From Catajapyx aquilonaris (lineage: Eukaryota), in assembly GCA_000934665.2 (NCBI GenBank), contig JYFJ02000514.1, forward strand, positions 62,001 to 126,000: 64,000 nucleotides of DNA. The letters are read 5' to 3'. Numbering within the stretch: the first letter of the stretch is position 1; the number at the start of each line of letters is the position of its first letter. Both the position numbers and the translations under genes were made by a program. The notes under the pieces are model-generated. The model saw only the letters and a program-made list of their open reading frames with translations, had not been told where the DNA came from and did not search any database. Positions 1 through 64,000 of this stretch are shown piece after piece.

Positions 1-161
1 TTTATTTCTCACTCTTTCTCTTCCCCCCCTCCGAAATATTCCCCATTTGAAGGGAGGGTTGACAGAAGGGCGTGGACAACAAAGAAAACGAGAGGATTAT
101 ATGGAATTATTTCCTTCCCATTTCTGAGCTGGAGAAACGTGCGCTGCATACTGTACGAGAA

Positions 162-182
162 TCTCTCTCTCTCTCTCTCTCT
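162..182. repeat. (TC)n microsatellite
   Basis: Read directly from the sequence. Confidence 0.9.
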
Positions 183-3100
183 GGAACCGATTCCGTGTGT
201 GTTCATCACGTTTCTTTTTCCTTGGCTCTTTTCACGCTCCCATTCAGGGTTTGTAGTGTTTGTTTGAGGGATGAGGCCCCAGCCAGGCCAGAGCCAGCAG
301 GGACTGAGGAAAATGGTTGGGTTGAGAGTTGGTGGGAAGGCAAAGGCTTCTCCTCCTCAATAGAGGATTCAAAAGTGGAGCCTAATCGGCCTTGGAACGA
401 GCAAGTCCACACAAAAGGCGGCTAACTCTACATGTTAGCCAAGCAGCTTCTTCTTCTGCTGGCCCCCACCATCATTGGACCCATCCTTTTGGCTGCAGCA
501 CGTGCAACCATGGAAATTCTGCACTTAACCCAAAAAGTTGGTCGCAGCAGTTTGGAGAAATCCTGCCGCGAATAAGTGATGGGGAGGGGGCGGACGTATT
601 TAATAGAGTAATTGAATGACTGCGTTTGGCGACGCATGTACAATAAGTGCATCAGTTGGGGGAGTTCGGTTGTAATCCAATCAAACTCGGGACGTCATTC
701 AACGACAAAATTACAGGTTGCTAGAGAGGGGGGGTTTTGTCTATGGGAACGTCAAGCTGTTCCTCGAACTGTCAACAACTGTTTGAGAGCTGGCGCCGCT
801 TAAATGCAATTTAAATGTGATTGAAGCGCCGCAATAGAAAACGAGCAAATTGCAGCGGAGTTGACAAACCTGCAAATTTGCCCCCAGAAAATACCGCTTT
901 ATTTACACACAGTACAGGATGGGTTCGATGTCCATACAATTTCATCATCTAAGAATGCCTGAAGCGTACAGGTGCATGAAGCATTCAGCAATTAACAGAT
1001 ATTGCGTTTTCCTAATTTATTTTCTGATATATTTATGGCCGTATTTACATGCTGACATCGTCCGTCTTGAGATACACACACGACTGAAATATATATTTTT
1101 TGTTGAGTGTTACACCTGTGTGCCTTCTTGCTCAGAGGCACCCACACAGTTATAATGCATCTTGGGCCAAGTCTCGCAATGAAATAATTAAGAAACAGGC
1201 CCGCTACCGTGTAATTACCCCCGGGGGCAGAATATTCATCCCGAGAGACGAGTGTTGCGAGGTCCTTTTTCCCTTCTTCTTCTTCTCTGGGAGGGTGTTG
1301 AGTGTGATTGGCCGTGTGTTGCATATGCTGATGATGATGCAAGTGACCCAAACCAACCCTCCAGCACATGAGGGACTGGTTTTGGCCAAATAAGAGAGGC
1401 CAGTTTTGGCCAGGGTGAGAAGGAGCTAATGGCCCGTCTGCACCGTATACCCACGTCCAATCGCACGTCCTTCTAATCACAGGGTTGGAGCACAGGACTT
1501 GACAAAAGGGCATTGTTTTATCCAGTGATTATTTCGCGCCGGGGTCTACGGTACGTCTTTGGGCAGTGTACGGACTTGTTTTTTTTCTTCTTCTTCTCCG
1601 CCACGTAAACCATTTCCTGGCTGTCAGCAACATGTTATGCCACACGTGAGATTCACGCCAATTTTGGGAGGGTACCGCAAATCCAAGCAAGAGGTGGTGA
1701 AAAGGCCACGACCTCTGATCACCACTGTTGCCAACTTAATTGCCCTCTTCCTCAGCCTCAGAAACCTTTTGGGGGGACGTGATGTTGTCAGCCCTGATTG
1801 TTATCATCTGACAAGAGCACCTGCTGGAATGTTCCCCCCCAGACATTTTTGCGTTGTTAATTCGCACCGGCGACAGTCCTTCAACATGTCATGACAAGAG
1901 TCTGCTGCTGCCACCCTCCCAAAAAAACTCTCCGTTTTATTTTTTTTGCTGGCCTTCTTCTAAAGGCTCCTGCACCTTCTTAAAGGCCCTCTTGGTCGCT
2001 TCCATCCTGATCTTATCTGCGTGATGGGGGCATTCCAACGCCTGTCTGATGGTGTGTGTGTCCAGGGGCGGCCAAATGGTCGCACACGCACCTTATATTC
2101 CTGAAAGAAGGGGACCCTTTTGGTGGGTCCCAAAGAAAAGATAAAAGAGGAAGTTCGTATAGGATGCCCATTAGTCTCGCCGAGATGGAGCCACTTCCGG
2201 TTAACAACCTCGAGAGGATCGGACCTTATGTTCACTCTCTCTGGGTCTGAATTAGCGATTGAGTCGAGGTGTTTCGGTATTATAATACTTTGTTAATGTA
2301 AATCCGAGTCGAAACTGTAGGTGGGCGATGCGGTTGCACCAAAACCGGCCGATTAAAAACCTGTACCGTATGAATCAGGTTTGTCCGCCTAGCGAAGTAC
2401 ATCGGTTGTTTTGTACGTAATTATTTATTGCCGGCTATTATTCACGTGGAAAATAGCGCACCGTATGTGTACATGTATAAAAAGGTCGAGCCAGGGCAAG
2501 TTCAGCTGAAAAATTTGCTGCTGGGGGAAAAAAAAATCGCCGTCGCTGTTTAAATACCATGGCAGGCAAACAATTAGGCTAATTAGGATTTACATTGTTA
2601 TTAATTGTCCAGTCAACAGTTAGCAGTATGATCGGAACATGATTTGATAATGAGACTTTTGCGCCGTGTGATTGACATGTTCGAACCGCACAACGACCGA
2701 AAGACAAACGACAGTCCGTCGTTCGTTTTTTTAACAAACATGCGACGACGATAAAGCAGGCTGCTTCTTCTTGAGGCAAAAAGAGCTGGTTTTTTTATTA
2801 TCTTTTTGGCCACCTCTTTACAATTATTATGGCGGAGTAATATTCCTTTTTTTAATGGATGTCTGGGTCCAGGAACGAATTCGTGCGTGTCGCGTAATGA
2901 GCGCTGCTGCCTCTCTATTGTTGCCTTTCCTTTTCGCGGCTCATCCTCCAATGTCGGGGAGTCTTTCGGAGGTGTGAACGGTATTTTTAGCACCCAAAAA
3001 AGGCATTGAAAGGGGTTGTCCAATTAAAGTGGTTGGAGCCCGGATGGGAATGGCTTTTTGAGAGTGCATGGCATGGGAGGCAACACAAGAAGTAAGGGAA

Positions 3101-3393
3101 GTCAGAGGGAAAAAAAGATTACTCACAAATGGGACAGGTTTAGCTTGTAGATGGATGGGGAAGTCTTTACACGCTCCTGATGTCTGCTGTTTTCCCTCCA
3201 AGGGGGTAGTCACGGATAAAGGGATGCTTCTGCTGGTGCCTCGTGTTGTGGTTATGGCACAAGCAGTGATAACTCGCCTGTCAGATAACCGGGCGTAAAA
3301 GCTCTCAGCCCATAAAATTACCCCGTCAGAAACAATCGTAATGGCTAAACTAGCAGTCTCAGATCGCTTGTTAAAATAGCAGTCGCTGTGTAC

Positions 3394-3596
3394 TACTATA
3401 ACACGCGAAAAGATTGTCGCGCTGTATCCGTGTGGAGTCCGCGACTTTTTGTTTACCCTCCTGCCGCCAGAGGCGTTGCCGTAGAGTCACCCCCCAAACA
3501 CCGTGATCCGACAACGACCCTTGCGGCAGGAAGGTAAACAAAAAGTCGCGGACATCACACGGATACAGCGCGACAATCTTTTTGCGTGTTATAGTA
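3394..3596. mobile_element. Foldback/MITE-like element, ~200-bp near-perfect inverted repeat with TA at both ends
   Basis: The left arm tactataacacgcgaaaagattgtcgcgctgtatccgtgtggagtccgcgactttttgtttaccctcctgccgc matches the reverse complement of the right arm, with 4 differences over ~74 bp. Weaker pairing continues inward to a short loop (cccccaaacacc). Confidence 0.8.
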
Positions 3597-6500
3597 AGTG
3601 GTAGTGACCACTGGTCATTTCTACTTGTGATGTCGGCTGACTTGGGGGCCGTCATTCAGCGGTTCTTTCCAAAGCTAATCTTGGCCCACCTACGCCTCAT
3701 TTAGCCAGCAAGGAATAACAGGTCATCAAATGCGTGGCGATGGACCCCTCCCCTCCTACCCTTGATGGAACAGAACCGTTGGAATGAGATGAGAGACCAC
3801 TTCTGAAGAGGGGGGGTTTCTGGCCGAAGGGAGGGGGAACAAGGGGAGATTAGGTCCTCTTTCCCAACGACGATTCCCTTGATTGTGGCCTCCCTCCAAC
3901 CCAACCATTGAAGGCAAGTGGAAGAAGGAAAAAAAAACAACCCCAGAAGAGTCTCTATTTGCTACTCTTTCCCGGAGATGCTCTCTCTGCTAAACATCCC
4001 AATTACCAAAGACGATTTCTTGGACCCTTGATTAGAAGGAAGGGAAGAGCATAGTTGAGCTCCAGCAATAGGATATTCCCAGCTCGGCGAAAATTTTTGG
4101 CGAGGACAAGAAAGAGGAAGGAGAGAACCTGTTTTGAATCTCAGATTTCCAGTCTGCCTGCGAACCAATTTTTCGAGGCTGCTGGCCGATGACGTAATGG
4201 CCGCCCTTCGACCTCTTTTGGTTTTTTCGGTGGCGGCTGGGCTGGAGGGAGGGGGGAAAGGAACAGCCACTTTAGCATTTCTGGGTTTCCTCGAGAGTTC
4301 GCATTGGACAAACGAGGGCTGTCAGACACACTGTCCACTGTCATTTCTCCTTGCCATCTGTCGCCTCGTGCGGTGAACGTCCCCCATTTTCATGCTGGTG
4401 GCCAATCCTATCCGGATAACAGTAGTTGTCGGAATTAGCTTCAGAAAAATGCATAGGCAACAGCACGTGGATAAAATTGAGCAGCGGCCTCGTTATTAGC
4501 TTGCATTATATACACGTTCCCCCGTGGGCCAGAGGTCGTGACGTGTGTCAGCAGACCATGGCTTCTGCTCGATCGGCAATGAACATATCTAAACTTGGAT
4601 ATATCCCCGAGTGTGCATAAGTTATGGGAAGGGCCCTTGTCAAAAGCGTCCAAAGTAGAAATTTTACGGCTTCCCCGCACGCTACAGCCCTTGGTCATAC
4701 AAATTGGTGGAACTTATGGCTTCTGCGCTCAATATACTCTTTTACCCTCCCCACTTCCCCCTCCAGCCACCCACACACACCCTGCCTGCCTCCCCCAACA
4801 AGCAGACTGGATCAATGTACGAACTGAAAAGTGAGGGGTTTCCTGCTGCACGTCAGGGTTTTTGAGGACTGCTAAAGCGGCAAAGGGGCTCTTCTTTTTT
4901 TGCAACATATATGCTCGAATGCCAAGCCACCCAATACCACACGCGGATTCAGAGACGAACTCACTTTTCAGGAACGTCAAAGAAGCCGAACGCGCTTTTG
5001 TCCGATTAAAACGGAAGAAAAAATGGATTTATCTGTCCATCGCAATTTTGAGGTATTCGCGACAAATGGCTGCAATATTCCTTAAGAGTCTGTATTTTGT
5101 GTAATCCCCATGTTGATTGGCCACCAGATGGCTCTGAGCAGATGGACTGGAGCAACGCCATCTCTGAGCGCATATTTGTCATCATTTGTATGGTCTATGG
5201 CCCGGGATTAAATTTTTCCCAGTGTAAAAAGGAGCCCGGCTGTGTGGAGGAACAAATGAGACAAGAGCGGCGTGATTAATTAATTCCCGAATGGGGAGGA
5301 GCTGCTATTTGAACGTGTCTGTGGGCGAGGGAAGGGGGTTGGAGGGGGGATGGGGGGGGGGGCAGCGAAATGCTCACATGGCTTGATTAATCACAGCGGG
5401 GTCGTAATGAGTCGGTCGGAAGTAGCAAAGGCCTCGCCGCAGGTGCAACCAGGATCATAACCCTCCCTGTGTCTTTACCCCCGGAATGTCCACCGGACAT
5501 GTGCTGGGGCTGTACGTATCCCCATTATTTGTCCGGATCCGGAATCCGCATGACTCCGGGCGCCGACTACTCTCAGCACACACCATCACTCTTGTTTGGA
5601 CTGGGAAAGGAAAGGACTCACAATATTGGATCCGGAGGGATGAGCACCACCACCACCAAGCAGAAGGTTTTATTCGGAAGGGTCGGAACAGTGGTCATTT
5701 AGTTGCTGCTTACATCCAGACCGCACATATAAGCCTATGCACAGGTGCAACGAACAATGAATAAGTGAGCGAGTGAATAAATAACAGCAGCAGCGACTAA
5801 AATCATTACATTTTGTAGCCGCGGTACATATGGCGGAATAGCTGGAGGAATATCAAAAGCACCTGTTTGGTTAAATAAAAGGGAAGTGGGTGGATTTGAT
5901 GCGAGGCTGCAACCGGAATCTGCCACCATAATATTAACAGAAAAAAATGATGATAATGAGTGGAGCAATTACCGTGCGTGAGAATGGCGCTTCGAAGCTT
6001 AATCAATGCGAGCAATCTCCTTGAAGAAACAATATAATAAAAAAAAAACGAAGGGGCTGGATACCCACCGGTGCAAAGCGTCTCTCACGTACCGAGGCAT
6101 GAATTACATCACGTTATCCCCTGGAAATTGCGAGCACTTGGAGTAAGTACAGTAATTCTGTGAGGATTGTTCTTCGAAGGGGGGGAAGAAGGGAAATGGC
6201 GCCCTCTCTCTCTCTTTGGAAGGTACCTACCTCCTTTCCACTTACTCTTAATCCTCTTTGGAAGAATGTTGTAAATCCATTAAGCAGATAAAAAAAAGGA
6301 AGAGTTTCTTGGAGTGTCTGGCAGGCCGAGAGGATTACACGCCTTTTTTTTTTCTTCCAGCAGGCTGAAAAGTCTAAAATGCTCTCGATTGGCCAAAAAA
6401 GAAACTCCCATTTCCTTCCGAACTTTGTCCCGATTGCATCTGTAATCAGAGGGGAGGAGAAGGGGGGGGGGGAGGCTCAGAAAATTGCTGGAAACCACCA

Positions 6501-9500
6501 CCAAGCTCCTTTGTTTATTGTTATAATAATAAAAAAACCTCCCGCCTTGCACCCCAAAAAAGTCGCAATTAAGTGCCAATTTTTGGGCTAAACTCGTGAG
6601 ATTTGGGGCCGACGTNGGGGGTGGGGGTTTAAAAAGTGTAATGATGAATAATTAGGGAGTCATCAGGAGGAATTAGGGATCTGGAACTCAAAAATTCTGT
6701 GTGGGGCTTAATAAGGATTTCCAAAACCTCGCATTATCATGAATAGCAATTACTTTGCGAAGGGAAAGGTGGCAGGTGAAAGAGGGTTAAAATACTGGCG
6801 AGGAAAGGGAGGGGGGGAAACTGGTCTGAGTTTTGCGTGCAAGGTGCTAAACGATCAATGAAGGCCGTTTCATTTCACCTTGGCCAAAAATTTCCAGATC
6901 ATCTGGTTTCGCTGATGGAAATAATTTTTTGCGCATATTACATGTCCATTCTTTACGGGACATGTGCCATTTATGATCTCTCCAGGATTTATCGCCACTT
7001 TTTCAAGTTGTCAGCTCCTTAAAAAAAAAAAAAAAAAGCTGGCACCTTCCAAAAAAAAAAAAAAGGAGAGACAATGTCGTGTGCTGCTCCACGATGGAAA
7101 AGATATACTCGTTCAAATTCAACAGGGTTGATTACCAGTCTGAAAGAATGAAATGCCACTCCGCCACTCTTGGGGAATCATACACAAAAAGCGATCCTGG
7201 ACTCGCATTAGGAGCCTGAAAAGGAGCAATGACAGACACAACACCGACAGAATTCACACAGCAGGACTAGAGAAATTTCCTATGGCCAAATGAGCACATG
7301 CTAATTGGCGAATTAAGCTGGGGGGTTCGCTCAGATTCACCAGTCAACGGATCTAAATGCCTCACAGTGCGAACCCAGATTTGGCGAGCAATTTATTTTC
7401 ACCGAAAGTGCTGCAATGTTTTTCATGTAGTGTTTTTGCCTTGTCTCCATGGGTCTCGTGCTGCTTTTGTCTGGCGCCTTGGGATCGCGTTTTATATAAG
7501 AGTTTTAGGCTTGTAGGCGCGCATTGCACTTGTCACATTCTTCCCACGACTGTTGCCTGAGGATTAATGAGTCCCCGCTGAAGGCATCAGCTTCCCGCTT
7601 TTCCTATGGGGAAAAAGCCAAGAGTTGGAAGGGTGGAAATGGTGACTCGGGCTCCTCCCGAGAAACGACTTCTTTTCTCTGTCCTTTACCGCGAGAATAA
7701 TTCCCTTAGAGATTCGAGCTTAATGGAGAAGGGTTTCAGGTTGAAAAGTGCTCTCGGATGAGAGGAGACAGCTCCCATTGTGCCGCTTGTTCCCTCTTCT
7801 CTTTCTCTCCACCCAGAGAGAGAGAGAAGGAACTGCTGGAGGAAGGAATTTCGCAATAAACGAAACTCGAGACTCCCGACATTGTTGTGCTCTCGGAGTC
7901 TGGCTCCATGGCGCCACAGGGATAGAAAATTGTTTCAGCAAATGAAGTGAGTAGATTCCGGTTCCGAGGTGGTCGATCGATATTACATCACCGGCAAAAA
8001 GGCTTTTCCGACAAACTGGCTAGCCGGACAAATCACTTCCAGCAGATGGAGGACAGTCCCGAGAAAGGTGTTCCGTTCAGTCACAATGGTAACACTACTC
8101 CAATTAATTTTCTCCCGTAGGAAAACTGTTTATTCGCAGCAGCCGCAGCATCAGCAAAACGTGACTGTTCTCTAAAAGAGTGTTGTCGTATACTTTATAG
8201 CCGGGTGTCAAATTGAATAATAGTTTAATGAGAGAAGGCGCACTCCGGACTTGACTTTTCCATGCATACGCTTTGAAGCCAGCAACATTACTCTGTCAGC
8301 GTGGAAAAATAGCAACGCCCATCACCAAACCATCCCGCGCGCAGCCTTCTCTGTTCATTCCAACAGCTCACCGATATTCCTCTCACGTCACCCTTTTTTT
8401 CTCCCACCACCCTCTCCAGCAATTGCTTTTTTTTCATTTCCATATGGATTCCACGCAGCATCGTTTTGCGTCATTTCTTACATGCTGGAGCAACATAATT
8501 ACTGTTATGTACCGGCGGCATCTTTCATGCGGCCAGGTGACATCTGGCAGCCTCCTGCTGCGGACCGCGGTTTATGGGGCCATCGACGCTGACCCCCGAC
8601 CTTCCCTCGAGGTCACGGGCGCCCGCCACGGAATACTGTCGCCGCGGAACTAAAAAGCTGCTGGAGCCACAAAGGAGAAAGAGGCTCCTCGGGGAATTCC
8701 CTCGGGCTGTAAACGGACCAGCGTTATTTTATATTAGCAAGTGATATGCATGAAAAATGAGCTTTTAAGTGACAGCGCTATTACAGCAATAGGGTTCAGT
8801 TACGGCTACTCAAATTGCATCTCTTTCAAACCCCTGCCAGGTAGGTCGTGGAGGAATTCTCCGCCAATTGTATAGCAAGATACTGCGCTAATTCGCTCAG
8901 AAAGAACTGCTGTTATTTTAAAACTCGAAGCCGATTTTGGCAGCGTGGATCAGTGGCGGATTTACATTTTTATTTGCGCGAAAACCTCCCCATTTCCGTC
9001 TTGCCCCTCCATTCATTCACCGCCACCAGTAATTAGAGTAATTGACTGATGAATGTGTGCTGTATGAAACGTGGCAGAGCAGCTGCAGGCTGCACACAGC
9101 CCAGCAGTGTCAACACATATCCACGGAGTTCATCAGGTGTAAACGTGTCCGGTTGCAGAGTTTTTCGATGCCGCCTGGAAATGCAGCTTTTTTTTCCTTC
9201 ACTTCGCTGGACTGGTTTGGTTGGGGCCTCAATTATCTGCCACTTCCGGTGATTACGAGCTGTAATTGCACTGGTGGCAGACGGAAAATGCACTTTTTGA
9301 TTGGATTCCAACAGTTTTCGCTGGATACCTGTTGTTGGCGAACTGGCAGCGAACCTCGTTAAAAATTTCTTGGGACATAAAAAAAAGAAGTTTTGTGTGT
9401 TGCAAGAGTTGTTGAAGACACACGAATCATGCTGACAAAGAGTGTTCCGGCGTGACTTCCTGCGCAGGATGGAGGGGGGGACCATGGTTTTTGGTTGGGT

Positions 9501-12500
9501 TGAAACCTCCTTGTCCATTGACTCGTTTGTCAAGCCCAGGCAATGAGGGTCACGATTGATTTTTCTTTTTTTCTCTGCATCTCCCCTGGCCCTTTTTCTC
9601 TCTCGGGTGTTGTTCGGTGACAAAAGGAGGGACGGTGACAAGCGGGCTTGGAAATAACGCGGATTCCGACGCTCCAGCACGATTTTGGTGTATCTTAAAA
9701 CAGGATTCGTGACCCTCACCTTCTGCATTGTTTGTGCCTGAAGAGTCTGGAGCAGGGATGCTGGGAATCTTTTTCTACATGTAGAGAAGAAGGAAATCGG
9801 TGGCTTTGTCGGAGGAACGTAGTTCTGAGCCTAGGCGGAAGAAGGAGATGCTGGAGATCCTCTGGCTTTTCCGAGGGAGGGGTCGCGGTAATGGCCTCTG
9901 GAGGAAAACTGCTGAGTGGCTGCTTACTTGGCACCGACCAACTTTTCGTCTTCACTCCAGATATTAGCCCAGGAAAAAAAACCTTCACTCTCTGGAATAA
10001 GGGAAGAAAAGGCTGCCAGTCGCGCGGATATCCGCCGACAATTCGCATGAAGATGCAATTTATGAAAGAGCAGGCCTCGCACAATACTGGCTGAATTCAA
10101 ATTGTTACGTTAAGCAGCAGTTTTTTAAAAAAAGTGCGGACAAAATCCGCTTAAAGCGATTGAAACCTGAGGGCGGTTATGGAGCGAATTGCAGGGCATA
10201 TATATAGGCCCCTAATGAACTGCCAGGTTGCCAGGCGCTGTGCAAATGCCACGCGTATAATAGCGTGTTAATAAATTAACAAATAAAATATCCCGCTGTT
10301 TGTGTTGCAGTTAGCGGTGTTGACGTGCCAAAATTTCCAGAAAATTCGATCAAACCCGCTTTTGATCGCCTGAACGTTTGATGGTCATCAAATATGGTGC
10401 GCTCCAATTGAGGTGTCCGTTTTAGTTTGACAAGTCTATACACGTTGCAATAAAAGAGTTGCTTGTTATTTTATCAGTAAAAATATTGTGTGCGCTGCAA
10501 TATTCGCGCGTGCATGTTACCTTGTAATACACGATGTTACCAGCGCAATGACACATTGTATGGATAACCGGTACTACAGTAATAAAAGTAAAGGTTCTGT
10601 AAAGTGGTCGAGCCTTGAGAAAAACCTTGGAAAGTGAAAAAGCGGGGAATCTTCCCAGGACCAAAAACACTTCATTTTCCTCGTCATTTACACGAGAGTT
10701 TTTTGAAGGTCGCGAAGGCGCGATATCCTGTACAGTAATGACTCTTTTTTTTGTCTGTTATTTTAAGTGCAGGTTTCGGATTAATTCTGCCATGATTTGC
10801 ACCCTTTAAAAAAAGAGAGCCAGGATCTCTCCGCCCTTCCAAGCACGTTGTAAATGTCTATTAGCATCTCTGCCCAGCGCAGGTTATGATCTTTCCCTAT
10901 AGCCCTTTGCAGTCCCCGCTTCAGAAATTTATGAACCGGATTAACAAATTGCGCGTGCGGCTCTCTGGCCCCGGATAAATTTCACATAAATTGAAGGCGG
11001 ATCCTTTGATAAACCCCATTCTCCGCAAATGTTACAGAAACTTGTAGCCCTTCCCCGATATTATATTTTTCAGAGGAGGTTTCCCCCCACCCCGGAAAAG
11101 TTACTAATACGGCGTAAATATTTGATATGAAATTAGAAGCTTGGGCCCAATTCCAAAAAAGGGGGGGGCTAGAGAGAAGTTTACACACAGAAAGGTGGGA
11201 GGGGGAAAAAAAATCCGCTTTTAGAGCTTGGGCTATATAAGGCTGGGGGTTGATCAGGAGTCTAGTGGGTTATCGTGTAATTCGGTGCGAAGGCGGAAAT
11301 TCCGGACCGAATCCGGGTTTCCTTTTCGGAGGTGGTTCCGCCCTCTAAAGCCCCCCCCCCCCGGCTCGGGACTCCAGCCTCTGCACCGTTTGATTTCCCT
11401 CAAAAACCACCACCAAAGTAAAGGGTCACGTCCGATCAGAGCCTTCAATTTGAGACCACTTATAGTTACTGCGAGAGAGTGCAGGAAATTGCCCGGAGCA
11501 ATTACTTCCGATCATCATCATCATCTTGGGCTAATCATGCGGTTGTTGTTTTCCCCCTTAGCCTTCAAACAAATATGTTTACAAGAAATTCAGCTAATAG
11601 AAATTGTGAGCAATTTTTTTGGCCCATGTGTTATTATGATTGCTAAACTGTTCTTGCAGAAGTGATTGAACCACCCTGTGTTTCGGAGGCATTTAAATGG
11701 TGCAGCGTTATCTGAAGTAGCCTTTTGGTCAAGGGCACGATTACACGTCCCTTATAAGGGCAGGAACTGGCAGGCTTTAGAAAGCAAAAGATGAAGCTGC
11801 TAAACCACTTTGATATGTGGCCCGCTCTTTTTTTTATTTTCAAAAAACTTTATTTTTTTTTGTTGCCACTTCTTTGGCCTGGTCCTTCGCCTTGAAGCTC
11901 GCTGTCCGGTAGGCCTTAACATGGAACATTAATGGCGCGAGAGTACATGGGAAACCCATTTGTCACATGCATCCGAATCAACGAGGGCCAAATCCTGATT
12001 GGTTTATCCGCCATGGGAGGCCTCTGCTGCTGCCTCTCTGCCGGTTTTATTGGCAAGCTCCGGGAATGTTGGCCACATATTCATATACATACATGCTGTT
12101 GCGCACGCGTTATTGTGTCAGCAGGCTATGAATCGTCCCCGTTCCCACGACTCGTGACGTACATTAAGTTTACCCACTTCTCTACGGAGCTAATGGGTAC
12201 ACCGATGTTCCATTAGAGCAGTGTAAATCATCCTCGCTTTAAACTGGAGTAAGTGATGATCATATGCGTACAGTAGAATATAGAATGCACTGTATTGATG
12301 GCATATAAAGCGCCGACTTGAAAGGGGTGGAAAAAAAAGACATCCCGAATAGCGAACGTTGTACTCTGGAATCAGCAACAGGTTTTTGCAATATGGCGAC
12401 AACTGGCAACCAGTAAGCCGAGCCAGAGAGCGTCGTGTGTGTTTTTGCCAATTGGTGCGCGATTCCCACATGTGTCCCAGGCCCTTTCCGAACATAAAAG

Positions 12501-15500
12501 GGGAAATTAAGCGGTGTAACCGGTCTATATAAAGGGGGGGGGGGGATGGGGGGCAAAAAGATTAATTGTCCGACCAAAAAAAGAGAGAGAGCCCTCTGCA
12601 TAGATTTACCTCGCTCTCTAAATTTATTTGGAGTGGTTGTCCGCTGCTTCAATTGGAACGTTTCTTCTTTTTACGCTCCCCGAAATGTCATTCCCTCCTT
12701 TTAGATTGAAAAGCTAAACAGTTACTGTCTCAATCAATATTTAAACCGGATTTCGCGTCTATTTTTGTTAATTATTTAATCAGTTCGACGGAGAAATGAG
12801 TCTGCTTTCCATTTGTTACTGACAATGGGGATGCTGTTAAGAGTGTAAAAATAATTATGATATAAAATGTAATATTTATTATTTAATTAATATATTGCGA
12901 TAAATCTGTGTGCAAGAAGTTGGTCCGAGTGTGTGATAATAAATGATGAATCGAATCAGTGTTGATGAAAGGAATTAAAAATTGACCGGGGCATCCAGCA
13001 GACGTGATGTGTGAACCGCCTAGATTCAATTTAATTTATGATTATTGTGTTTGATTTTTTGTGGGCCTCTTGTGTTGGTGGGGTCCTGCTGGCAAATTGG
13101 CACAAGTGAAACAAATGCACGCCGGCCTGACAGGGTGTAATTTGCCCAGATCTGATTGCCGGAGTTATGCTGCAAGGCAGGTTCCTTCCTGGAATAAGAG
13201 AAGAGTATACACACACTGAGTATATCGTATGTACGAAGAAAATTGCGAGTTTGGCCAATCAGCAGTTGGGTCCTAACGGTGTTTGGGAAGAGAGGGTTTG
13301 GCGACTATTGGATTTATAGACACTAAAACCAAAGTGAGCCTGACGCTGGCCCGAATTTTCGTGCCCCGTCAGCAGCTCTCAGGCAAGCAGGTGGTGGTGC
13401 TTAATCGAGTTTTCTGTGTGAGACCGCAAGCCTTCCCATCGTACTTGTCCGTACTCAGGGATTTTAAGTACATACGGCTCATTGACAAGTCCGATAGCCC
13501 CAACCAAAACAGGGTCGTAAACTAGTGCAGCCTGCGATCTATGTATATATATGCATACGAAACCGACTGTTGGATCTTCCGGATTTTCCCTATCCGGTTT
13601 CAGAACTTGACAAACTCTTTTCTCTCCGTGGGACTATTCATCCTAACCGAACCAGACCTATGCTAACCAAAAATCGTTATCGCTACCGGTATTATATGAT
13701 TTACGAGAGTCGTACATTTTATGTGCACGGGAGGATATCGCGTGTAATGAAACATGGGGGGGCTGTGCATAGTGCGGCTCAAGTGGGGCCGGGACCCAAT
13801 TTCCTCTCAAGAATCTATGGCAACTGGTATAAGAAAGCCCACTAACAAGCAACTTATTATTATTAGCAGGACGAGTCGTTATGAGCAGATTTGGCCGACT
13901 TCAACGAACGAGTATAACGATGTTTTTATTTTGTCCAAAGAGCATCGACAAACGATTTCACCTTTCCATCACTTAAAATGGATTCGTACTTTAACGAGGC
14001 AATTATTTTTATACTTATAACTTTGCATCGACAGCAAAACATTTTAGTGCAAATCTTAACATGTAATTGCGTCAATTAACCGGTCCGGTGCAGTAAATAA
14101 CCGTATATATATTTGCAATGGCACAGTCTGCCGGGCAGGTCCGCTTGTTATTGTCATCACGTTAATTAAATCATTCGTTTCCCCGTCGTTTTTTTTTGTA
14201 CTCCCTTCCATCCGAACCGTTTTAATAATTTAGCATCCATATATTTCAAGCGGGACTTTGCCTCGTTTATTTTAATGCGCCATATTTGATTAGTTGCAAA
14301 TTCGTGTGCATTTTGTTGCCCGATATTTTGCAACACCAGAGTTTGGACCGTGATTGAAATATTGCGAGCCAACATATGTCCAAAAAAATATGTTTCGGAC
14401 AAACGCATCCTGCAACTATCAACACTGGCAAGGTTATGTTGTTGGTTGCTTAGCTGCATTACCCGGAACATACTTTCGTAACAAAAAAGTGCATTGTCTC
14501 GCTGGCGGTACCGGTATAGACAAATTGCGTTTTCGTGCACCTTTTATAATAGTCCCCCTCTCACCCTCCAGTGGAATAAAAAACAGTGTGTGTGCATGAC
14601 GAGGAGGTAATTTGGATAGGGGTCATGCAGCGAAGCCCCATTTCCAGATGAGCAAATTAATGTCGCAGGCCCGGAAATCCACCTGTCATGGCATTGTTGC
14701 TATAGCTACACCATCTGCTCCCAATTTATACCGGATTTTTTTCATATTGACAAAAAGAACGCGCTCTCAAATCTATCATTAGGCCCACAAAGGGATCTGG
14801 CTCCAATTTTTTTAAAAAAGGCAGTATTTCTCCCTATATATTCTTGGGAGGCTTTGACGATCGATGATTAGGACAATTTTGGAATATTCGCTGGGGCAAT
14901 GTGCTTCCTCTTTCCACCTCGAAAAGGGCAGCAGAGTAATAATAACATTAGTGGTGTGGTTTTGGTCGAGTGAGTGTGGTTGGATCTCCCCATCCCCCCT
15001 CCACTGGACCAGCCTAGCTGCGGGCATAAATCTCAGGGCAGATCCTGCTCTATAGCCAGCAGATATGTGGTGGTGGTTGGTGGCTGGCAGAGAGAGGACT
15101 CGACACATATATGCGGCCTGGAATTTCTCCCACCCTCCGTCCACTGTGGGGGAGACACAGAGAGAGGGACCCCCCAAAAAGTACGGGACACCCTCGATTT
15201 GATTGCGTTTTTCCCCCCTTCTGTACACCCCCCATGCTCCTTTCTGCGTTTGATATCTAGGGGGGTGTAATCTGGGTGTGGGGACTGCAAGCATATGTCA
15301 GGAGCCAAAGGTCAAACAGTGGTGCTTACAGGCAGAATGAGGGGAAAAAAAGAGAGGGTCCGGGGGTAGTCTCCCGGAAAATGTTGGGAGGCAAAGGTCG
15401 AATTTGGTTTTATTATATAGGGACGATAATATTTCGCTGGCAAACCAAACCTGTGCTGCAATTAGGCGATTAGCTTTTTGCGCTATCTCCTGTTGGGATA

Positions 15501-17851
15501 ATGGCATATCCACTTGTGTCATTTTTGTTTTTCCAACGGTAGACTTCCCTCGGGGTGGGTGCGGAGAGAGAGTTGGAACATTGGAAGCCTCTCTGCGGAA
15601 TTGACTGCCGAAGGCGCTCGTTTTTTTTTCTCTCTCTCTCTCTGCCTGCATGTGTTGGAAAGTTGTAATTATATTTGTGCCAAAAATATGCAGGTTCTGT
15701 ACGGAGCGACTAACGCCCGACTCTGCTGGCTTATTAATAACAGAGTTTTTGTAGAGTTGGAAAATAATACCCCCTATACCTTCCAGTTTGTACAGTACAT
15801 TCAATTAATGACAAAAATTCCTGGTATAGAATGTAAGGTCGCTCGTTCTCAATCACTTCGTCTGATTGGACAGGGCATCAAAATGGGAGTGGCCAGGAAT
15901 GCTGACTGTTCCTATGAAATATTTACCTCTTTTTTTTACGGTCCAAGGATGGGATTACGTTGTTTGTTATGATTTTTTTGTGCGCGTACCTCGTTTTCTA
16001 CCCGGATTAAAGAGCGAAACGTAAGCTTGAGTCTGTCGGGGAGGGTTCGAGTTTCAAATAAGCACCAGTCCTTCTACAGGGTGGTATATTGCCACAGTCC
16101 ACGGTTCAAGACTCAGATAAAAGTCAACGTGGATATGTTTGTTGGCGAATCCCTCCACGTTTGCATACAGTCAAAACATTGTCAACGAGCAAGTGGACCG
16201 GTTCCAGACCGGGCCCAGCAGTGTTCACTTGTGTTCGTGAAGTGTTTCGTCTAGCTCTGGAATGGTAGGTGGGCCACCCTCTCAGGCTTGCAAGTACGTT
16301 TGTTTGCCACTGATTTATCCCTGCACTTAAGTTGTGATTTGTCCAACTCCTCGCTATCTTCCATCATCACATAAACTGTTTTCTGCTGAAAAGTTTACGA
16401 CATCATATTTCTCGCTAATGTCGCTTTTCCCACCTCCCCTCCCCTCCTTCCTTCCTCAGATACCTATCAGCACCAACCCAGGTTTTTCTCTCGCGCAGTG
16501 GATGTAAATGACACGATTATACGCACGATGGTCCGCACTCTCCAAAGATAGAGGCTGCTGCGGTAAAAAAAATTGTGGGTTTACCTCCAGCAAACATTTT
16601 TTAAACGTAAGCAATAAACACTGCAGGTGGCCATTCCAACGGGATTCGACAGAGCTATTTTCCTTCCAGTTTCAAAAAAATCGCTGTCGAGTGCATTGAG
16701 GGCCGAGCTAGAGGCATTTTTCATAAGTGGAGCATAGAAAGTCAGATCGGCATCTGTCTCATGCTGTGTTCTGACCTGCTGCTACTTGCTGTGTGTGTGT
16801 ATAGAGAGAGAGAGATGGAGACCTGTGGGCTATCATAAAAGGGGTGACCGACTACTGGTCTTGTCGTCACTCAATGATGGGATGATTTGCATCGTCCGGC
16901 CGGGCACATTCCTGGCTCGGATAGGGTGTTAAAGGTCGATGTGTGTGAATGGAAGGCAGCGTTGCGACGACGGTGGTCACAACATAACCCTGCTGTCTTT
17001 TTCTCCCCTTGATGGGAAGGGCCACCCAGAGGCAGCAGAATAATCCCTTCCAACCCCTTTTTGTTGTCCATCCGAGGGGCCTCCCTCACAATGGACAATT
17101 TACGGCAGCTACAAAAGACCAATTTATATCGGAGCCACCGGCTTTGCATTCTCAGGTCTGATGGTCGACTCCAGCAACACACATCTGTACAGACGGATTT
17201 GAGAGAATCAGTGGACATCAGACATCCTCGATTTAGTGGACCTGTCCAGGTTTTTGCGTCCCTGAAAACGGGCTCGATCAAAGCGTAACTGGAGGCGGAC
17301 GCTTCAAGCTTTTGTGCAGCTTGAAGGGGGCCAAAGAGAGGGGGGGCCAGACTCGATCAACTCCCAAATAGTGTTGGGTTTCCATAAAGTCCAGTCCTCG
17401 GCTCGTCTTGTGTGGCGAATGAACATGGGGGGGACAGAGTGGGGGGGATTTTCTCCGCAAACTGCACGCAAATCTCCAGCTGGGGAAATGAGGCTGCACG
17501 AAAAACTACATTGTTACCGACTTTTTTTTATTTTATTTTTGAGACCCAACAGAAACGCGAGAGGGCCACCGAAAATTGCTTCCATTCTAACCCCCGACGG
17601 ATAATACCTGCGGGTTTTGCTCTGTTTGGGGGATGGGTCGGTTTGCAAGATGGAAACGTCAGATTCGCACATTGTCCTTTTCGCCAATTGCATAGCTGCG
17701 AAAAAAAGATTTGACCGGTCAATCCCCATAAGTGGCGTACCGTGTCTATAGGTGTGCCTTATAATTGAGACGTCAGTTTTGGCTCGATCACGTGATATAG
17801 ACTTTGTCAGGCTATTTCCCCATTTATTACTGTCCTATCCTCACCTGCTCT

Positions 17852-17878
17852 GGGGGGGGGGGNNNNNGGGGGGGGGGG
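17852..17878. other. Poly-G tract containing 5 Ns (assembly ambiguity)
   Basis: Ns lie inside the homopolymer. Single Ns also occur in or beside G/C runs near 6617, 49139, 54485 and 59277. Confidence 0.9.
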
Positions 17879-18080
17879 AGGTGGAAGTAAAAAAAAATGA
17901 GAGATCCAGCCCGATTGGCCCACTCAGAGGTGGGATCGAACAGGATTTTACCTGCACGATATGTGTGCGACCAAGTGGTGTGTGAAGGTGGGGGGGAAAA
18001 ATGAGGGAGTCGTTTTATGCCCAGAAAAATGCGATCGACCTTTGACCTCGGACTTAACACTCTTCCTTTTTTCTTTACAG

Positions 18081-18152
18081 TGACCTGCAAGGCAACAATC
18101 TGACGGTCATCAGACGCGATGACTTTGCCGGAATGGGAAAACTGAGGATTCT
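18081..18152 (+). CDS. sli: Slit LRR exon (72 nt): DLQGNNLTVIRRDDFAGMGKLRIL
   Basis: Acceptor tcttccttttttctttacag|, branch-like cttaac at 18053-18058, donor CT|gtaagt. Encodes one 24-aa LRR, phase 2-2. Not represented in the ORF track. Confidence 0.95.
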
Positions 18153-20968
18153 GTAAGTATATCCAATCACGATTTGCATTTTTTTTAAATACCTATAATA
18201 TACAGAGGTGTACAGAGTATGACTTGTCTCAATAGTTGTACCGGTACTTGCTCAAATTCTGAGTAGGTAAGCCCTGCTCTTTCACATTTAATTTCGAAAA
18301 TGGTTCATTTCATGGGTCACCTTATTGTTCTACAGTACATGTAGATATTCTAGAATATTTTAATGCTTTTCATTCAGTATGTAGCAAAATAGTCTCGTTA
18401 ATTTCGTAAGAATTATCTCATTTGTCGGCCCAACAAATTTTTAGTAACTAAATTCCCGATTGCAAGCCCCACCAAAAATGCTTAGTTGTGTACTGCACAC
18501 AATATGTTTTAAGATGAGATCTAACAGGTTTAGTCAGGGGAGGTGTGGATAAGTGGACACATATCGTCTCGCCTTGATTATAAATAATGTGTCCGATAAT
18601 GACGGACGCTTATTTTATCCCCGGCAATCGTGTAATTATAGGCGTCTCTCCTCCCCCCCTCCCTCCCTCCCTGATGGATTGAAGGATGTGTGAGCTGCGC
18701 TTGTAATTAGAAGGGAGATGGGTGTGAAAGCGGGAATGTTGGATAATATTCAAGTGTGTGTGTGTGAGAGAGAGAGACCACCACCAAATAAGAGCTTGTT
18801 TTGAGGGGTGGGGTGGGCAGGGAGGGAGGGGCGTGATCAAGAGGAAATGAGGAACGCGACAGGTAAGCCATCCATCTTCGTTATTTATGGGGAAAGGGCC
18901 GGAATGAATGCTTGCTTTTGCTCGGAGGATTGCAGGTGAAAAAGAGGATCGTCGGGCGTTTGAATGAGGTTTTGGGTTGCGTGACGTCGACCCCCCTCCA
19001 AAATCAGGTGCGTGCCCGCCATTCCGACGGACATTCACGCACGTGCGACACTATTTGGATCCTTTATTTACACTATATATACAGTGGGTGCAAACTTCGT
19101 GTGGTTCCTGTATTGTATAGAGGGGCCGGGTTATTCTCCGCGGGACTAATGCGGCGGTTGACAGGTCAGATAAGGACGAGTGACATGTGCCAACGCTGGC
19201 CCCATGCTTTAATGCATAATAAGGACATTGCTATAGCCTCCTTTATTTATGGCACCGCCCGCAAGTCACACGGAAATCGACAGAAAAGCGTTTCTCCCGA
19301 TAACAAAAATCGAAGCAGCAGGCCCCATGGCTCGAGAGAAATAGCGACTAGAAGTAACCCTCATCCAATAACTTGGCGAGAGTAAAGCCAATGTTTCCAC
19401 AATGACAGAGCTCTTAGGAATATTAAAATGCCCTCGGAATATTTTTGTACCCTTCGGGGGTTGAAGTGAGGGATTGGTTGGGTCGCTGCTGTTATCCCAT
19501 TTTGTATGCACTTGGAGTAAACCAAAAACCTCAGCCGGCAGTATAAAACCTGGGAGAAGAGATTCAATTCGCTGGCCGTTCATCATCGCCTATGATATAA
19601 AAGAGTTCCGCCCTTTTCCCCAAGACATGGTCACGTGTCAACATGACCCCCCCTTTTTTTCTTATTCTCCCCCCACATGGCATGTCGCACTCGCATACCA
19701 AGCAGTGTCCAGGTTATTTATGGGCCAGCCGGACTTACAGTTTAAACAACAACAAAAAAAGGAGAAAAAGAAAAGAGCTGAAAGGCCCCGAGGTGAACAC
19801 GGGCGGTGTTCCGAGCAGAAGTCTGCATATATGGTGGACAAGTGTGTTTAAACATGCGGGCGGTGTGAGGCAGAATTCATTAACACTTGTAACTGGTCAC
19901 GGATGGTGAATCCTACAGGCGGTACACTCCTGCGTAATCACGGCTCACTCCTCAGCACATAACCTCACCTTGCATATATATACACGGGATGCACAGCAGG
20001 TAGCTACAGGTGTCAGGAAAGGAGCCGGAAGAGAGGTTCATTCTGCGACCCCCTTTTTTTTTGGAGGGGAGTGGGGCCTACTTGACACGGGTCAAATATA
20101 TTGCATATAGGGGGCGTTGTCAATCCAAATGAATAGATATCATCCATGATTAAACCCGATTGTGCCTATTGTTCATACAGCATGACCAAATTTGCGCGTA
20201 CAATTAGCATATAATTTAGCTTTTACAGTTACAATCATCTACCATTCGCGTATTATTTATAACGTAAACAGAAGCATAATGTCATAAAAAACCATACAGC
20301 AAATTATTTTAAATGTCATAGTAAATATGTTATCATTCATACAATTACCAGATTTGCTCCAAATATAATAAAATGTGATAAAAATTTATGACAGTTTAAA
20401 TAGTAATTTGCTGTAGGCTATTTGGCTTCTCAATTTCTTTTGAAATTATATGTTTTTGTTTACTATAAGTAACAAGGAACTTGGCGATAATGTCCACTTA
20501 TCCCATACTTTGCCACACATTCGCATTTCTCCCCATCTCTTGCCCAGATGACCCTGAATAGCCATAGTTCTTTATAAATTATTAGCAGCATTTTAAAATC
20601 AGTCGTTGCAACCTATAAGGCGAGGGTGTGAATAAACTAAAATGGGCCTAACCGGACATGCCATTTGATAGTTTCGTTTAAGAAGTCTCAGGCAAGCAGT
20701 TTTAAGAGCCAAATGTAAATGTTTAAAAAGCGAGGGTCTGGTGTGCAAGGCCGTCTCATCGCCCCACTTTCTGGAGCATGCAAAGTTCGTCTGAGCTGCA
20801 ATGTCGTCGTGATTAAATCATGAAGCGAGAATGACGGTGCAGCCGGTTGCATTATTGTAGAACAAGGGTGCCAGATGCTGGAACCGGCTGCTTCCAAAGG
20901 ACGGGGGAAAAAAAGGCGGTTCCAGCAGAGACTTATACAAGCTTCCACATCTTTTCATCCTTTTACAG

Positions 20969-21040
20969 CCAGCTGATGGACAACCAAGTCGTCACAGTGG
21001 AGCGAGAAGCCTTCCAGGACCTGGTGTCGCTGGAGAGACT
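20969..21040 (+). CDS. sli: Slit LRR exon (72 nt): QLMDNQVVTVEREAFQDLVSLERL
   Basis: Acceptor cttttcatccttttacag|, donor CT|gtgagt. Forms the C-terminal part of ORF 20847..21044. Confidence 0.96.
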
Positions 21041-24000
21041 GTGAGTTTGCTTTCCTCTGTTTCTTTGAAGATCATGCTCCAGTTGAGACATCTATTTTGG
21101 ATAGGGTGTACCGTATACAATGGAAGGAAAAACATGCGATGTGCCGGCCATTAAAGTATTATGCAGCAGTGCTTGGGCCGATGTGTAGGCTCCGACCGTA
21201 AAGAAAACAAATATATTCGGTTACGTAGGGTTCAGATGGCGAATTTTCCCGTAAAAGGGCCACACACACACACACACATCCCCGGTTCTGCTGCTGGAGG
21301 GGGCCAACAACTAAGTGAAATCCTCCGTCCCATAAGGTGTAGGCAGCAGGTCCTTCTCTAGATCGCATGATTTATCCAGCAGGATGTGGGCGGAATGCAG
21401 AGAGAGGCTTTTTCTCTCTCTCGAATTTCAACCCGTGTATCTATATAGTTGGTTATTTTTTGAAGCGATGTTTTCTGTGTGCTGCGTTGGTGTCGGTTGG
21501 TGTGTGATGGGGTGTTGATTGACAGGCCTAATTTGTAGCAGGGATGCGCCACGGGCTCAATAGTCTCTCTCTGGTGAAAAGACCCGTGTTGAATATATAG
21601 GGTGGTTGGTGGCTGGTGATGATGATGATGATATCCTTTCTGGTGTACATGTGGATGCGGCCTTGTTGTTTTTAACGCACTGACGGTGCAAATGAATGCA
21701 AACCGTGTTAGCCCGCCCGCCCCCACAATCAAATGGTGATTAGGTGGGGAGGGGGCCATATCCTCTGGGCCATGTATCTGACCCCCCCCCTCCTCTGGAA
21801 ACGTATCCATCCGAAAAGCGAGCTGCTGAAAACCCACGGGTCGTGTCCAGCAGACCAATTACAGGCTCCCGGAGGACTGGAATCCTCCAAATGGGAGTAT
21901 ACACTGCAGATATTGTTAGTTATCCACCACTTTGCACGTTGGTTTCGACACCGCCAGACATCGCCAGTCAGAACGTGGGACTCACCCTGTATAGAAGAGC
22001 ATAGGGCGGTGATGGATCTGGATGATCCTTACTATGTAATGTCGAATCGGCCCAAAAGCCAAGAGAAGATATAGAGCCTAGTTGGACGTGAGATAAGCGC
22101 AAGGCAAGACAGCCCGAGTGCAGTTTGTGATCGAACAGAGCAGGCAGCAGAGAGAGAAGGGGGTTAAAAGTACTCCACTGGCAGCAGATGGAGAGACCCC
22201 AGAATCAGAGGTCCATAGGATAGAGATTTCCATTTCCTGCCTGGAAAGAGGCCTTCCTCCAGCAGCAAATTGACAAGAGGTCTTACGTCTCTCACACACT
22301 TCTTCAATCAAAGTGTCCGGGGTGACATATGGCTCGGGATTGGACTCCTGGAGGGCCACCTGCTAAATGACACCCAAGTTTCGCCGAGACTATATATACC
22401 AGTGGGAGACAAACGAGGAAAAGTGTTTTTTGTGTGTTTGTAGCTCTGGGCGAATTCCCTTGTATTTTTGCGGTGGTTGGAGCGTGTCCTAATGCGACTT
22501 GTGATTGGGACAAAAAGGAGAGTGTGTCCAGCTGCGGTTTATAGCCCACAGTGGCAGCAAAAATGGAGGCCTCTCCATTCGTTTATTATATGATATGTCC
22601 CGGCCCCAGTAGTTCTTTTCCATTATTAATCGGCGATTCCACGTCTCACACGCTAGGCCGATCTGTCGGCCCGATTGCGCGTAATGGAAACGTAGTGTAG
22701 TGGGACCTTTTCGCGTGCTCTTTGATTGGCGGCGGGGGTATTTCCCCTCATTACTTTGGAGGAGGGAAGGGGAATACTCGGTGTACTACTTGCCTGATGA
22801 TCACTGCAACAATTTTGAACGGACCCAATTGGAGTCAAGTGCAGGTCACGCCAACCGCATGGCTCGCGAGGGTCGCTGGTTGCCTACCACCCAGGATAAC
22901 GCTCCAGTGGTGTTGGGTCGAATTTCCGTCCCACTGCTAGTTACTGCTAAGTTAGCAGTCCATTTTTTTTTGGAGAAGTAGGGTACTGTAGTGCTATGCG
23001 AAAGTATCGCCAGAACCAAATGCACAGGATAGCTGCACTTCCAGTTCAAAAGGGGAGCAGCCTGGGATTGTTGACCGCAGCAACCATTGGAAAGAGAATC
23101 GGAGCCAGAGATGCAGAAACGGTGTGTTTTTATTTGCGAATGAGGGCAGATTTGGGGTGACCGCAAGTCCAAAGCTCCCGAGTCCGGGAAGCAGCAACAA
23201 CAGCCCTCGGAAGTTGCGGTTAGCTGCAAAAGGACTACAGTTGTTTTGAAGTGGGTTTTGGGGAGGCCGCGGGTTTCAAATCCTCTCCTGCCCCCGTAAC
23301 AAGAGCCCGCTGCTATTATGTGTGCGCTGCAGGTTTATTGGGCCGCTAGTTGAGGCGAATCTGGAGAATATTGCTGGTGCTGGGTAAGAAAAGGAATTGG
23401 CTTATCTATACACACTGCAGTACACGTTGGATGGGTCCCACGGGGGCATCGGGTGAGAAAGGAAGAGGCCAATTTGTCCCCTAGCGCACACTTTCCCGGA
23501 GCTGCATTCAATTATCCGGCCGTCTCAACGACCATTGCACACGCCAATTAGCAGCGCCCTCGCATAATACAATACAAGGGCTGCCTGGATGAATTATAGG
23601 ACCAGCAGGGCTGTACAGTTTGACCAGAATCCTGCTGCTCATGATCCGGCTTTGATTCTGAGAGTTATTGGAGAGGGGGATATTCCAATGGAAACCGACT
23701 TAATCCTGCGTAAGTTTCCTTCGAGATCCTGCCGGGTACAGTGCTTAAAAGGTACAGGGTGTGTGTGTGTAAATAGGCAAGGAGCAGCATCCCCTCCTTC
23801 TTCCTTTTGCTGCTTTGCCTTATTTATAACCTGTGCTAGCAGGGCTGCATAATGCCGGCGGATCACACGCGGCCTAATTGATGACTCTCAGGGGCTTGGT
23901 GTCAAACGCGCCGTGCGTAATCCTGACCCATTTGCTGCTTCTGCCTCCGGATCAGAACCTCCGGAAACACAAGCGAAGGCTCCAAGAAGAGGCCCGCCAC

Positions 24001-27000
24001 TATGAATATTCCGGGGGACTATAGTTGCAAGGAGGGGGAGAAAGAGACGAGGGAGAATCTTTAGTGCAGGATGAAAAGGCTTTTCCCGGTCAGATTAATA
24101 AATAAATTACGGGGACAGTCTGCCTGGAGTGAGGAGGAACAATTATTATTATCGAACCGGCTGCTTACATGCGCAATGCATGAACGTCGAGGGGAAACAT
24201 TCCCCTCCTGAAAGCGTTGACTCACTCTTCATATACAATGGGGGGACTGGAGGAATGTTGTACTCATTTCAGACTTACAAATTAAGCCTCATGTATTTCA
24301 GCGCATTGCAACCTTATTCGCAATAATTGGACCCAACACTCTTACAGTCCATCCTATGTGCACATCGGCAGCAGCGGCTGGATCATGTCACGACGAGTTC
24401 ATCTACAAACTACATCAAAGCTCTTGTGCAGTATGAAATTAGTGCTCAAATTAGAGTCCGGCTAATTATGACGATGCCGGTGGATCACACATGTGCAAAG
24501 TTGTGCGGATCCTGTGAGCTTATGTAAGGCTGGTCACGTGCAAATGAGGGTTGTCACACCTCGGGGACACGGACTCCGGTGTCTGGTTTGCGTACAGTAT
24601 GTGCCACAATTTTTTTTTCTCCCCATCTCTCATCACCTCTGGGCGTCGGAAAAAAAATCCGGGATTGGAGCAGCAGTAGCCTTTATTATGCAATATGCCC
24701 TCCACGTGCGCGTCGGACTAATTCTGCGGCTGGCTTCGATGGCATTTTGGGAGAGGGTTTTGCAGTGAGCGAGAGATGGACACAGCCTGCAGCTTCTTCC
24801 TCTCCATCCGTTTCCTAGTGGCCATTTCCCTAATGGGACGAGACAGGACGAAAATGAGCTGATCCTCTGGAATTTCCCAGCCCCCCTTGATTATGCAGCT
24901 CTCCTGGGGAATGTTGCAAGCCCGGGTTTGGGGTGGGTGGAACCAAGCTGGTACCCGTATCCACCAAAACGCAACCGGTGAAAAGCACCACTGTGTTGTT
25001 GACAGACTTACCATCCACGTTGAAAGAGTTGGCACGTGCCATCATCGTCCTGCCCCCAATTTGGGCAGTGATGCGCGTCTAGAAAAGCGGTTTTATTCCT
25101 CCTTTTCCTCCCTCGGGAGCCGCCAAGTGCCACGTGCTGTTGATGCCACGACACCCGCCTTCTTTTTTTTATATTCCTCGGTATTCTTCTCCCGTTTTTT
25201 TTCATTATATTATTTACAAAAAGGCGACAAAGGACAACAAAGGAGCTGCGGAGGCAGTATCGTTGTCGTCGCGGAAGAGATAAACCTCCGTCCCATTTAG
25301 TCTCCGCGACGACGTCTCTTCGGAGAAGCACGACTTTCATCACACAGCCTCCCTTTTCATTATGCTCCAGGAGGAGGAGGAGACGCTTTTTCTCCAGCCT
25401 TCCAGTTTATCTGGCTCGCCACTTTTTTCTCTCTCTCTCCTTCTTCTTGTCGTCCCCCGTCTCCGTGCTGCTTTTCCCAGGGAACAACCCATTCCTTCAG
25501 CATCATTACCATTGTAATCTGCCCCCCTCTTTTGTGTTGGAGAAAAAGAAGCAAACGGGGGGCGCAGGGAAAGTGTTTTATGCACCGCTGAAGATATGCG
25601 CTGCTCAACAATCCGGGCGGTGGATAAATATGCGAAATATGTCTGCCAAACAGCAGCACGACTTGTCCCAAAATTGAAGGGGTAGATAACGACTGTGGAC
25701 ATAAATGTTGCATCCTCCCCCATCCTGGCAGCAACTCTCTGCTTTTCCAGCTGACGTGCAGCATCAAGGGGGAAAGTGGGCAGCATTGTTGAACCTGGCA
25801 CTCTCTGGAATGCCAAATGAGCCGGATAAGTTTTTTTTTTGCATGCGTCATCTCCCCCTCTATACGCAAAGTGCGTGATGTGGGGGGGGATGGACCTCCA
25901 GGGACAAGGAAATTGACTGGAAGCGTGCGCATATTTCCAGTCTCCGAGGACTTTTTCTCTTTTTTTCCTCTTCACCTAAGGGAAGGGAGGTTTTTGCTTG
26001 CGAGGGGGTTGGAATTATTATTTGGGATGGGGAAGATGTCCTCTCCTGCTCCCTTCCCCAGCCTCTCCTAGAGCTTTTCCTCTCTTCATCTGTATTCCCA
26101 TCCGCGTCTCTGTAAATTACTGCCTGACGGCAGCGCTTTGGGTCGGGCTATAAAAATTCATCGGGTCGTGGAGCGTGCAATATAATCTATCCTTTGGGAG
26201 ACTTATTTTCCCCCCCTCCCTCCCTCAGATCCAGCGTAAAAGAGGGGAGAGGCGGGGGTGGGAGGGAATGTAGGAAATGCCTTTTTTTTTTTTTTTTCCT
26301 CCTCCACTTCCTGCAACCCCACAAATCCTGAGACATGGCTTGTATTTTGCACTGTATATATCATTCGAGCCAAATCCAAGCCACAATTGTGGTACTTGGG
26401 CCATCAAAACCTTTTGAAGACTGTGCGGACTTGTGTACTTTTGTCGAGTGCATTTTATTGTCGGGTTTGCTTCCGTCAGCTCAATTTTTATTGACGTTTC
26501 TTCAGCGAGCACAATATGCACGATGAGCCAATTTCGTTGCTGTCAATCGTTGCTACTGGACACCAGCATTTGAGCAACAGAGTGATTTCTCTTTACTTTT
26601 GGCACAACTCCACTGATGGTTTGGGCCAAGTTACCCGAAAGAGCGTGTGTGAAGGCGGCTGTCACACACGAGGCTAGAAAATAATGGTGGCTGCCACGTT
26701 GGAGTTGACATGTGTGGTGTTTTGCTGGGAAGAGAAATAAAAGGGCGTATCAGTATAATTCCAATTTGACAAGTGAGACCGAACGTATGCCTACTTTTCC
26801 CATCCCCAAGCGGGAGATGGATGAGGTGTGTTTTCCCTGACGATGACGTGTTTGAAGCATGACGAGATACATCACTCGCGAGTAGTTGTAACTCTGGCAA
26901 AGCCCCCCCGACTTTGCCATTGGGCCGGAAGATTTGTGGCTGTTTCCCTAGCTATTTGGCCGGTGTATAGACGACGTGCCTTTGACGAGGAGCCAATGCT

Positions 27001-30000
27001 GCTTTGCTTTGAAATGGTGGGGGTTGCTCCCGTCGCTTTCCTGTTTCAAAAACACTCCTTTGAGGACAACATGATGAGACTTGCGGCCTCTGATGCTCGC
27101 TAGATAAATAACCAGATATCAACGGGGGGATATTTTTTACTTGTAAATTGCTGTGCCTAAGTGGCCAAAAAGGGTATTATAACTTGCTGTGTAGGTATGA
27201 GAAGCTCCTTGTGTGGGTAATGTAGTAATGGTGGGGGGCATTCGGTCGACGTCCTTGACGTCCATTTGGCCCTTTTTTTATCAGGTCGGATATCAGCGAC
27301 CGGGCAGCACGCAACGCACGTCAATTGTGCAAACATCGGAATCCCGATTAACGACGGTTTCCCAGGAATCGTTTAGGGGGTTGGCCTGATGGTGGACTAC
27401 TACTGTGCTATTAGAGGGGTGGGTGCTAGCACACAGTATATACACAGAGGTATATACCCGTCAGAGAAAAGGGGGAGGGGGGATTATACTGTATATGTGA
27501 CGTGTATGAAGAGCAGACATGCAGTGGGGAGGTGTATTATAGAGTGGCATAAAAGGTGGCCAAAGTGGTCGTAAACAAGGCCTGCTCATCACTCCTGACA
27601 GGAGGAGCAAACTACGCCCTCTTCTTTTGCACTCAACTGACTCGCACTTTGCAAAATTTATGGCACCCACCTAAAAAAACACGCGCCAATTAGATGTCCG
27701 AGTCTGAAATGTAGGGTGGGTCAGAACTGCAGACGCCAATGGACGGCCCAAAATTGTGAAATATTTGGAGACACAAGTCTAAATCGTGCACAGTTTGCAT
27801 TGATTTCTGGACATTCAATAAGTTTTAGGTTCATTTTGTAGCCTACCAATTTGTCCACAGTGTAGTTCTGACTCACACTATACACTCTGCAAACAACACG
27901 AGGTTAGCATTTTCTGGATCGTTCTGTTTGCTTCAAAAATTACGACAACCCCTTTTTTTCTCTCTAAATGGATCCGATGTGCGTGACGCGTGCTGCGGAC
28001 TCGCAATTTGAAGACGGTTAATGAGCCCAGTCAATTACCCTTCGTGGAGATCCCTCCCGTTTGCATATATATATTTTCGCACTTTTGCGCTCATCAGATT
28101 GCGTTTACACAACGTGTTTACATTCGTGCTATTATCACGCATTCTGTTTGATGCAAAAATGGTGCCTGACCAAGCCATGGAGGGGCCACCTTGTTGTGCT
28201 GTGCCAGGTCTGTAGGTGGGGCAAGTCCCACGCGGTTCTGACGCTTATTCAGTGTTGGAAACAATTGGACGCGCGCGTGTCCATTCAGCATGCCACAAAA
28301 GGTGGGGAGAAGAGAGGGGGTTAGGGGGAATGGAATTATCGGCGTGGGAAAGGAAGGGGGTCACCTTCTGACTTCTATGGCCATTGGACAAAGGGACCCC
28401 TATACGATTGGTAAAACGCTGCTGCCAACATCCGTCACACCAAAAATGTTTCGGACAAACATATTATTGCCAACCTTGCTGATTACGGATGAGTTACGTT
28501 GCGTGTGCTTCCGTAATTTTTTTTTGGACGGTACACGACCTATGACCTCGATTGATGATCCTGCCCGAAGTTGGCGAATAAAGCCGGCGGTTATTCGGAG
28601 GGGATCGATGATAATAACCCCTATGCATATTAAGGACGCAATCTTACCAGGTCTGGAGGGAAATTGGCTTGAGACATAAGGGGTGGGGGAAGGAGGAGGA
28701 GAAGGAGGGTGGGGGGGGGGGAGACACGGAAAAGAAGGGAAGCTCCATCCCTCCCCCCCCCCCCAACCGTAACTCAATCGATGTATCATTTGGCATTTCC
28801 TTTTCAACTCTGCTGCTTCGACGGAGATATAATTTTCGAGTGGAATGGGGAAAAAGTAAACTCGGAAAAGCATGGAAAATATTGCATCCCCACTTTTTGA
28901 TTGGGTTTTACAACTTTCTAAAAAAAAATTTGATTCCCCACGCAAATCCTCCCCAAAAAATCGAAGATAAATCAGATTGCCCATATGCAGTTTAAACATT
29001 GTGGAATCTCCGACAGTATATAAGTACTAATGGTGGTTAGTATATGGCATGGGTGTCAGCAGTGGGTGCTGCTATCGGACCAAATAGTTGGATCTGGTCT
29101 GCCGCCGCCTTGTCAGCTACTTTGTAGCCCATCCAATGATGGCGGAGGGGGGAAAGAGAGAAAAGCCTACGAGTCAGCAGCCCATATGAATGGCCCAGGT
29201 CCTTTTCATTTTTTATCCTGTCAGGTTTCCTAGTCGGTCAGAAGGAGGAGGAGGAGGAGGGAGAGATGGGAATCCCTCAGCCCCAAAAAGAGAGGCTCGA
29301 ATTCGTCGTCATATATCACTTCGAGAGAGGGGCCCCCTCAAGGTTCAATTCTAATTAAGAATATTAATCAGCATCTAGCGGGGGGTGTAAGGCCAGGGGC
29401 CAACCGGGGTCCTTCAAAGGGAGTTTGGGAGCGACCCTTTTTCTCTCTTTTTTTTGTGTGTGTATTTTTTAATAGGGCACCACACCTCTGGAATCACAAT
29501 AAGCGTCGGAAAAAAAAATCCCCGGGGAGGAATCCGGTGCTCCTGCATTATAGTCTATTAAGGCTTATTTATGTGTTTAAAAACAATGTAAAGCATGGTA
29601 GGCCCACCCCGGTTTGTTTTGTTGGCAGGCGTGTCACGAACAACCGCACACACGCCATTCACAGACCTTTTCCTTCATTTACTTGGCGTTGGACCCATCC
29701 GAAGCTGTGCTGGGGGAAAGTTTGGAAGTTTCTTCTTCTGCTGGGGGGTTGGAAGGAAAAGTACCTGAGGGGGGTCATTTGCATGACAACAACCTTCTAG
29801 GACACGCCGCTGATGGTGGCGGTGGTTGGGATAAAAGGCGTCCGTCCTCTCTCCAAGGGCGACGGCGAGGACGTCCGAGTCAGGAACTTGCGTGATCACA
29901 GGGCGTCACCCCAGACTGCTAACGAGGGGATACCGGTACACACAGTACGTCACGCCCGATTTAAGATCGCACATGTTTCCTGGTCATATATTATTATTTA

Positions 30001-33000
30001 AATCGTGCGTTTCCTGTACCTTTCTTAAATTCGAGAGAGCTCGTATCTAACTGAAATCATCGTCAGAAGCTGGTCTGTTTTGGGGCGTGAATCCGACCAC
30101 TAGCAACCCGAAATCTGTCAGTCCAACACGTGTCCCAAGCAGTGTTGAACATTAGGTGTTACCAAAATGACACGACGTCTTGACTCCAGCAGTAGCAAAG
30201 CCCCCGCATGAATTAGTAACGAGCCTGAAAAAGAACATCCAGTTTTAAATATTTAATCTTCCTACCTTGTGAGGACGGTATATGTACGTAACACTGGTGC
30301 TCCAGGCTGCTTAAGTGGACTTCCGCTTTTGTCAATACTCCAGGTCTATACACACTGTGTGCTATATGTGCAGTGTATGTTTCTGGAGCACGTTTCTGCC
30401 TCTCCACCGCCCACCTATAATACATATACAGGGTGGTTCGCTGTCCAAGTCAACAGTCCAAGCATCAACAGTCATATTGTTACTTCTTTTCAAACTGGTC
30501 TCTGGGGGTTAGCCATTGCTCAAGATCTCTCCTGGAACTGTCTCCTTTGGCAGTATCCAGTAAGCTAATAATAATAATTGAGCCTATAGTATAAGGACCG
30601 GGGGGAACATAATTTGGCAGCAAATACAATTTGATGCTCTCAGGATGTCGAAAAGGAGGAAAACTGTATGCGACGGGGGAGGAAACACAGGATTTGGAGT
30701 CTGTGTGTGTGTGTATTGGGGAAGAAAGATATAGCTTGAGAGAAGGGCCATGGTTGTATGCATCTGGCTGGCAGGCAATTGGCTCCTGAGGCTGAGGATT
30801 TGCGAGAGGAAACGGATCAAAGGAAAAGGAGGAATTCTGGTTTTGAGGAGGGGGGAGAGACATCCTCTCTACTGCCTCTTTTTTTTTGGCTGGAGAGCTG
30901 GAGAGTGAGACGAGGGGAGATGGTCAGAAGGCGATTCCAGCAGCATCTGGGGTAAAAAAAAGAAATGCGAGGGTCCGGACAGTGTCCACACAAATCCCAT
31001 GGATCCCGCCTGGACAAATGACGGGTCTGGAAAAGGGACATTTTCTTGGACGCCAACAATGGTCCGGATTGGGTTCCAGGATTTGCTCTCTCCCATCCCT
31101 CTCTCCAGGAAGAGCTGCGAGCTCCAGGAAGTCCCATTTATTTCACCAAGGTGTATATTGCCAGGAAGGAATCGATCTTTGATCAGTCGATAGTCACAAA
31201 TATGCATTGATTTTCGGTGACACATCAACTGACGATGCTGGCGGATGAAGCAATATTTCAAAAAGAGGTGGGCTGGCAACATGAATGCGAATCGCTTAAA
31301 TTATTATGACGGGCTGTAATTGCGAGCAATAGTCGTAAAGCACTTAAGTATCGGTCCGGACACGCATTATACTTCTTTTGTTGGGTCTGCTAATGCGTGT
31401 TGCGCATATCGGATCGCCCAGTAATTGCCTGATTATTATTGTCGCCGATTCAGGTTTTCATGGGGTTTACGCCGAGAATTTTTCTCGACTTGTCGTGATG
31501 GGGAATAAGGGGTCATCAGCACTTTGCCATCGGGATTTTTCCCCCCCCTTTTCTCTTTTTTTTTGGCCCAAGGACGGGCTTCTGAACGGGGCCAAAATTA
31601 CGACTGGGGAGTGATGGGCGAATTTGCATAATTAGATCTCTGGGAGCGTTCAACTCGGTTTCGGATAGTGTGGGATGGAGCTGCCCCGATATTTTTTGGC
31701 ACTTTTTTTTTTGCGGTCGGGATAGAATTGCTTGCTAAACACTTAGTAATGAAGCAGTGTGTACAAAGTCGCCCGGGGAGATTTTTTATATAAAAAAAGC
31801 CCGGAGAGCCGGTTTCCACCAATTAATTAATATAGAGCCGGAGGCAGCTAGTTCTCAGCAGTGTCACTCGACTTGGAAGCTGACAGATCCTCTGAAATCA
31901 CTCCAGTTTCTTGCTTTCGTTGGTTGGTTTTGTTTGCATGCTCTTTTGTGTGTGGTGCTGTTATAGAAAGTCCATTATGGTTGCTGCGGTAACAGAGTCC
32001 GACAGTGTTTCCCCTCCTGATTGGTATGCTCCACCGATGGCTTCCCAACGCGGCCAAATTGGGTCCCAGACTTCATTATTCATGGTGAGATTGGAGGTCT
32101 CTCCCCACCCACCCACCTGGTACAGCAGACAGCCTCCTGTGGCAGTGATTGGATATCAAACCGACACACACCTGACGTGAAAACAAGCACAAAAGATGAT
32201 GGAGTTGAAGGAAAATTCTGGGGAATGGTTTAGTAACCTGCTCAATTACGTGCGATTCCTGGTTCGAGCCAGAAGCACGCCCCCTAATGGACCGGGGATT
32301 CTGCCGATTTATCTCAAGCGCAGGCTTTAGTTGGAAAGCGTCACCGGTTCAGAGAAGAAAAAAATAACCTGGAAAATGGGGATGACACGCAACTGCTGAT
32401 TGGACGCTGTCAGCAGCGACGGATGCAACACGTCGTTATCCGGCAGTCCGAATCTCGGAGAAAATAACGGAGGATTGCTGCAAAGGATGACGCCAAAACA
32501 TTATAATAAATCGGGAGAAAGCTTGGAAAATGCAGGGTCCAAACCATATAGAGTTGAAGGCGATATTTGTTGACCTCGAGCGAGGAACCGAGCCATCATA
32601 TGCTGATTTACTTCAAACGCAATGTATGAAATAACCTGGAAGGTATGCGGACGCGCGATTTTTCATCATGCAAAAAAGAGAGGGTGGGCTGATATCCGTG
32701 CACTTTGACCTGGCAAGAATGAGATGAGCCCGAGTCATAAACACACGTGTGCTCCGTTACGAAATCCTCAAAAATTTTGAAAAAAAAGAGGTGGGAGGCG
32801 TGGACACCGCAATTAATAACCGGTTTTATGTATGCTGGGCAGCGGCCAGTTGTGCGCCCAACTCGGCGAGTCTAATTAGAGAATAATTTTGTCACAATAA
32901 ATTACTCCGCTGCAAGAAGTGCCCTGTCTCAACAGGTACCCAGAATCATTAATATTTATACTATACATTCTACAGCAGACTGCATTGCCCAAGTGTTGAC

Positions 33001-33015
33001 TTCCAATGACCATCA

Positions 33016-33037
33016 ATGATGATGATGATGATGATGA
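33016..33037. repeat. (ATG)n microsatellite
   Basis: Read directly. It explains the poly-His and poly-Ser runs in spurious minus-strand ORFs. Confidence 0.9.
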
Positions 33038-36000
33038 AGTATACTTGACGCCAATGTAGAGAAAGTGTGGCTGTGCCAATGAGCCGAAAATACGACCAAT
33101 TTCGCAACACTTTTTTCTCCGAATCGGAAGGTCAGTGTATGTATTTTTATGTGGACAACTACGCGTTGGTGAAACAGAGAGCAACATACCCCGCATGAAG
33201 TTGCCTTTGAGGCTAAGAAACACGTGCGTTTTAAAAGGGGGCATGTCATGCGACTCTTGTTGGCTTCTTCTAAGGAGCTTGGTTGCTGATTGGTTTGAGA
33301 AGTCGGCAAACAAGGCGGCTCCGGTGCTCAAGAAGTGGAGGAATTTCATCTCCCAGGCTGCCAACTGGAAAGCAGATCTGGCTATATAATAAGGAGGAAG
33401 AGGAGGAGGAGGATCTGACAGGCTGGAAGCCACGAGCTGTCATTCCCGCTGGGCATAACTGCCAGGGGGTATAATACTTTCCAAAAAAAATCAACCCACA
33501 TAGACCTACATACGCTCTCGGGTTTTACTAACAGGCCTCACCTTATTTATATTTGTTGGACCTGCTCCATCGGGTCTTCCCGGAAAACGACTGGCGCCAC
33601 ATTTTGGATCCAATTAGAGCGTATTAACTCGAGACCACCGGTTCCAAGCTGAAGGTGCTGGTTTATTCACTCTCAATGAAACAAGCTCTTCGTATATAAT
33701 GACCATCGACAATTTTGGCATCAAACCGTGTGTTCTGTAATTATGTGTTCATGCTATGCAAATTCGCATGGGCCGTATTGACAATCAGCGTTGTGTATCA
33801 GCCAATATTGAAACTGCGACAAAGTAATAACTATGCTCTATAATTAAAAGTTAGCCCAATGGTGCCTGTGAGCCACTTTTGAAAATCGATTCAATTGTGA
33901 CCTTCCCGCAGAATTTGAATTATTGGAACATGTGCTGAACTTTGCAAAAGCAAGGACGATATTTCTCAAGTAAGAAGCACTTCAATTATACTATGCAGTA
34001 TGAATTAATTCTGGGCTTACTTTGACGCGTCTGAATCCGTGTTGCGACAAATTTTTTATGCGGATTTATGTCGTGGCGACCAGCGCTAATGGCGGTATAA
34101 AATATGTCCATTTTCTGCTCCTAATTATTATTTGCGAGTGCAAATACGGGTCGGGGCCGTTACAAGCCCGGATAATTGGTGTGGTGACAAAAATGTGGCG
34201 AATTCCCCGAATGCAGCCCAGCCAGTCCAACTCGGCGCAATATATTCGCAAATGTCCGTCACGCTCGATTATTAAAACGCATTGGGGGCTGCCAGCCCGG
34301 AAAATAAATCCGGGTCTCTGAGAGAGGCGGAATACAAAAAAAAACTGTAAAAAAAGACGTAATTTTTCTGTCGCATGGTCCCATCTGGTCCTGGATTTGC
34401 TTGGAATTGAGGTACCCCCGCGAGAGTGCGAATATTTCGCGAAAATTCTACACGTGTCTGATGAGATAGACGCTTCTTGACAAACAGGCCTGAGGGAGTC
34501 TTTGCCAGCGGGGCAGGCTGTCTGAGGATATTATATTCAGGCGGGGTTTTTGGCGGCTTCCAGCAGATGATGCCTCATTTCCACATCTGCTGGGCCCAAA
34601 GGGGGGGGGGGGGGGGATGTTTTTTTTTCTCTTCTTCTTCGAGTGAGGCACGAGCCGCCTCCCGCCATGTTTGTCTTCTCTTTTTGGCCTCATCCCGCCC
34701 CCCTGCTTACAGAATTACTTAACCAAATGAAAGAGTGGCATTCATCCGGGGTGAGGAAACTCACACCCGCATCATATGTAGCCCACATCCTCAGAGAGAG
34801 CACTCTGAACTATTTTTTTTAAATATACAAAAATTGTAGAGTTTCGTAATATTTGTCATTGGAGTCACTTTCATAATATGGAAATGGACGCCCTTTTATT
34901 TCCACCCGAGTGATTCGAAGGCAGGAATCGCGCTATTGGGGTGGAAAATGCAAAGGGACATTATTGTCAGCGAGGTTCCCTAGGGCGTGTTCGGACCTAC
35001 TTGTTAGAAAGTTGGTAACGACCTGGACCCTGTATAAGTCCTCGGGGAATTGGCAAATCCCGGATTATGTCGGCAGCGTGTCCATCTTGCTTGTCGCACT
35101 CCATACATATAATATCGGGGGCTGTCCCATCATAAAATAATGCAGTGCTGGACGACAAACAAACTACTTGGGCTGAGGTGTATATAGACAGTGAGAGAGC
35201 CTTATTGGATATTCCGAGCTGGGCTTTCTGCATCGTCACCTTTTGGCCCCCCTCCTCGCCTCCAGACCAGAGCTGCTGGATCTGACTTTGTAATGGCTGC
35301 CGTCCAACTTATTGCTTTCGGTATACACGCCTTTCTCAGGGAGGGGGGGATTCCCCACCAGGAAAAAAAAATCCCACCGGAAAAAAAATGGAAAGGAGAA
35401 AGAAGAAGAAGAAAAAAAGGTGTTTGCTCAGGGAAATCCTCACATAAAAGATGGAACAAACCGGCCCCGTTAAGCAGATTTGGAGCTAACCTGGTCTTGG
35501 CGGTCGCGCGAGCGACATTCCGGTGACATTCCTTGGGAAAAAACCGATTCCGAGGATTGAATATTGATGGGTCGCATTGACCAAAAAAGCCCAGCACATC
35601 CATTATATACTATACCAGCTGTGGTGAGAAGAGCTGCTGAAATGAGAGAGAAAATAATTGGCTGGAAAACGTGTTCTTTTCACCCTTCAAATTGATAGTA
35701 ATGATGCGTGATGAATAAACATGCCTTTACTCTTAGCGTGGCTTATGATTAATGCCCCCGCTTGTTCGTGTGCGGGTAATAACTCGGGTTATTGCGGCCG
35801 CGGAATCCAGAAGCACATCCCGTCATTTTGGCTATGCTAACAGGCGATTTTTAAAAGGGGGGGGGGGGGTTTCCCCGCGATGATATTCGCAAAACGCTTG
35901 CTTACATAATAAGTAATTACAGTTAAGGAACCATTGTCGTTATTGCGAAGCTAGGCTGTTTTGCAATATTCATGTTTGCATATTGAAGCGCGTTTCGTCT

Positions 36001-37466
36001 GTAATGACATGTTGTATGACAGCTGTGGCGATCAACCCCGACACAATTTGGACAACCCCCCCACATAAATGATGGGTCTGGGACTCAAAAACGAGACGTC
36101 TTATTTACCTTTTTGCGGCTATACGAGAAAAAAAAGGAAGTCTTGGAAGTTGGGCACCCCAAAACGTGTAATTATCTCGCAAAACACTGTTTTGATCCGC
36201 GCGAGTCTCATGGAATTTGGAAAGGAAGAAAAAAAAGCGAGTGCCTGGCGACGACGTGTGTGGCATAAGCAGCTTTCTTTTTCCGGCCGATAATAATCAT
36301 CGCTCGAGTTGTTTGGCTGGCCTCTTAAGTGCGAGTACTACAGGGCGGCACAACGCCCAAGTCCATACGGCTGGGAGTGAACAATGTGGTCCTTTTCCAG
36401 CATCAGTTTAGCATACTGGGTGCATGTAAGCAACGGGGAGATTCCAGTGCCAGCAAGCAGCATCAGGCTGCGTTTTCCACTGATTGCGCTTCAGGAACAC
36501 CTGACGTGGCCCCAGGTGTGGCTTTTGAAGTGATGCAGCCAGAAACACAGGCAGGCAGGGAGAGAGAGCCAGCCTGTCTGCCTCTGGATGCTTTGCTGAA
36601 ACTCGTGGATGCACGTAATATCTGCACAGGGTGGACCAAACCTGCTGGCATGGTTTTGTGGTATTCAGAGGCTTTCTCGTCGCTGATAAGGAACATGTTG
36701 TATATGTACTGTAGTACACCCACCTGATGGACTCCTGCAAACCACAGAATTTAGTTTGAATGGGCTGTAGGGCTGATGCTTCTCAAGCTGCATATTGGGT
36801 TTCAGAGGCGGTATACCTTGCTGGCTAATTAGAACGCAATTATACCGTATGTAGGAGTGTCTTCGCCTTTGAAAGGAGCTACCTCGTTCAGGATTCAAAC
36901 GTGGATGGAGTGATGTTATTTTGAACATTGGCATTGGCACAGATGTCGATACGTCATAGCCATACGTCAAAAAATGCGGACTGGCCTGTCGATTTGTATA
37001 TGGCTGCAAAAATAGGCACGAATTATTATCGGCAGGCATCAAACCCAAAGAGCTTATACACGCGGCATACATTTGGACTGCATGTATTACTAATGGATTG
37101 AAAGGCTCTGACATTGTGTTGTTGCCGGGTTAGGCCCGTATTCTGAAGGGGTAAGGAAGTGGGTGCCAAGCCTACCATTTTGTGGTGTTGTTTGCAGTTA
37201 GGCATCATTTTCGTGGCTCCCCTCCAATAAATTAATTAAACATATCCTCAATTTGAGGCCTGGCCAGCCGGTGAAGTGAATTACAGTCCTTCATAAAAAC
37301 GCGGTAATTTCCGCAATTACGGCGCGGTAATTGTTTAACAGCGCTTTATATAGGCTGCTGCTGTCTGCCCCACGGGGGAATCTGCTGGCTGCTCTATACG
37401 ACGGATAACCTGTTGCGTTCCCGGGTATAATCATAACTCAGCGGTAACACGAAACAGATTGACTGC

Positions 37467-37487
37467 GAGAGAGAGAGAGAGAGAGAG
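37467..37487. repeat. (GA)n microsatellite
   Basis: Read directly from the sequence. Confidence 0.9.
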
Positions 37488-38373
37488 CTCTACTTTTGAA
37501 CCGGTATACTAATCGCACATTGATTTTGGAGTCCAGCAATCACCGAAGGGCAAACATGCTATTGCTGGTTGGAACGCGGTAAATTAGGATTGTGCTGCCA
37601 GCCCCCAAACTATTTCGCTGCTTCACAATCCGTGCGGCACAGATATGGATCCACTTCCCGAAAATGAGCTCCTAATAAATGGAGTCGGTCGTTCCGGGTT
37701 CGGGTTGCTATCGACCGCAATGATCTATGGACAGGACATATCTCCCTAATTACATCTCCTCGGCCCGATAAATGCGCCTGTTTAGTCCACCCCCCATTTT
37801 TTCTCCCATCTTCTTCTTATTCTCTTTTTGTGCCCTGTGAGAAAATAACATACGTTCCAATGGTCTCGGAAGTTCCAATCAGATGTGAGGCTTGGGAAAA
37901 ATTATGGGTGGTCCGGCGCTCCCTTACCCACAATGGGTACCCTCGGGCCACGGGTATACGGCGGCCGAGTCCCCGCATGCTATATACTCTACCCCTTTCA
38001 ATGTTTCTCGTGTATACTGCACATACAGTGTAGTACCCATTACCGTGTCCCGCGCACTCTTGTTTGTTTATTGCTATTAAGTGGCGCAAATGCTGCAGCC
38101 AAAGGTATGAATTATAAATGTTGGCCACTTGGAAATGAAACCAGTCCGGCGTGAACCTCCTTTCGCATCGCGGATCCAACGGAAATGCTGGGGCCCCCAG
38201 TCATTTAGCAGTAGTGGATGCTGGGGTTCACTCAGGAAAATGAAGCTGACCCGTAAAATATTTCCATTGGGGGGAAAGTCCTTCATTGATGGATAAAAGC
38301 AGCAGAAGCCCATTGCGTCTCATTCTGTAAAAAAGCGGTGTGGAAACGAGCTCTATAAACGGGCTGAGTCACA

Positions 38374-38635
38374 TCTATGATATTAAAATCGTAGTGGGCG
38401 CCTTCTGATTGGTCCGCCGCATATTGTTACCTCGACGCTTCCGATTGGCCCGCGTTCTACGCATGCGCAGTGCGTGGATACAGTGCCTCTGGTAGGTCGA
38501 AGGAGGAACTATCCGTTCGCTGACGGACGGAGGGTCTACTTCGCTCCACAGTGGCCCCCACGCCGAAGTGATTAACAATATGACCTCCACCACCGTCTCC
38601 CGCAGGCCTAGAAAAAAAGGCGAGCGAATTTCTAG
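38374..38635 (+). mobile_element. Non-autonomous Helitron-like element, copy A (262 bp)
   Basis: A|TCTATGATATTAAAATC 5' end, CTAG|T 3' end preceded by a small gcct-agaaaaaa-aggc hairpin, inserted in an A-T dinucleotide. Homologous copies lie at 41620-41802 and 44742-44802. Confidence 0.65.
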
Positions 38636-40784
38636 TTCGATAAAAGCCTATAGTTTGTATTAACCCCTGAGTCCGATAAGATATTCCCGTCATGATCGTA
38701 GGGCATGGGAATGTTGGCTGGAAGAACCTACTCCCCACAACAGGTTGAAAACAAATGCGTTGGTTTGAGAGGAGGTGGCCCCGAACACCAGAGAGTTTGA
38801 ACACATTGTGGGCAGAGTGATCCGGAGAATTTGGAGCCCCTCTTTGTTCCGGAGGGGGGGGGGAGGGGAACAAAAAGGACAATCGGTGCCATTGAGAAAA
38901 ACCCGAATAATAAATTCCTTGTTCGGCAGCAGCATCACTCTGGTCTGATTGGTATGCACCCGCACGAGCTACCAGACATTGGAACAATCTCCGGGGATGA
39001 ACCCTGATGAGTTCTCTTCTTTCTCCCCCTCCATATACCCACGCCTCTCACAAGAGTCCAGAAACCCTTTTACAAGGTGAGAAGTCTGGAGGGAGATATT
39101 TCATGTGCACTGATACGCACAGGTGTGCGTTGCGGGACCTCTCTCTCTCTTTCTCCAGCTCCATTTTTTTTGTGGCGTGTGTGTGTGTGTCCGAAATGGG
39201 CAGGGTGTGGCCCGGATTCATTCCTGATGTGGGAGGAACAGTTTATACATACATAAGGAAGTGTGTACAAGTGGGGAGGGAAGGGCCGTTGGGGACAGTC
39301 GTGAGAATGATCGCCAATTGGTTTTAAGCACCAGCAGACACGCTATAAGGATTCAACGAGGTCATTTGACTGGTTTCGAGATTCCATTTTTTTATATATC
39401 CCCCCCCCCCCTCCGGATATTCCGGATGCGATTCGGAGTGTCCCGTAAACAAGTCCGGAGCAGAAATATTAGTGAGATATAGTTCCCGCCCCCTCCTGTA
39501 AGGAGCTAAGGGCAAAAGTATGGATTTCCTGGAAAGTTGTGGGCAATGACCATAAGTTAAAGCAGCTAGTTGGCGTCGGACAGCCAGGAGGAGCCATGGA
39601 AACCGTAGCATTTGCAAGTAGATGTGGGGAAATGGGGCGGGGGCCAGATCAAGACTTATGGAGCTGACTGGCGGTGCCCCATAGCCAGCAGGGAGAGAGA
39701 GGGATAGTCGGTGCTATAGTGCTCACAATCTGTCTGCTGGCGGAAGGAAGGCGGCGCAAGAAATATACAAACAGCAAATTCGTTGGCAAATCTGAGAGGA
39801 AATGAGAATCTCCCTGTGTGCTCGGGATCAGAAAACTCTCCAGGCTGTAATTTTAGTTGAACTCATCTTTTGCACCTGTGTGTGATTAAAGGAGTAATAT
39901 TTCTCACACCCCCTCGTGACTGCTGCGTGGGCGCGTGCGTAAGATCATCAAGCAATATGCGGACTATATTATGTATGCTCCATGGTTGGAGGGAAAGGGA
40001 ACTGAGAGAAGGGAGAAAAACTCTGGTTGCCAGAGCTTAATTCCCCCGGCTCTCCTTGGGGAAATCCACGTTTTATTAGCTGTCGTCGCTTCCGCACCGT
40101 CGCTTCTAATCGTCATCGAAGGTGATAAGCAGGCGTGAGGGAGGGAGGCTTTGAGGCGACCCCCTTAACAACCGCATATTACTCTGGTTATGCGTCAACC
40201 CTTGGATTACCACTGGGAAAATGAAGGATGGGGAGGTGCTGTATATACGTATAGAAAGGATCAGGAATACTTCTCCGAATTCCAGCCAATGGTCTATACA
40301 AGGGGGGGACCTAAAGTCATTACAGTTCGTGCAAGCAGACCATCATAAGGCCCTTTGGCTATACGCGTATGCGTTTATGATGACCATCATTGGTATTGAT
40401 GGTTTGTGACGTTTGGTGTTATTCAGATTTGCATATCATCCGATGTAGCTAAGACCGTCAATTATGAGAAAATCCTGGATTATGTGGGGGAAATGGCAAT
40501 GGGAGAGCTTTTCTCTCGATTTTAATTGATGTGGTAATCCCCGATTATGTATCTTCGCAATTCATTTGAGTTGATATATACCAGCACCGGCCCTTAGTGA
40601 ATGTCACGTGTGATGATGATACTGATAAATATTCTGTACAATTTAAATTGAAACTATGCACGTGGAAAGAGTGCACAGTTACTTGCTCCAGAGACATGTT
40701 CATTATCAAGCCCGGGATTACTACAGTATTGTCATTATTGGTCGGCCAGTTCTATACAACGTATACAACCTTTGAATGTTTCAG

Positions 40785-40856
40785 GAGACTGAACAACAAC
40801 AAGCTGCGGCACCTGCCAGACATGCTGTTTGGGAACATGCCCAACCTCCACCGCCT
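40785..40856 (+). CDS. sli: Slit LRR exon (72 nt), probable cassette exon: RLNNNKLRHLPDMLFGNMPNLHRL
   Basis: Acceptor tttgaatgtttcag| with a weak pyrimidine tract, donor CT|gtgagt. Forms the C-terminal part of ORF 40597..40860 and fits the LRR consensus. Confidence 0.93.
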
Positions 40857-41619
40857 GTGAGTAGTACAGTGCACGTATATAGTACAAGATACTCGCATGT
40901 GACGTTGCATATCTCTGTATAAGCGAGGCTTGGGAAAGGGATTTGTAAAATGGAAGAGAAAGAGCGTCGCGGAATCCGTATCCAAACATTTGCAGAGGTG
41001 CGAGTGAGTGTCTTTCCATGTTGATCGCGTTCGAGACTGCTCCTGTCACGTTCCTCATCCGACGAACGACGAACGGACTGCGCAAAAGAGAAAAAAAAGA
41101 AAGCACGAAAGACGCAAGGCAGTCTTCCATCAGGTCCATCGCTCCATCGGCGCCCTCTAATTCCATTTGCACCGAGACTGACATTTCCCTGATTCACTTA
41201 CGCCGACGGTTAATTATCCCTTTCCGACTAATTGTTTCCTGCTAGTCCCAGAAGATGTAAAACGTGGCAAGTTCTTTACTTTGCGCCAAGTCTCGGAAGA
41301 AGAAGAAGGGAAAAGTTAATGGCCGCCACTTGCTTCTTCTTCTTCTTGTATAAACCCCCACCCCCGCCTTGTACTCTTTCGCAAATTGCTTCTTCCCTCA
41401 TTGTGCTAAGCACAAACTTTTCATTCGGCTTCCAACAAAGTTTCCCCTTTTTTCTACTATAGACTTGTCCAAGGAGGACTTTTGTGCCCGTTAATTGCTT
41501 TGCATGTTCACTGCCGTTTTCTGTTCGTCCACTGATTACTTTTCCCACCTTCATTTACCTTATTCCCGTCGTTTTTGCCACCCAATCCCCTCTGAAGAAT
41601 ATCGAAGGACTTTACTTCT

Positions 41620-41802
41620 GTAGAAAACAATTTTTTTTCCTAGGCAGACAGGGAACGAATGGACAGTTTCTCCTCCCGCCCACCAGAGGCGCTCCCGGCA
41701 CCCCCATTGGGCATGCGCAGAACTCGGGCCAATAGGAAGCGTCGCGGTAACAACAGTACATATGGCATAACCAAACAATGTCGGATTTTAATATTATATA
41801 GA
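41620..41802 (-). mobile_element. Helitron-like element, copy B (inverted, internally deleted)
   Basis: The minus strand begins TCTATATAATATTAAAATC. The reverse complement of 41705-41753 matches 38424-38472 at 43/49 nt, similarity continues to ~41656, and it ends gcctaggaaaaaaaattgttttctac. Confidence 0.65.
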
Positions 41803-44741
41803 CGTCGATGAGCGGAATCCAAGATGGCGGTCGAGCTATGTCAGCGCCAACTGGTGGGTTCATCAGTCCAATTTTCCTCCGGCACATTCGCTGCTGGGAA
41901 GTGAATGAATCGCTCTCTGAAAGTTATCCCCGGGCACTGAATCCGGTTTTATGATTGCATTAGCACTCCCTTTTCGCCTATATCCATGCCGGGTAATGCC
42001 AGGGGAATGGAAACCATTATACGGGTTCGGGGGGGGGGACGAGTGTTGTCGGCAATATAGACGAGGCGTCGTCGTCGCTCCTGCTGACGTGTTTGTGGGT
42101 GGGGATGAGGAGGAGTCTATACAGACACACTTTTACTCACCCGATGAGACTCTTACTTTCCAGTAGCAAAACCCTGTATACCCCACAGTGAGAAGGAGAG
42201 AACCCCCCACCCTCCCCACTACTTCCTCTCTCTCACCCTCCTCTTTTTTTTATTGCTCGTAAATTCCTATCCGAAAGACAAATTTATAGCGCCTCATTAC
42301 CTTTATTACGATAAAATGTAGCGTTTGCTCAGGCTGCGAGTGAATTCCGAGAACATATTCCACTCGATCCTCGGCCGCAATATTGCACTTTGTGTTGTTG
42401 GGCTTTTGGAGGGGGGAGCTGGATGGGACCCCCGTTTTTGGGGGCTTGCCAGGTGGAAGGTGGCGATTATATACTCCCAGCTCAGTTATCCTGCTGGAAA
42501 AGCAACTGGGTTTATGGCCCGGAGTTGGGAAGAGCGATGCTGGAGACGCTCGCTGGGGGTGGTGGAGGGAGGCGTCGCGGCGCAATAAAATAATTTTCAT
42601 TCCACTGCCGCCACGTGCAAATAGGTGGCAGCAATGTCTGGCAGGGGCAATTCCATATGGGCAGGTCGACCATTTTTCCGACTTTCGAAAAAAAAAGTGC
42701 AAGTGAGACATTATGAAGGAGCATTTTTCAAGTGGTAGAGGTCAATAGGTCCGGCGAAGTAAAATAGGCACTCTCTGGTAAGTGTAGAACCGTGCCATAT
42801 GCGTAGGTGGTGAGCATCATGAGACTGCATGGTATACCCAGGAGGCGACCTTCACCCGGCCCCTACCACCCCATTAGTTATCCTCTCTCCAAGGCAAAAG
42901 AAGAAGAAGAAGGCCCAGGTGGCAGTTGGCACAGGTGTTGGCTGGGAGTAGTTGTCTGGACGAGCGGGCCTCTCACTCTCTCTCGGGTCATCCGTAATCG
43001 GCCATCACGCTGCAGAGTCAGTTCCTGCTCAAATAACTTGTGGGTGTCAAGTCACGGGGTCGGGTCTTTGCTAGCCAAAGTCATGCAACCCCAGGTGTTG
43101 GCTCGGTCCACAGAAAAAAAAGGAAGGAAAAGAAACGGTGGACACCTGGTCCAATTCAGCGAATATTTTGCGACGTGAATGTCAAAAGATGATCCGGATT
43201 TCCAGCCTATAGGATTAGGAAGGGTTGACTTTGCGCGGATTTATTTTGCAAGGTGCTGCTACAGGCCGGTGTTGCGTGCGGTGGGGTCGTCGACGACCGT
43301 GATGATGATGATGACAATAGAGGTCCCCCCGCCAGCATCTGTTTGACGTTGGCAGCACGTTTTCACCCGGATTCGTCTCGCCGTCGGTTCCAACACAATT
43401 CTGCACGCACGCAGCACACAATGCTGCCCCGCTCTTTTCAACACCTCACTCACTCACACATCCCCCCCACATGTGCCCACCCCACACACGAAAAAACCAG
43501 CTGTCTGGCTCACCGGGAGACCATATTTTCCAGCTCGAAAAAGGGACACCCTGTGGACCTGTGTGCTGTTGATATTAGTCTCCGTTTTCCATGAGAAACT
43601 CGCTTTCCATAATTTTGCGCACGCACTGGTGTAGTTGGAGGCCTCTGGTTTGTAACGTGTGACTAGCAGGTGTGGCAATGTATGCATAAGGTCCCAAGTC
43701 CCCAAGTAATCCGTTGGAAGCAGATTCTCAAACTGGTTTCTGCAGTAAGCAATCCATAACTTGTGTTGGACTTGGGCAGCCCGCAAGAACCAACTGTACA
43801 TTTCCCTGCAGGCTTGTAGGTTCATGCAGTAATGCAAGGGGGGCTGCGGAGAACCCATACCCTTCTACTGACAAATGAATAATTCAGCCGGTACAGTAGC
43901 ATTGTTAGCATATTCAGATGTATCGTGCAGATAGGCATTGTTTTGCAAGGAACGTGCGCGCAATGACCAACGACCCGTGCCAGAATCGTACACACATTAG
44001 TGTCGTCAGTTCCTTGCACGTCCTTTAATCACCTTTTTTGGAACTCTCATATCTTTTTAAGGCTGATGAAAATTTTAAGAAAAATCAGCACCGGGCATTG
44101 AGCGTCCTTCCGCATTCCAACACCTTGCTTCTTTATCGAGGCAAACCATTTTTCTCGAAAAAATTACGACCATGCTCGTGCACCAGTAACGCCCGATTCA
44201 TGCACAACCTATTCGACACACACACACACAAAAAAAGAGAGAAGAAGAAGAAGTGCTAATACCCCAAGTTTCACATCACGCACAGCCTTCATCGCATCAG
44301 CATTAATTCAGCGACTGCTACTTACCAATTTCCAAGGCAACAACGTAATTTTCTTTTCCCCAAGCAGCAGGCCCAGGCTAATTGGCACGGCCGTTGCATA
44401 ACTCTCTCTCTCCCCCCTCCTTCGGATGAGAAGAAATGACAACCGGAGATAACCAAACGTGTTTTATCGTCGGAGGAGCCAAGGTCGGCTTTGTTGCCTA
44501 GGAATACCTGCTGGCCCAATAAGGAAAGGACCACTGCTTATTATTTAGCTGTTTTTTTATAATAAGCAGGAAATATTATTTTGGGGAGCCTACTTGTATA
44601 GCTGTTGGAACTGTAACTGCCCCCGATTCTGTATAGTGTCATTTGAAGAAATGGCGTCATGTAAGTCTCTATCTCGTGTGTGTCGAAATTCATACAATTT
44701 TTGGTCGTCTAATCCTGTTGTTATTGAGTTCCATTGACGTG

Positions 44742-44802
44742 ATGGCGGCCTCCACCATCGTAGGCCGCAGACCTAGAAAAGAAACGAACAATAAGCTATA
44801 GT
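44742..44802 (+). mobile_element. 3' fragment of the same element family (copy C)
   Basis: cctccaccatcgtaggccgcagacctagaaaagaaacga resembles copy A cctccaccaccgtctcccgcaggcctagaaaaaaaggcga. Confidence 0.55.
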
Positions 44803-47800
44803 ATACAATTTTCGCATGAATGTAAATCATACAAAAAAAATAAGCGGGTGTTCCTTTTCTTGTAGGACCACCGTGTTATTGGTGTTGATCGAGCTGCTAG
44901 CATGTGACACATGGGTAATAACCGGGTGTCCAACAGAATGGCGAGAGGAAATCAATTTCCCGCCACCCATTCTGGTTTGACCACGATCGTGTAAATACTT
45001 TGGCCACAGTGTTTTAGCAAAAATGCCCACCTTTGCGAAAGGGAAAAAGGCTCGTAACTCTTCTAGCTTATTTACGGGTCCATCCCTCCCCACCTGTGCA
45101 AAACGGGTGGGAAATTTGATCCATGTGCTGGTCCGACCTGTTAGGCTAAGTTATAAGGTGCAAACAATGACCCAACACTCCTGCTGGAAGCCTGGATTTT
45201 TTTTGTGCGATTCGCCAATGGAGAAAGTCGCATAAATAATTTGCGAAAATGTTTTATATAAGATTCCACTCCCACACCTTTGGGCCCAGCTCGCACCTTT
45301 CTTTTTTTTATCTCTTTTATTTTTCGACCATCGTATAGCTAAAGCAAGCAGCATGGGTAATGTAATAAAGCAAGTACGGGTCTGATAAGTGATGTAGACT
45401 GGTGCTTGCCGTACAAAAGGACCCGCCTGGAATAATCCCGGGATTTATTCGAATGAGCCGGTTGGACGACACTAATCTCCGGGTATTAATATTTATGGCT
45501 GCATAACAAGAAAGGCGGATTTAATGCTACTGGTCGGAGGATTCCCTCCAACAGGTTTCGACCAAGGAAGGGGAGGTGGAAATGACACCAAAAAAAAAGA
45601 AAGAGGGAAAGAGGGGGGGTAGATTTTAGGCGAAAATGAAAATTGGATTCAAAGTGGCGGAGCAGCATTTGCAAATCAGATATACTTTTCGTTGGGAGCA
45701 ATACGGCATGAAATGGAAACCCCAATAATTAAGGCTCGGGAAGGGAAGGAAAGGGTAATTAGCCCCATCGCCATTATTATCCTTATTGTCGAGGGTGCCA
45801 TATCTGTCCGGGACGGATTCTGCCTAATAATGTATACTGTACACCCAAGTAATTAGGCCTCGAAAATATTACTGCGGACAAATGATTTTTCTTTTTCCTT
45901 CCGCATTTTCTGTACATACGTTTGGGTGTGTGTACAGCAAGGGCTGTCCATTGGCCATATGTTGGCCGAAACATGTGACTGGCGATGGTGAAGCAAGAGT
46001 CGTTGGAGCTTGGAATGTGATGAGGTACGACAGAGTGTGTGATGATTAAAGACGGGCTGTCTGGCCCGGAATTGCCAGCTGTCGTTTCTGCTGGCCTGGC
46101 CCATTTCTCTCTTTTGCTTTTCTGCCACCGAGGCTACCCCTATAGTCATAGTGGGCCTCTCTCGTGCTGACTTGGCTCGTCATTTGCCAAAACCTCGAGT
46201 ACCAGGGGAGGCTGGTTGAAAAATTAGGAGCCCGGATTGGAAACTAATTGCATGCAAGGGCCGCGGTTCATTTTTCTGACACTCGTGTGGTATAGTTTTC
46301 CTATAAAGCGATATCATTTTTTGGCGCCTTTTTGGTCCACATGATTACAGCAGAGTTGATTTGTTGGGGGAGCAACAGTGTAGCAGCCGAAGTTTCTCCT
46401 CTTGGGAGCCAAAGGTATTTGTTGAGTTTGGTTTGACGGAAGGTTTGCTCCAACCGGCGATTAGCTTCACCCGAGGGTGTCACGGCAGCAGACGGAATGA
46501 AATTTACGGCCGAAAATGTGCGGTATGGGGTGGAGAGATCCCTCATGTAGATGCGACACGTCTCTTTTAGTCAAACAACACCGTGATGCTTTTTGTTGCG
46601 CTCTCTAACTCCCATGCACGGTGTTGTATAACGAACAGGTTTATTTTTTTTTTCTCCACGGTCCTGACACTGATGTCGGAAGTGGTTGCTGCGTGAACAC
46701 GGAATCATAATTTATCCGGCCAGTGATCCGGTCGTAAAAATGCCCCGCCGATTAGCAGCGTCAATCATATGGAGGTGTCATCAACTGCAACAATGCGGCA
46801 GCCAGGAAGTGTTTCTTGCGCACATTTCAATTGGTGGTAAATGCTGCTTGGTGTGCTTCCATCCCACTTGGGCATTTTTATTTGGCGTCCAATGAGAGAT
46901 GGACATGCAGATAGCGTCATTGCCGCCGACGCTTTATGTTCTTCCCCGGAGGGGAAACCAAGAAAAAAATAAAATAAGATAACTCGGACGGAACTGGTTT
47001 AACCTCTTGGGGTCAGGTTTTGGCCCCCCTCTTTCTTTTGAATATATATTTTTTGCAGCGATTTCATGTGTGTGTTAAGCCTTCATCCTGTTATGTATGA
47101 AGCAGGCTGGGTTTATGGGGTCGGACGGATTGTATACCCTGTAGGAATATATGGGGAGGGAAGTTGGAGGGGATGGATAATTGGAGACGAATGTGATTAA
47201 GAGATCAGGCCGATTCAAGGGAAGCTGCGTGCCGCCGGAGGGGGAGAAGAAGGAACAGAAATCCGAGGATTCACAATAGTGATTTCTCGGAGGGGAGGAT
47301 AATAAAAAATTGGTGGCAACAAAAAAGCCAAAATGGTTTTGGACGTATTGGAGGGGGGCTTAAGTCCGAATGCGCAGCTGCGAGGATTATTTGCACCTTC
47401 CCTCGATGTCAATCTGCTCAGGTCCTAGACCCAAGGGGACACCCTTCAGATTGATATATTGACTTAAACTCTTAAAGAGGATGCTGTGATGGTCATATTC
47501 CCATGGGAATGGACCCGCAGCATTTTTTCTGCCCAAATAATTAGCATGGCAATATGTAGAACACCAAACTAACAATATGTGCTGCAACAGAAAAATGCAG
47601 TACTGCAATCCAGGGATATAGAAAAGTATAAATTGTGACTCATGTTTGAACAAGTATAACAAGCCAGCACTTTTCCTGCAGCGAACATGGAAAAATTCGT
47701 ATCAAAAAAAAAATTGTATGGAGTTGCCCCACTTCCTCTTATACCGCATGTGCAGTGAAGCAAAAACGGGCCATAACGGTGGCTGTGTAGATATTCAGTC

Positions 47801-50800
47801 CGCTGAATGTTATACCTCAAATTAAGCTCAGTTGTGGGTCTTTCCAACTGGAACCGGCAGATATGCTCGATTACATTTTCGCTTCCGCGTCGATAAATTA
47901 AGTGTGTGGTTCTTGACTGATTTGTTTGATTCCGTTTACTGCGGGCTTTTATATCGATCATTAAATGAGGCTATTTATCTACCGTATATACAATCGGACC
48001 CTGCGATGATATAAATTGCTGGTTCGTGTACTCTATACATTTGCTTAAAGTGTATTTCAAGAGAAGGTATACAGTACGTAGCTGTGCGATGCAATTGGTA
48101 CAAATGATGACTAATGGGCGTGTTATTAACACTGGGTGTATCGCACAGCGGTTGACCCTGTGAATGTATATTTGGGCCATTCGGATGTTTCATTTTAGTT
48201 TTCCATATCGGGTGCAGGGCATGAATGATGATCCCGTGTCAACACCCTTAGGAAATTATTAATCAATCCAAATTAACCCTGATTAATTCTACCCGGCGAG
48301 TGATTTGCGAATTTAGGCAAATCCGCGTGTTCCGGATTTATGTTAAAACTATACGCCTTGTTTTCAAGGGAATGGTCCAGGCAACACCGTTGTGAACAAG
48401 TTGCAATTTTTTTTATTTGCATTTTTTTTTGCCAGTTTGTGTAGGACATTGTCGCAGCACAATAGCTTTTTACACAGGACAAGCCAGCTATTGTTTGACG
48501 CCGTGATTTTTTTTTTAAATGCGCACTGCTGCACGAGGTGTCAAAAATATCGACTCCATTTCCCCCCCCCCCCGACGATGTCTGCTTATCGGCTGCAAAA
48601 AAAAGTTGCGTGTAATGACGGTCCGCCAAAGAGGATAACCTGGAACCGTCAAAAAAAGTAGCACAATGTCACACGCGCAACTAAAAAAAACAACCCAGCT
48701 TTGCATTTTTTGGGGGGACATTTCGTTATCGTCGCAAATAAGCCTTGACTTGGGCTTCATGCGACGATCGGAAAGTAAACATTATTATACCCACAGTGTA
48801 CGATCACTTTTAGCTCTCTGAAGCCGTAGTAATTCGACTGCTTCAACCGCGATGCATTGCACGGTTAATTACATGAAATTTACTAGAAAAATGCCCCGGA
48901 ATTTGTCGCTAATGAGCTCCACGCACCTTCTCTCTTTTTTTCATTCCCCCCTATTATTCGGCCCTAATGAGCAATTTCACGGAAGTTAGCGGTATTGGCA
49001 TGGCCCAGGGCTGGCAATAAATGGCTGCACTTGTATGGGGCCTCTCTCTCTATGGTTGGACCACCCCCGCCTCCCCAGTAGAGAGAGCTTCATTTGCGAG
49101 GTCGCGCGACTTAAATAACCCCCCCCCCCCCCCCCCCCNCCCGACACTTTGCTTGTGTTTGGTCGGGGAGGTGTTCGCCCTCGGGCCCGTTTGTTTTCCT
49201 CTTGCTTTTATAGGGTGTTTGGAGGGTCAGAGAGAGAAAGAGTAGAGCCGAACACACCGTCCGGGACTCATTTCGAAACTTGTTGGGTTTCTACGATTGG
49301 GTCCCATTTCGGATCTAAAGCCAGCCGGAAAGAACACACACTGGGGCTCAGTTTATATACCAAAAGTCGATTTGCTGCACGTGGACTGCTGGTTGAGTAC
49401 AGGGTGTATTTCCAAGCCTGTTCCAATTAACCGGAGTATTTTTGATACGGTGTCCCCCGCTGGGTTGCTGCACCCGATCTGAATACAACAGCCAGCCCAT
49501 AAAACCATTTGAGACTTGGATCGGACCTTGGCCTCAAAATTGGGACTAATTTGTTTACACTGCAGGCCATGCAGCCACAGGGCGAAACACACCCGTAGTC
49601 TTTTGGACCACCATGTGTTTGGGACCCGGGGGAGAAATGATGTTGTATGGGGCTAGGTTGTGCACGTAATCAGGGAGCCGCATCTTTTCTCGATATTTAT
49701 CGCTCTCTTTCGAATGGGGATGTTTTTGCCTGCTGCCATCGTCCGGAGTAGCTTTCCATTAGGCCTCCCAAACTAATTGGCTGCCTGCCTCTCTACTTCT
49801 AATTTTTTTTTGTAAAGCTTGTCAGGGGCGTGGCTGCCACATGAGACTACCTGGCACCCTTGCTGGATAACCACGCTGTTTTGCGGTCGGCTCATTTGTG
49901 AAAAAAAAGGCATGCGAAATATTTTGCACCCACGTCGAGACAAAAATTCCGACTTACTGGAGCTAAGCCGCTGTCAGATTTCGAATGCTTGTAATAATAT
50001 TCCTCGAGCTGGTGACATCCGATGCATTGTGGCGGGTCAGCTCGAATTAAATCCGACATGAAAAGCAAAGAGTCGCAACATGAGTCAACAGGCAAATTGC
50101 AAATGCGATTTTGCAAGGGGGGGGGGGAAGAGAGGATCGGGCTATACCCCCTGGAGTGACACGCGGACTGACAAACGCACAATGCTTCTTAGCGATTGAC
50201 AAAAACCAATCTGGACGCTTTTGATGTAGCATGCACGCCAGAGGACCAAGAATGGATGAGTAATGCTCTCCATCACGCCACGCTACAGTCTGGTGCACTT
50301 CCCAAGTACATTCTACTTGCACTGGAAGAAATTGTCTGATTGTTCACTCCAGAAGCTGCACGATGTAATTCGGTAGAAACTACTTCATATGCTGCGGTTG
50401 AACAATTTCTGCCCGTTTTTCACCCTGATTGGGCCGTGTTGCTTTGAGCCATGAGCCACCCTGTACATCCGTCCAATCGACTCAGGTATCGATTGAAACA
50501 CTTTTCAAACCCCAATTACATCAGCAATTGGCGCTGCCAGTGAGTACCAGGCTCCTGATCCTGGCTGGCAGGCCATCCCGCAACGCAGGATGCGAAGATG
50601 GTTGCCTAACAGACAGGATCTGCGAAACTGATTCGACCCAGTTTATTTGCGCGCCAAAAAAAGCTGATTTCATTACGTTTGAGTACTCGGCTATATTTTG
50701 CGGTTTTGGTCAGATCGATGAAAGCGCGCGGCCGACCCTTACACGTGAAGGCCTCATTATTCTTTCATACAATTAAATTATGAGATTTATCGCCAATCTA

Positions 50801-51449
50801 ATTAGCGACTTTGCTGCAACGCTATAGTGCTAGACTTGGGCTAGACCAATGGCTAGACAGTAATAGCACACACATGTGAGGTATGATTAACGGGGGGCTG
50901 AGGAAAAGGGGGGCAAAAGTCTGCGGGCACCATTTTCCCAGCGGGGATTGTTGCACTCGCATGCAATTACATTTCCCTTTAACGTTTGCAGCGGAATAGT
51001 TGTTGCGAAGTGAGTGCAGCCGAAATGAGCAAAAGGGAGCGGAGGCTTTTCCTATGTATAAGGCCTTTTCCCCAAATGAAACTTGCGGCCTGTGCAAAAG
51101 GGTCTGTGGACACAACTGCAGATTTTGCAAATTAAGTGCTGGCTGCTATACCACCCACCCAACTTTAAGCCCAACGCTCTCCAAAAACTGCAAAACAGCC
51201 AAGTTGCAATAATCGTGCGAAACGCATTTTCCCCCCCTCCTCACCTTTTTCTTTTGTCGACAACGGCAGAACTTCGGCGGTTGTGTCGCAGCCAGAAACC
51301 GCGAAAGAACGGTTTTGAAATACTGTAACTGAAGACAATCCGGGAAGGGTTTTTTTTTTGTTGTTGTCCGGATCTAGTTTTCTAGGCGGCGGAGGAGGCA
51401 AGAGAGCTTGGGTCGTTTGACACTCGTTTCCGGAGCAAGGAAAATGCCC

Positions 51450-51483
51450 GGATTATTGATCAAGAGGGATTATTGATCAAGAG
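51450..51483 (+). repeat. Perfect 17-bp tandem duplication (ggattattgatcaagag x2)
   Basis: 51450-51466 is identical to 51467-51483. Confidence 0.9.
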
Positions 51484-54400
51484 AGCATTTGTTCCGGAAA
51501 AGGGAATATCAGGGAAAGATCATCCCGGAATATAAAGGACACCTCGCTGCCTTATATATATGCCAAGGAGAGATCGTATAACAAGAGGGGGGGAGACGAC
51601 TTGCTCAGACTTATGGTGAAAGGAATAGAGCTTGTTGTCTTCGAGTCGTTAGGGCTGGAGAATCCATCTCTGCATATATTGGCTTATTGTTATGAGCCGG
51701 GTTCGTTGTCCCTCAAAGTGCTTAATTGGCTCGGCTCGAAATTAAATTGGAAATTAATAAATATCTCGGAGGTGAGTCCAGACAACCAGGAAAGGACGAT
51801 TTTGCAGGATACGCGAATATGGAGAGATACCACTCATCGCGTAAGCTGTTTTTTGTCCGTTATTTAATTGGTAACAAATAGGCTTTGTGCCGCCTGACCA
51901 GCAGTCGTGAAACTATTAATTTTGAAGTGGAAAGGCGTTCAACTGCGCATTCTGATGCGTGCCAGTGTCGGAAAGGAGGGCGACTAATTTACGAGCATCC
52001 CTGTAATACATAATCCAGCACCTTTTGCTTCCGTCATCGCCCGGCCAGCCCGTCGTCGCATATTATAATTATTATGCTTATTTAATCATCTGTCGACTAA
52101 AACCTCATTTTCTACTGTTGCCCCGCCTCCCTGCAGTCTATATGCTGAACACGTTATAACTTTGTATGTAAATCAGTGGGCAGGCAGGGGGAGGACAATC
52201 ATGCGAAACAGTGGCGTGAAAACGTCATGCATCGTCACCTCTCTGGGTATATTATTTTGTCCAGCATAATGCGCACCTTCGTGTTTGGTTATATTATTGC
52301 CCGGATCTGTCGTGATTGATTGGTGATCGGATGACGGGATGATTCGCATGGGATCCCGGGTGACCCCCGACACCGCCTCCCATTTGTCCCCTCTTTCTCT
52401 CGGGTTGGGACACTGACGGATTCTGTACGTCCAGCAGACGGGACGGATCTGCCCCAGGGATTCTTCCCCGGGGCTAACTAACGACGAGCCATGAGGGCGG
52501 GAGAGTGGATATAGAATCTTCCCAGAAAAACAACACAAAACCCATTTCCACTGATCGATATCGATCACTGATTGATCGCCTTTTGGGACACTCTGCCACT
52601 TCTGCACAGGGTGGCCCGTAAGCCTGCACGCGAACAGAGGAGTCCAGCCACACTGTGCACTTAGCTCAGTACTTGACCCAACTATACAGGCTGCGTAAAT
52701 TTGGGATGGTTTGTTCCTGCTGGATGCTGGCAAGCAACCCTCCCGATTTGCCTGGCAGGGTAAGGCATTAAGAAGAGTCGAAACGATCGTCGCTTTACAT
52801 TCAGAGTGCTGCCGACTGCCGTGGAATAAGTGCTTCTGCACATTCCCTTATGGCTGCTGAAAAAGGGACGACGGAATGAAACCCTCCACATCCAGACCCC
52901 ATGGCATAAATGTCAACGCCTTTGCTCCATTTCACCCAATTATAGATATGGAGGCAACATGTTGGCTCATAACATGCACATTTCCTATATAGTAAGGCTG
53001 CTGATCGGCGCATATATAGCGTAGATTTGTAGCTAGAACCTAATAAATGTTTTAGCGGATTAGTCAGGCCCGTACGCACCTAGGGGCACCCGAGCTATTT
53101 ACGTTCCTCCAAAGCAGCGCAGTTATAAGCCTGGGCTGTGTTGACATAACATATATTCGTGGAGGGAACTGTCCCCGTTGCGTGTCCGGCTGCTGGTAGG
53201 TGGAGCAGTTCATTGGAAAGCAGGGCCACTTCTCATCGGGGGAGAGAGATTCCGGGTTGAATTTATAGGTAGGGGGAGGAAGGGCAGGGGGGTTGGGGCG
53301 GGGTTCCACTGGGACCCCACGTAGTACCCGCCGACCTCGGACCCCACCGACCCCATGATTTAAAGTCATTGCCGCGTCCGTCGAAATGGGGGGAGGGAAG
53401 GCCCACGTAATTTACATGGCAACTCACGTGACACCGTCCAGGGAATTCAATTATATTTGTGTGCTAATATGGCGTCGCACTTTGTCCAAATGTGATGTCT
53501 CAATCCCTACATATAATATAGGAGAGTCGCAAGTGCTGATGTCGAGTTGGCACCACTCCCCAATCCAATGATTTTTGATCCGTTTGAGTGATTGGTTCCC
53601 CCGGAAGCATCTTTACTTTAGAGATCTAGCCCCCCGCTACAGCAGTGTGCAGCATGTATCCTGGCGTCGATGGGATCCAGCTGCTCATTCATTGGCCCTG
53701 GGGTGACTATACGAGAGAGAGAGAGTGAAATGTGTGTGTGCTTTTCGCTAGGTGTGTTTGCTCGCCATATGGCCCCGGATCAGGGCCTAAGAAGAATCCT
53801 TTTATTCCGAGAGGGGGGGGATTGTTTGGCCCCCGGGCCATCCAGACAGGCTGGGGATTTCAGATACATCGAGGCAAAAGGGGATTATATCATTTGGGCT
53901 CTCCTTCCGACGAGTTTGTGTGCACAGCACAGTATATAGGCGAGTCCTGAAAACTCATCGTCTCCTTTTCCTTTTCCTTCCGTTCCTTGGTTGGTTGTTG
54001 GATGGAGAAGACAAAATGTGATTAGGAGAGAGAGAGAATCCTTTCCGGCCTAATCTCCGGCGCGCTGAAAGGGCAAACGCAATCTCAATAACGCAATTTG
54101 CTGCGCGATCACAACGAGAGGATGGCAGGGGGAGGCTTGGGGAGGAAGGGAAAAGGCTTGCATGCCCTAATGCCACTGGTAATCAGATCAGCGCCTGAAG
54201 TTAGCCGCTTCCATCAGCGTTTGTCTTTTTCATTAGCACCCCACCAAGACCTGGGGCACCTCTCATATTCGATAACCTGCTGATGCACCCCCAACACATT
54301 TCATTGTTGTGCAAACCTTTAGCAACAAAAAAAAGGCTGGAGGATGACAAAAAATCAGCGAGTTTCGTCGCTTCGATGGATTCGAGCCATTTATACGACA

Positions 54401-57400
54401 GGTTCTTTTTGCGCTATTAGCCGAGGATCATCTTGTATATAGGAAGATGGCACGGGATGGCAGCGGGATTATTATATGAGACAGNCCCCCGATTTTGATG
54501 CAGGAAGCGTCGTCTGGGTTCCATTATGGGCCCCGCTTTTTTTTTTTTTGTTCTTTGCTTGATCTTGATGGGTGTTAGTACGTCTATCTGGCCCCGGTGA
54601 TCCCCGGCGAAATAGGCAGATCAGGGCCGAAGACTTTAGGTTTTCAGAGCCCACGTGCCCGTATTGATCCCCACCCTCTTCCTCTTGGCTTGCCTTCCTA
54701 GCTTGTATAGTGTTGGCGTGGCTTGCCAAGCACCGAGCGTATAATAATGGGCCGCGATGATTGGCCAATAGATCTTGCATTAATGTAGTTTTTGAGTCTT
54801 AATTTTGCGGGGATATGCTTCGGGGCGATACTGCCTTAGACGTGGAAGGAGAGACGAGAGAGAGAGAGATCTCTCCCTCCGGTTTAATTACGGGGAGCAA
54901 TAAATCCACTGGCTTTATGAAGACGGCGAAAGAAGTTTTCTGAGGGAGTCCCCTGGGGCACACACGGGCTGTCGATTACTCAGAGTCTGCCTCGCTGCTT
55001 CTTGGCAGCAGAAAAAGACGCATCTGCCGCGCTGTAGATGCTAAGCAAGGGCGATTCTGCTGCAACTGGTCGCGACCTCTGACCCAGCAGCCTGGTATTA
55101 ACACACGTATGCAGTAACCTGAAGCAGGAGAGGCAGTAAAAAGAGCTGGGAGAAAACACTCGGCTGAACGACTTCATCCGTTGATGATCCTTTCCCTCCC
55201 TAGAAAACTGTACGGTTTGTGGTCCATCCAGACCTGGTTTTATCCGCCGTAAATTCTCCAGGGGAGCCAAATCCCCAAAACGGTCCCAGAAAAACAAAAA
55301 AGAAGGAGAGAGGAAGAGGCAGCAGCAGGTAGTAGACGTTAAAACATTCACGGACGAGGAGGTAAACAGCAGGGAGCCCGTCAAAATGCCAAGGTGACTC
55401 GAATGGGCGCCCATCTTCTTTCCTTCTTCTTTTTTTCCCCCCCACTCAAGTTGCTTCTTCCGTTATATCTGCTGCCCCCGTAAAATAGCCGAGTGTAACA
55501 TGCGGGCTCTTGAGAGAGAGTGTGTGTGTGTTCTGCTGAAAACGGCGGAGTGAGAATCTGTGCTGGGCTGCGAGTGACTCTCTGGTAAAAAAAAGAAAAA
55601 GGCTGGCTATCACTTTGTAAGGGTAGAGCAAGTCCGATAAAAATCAGGCTTGGAGTCCTCCTGTCACAGCCGTAACTGGCAGCTAGGAAAAAGGAGCTCT
55701 GCCAGATTCATGGCTCACAAACATGGCCGCCATCAACTGCTTCCATTGCCCTACCTCCTCGTCTTTTTTGGAGGGAGAGGAAAGGGTTATTTCCTTCCGG
55801 TCCTCTCTCTCCTCTGGATGACGAGCATCAAACGACCAACTCGGGTGCTCCCAACGACGCCCATTGCGCTATGATGGGGACTATTGATAGGGTTCAAATG
55901 CTCCGGATGGAGAGCCACATTTCGTATATATAGAGTGCAAAGAAAGCAACACCAAAAAAAAGAGCGAGGGAAATAATGGAAAGAAAACAAGGATGTGGTG
56001 TGTGCTAAATGTCAAATAAATGCAATCAACTGTCCTGTGGGAGTCATGAAATTACCAGAAGGTAAATCGAAAGGAAGGTGTATGTCGAGGGGCTAATTCC
56101 AACCTCGCATATTGCAATGTTAACTAGTCGTCTGGGATCATTGAATTTGCACAATGCCTGTCGCCAAGAGGCCATGCAATATAAACACCGTCCTATTTTT
56201 TTGGCTGAATTATTGCGGTTTGGGTTCCTCCCCCGGCCTGGTCGTATAATGGGCATTATTTACACCGGGTTATTCTTAATTGTCCTACTTACTAACGCCG
56301 GGGTGGTTTATGATGGCACAGAATAGCGGACATCATCCTGAATGATGGCGGGCAATTCCGCCATTAGTGTGCACTGGTCACGAACCATACGCTCATTATG
56401 CACACTCCCCCGACTAAAAAAAGAAGAGTGCTGCTCTCAAAAAGTCCTCTTTCTGCCCGATCCCGGCTCGCACGATAATGATAATCATGCGGCCATTTTT
56501 CGGCTATTATGAGAGAAAAAAAGGCGGGGGGATAAGTGAAAAAAATAAATGGACCGCCATTTATTCATCCGGTTCAAGTAGGCGGGGGGTATAGTATACA
56601 ACGTGCTTGTAAATGATTCAGACAAACTTGTATAGGTCGAATTCCTGGGAATTGCAGGATCATTATTTATGTAAAGAGGCGTCGCTACATAGATAATGGG
56701 CTTCAAAGCCGAATCATAAAATATTATGGCAGGCATGTTAGTTTAAACTGGAAACTAATGAGGTGTAGCAGACGGTCCCCTATAGGCGATAGAAGTGTCG
56801 TAGACTGTACCACCAGGGCCCTACATGAAGGGTTCGAAGTTTGCCTGAATCGTGATGGAGCACCATGTGTGTGTGTATGAGGAAACACAAACACGCGCGG
56901 AGGAAGCACGAAAAAGAGATGGCGTGGGGCAAATCCGAGCTGTCATCGAGTCACGAGATGAATATTACTTGCTAATTACTTGTACTCGGCGTTAACAAGG
57001 CGTCCTGTGACAGGGGGGGATGCGTGAAGCCCCGCCTACTCATTTCCCTTATGTTGTTGGTTGGTGTTATGTATATGGACAGAGGAAGAGGATAGAAGAA
57101 AAAACAAACAGAGAGAATAAGCATGTGGTGGCATGGCCCCCCCTTCTGCAGTCCCGAAAAGGTTTGAAGGAGATAAAGAGCCACGCACTTCCTCATTTTG
57201 TCCACTCGGCTTGTTTGGCCCACATAATGGTCTCTAAGTGACCGTAAGGACCCCCTCTCCGATAGGTCACGTATCACATGTGAGCCGGACACTGCTGGCT
57301 CTTTATATTATAACATTGGGCTGTGTTTCTCACAGGACTGTTTTGGACCCTTTAATATTCATGGCGACTCGTCGGACAAATTTTGGGTAACGATCGTGCT

Positions 57401-60400
57401 AAGCAACCCCTCCCAGGGTCCTATCAATGGGATTTCCGCATGAGTTGTGCCTCCACTACTGGATCAGGGAAAAAAGTGTTCATCACAATTACTGGTTCCA
57501 TGCACCGGTAGGCTACCCCAAAAAAATCTGGATTTTCTTCCACCGTATGTAAAGTAGGACGCAGGATGCAGGGGGCATCTAAACACTATAGTTGAAATGA
57601 GTTGACCCCTTCAAACAATTTGTGTCACTTCACATACCGTGACCAATATTGCCCTCTATACTATTCACAGAGGCCCTCTCCATGGCGCCTATAATGAGGC
57701 GAGCGAAGACCCGGCAGGGAAATAGAATTTTGATGTAAAATGGGGACTCGACGCTTCTCTGGCTTCCAATATTGTAGGCCGAATAGAATTTGGCAAGTGG
57801 CACTGCAAACTTGGGGCGCCTACACCTCAGGTATAGTCGCACTATATCGATAACTGCCTTCTTTTCAAAAAAAAAAAAAAAAAAAGTCCTCTTCGACGCT
57901 GAAACGTCTCGATTTCCTGCGACGTGAGAGTAAATCGAGCAGGGTCAATACAATAAAGGTTGAGTTACTTCCACGCTGCGCTATATACTCCCAAGCGATC
58001 GCTACATCTTTGGTGAAAAGTTAGTTGTAGGGAGGGCCTGAGGGGGTGGGGTGGTGGAGGGGGAAAGGAAGAGAGAGGAAAATCAGGGCAGGCTGCCAAC
58101 GCACGTGCGCACAATAAACGGCCTCGCAAGGCAGAGGAGCCAGTCACAGGTCAAACCCCAGTTTTGCCCCATTTAACCCTAGAAATCGCTGCCTCATGCA
58201 TTGCATTTAAATACTTGCATCATTGCTTGAAATATGCGGTTTTCTTTTAATAGCGAGCCAACTTATGTGACACCCGGTGCAGAATCTGGGCAGAATGATG
58301 GGCGGATCGATGTGTCTCTCTCCGGGCCACCCTTCGCATGTTATCATCCTTCCGACAGAGCTTAATGATCTCTGCCAGCTATACATATCCTTACATCCCC
58401 CATGATGATGACGGTGGGTGTGGAAGGGGGGAAGAGAGTATACAGCGGATGAAAATTAATTATGCACAAATTGTTATATATTCCTACTTGTCTTGCCCGC
58501 CTCTGAACCTACGGGCTATTAATTATAGCCCCGTTGCTTTTCCCACGGAAAATTAAATATGCAGCCAACAACAACAAACTTTGAGCAATAAGCCCACGAA
58601 TTAATCCGGGTTTATCCTCAGAAGTATGTCGAAACATCAAGAGCCCAGCAGTGTTGGCAAAAATAAATAACGTCCGCTTATTACTTATTCATAGCTGCTC
58701 TCTCAAAATATGGGGATATTTATGGGTGCTGCTGCCTTGTATGTGAATGTGCAGCATGGCATGTTTGGTCAACAAGGTTTTTGCAACGGAAAAAAAGAAA
58801 TTACGAGAGGAGAGACATTACCATAAATTATTAAGAGACATTTGATGTGCCACTAGGGCCGTCTGCAAATGGAGATTTGAAAACTAGGAAAATGTCGTAA
58901 ACCTAAAAATGGGTCGCAAACTTTCAGATATTTTTCCTCGCTCCCCAACTATTATTCCTACTTCCTCCATCCGTTTCTGTGTGTAAAAAAAGTGCAGATT
59001 GCATCCTTCAACTCCAGTAAACATTTTCATATATTCCATCCTCCCATTGAAGCCACGCCATGCCAAAAATTTGGCAGAAAAAAGAAGAAACTTCTCTTTT
59101 TTAAAAACCCTGCTTTAAAAAAAAGGAGGTGAAAAGAATCGGTTTGATTCTATTCGTGGGGGTCACACAAATGGAAGGGTATTTTTTTCCTCCCATCCTC
59201 CGTTCCCATCTCTTCCTGGTTTGGAAGCTTGAGAATCCATCAACTGGGATTTCTCGATATGGGGGGGGGGGGGGGGNGGAGGAGAGCCTCGAGGGGAGGG
59301 TGGGGCATCATTACGATTCGCATTCAGAGATTCCTGCTCCCTCAGCGGAAACCGACTCACTTCCAGGCCCAGGATTTGCCCAAACAGATAGGTTTCGCAG
59401 CTGGGCTCCATACCCTCTATTCATTCCCCTCAGCCTATCTATTTGATTAAAATACTCGTCACTTTTGCCCAGAAAAAATAAATTCTGCTGATGGCACGAG
59501 GATGAATTTTACTGCCATTGGTTTTGCAAAAATCTTGTTGGATGATGCTGAGTGTCTGGACCACCCTGTTTGGTACAGGCCCCATTTAATCCGAGCCGCC
59601 GTGTGGGTATAGGATCAGCCCCGCAGTTTGGCGTTTAGTTGTGTTGATGGACCAAACATTTCGCAAATCCGGCTGATCTTTTTTTAGGCGCCCCCCATTA
59701 TCACGTTTCACCCGCCACACGTCCAAAAGCGTCGATTTCGCACTTTTCTGCACATATAACCCAGGAGCAATCCCACACCATGCAGTGTTGGGGGGGAAAT
59801 ATAAATAAGCCAGCAGGGGGTGCGAATTGCGAAAAGTTTTGCACGCGGTGGTTTCCCATTCACGGCGTATCGGGGAAAATTTGCACACTTGTAACCTCCC
59901 CTTTTTTTTCGTCGCTTGGGCTCCCAGCGGATAATTCGGGGACCTTGTAATATCGCAATTATCAATTCGGCACATCATGGCCGCACAATTACATCGCGAT
60001 CAAATGACGGCGATACCGGCCCATATATGAGCCCAGATGCTTTAAAAAGGCCTTTGTTTGCCCCGCGCCAAATGAACGGCCCGGGGAAAACGGTATGCGA
60101 AAGTAATTTTTGCAAATATTCGCGCATTTTTTGCTCATCAGCTGAAAATTGTGGGCAGCTGTTTTTTTTATTTAAAAAAAAAGCCACCGCCACCAAAAAG
60201 GCTTGATTCACTGATTCCCTTTTGAAACCCCTCTGATGTACTGGGGCATTCCATGGTTATATGAGCACAGGTCGACTGGATTTTCGAGGTTGACCTAGGG
60301 TCAACCTGCCCACCCAGAACTTGAAAACGAGGGGTGGTAACTTGCCTTCATCCTTTTTGGAAAACGTCAAGGACTAATGACTTTACAGTTACGAGGACCT

Positions 60401-60590
60401 GTCAGCTGCCCCGCTGGTGTGACGTGACATGACATGACGTTGTCTACTTGTTGTACACACTTCCATGCTCCGCCGGATATAATTGCGATATGCATTTATT
60501 CATTTATTACTATTAACCAGGATGCATTGTTTTACGCTGTTAACATATTTTATAGCTTCAAGTACATTTTCTCTATTTTTCTCTTTGCAG

Positions 60591-60662
60591 CGACATCAGT
60601 CACAACCAGTTGACAGTGGTCGGGAAGCGTATGCTGCGTGGAATACCGATGCTCAAGTACCT
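60591..60662 (+). CDS. sli: Slit LRR exon (72 nt): DISHNQLTVVGKRMLRGIPMLKYL
   Basis: Acceptor ttttctctatttttctctttgcag|, donor CT|gtaagt, phase 2-2. Confidence 0.95.
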
Positions 60663-61409
60663 GTAAGTACAGCGCACCTTTAACATGCTGCTCATGCTGG
60701 CATCACACGCGCTTGGTTGTCGCATCATGCAAAATAAACAGCACGGAAATCGGAGAGGCAGCCTACTATAACACGTGTACTGTGATTTACAAACACGCTA
60801 AGGCTTTCAGGCAGCCCTTATGCAAATTTTAACGCGGTTAATGCTCCTCCAATTTTCGACCATGTTATGAACCCTCTCGCAAAAAAAAAAAATCCATATT
60901 AATTGCTATTTTATGTACCTGGATTTTTGAACACGCGAAAATATGGAACGGGGATGGGTTTGGGGTTCAGAGGCGAGAGACAGAGAGAGCTTTCTCTCTT
61001 TAAAACGGGATAACAGGCGGGATAATTTATGCCCACGAAGAGTATATAGCTCATCCGTAAATAAACAACTGACGTTTATTGGTAATGTCCATCCACTCAG
61101 ACGGTCCTGAACGTAAATTACGCCTGGCCGTTTTCTGCTGGCTCGGGGGAATTTTTTTTACAAACTGGATTAGGTCGCATAAACCGCTTGCGATAGGAAA
61201 AGGAGATCATTACAGAAACACCCTGTATATGAAGCAATTGAGCTACCCGGGACAGCATTTCTGATTCAGGCCTGTCACTTTAACCAGCAGCAATCCCGTT
61301 AGGCGGCTGCGTTGTTTGGCAAACAATTGGCATTTGGAATGGCAGTGTCAGTTTGTTGGTGCGACGTTTCCTACTAGTAAAACGGGTTGTTTCTTCTTCC
61401 TTCACGCAG

Positions 61410-61481
61410 CCAGCTGGACAACAACCACCTGACTTGCATCGACGAGGCAGCCATCCGGAGCCTGAAGGAGCTTGAAAGCCT
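61410..61481 (+). CDS. sli: Slit LRR exon (72 nt): QLDNNHLTCIDEAAIRSLKELESL
   Basis: Acceptor ttcttcttccttcacgcag|, donor CT|gtaagt, phase 2-2. Confidence 0.95.
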
Positions 61482-61559
61482 GTAAGTTATATAGACGTTA
61501 ATCAAGCGACAGCCACTAAAATATAATTGTTGGTTCTGCTTCCCTCTCGGCTTGCGCAG

Positions 61560-61795
61560 AACCCTGAACAACAACAACCTGACGACCCTGGCGAAGGACA
61601 TCTTCGACAACCTGCACCGCCTACGCACCCTCCGTCTCTCAGACAACAACTTCATCTGCGACTGCCAGCTCGGTTGGCTCTCCCGGTGGCTCAAGAGGAC
61701 TCCTCGTCTGGCCCTCTTCACCAGATGCTCATCTCCCTTCCAGTTCAGAGGAAAGAGTCTCACAGAGCTGCAGGAGGCAGACTTCAAATGCTCAG
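61560..61795 (+). CDS. sli: Slit exon (236 nt): last LRRs plus LRRCT of domain 1 (TLNNNN...FKCSG)
   Basis: Acceptor ttccctctcggcttgcgcag|, donor TCAG|gtatct (phase 1). Lies within ORF 61552..61815. LRRCT pattern NxFxCDCxLxWL...C..P....G.........FKC. Confidence 0.95.
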
Positions 61796-64000
61796 GTATC
61801 TGCAGGGAACGATGAAACACCCTGTACATCCATCTGGCAAAGTTCCGGATGGATTTTTCTTCTTTTCATATCGCCCTGAAAGTTGTTGACTAGATTTCCC
61901 GTCTCGTTTGAAGTTGTGCGAAAGTTTTGTGAGGCGGGATAAGTGGGAGTGATCCGCACCTTCCGAGAGGGAAAGATGCCTGACTCCATGTCCGACGCCT
62001 CTCTTCATTCCTATTATAGGGTGGGTGGGTCTTATCCAGCCAGAAAATATACACGTATCTCTCGTGGCGCGTGCTGGAATCGATTCACTCAGAGGGGAAT
62101 AATAATAATATAGGAGAGACGGAGGGTGCTGCTGGGTGAGAGGCATCCGTTTCATTTCAGTTCTCTCTGGTGGTCTGGAGACATGTTGCAGTCATGGGCC
62201 TGCCTGCCATCTTATTCCCGGGGAAAAGCATCTCACTCTGTCCTCATTTGCATACCTGCAGAAACCCGACTCCGGCTTCTAACCAAACCTATATATGCGC
62301 AGTTTCGGAGAAGAAATATTATTTCTGGCCCGAATTTGCACACCGGACCTCCAAATGGTCTGCTTGCTTTTCCTTTTTGCAGAGGACCAGCTCGGATATT
62401 ATCTAGTCGTGTCGATTCGGTTGAAATTGTGAGATACAAAGCCTGGTCATTCGACCTGCGATGACAGCAACACATACCTGAGGGCAATATGATATTGGTT
62501 GGCAGCTGTGACACACAGCAAAACATGCTACAGGCAAACACAGGCCGGTTGTGTTCCATGGCCCCCCCTTTTTTTCAAAACATCCCTCCGATCAATTGGG
62601 GTGAAAATGATTTGAAGGGGCCCCTCAGTTGGCGCCATGCCACCCTCAGACCCCAGCACTTGGAACCCTCCAAGAAGGGCACCCAGGGGATGAAGGAAAA
62701 TCGCCTTATCCTCCAGCAGCAACTACTCCGTCTGCACAACAGCAAGAGGCTTGTTACTTTGCCTGGAAATAAACAAGTGCATTTAATGCTTAGAGCTAGA
62801 GTGCCCCGGGAACTTTGAGCGTTTCCCTTTTCTCTCTCTAGCTCTCTCTCCTTGCTGCCTGCCGTCTAACAAACGGGGTCCTTTGTGCGCAGGAAAGACG
62901 GGGAAGGTATACTCTCCTCCATGTTTTAAAAGGCCGGAGTACTACTTCCCCGGGTTTGCATTATCCGGAATTTGTATGAGGAACTAATGCACGGCACAAG
63001 AACCTGATGCTGTCGAACTCCGGGACAATGCGAGGCAGCAGCAGCGTGTATTTGGCAAAAAACAAAAAAAGCAGGGTTTATTATTCAATCCGGACAACTG
63101 GTCCCCCCCGATTGCAGCTGTTTAATAAGCATAAAATTTAAACCGCGCGATGACGCAAATGCTGCATCATTTTTGCCCAGTGTTAAAAAATTGCGGGCGC
63201 GGCGGTTTTAATAAGTGATGTCGGTTCAATACTGTACCACTGCACCGAAAACAATGGGTTGAAAAGTGAAAATGCTGCGAGCTTCAGTGTCCCTGCCTGC
63301 CTGCCTGCCTGCTGCAGTACAAATATAGGCCTGTGAATAGGCCTATTGTTCTGGCCTGAAAAGGTCCGTGGGATTGGAGAGGACCGTGGAGCCAACCGAG
63401 CGTGTTTCTGCCGCGTACACGAATATTGGAGCTGGACGCGTCACATCGATGCGAAGGACGACTCACCTCAGGAGACATCACCCGGCAAAATCACGCTGAC
63501 ACTCGACAGATCCCACTCCAAAAAAGGACAACTCAAAATATATGTACACCGGGTGGTCTCGTCAACCGCTGGCAATGGATTTGCACGTGGAAATTGGCAA
63601 TGGTTTTATTACACGAGCGAGTGCAGTGTGAACCTATTTGGCAAGCGGCATAATCCAATCCGGGAGTAGTTGCAGGGGGCAAATTTCGTTAGCCCGATAA
63701 GTTAATAACGTTAATGTACTTCTTTTTTTGAGAGAGCGAGAGGTTCGCATGTTTTGGTTAATGCCCCCCCACCGCCCCTTTTGGTTCTAGTCCACGTGCG
63801 TGCTGCTGTTAAATATCTGCGGGGGCCTCTCTTCTCCGCACGTTGCTTGTAATGCCTTTTATTACCCAATAAGTTGATGGAGCAGGGGGTAAGGAAAAGG
63901 ATAGGACTGCTCTCTGGGATGCTGGCTCTGATCCAACATCAGCTCACAGTTTCCCAACCTTAGAGAGAGAGAACAGAGAATATAATATACTGCCCGGCCA

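What the first reader, a model, noticed from the sequence alone, without database searches (positions are those of the whole stretch)
38374..41802. Inverted Helitron-like pair brackets the Slit RLNNN LRR exon: candidate RNA-structure splicing switch
Seen: copy A (+, 38374-38635) lies ~2.1 kb upstream of the 72-nt exon 40785-40856, and copy B (-, 41620-41802) lies ~0.76 kb downstream. They share ~100 bp of complementary core, with 43/49 identity in the best block. All three family copies I could find fall within ~4 kb of this exon in a 64-kb window. Known: inverted repeats flanking an exon can pair in pre-mRNA, loop the exon out, promote skipping or back-splicing, and attract ADAR. Inference: TE-derived pairing could tune inclusion of one LRR in Slit domain 1. 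The arrangement could also be chance, and ~80% identity gives only an imperfect duplex.
Basis: partly seen in the sequence, partly recalled or inferred. Interest (0 to 1): 0.7.

Follow-up and report, generated by a model that had tools for sequence, protein, structure and literature searches.

The report
Inverted repeats bracketing a Slit exon
Two old copies of a common short repeat lie in opposite orientation on either side of one small exon of the axon-guidance gene slit and could pair in the RNA, but nothing here shows that they change how the exon is spliced.

Summary
Copy A (38374-38635, +) and copy B (41620-41802, -) share a 98-nt core at 77.6% identity, including a 43/49 block. They bracket the 72-nt exon 40785-40856, which encodes LRR3 of Slit domain 1. 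It is the only strong inverted pair in the 64-kb window.

As RNA the cores give -136.8 kcal/mol, against -53.8 +/- 5.4 for shuffles. The stem also survives in the minimum-energy fold of the whole 3.4 kb. The family has roughly 200-500 genome-equivalents at 80% likeness or better, so it is not dense enough to make such a pair expected at this locus.

The splicing claim could not be tested, because no RNA run was available. Of 23 A/B differences, 14 are private departures of one copy from the family majority. That fits neutral decay, though selection on pairing is not excluded.

The same LRR3 unit is missing from annotated Slit isoforms of Drosophila, Culex and a weevil. Cassette behaviour therefore probably predates the pair. 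The exon also has the weakest acceptor of the five 72-nt exons.

Verdict: a real candidate of a known mechanism whose function is undemonstrated, most likely incidental.

The parts
38374..38635 (+). Repeat copy A (262 nt), in the upstream intron, 2149 nt before the exon
   Evidence: It starts A|TCTATGATATTAAAATC and ends TTTCTAG|T. Contigs from elsewhere in the genome pile up on it.
38424..38520 (+). Core of copy A that is complementary to copy B
   Evidence: 98 columns at 77.6%. RNAduplex -136.8 kcal/mol, 80 bp, z -15.4.
40785..40856 (+). 72-nt exon encoding LRR3 of Slit domain 1 (RLNNNKLRHLPDMLFGNMPNLHRL). Acceptor with 12/20 pyrimidines, donor CCT|GTGAGT.
   Evidence: 19/24 identical to LRR3 of P0001 and P0019.
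41620..41802 (-). Repeat copy B (183 nt), in the downstream intron, 763 nt after the exon. It lacks about 85 nt of A's interior.
41656..41753 (-). Core of copy B that is complementary to copy A
44749..44783 (+). Third, fragmentary family member (3' end only, 29/35 identical to 38584-38618), same orientation as A
   Evidence: A GC-rich 7-bp hairpin lies just upstream (z -3.2).
21041..40784 (+). Upstream intron, 19,744 nt, from the LRR2 exon 20969-21040
40857..60590 (+). Downstream intron, 19,734 nt, to the LRR4 exon 60591-60662

Best explanation
A and B are two separately decayed, differently deleted members of an abundant short non-autonomous repeat family of uncertain class, with Helitron-like ends in one copy. 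They sit in the two ~19.7-kb introns that flank the LRR3 exon of an arthropod slit gene.

In the pre-mRNA they can form an imperfect 80-114-bp stem that closes a ~3.1-kb loop around the exon. Most likely this is a by-product of where the copies landed. Inclusion of the exon is probably set mainly by its own signals (weak acceptor, strong donor, symmetric 72 nt) and by whatever already makes the orthologous exon a cassette exon in other insects. The stem would then add little or nothing.

Shown here: the repeat, its abundance, the duplex energy, the exon's identity, and LRR3-less isoforms elsewhere. Inferred: that the pair has no material effect on splicing.
For: - Of 23 differing columns between the cores, 14 are places where one copy (7 in A, 7 in B) departs from the majority letter of the genome-wide family. 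In 14 of 14 the majority letter is the one the other copy keeps. No difference looks compensatory (from table 3; 19 further rows of that table were not shown).
- Each copy lacks a different piece that the family majority has (loose-end consensus, alignment). They are therefore separate derivatives, not a tailored pair.
- Among 134 Slit proteins covering LRR2-5, 3 lack exactly LRR3: Drosophila yakuba X3 (a 66-member cluster), Culex pipiens pallens X3 and Cylas formicarius X2. Three more lack LRR2 or LRR2+3. Skipping of this unit is therefore annotated in lineages that have no reason to share this pair. The second search was seeded with an LRR3-less query, so these are not unbiased frequencies.
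- In humans, 232,493 Alu pairs flank constitutive exons, the energy difference between skippable and constitutive sets is small (d = -0.12), and skippable exons with inverted pairs tend to have shorter downstream introns (PMC13019027, sections read). Here the downstream intron is 19.7 kb.
Against: - The pair is the only dispersed repeat at E<1e-3 in 64 kb. It is also the only bracket of 40 bits or more: 63 of 1080 sampled positions are bracketed, all by this pair, and the other five exons reach 24.7-30.1 bits.
- Neither copy has a competing partner in its own intron.
- The duplex is strong (-136.8 kcal/mol; net -75.6 over the self-folds; 0 of 300 shuffles come close) and persists as 114 pairs in the MFE of the whole 3429-nt RNA.
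- The bracketed exon has the weakest polypyrimidine tract of the five 72-nt exons (12/20 against 16-18/20) with a GTGAGT donor. Weak acceptor with strong donor is the exon class linked to loop-out skipping in PMC13019027.
- On a rough count of 200-500 genome-equivalents in about 256 Mb, an inverted pair this close is expected only 0.3-1.7 times genome-wide and 7e-5 to 4e-4 times per 64-kb window. The arrangement is therefore not explained by family density alone. It needs luck, clustered insertion, an undercount of old copies, or selection.
Confidence: 0.62

Rival explanations
1. Loop-out modulator. The A-B stem forms co-transcriptionally, sequesters the weak-acceptor exon in a 3.1-kb loop, brings the outer intron parts together and raises the share of LRR3-less slit mRNA (21040>60591). 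This would be a lineage-specific tuning of an older cassette exon.
For: - Strong stem that survives global folding.
- No competing complement in either intron.
- Weakest acceptor and a strong donor.
- The orthologous LRR is optional in annotated isoforms of three insects.
- Precedent in inverted Alu pairs, including the pair named as a driver of hominoid tail loss (PMC13019027).
- The local cluster of three family members is unlikely under uniform insertion.
Against: - The skip needs the 21040 donor to stay unused while another 19.7 kb is transcribed (inference).
- Long downstream introns go against the human trend.
- The differences between the copies look neutral.
- Effect sizes in the best-studied system are small.
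- The copies lie 2.1 and 0.76 kb from the exon, not close to it.
Confidence: 0.2
2. Back-splicing driver. The stem brings the exon's own 5' and 3' splice sites together and yields a 72-nt circular RNA, as the inverted DNAREP1_DM pair does at Drosophila laccase2.
For: The geometry is very close to laccase2: flanking introns over 9 kb there and 19.7 kb here; inverted transposon copies 75% identical over 106 nt there and 77.6% over 98 nt here (PMC4617980, passage).
Against: In the laccase2 vector only inserts of 300 nt or more circularised efficiently, and this exon is 72 nt. The laccase2 repeats lie very close to the exon, unlike these.
Confidence: 0.04
3. Double-stranded RNA substrate without a splicing role. 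The stem forms in the intron lariat or pre-mRNA and is edited (A-to-I) or diced into small RNAs, with no effect on exon choice.
For: 80 bp with helical runs of up to 12 bp and only 5 G-U pairs.
Against: A mismatch falls about every 5-12 bp. That intronic nuclear dsRNA of this kind is a poor small-RNA source is my inference, not a test.
Confidence: 0.06
4. Repeat-borne regulatory DNA. The family core carries ATTGG boxes and a GCATGC-centred palindrome, so the copies act as intronic transcription-factor sites for slit and the inverted arrangement is irrelevant.
For: The motifs are visible in both copies, and the family majority restores a longer palindrome. That they resemble known factor sites is recalled, not tested.
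Against: There are hundreds of copies genome-wide, no conservation data and no chromatin data.
Confidence: 0.04

Closest known systems
Drosophila laccase2 exon 2 flanked by inverted DNAREP1_DM transposon copies (Kramer et al. 2015, PMC4617980; passages read)
   Same: An arthropod gene with very long flanking introns and an inverted pair of short transposon-derived repeats of about 75-78% identity over about 100 nt. Pairing was shown there to be necessary by disruptive and compensatory mutations.
   Different: The outcome there is a circular RNA from an exon long enough to circularise (300 nt or more was needed), and the repeats hug the exon. Here the exon is 72 nt, the copies lie 2.1 and 0.76 kb away, and no RNA product has been seen.
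Inverted Alu pairs in loop-out exon skipping (Denisko et al. 2026, PMC13019027; abstract and two results sections read)
   Same: Transposon copies in opposite orientation in the two flanking introns within 5 kb, a predicted stable stem-loop, and a link to exons with a weak acceptor and a strong donor.
   Different: That is a primate SINE family of far higher density, with statistical enrichment plus a few validated cases. Effects are small and favoured by shorter downstream introns. Here there is a single locus, a different repeat family and a 19.7-kb downstream intron.
Modular 72-nt LRR exons of Slit genes (Little et al. 2002, seen only as a citation and one sentence in PMC6642158), and annotated insect Slit isoforms lacking LRR units
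   Same: One LRR per 72-nt, phase-symmetric exon, so skipping keeps the frame. LRR3-less isoforms are annotated in Drosophila yakuba, Culex pipiens pallens and Cylas formicarius.
   Different: Those isoforms are database predictions whose supporting reads I could not see. Nothing links them to intronic repeats.

Membership tests
Helitron-derived non-autonomous element | 5' end TC and 3' end CTRR | tested here: inconclusive
   Copy A has TC...CTAG. Copy B has TC...CTAC. The fragment at 44749 ends CTATAG. So 1 of 2 full copies fits. The rule itself is recalled.
Helitron-derived non-autonomous element | Insertion between host A and T, with no target-site duplication and no terminal inverted repeats | tested here: inconclusive
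   Copy A has A|...|T. Copy B has G|...|A. By reading the sequence, neither copy shows a duplication or terminal inverted repeats.
Helitron-derived non-autonomous element | GC-rich hairpin shortly before the 3' end | tested here: inconclusive
   Copy A has a 4-bp stem, z -0.29. Copy B has none, z +0.77. The third fragment has a 7-bp GC stem about 30 nt before its end, z -3.2.
Helitron-derived non-autonomous element | Related autonomous element encoding Rep/helicase | not testable with these tools
   No genome is held. Of the 77 ORFs of 70 aa or more in 34-48 kb, I scanned the 17 of 120 aa or more, and 0 of 17 hit Pfam.
Intron-pairing (inverted repeat) control of exon skipping or back-splicing | Complementary repeats in both flanking introns, in inverted orientation | tested here: met
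Intron-pairing (inverted repeat) control of exon skipping or back-splicing | Stable predicted duplex, beyond composition | tested here: met
   -136.8 kcal/mol against -53.8 +/- 5.4 for shuffles. 114 A-B pairs in the MFE of the 3429-nt RNA.
Intron-pairing (inverted repeat) control of exon skipping or back-splicing | The exon is seen skipped or circularised in this organism | not testable with these tools
   Only DNA contig runs could be laid.
Intron-pairing (inverted repeat) control of exon skipping or back-splicing | The outcome depends on pairing (disruptive and compensatory changes) | not testable with these tools
   This needs a minigene. The natural differences between the copies show no compensatory pattern.
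Intron-pairing (inverted repeat) control of exon skipping or back-splicing | For back-splicing: an exon long enough to circularise (300 nt or more in the fly vector) | tested here: not met
   The exon is 72 nt. The threshold comes from PMC4617980.
Slit domain-1 LRR3 cassette exon | 72-nt, phase-symmetric exon orthologous to LRR3 | tested here: met
Slit domain-1 LRR3 cassette exon | Isoforms without this unit exist | tested here: met
   3 of 134 Slit cluster representatives lack exactly LRR3. These are other species only, and they are database annotations.

The most novel reading that the evidence does not exclude
In this arthropod a transposon-derived 80-114-bp intronic stem loops out the ancestrally optional LRR3 exon of slit and shifts the ratio of six-LRR to five-LRR Slit domain 1. 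The local cluster of three family members around the exon would then be retained because of that effect. It would be an invertebrate, non-SINE counterpart of Alu-driven loop-out skipping, acting on an axon-guidance ligand.
Probability: 0.1. Interest if true: 0.55.

Novelty: new member of a known kind. Interest (0 to 1): 0.3.

Why it matters
If the pair does shift inclusion, it would show repeat-driven loop-out skipping outside primates. It would also show that a lineage-specific insertion can retune the LRR count of a conserved guidance cue. As it stands, the locus is a clean test case: a single strong pair, no competing repeats, and an exon that other insects treat as optional. One RNA-seq data set or a minigene would settle it. 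The more solid by-product is comparative. The LRR3 unit of Slit domain 1 is missing from annotated isoforms in flies, a mosquito and a weevil, so optional use of this exon is probably old and independent of the repeats.

Tried and rejected
- No whole genome is held for the window, so an exact genome-wide census of the family and of its pairs was not possible.
- No RNA holder was listed. The one run search gave 5 runs: 4 DNA contig runs of one sample and 1 run of unknown kind with next to none of the words. Junction counts, editing and back-splice reads could therefore not be examined.
- Rfam found 0 families in the window, and ARAGORN found 0 tRNA genes in 38000-45000. I dropped the idea of a tRNA-derived SINE.
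- Pfam found 0 families in the 17 ORFs I scanned, out of 77 ORFs of 70 aa or more in 34-48 kb.
- The metagenome scan with a 20-nt core word gave 1 locus that shares only 22 nt with the window, a chance match.
The 66 members of the LRR3-less Drosophila cluster therefore could not be named.
- Earlier notes of this scan held nothing for this genome or this sequence.
- I rejected a single composite element with A and B as terminal repeats. There is no target duplication, and the enclosed exon is conserved from tardigrade to insects.
- B is not a local copy of A. Each lacks a different segment that the family majority keeps.
- The 'opposite strands' joints are family copies that align partly to A and partly to B. 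They are not evidence of other inverted pairs.
- Paper searches and passages in PMC12308364, PMC6040699 and PMC5909645 gave no description of an LRR3-less insect Slit isoform. Supplements were not consulted.
Full report
**What is there.** The window carries part of an arthropod slit gene on the + strand. Five 72-nt exons with AG/GT borders and the same phase each encode one leucine-rich repeat of Slit domain 1: 18081-18152, 20969-21040, 40785-40856, 60591-60662 and 61410-61481. They are followed by the LRR6/LRRCT exon near 61558-61803. My 72-nt scan also flagged two spurious frames, 26575 and 35451, which I dropped because they do not resemble Slit. The best protein matches are insect and crustacean Slits, at about 70% identity at most over these exons. 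Exon 40785-40856 reads RLNNNKLRHLPDMLFGNMPNLHRL and matches LRR3 at 19/24 residues. It sits alone between introns of 19,744 and 19,734 nt.

**The repeat pair.** The repeat finder reports arms 38424-38472 / 41705-41753 (49 nt, 88%) and 38482-38519 / 41656-41693 (38 nt, 79%). blastn joins them into 98 columns at 77.6%, E 5.6e-16. A global alignment adds shared 5' ends and a shared 3' GCCTAG-A(7-8) stretch, and shows that B lacks about 85 nt of A's interior.

A self-comparison of the whole window at E<1e-3 finds only two things: this pair and an unrelated palindrome at 3394-3596. I then sampled 1080 positions and asked for the best inverted bracket within 5 kb on each side. Only 63 positions reach 40 bits or more, all through this pair. 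The other five exons reach 24.7-30.1 bits. A 3.1-kb interval dropped at random in the window would enclose an exon 20% of the time.

**Family abundance.** No genome is held. I therefore laid the contigs of three DNA runs of one sample, possibly the source of the assembly, and one unrelated run on 38200-41999 at 80% likeness. The three DNA runs gave 631, 626 and 582 laid contigs, almost all on the two cores. Summed word depth is 19-27 on the single-copy parts. It rises to 4,701-8,888 in bin 38327-38453 and to 1,870-3,001 in bin 41629-41755, then falls to 110-206 in 38581-38707.

The tool warns that this is not a copy number. As a rough index it gives 180-510 genome-equivalents for the core and far fewer for the 3' part. 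With about 256 Mb of contigs, 200-500 copies predict 0.3-1.7 inverted pairs this close in the whole genome, and 7e-5 to 4e-4 per 64-kb window. With 2,000-5,000 copies, if older copies below 80% are numerous, the per-window figures are 0.007-0.04. Three members within 6.4 kb point to clustered insertion, an undercount, luck across a very large scan, or retention.

**What kind of element.**
- Copy A fits A|TC...CTAG|T. Copy B does not (G|TC...CTAC|A).
- Neither copy shows terminal inverted repeats or a target duplication.
- A 3' hairpin is insignificant in A (z -0.29) and absent in B. The third fragment has one (7-bp GC stem, z -3.2).
- There are no Rfam, tRNA or Pfam hits nearby (17 of 77 ORFs scanned).

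'Helitron-like' is therefore possible but unproven. The defining rules I applied are recalled, not taken from a tool.

**Can the copies pair?** As RNA, the cores give -136.8 kcal/mol. Three hundred dinucleotide shuffles give -53.8 +/- 5.4, with a best of -80.9 (z -15.4). The net gain over the two self-folds is -75.6 kcal/mol. The duplex has 80 pairs, 5 of them G-U, in runs of 1-12 bp. In the minimum-energy fold of the whole 3429-nt stretch 38374-41802, 114 A-B pairs remain and close a loop that holds the exon. Neither intron offers a competing partner. These are thermodynamic predictions only. Proteins and co-transcriptional folding are not modelled.

**Signs for and against a role.**

For:
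- The bracketed exon has the poorest polypyrimidine tract of the five 72-nt exons (12/20 against 16-18/20) and a GTGAGT donor. This is a crude measure, since no MaxEnt score was available.
- Denisko et al. 2026 link loop-out skipping to weak-acceptor, strong-donor exons (PMC13019027, section read).

Against:
- Fourteen of the 23 differences between the cores are private departures of one copy from the family majority, 7 in each copy. In 14 of 14 the other copy keeps the majority letter. That is the pattern of independent neutral decay, not of maintained pairing.
- The same paper reports 232,493 Alu pairs around constitutive exons, a very small energy difference between exon classes (d = -0.12), and shorter downstream introns at skippable exons with inverted pairs. 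Here the downstream intron is 19.7 kb.
- My kinetic argument is inference. Skipping needs the 21040 donor to stay free until 60591 is made, some 20 kb later, whereas the upstream intron can be removed as soon as the exon is defined.
- For back-splicing the closest precedent is Drosophila laccase2: introns over 9 kb and inverted DNAREP1_DM copies 75% identical over 106 nt, with pairing proven by compensatory mutations. [quoted passage not shown] RCM-based circularisation in fly neurons also involves ELAV (PMC12404201, passages).

**An unexpected comparative result.** I aligned domain 1 of every Slit-like protein of 700 aa or more returned by three searches. That was 145 proteins, of which 8 were set aside as not Slit-like, leaving 137, with 134 covering LRR2-5.
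- Three lack exactly the LRR3 unit: Drosophila yakuba isoform X3 (representative of a 66-member cluster), Culex pipiens pallens X3 (18 members) and Cylas formicarius X2.
- One lacks LRR2 (Rhodnius prolixus X3).
- Two lack LRR2+3 (Diorhabda carinulata X5, and a Glossina pallidipes model).

Three caveats apply. These are cluster representatives and database predictions. One search listed only the best 120 of 1101 hits. One search was seeded with an LRR3-less query, so the fractions are not frequencies.

Still, the orthologue of this exon is annotated as optional in two insect orders. This fits the modular, frame-neutral design of Slit LRR exons noted by Little et al. 2002, which I saw only as a citation in PMC6642158. 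It raises the odds that the exon is sometimes skipped here too, and lowers the need for the repeats to explain it. I found no paper describing this isoform (searches; passages).

**Verdict.** Whether it does anything cannot be told without RNA. I put about 0.62 on incidental insertions with little or no effect, about 0.2 on a measurable push towards skipping, and small odds on back-splicing, dsRNA processing without a splicing effect, or a DNA-level regulatory role. If real, it would be a new member of a known kind (inverted-repeat loop-out or back-splicing), not a new mechanism.

Noticed in passing
window 3391-3600: A near-perfect palindrome: 206 columns, 82.5% self-complementary. It folds as one long hairpin, -154.4 kcal/mol, z -20.8, with 0 of 200 shuffles as good. 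It could be a foldback or MITE-like element or a hairpin-RNA locus. It is unrelated to the A/B family.
   Followed up: partly
window 21041-40784 and 40857-60590: The two introns flanking the LRR3 exon are almost exactly equal in length (19,744 and 19,734 nt), so the 72-nt exon sits at the midpoint of a 39.5-kb span.
   Followed up: no
proteins P0079, P0007, P0171: Annotated Slit forms also lack LRR2 alone (Rhodnius prolixus X3) or LRR2+LRR3 (Diorhabda carinulata X5, and a Glossina pallidipes model). Several of the 72-nt domain-1 exons may therefore be optional in insects.
   Followed up: partly
window 38405-38470 and 41705-41740: The repeat core carries two ATTGG boxes and a GCATGC-centred palindrome. 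The family majority letter at 41710 lengthens the palindrome. Any likeness to CCAAT-box or NRF-1-type sites is recalled, not tested.
   Followed up: no
table 5 (joint 41749 > 38400): In each of three DNA runs, one contig joins B-like sequence directly to A-like sequence ('goes back 3350'). This suggests at least one head-to-head adjacent pair of family copies elsewhere in the genome.
   Followed up: no
window 38848-38876 and 39389-39417: A G-run and a C-run (29 nt, 79% complementary, 512 nt apart) lie inside the loop between copy A and the exon.
   Followed up: no
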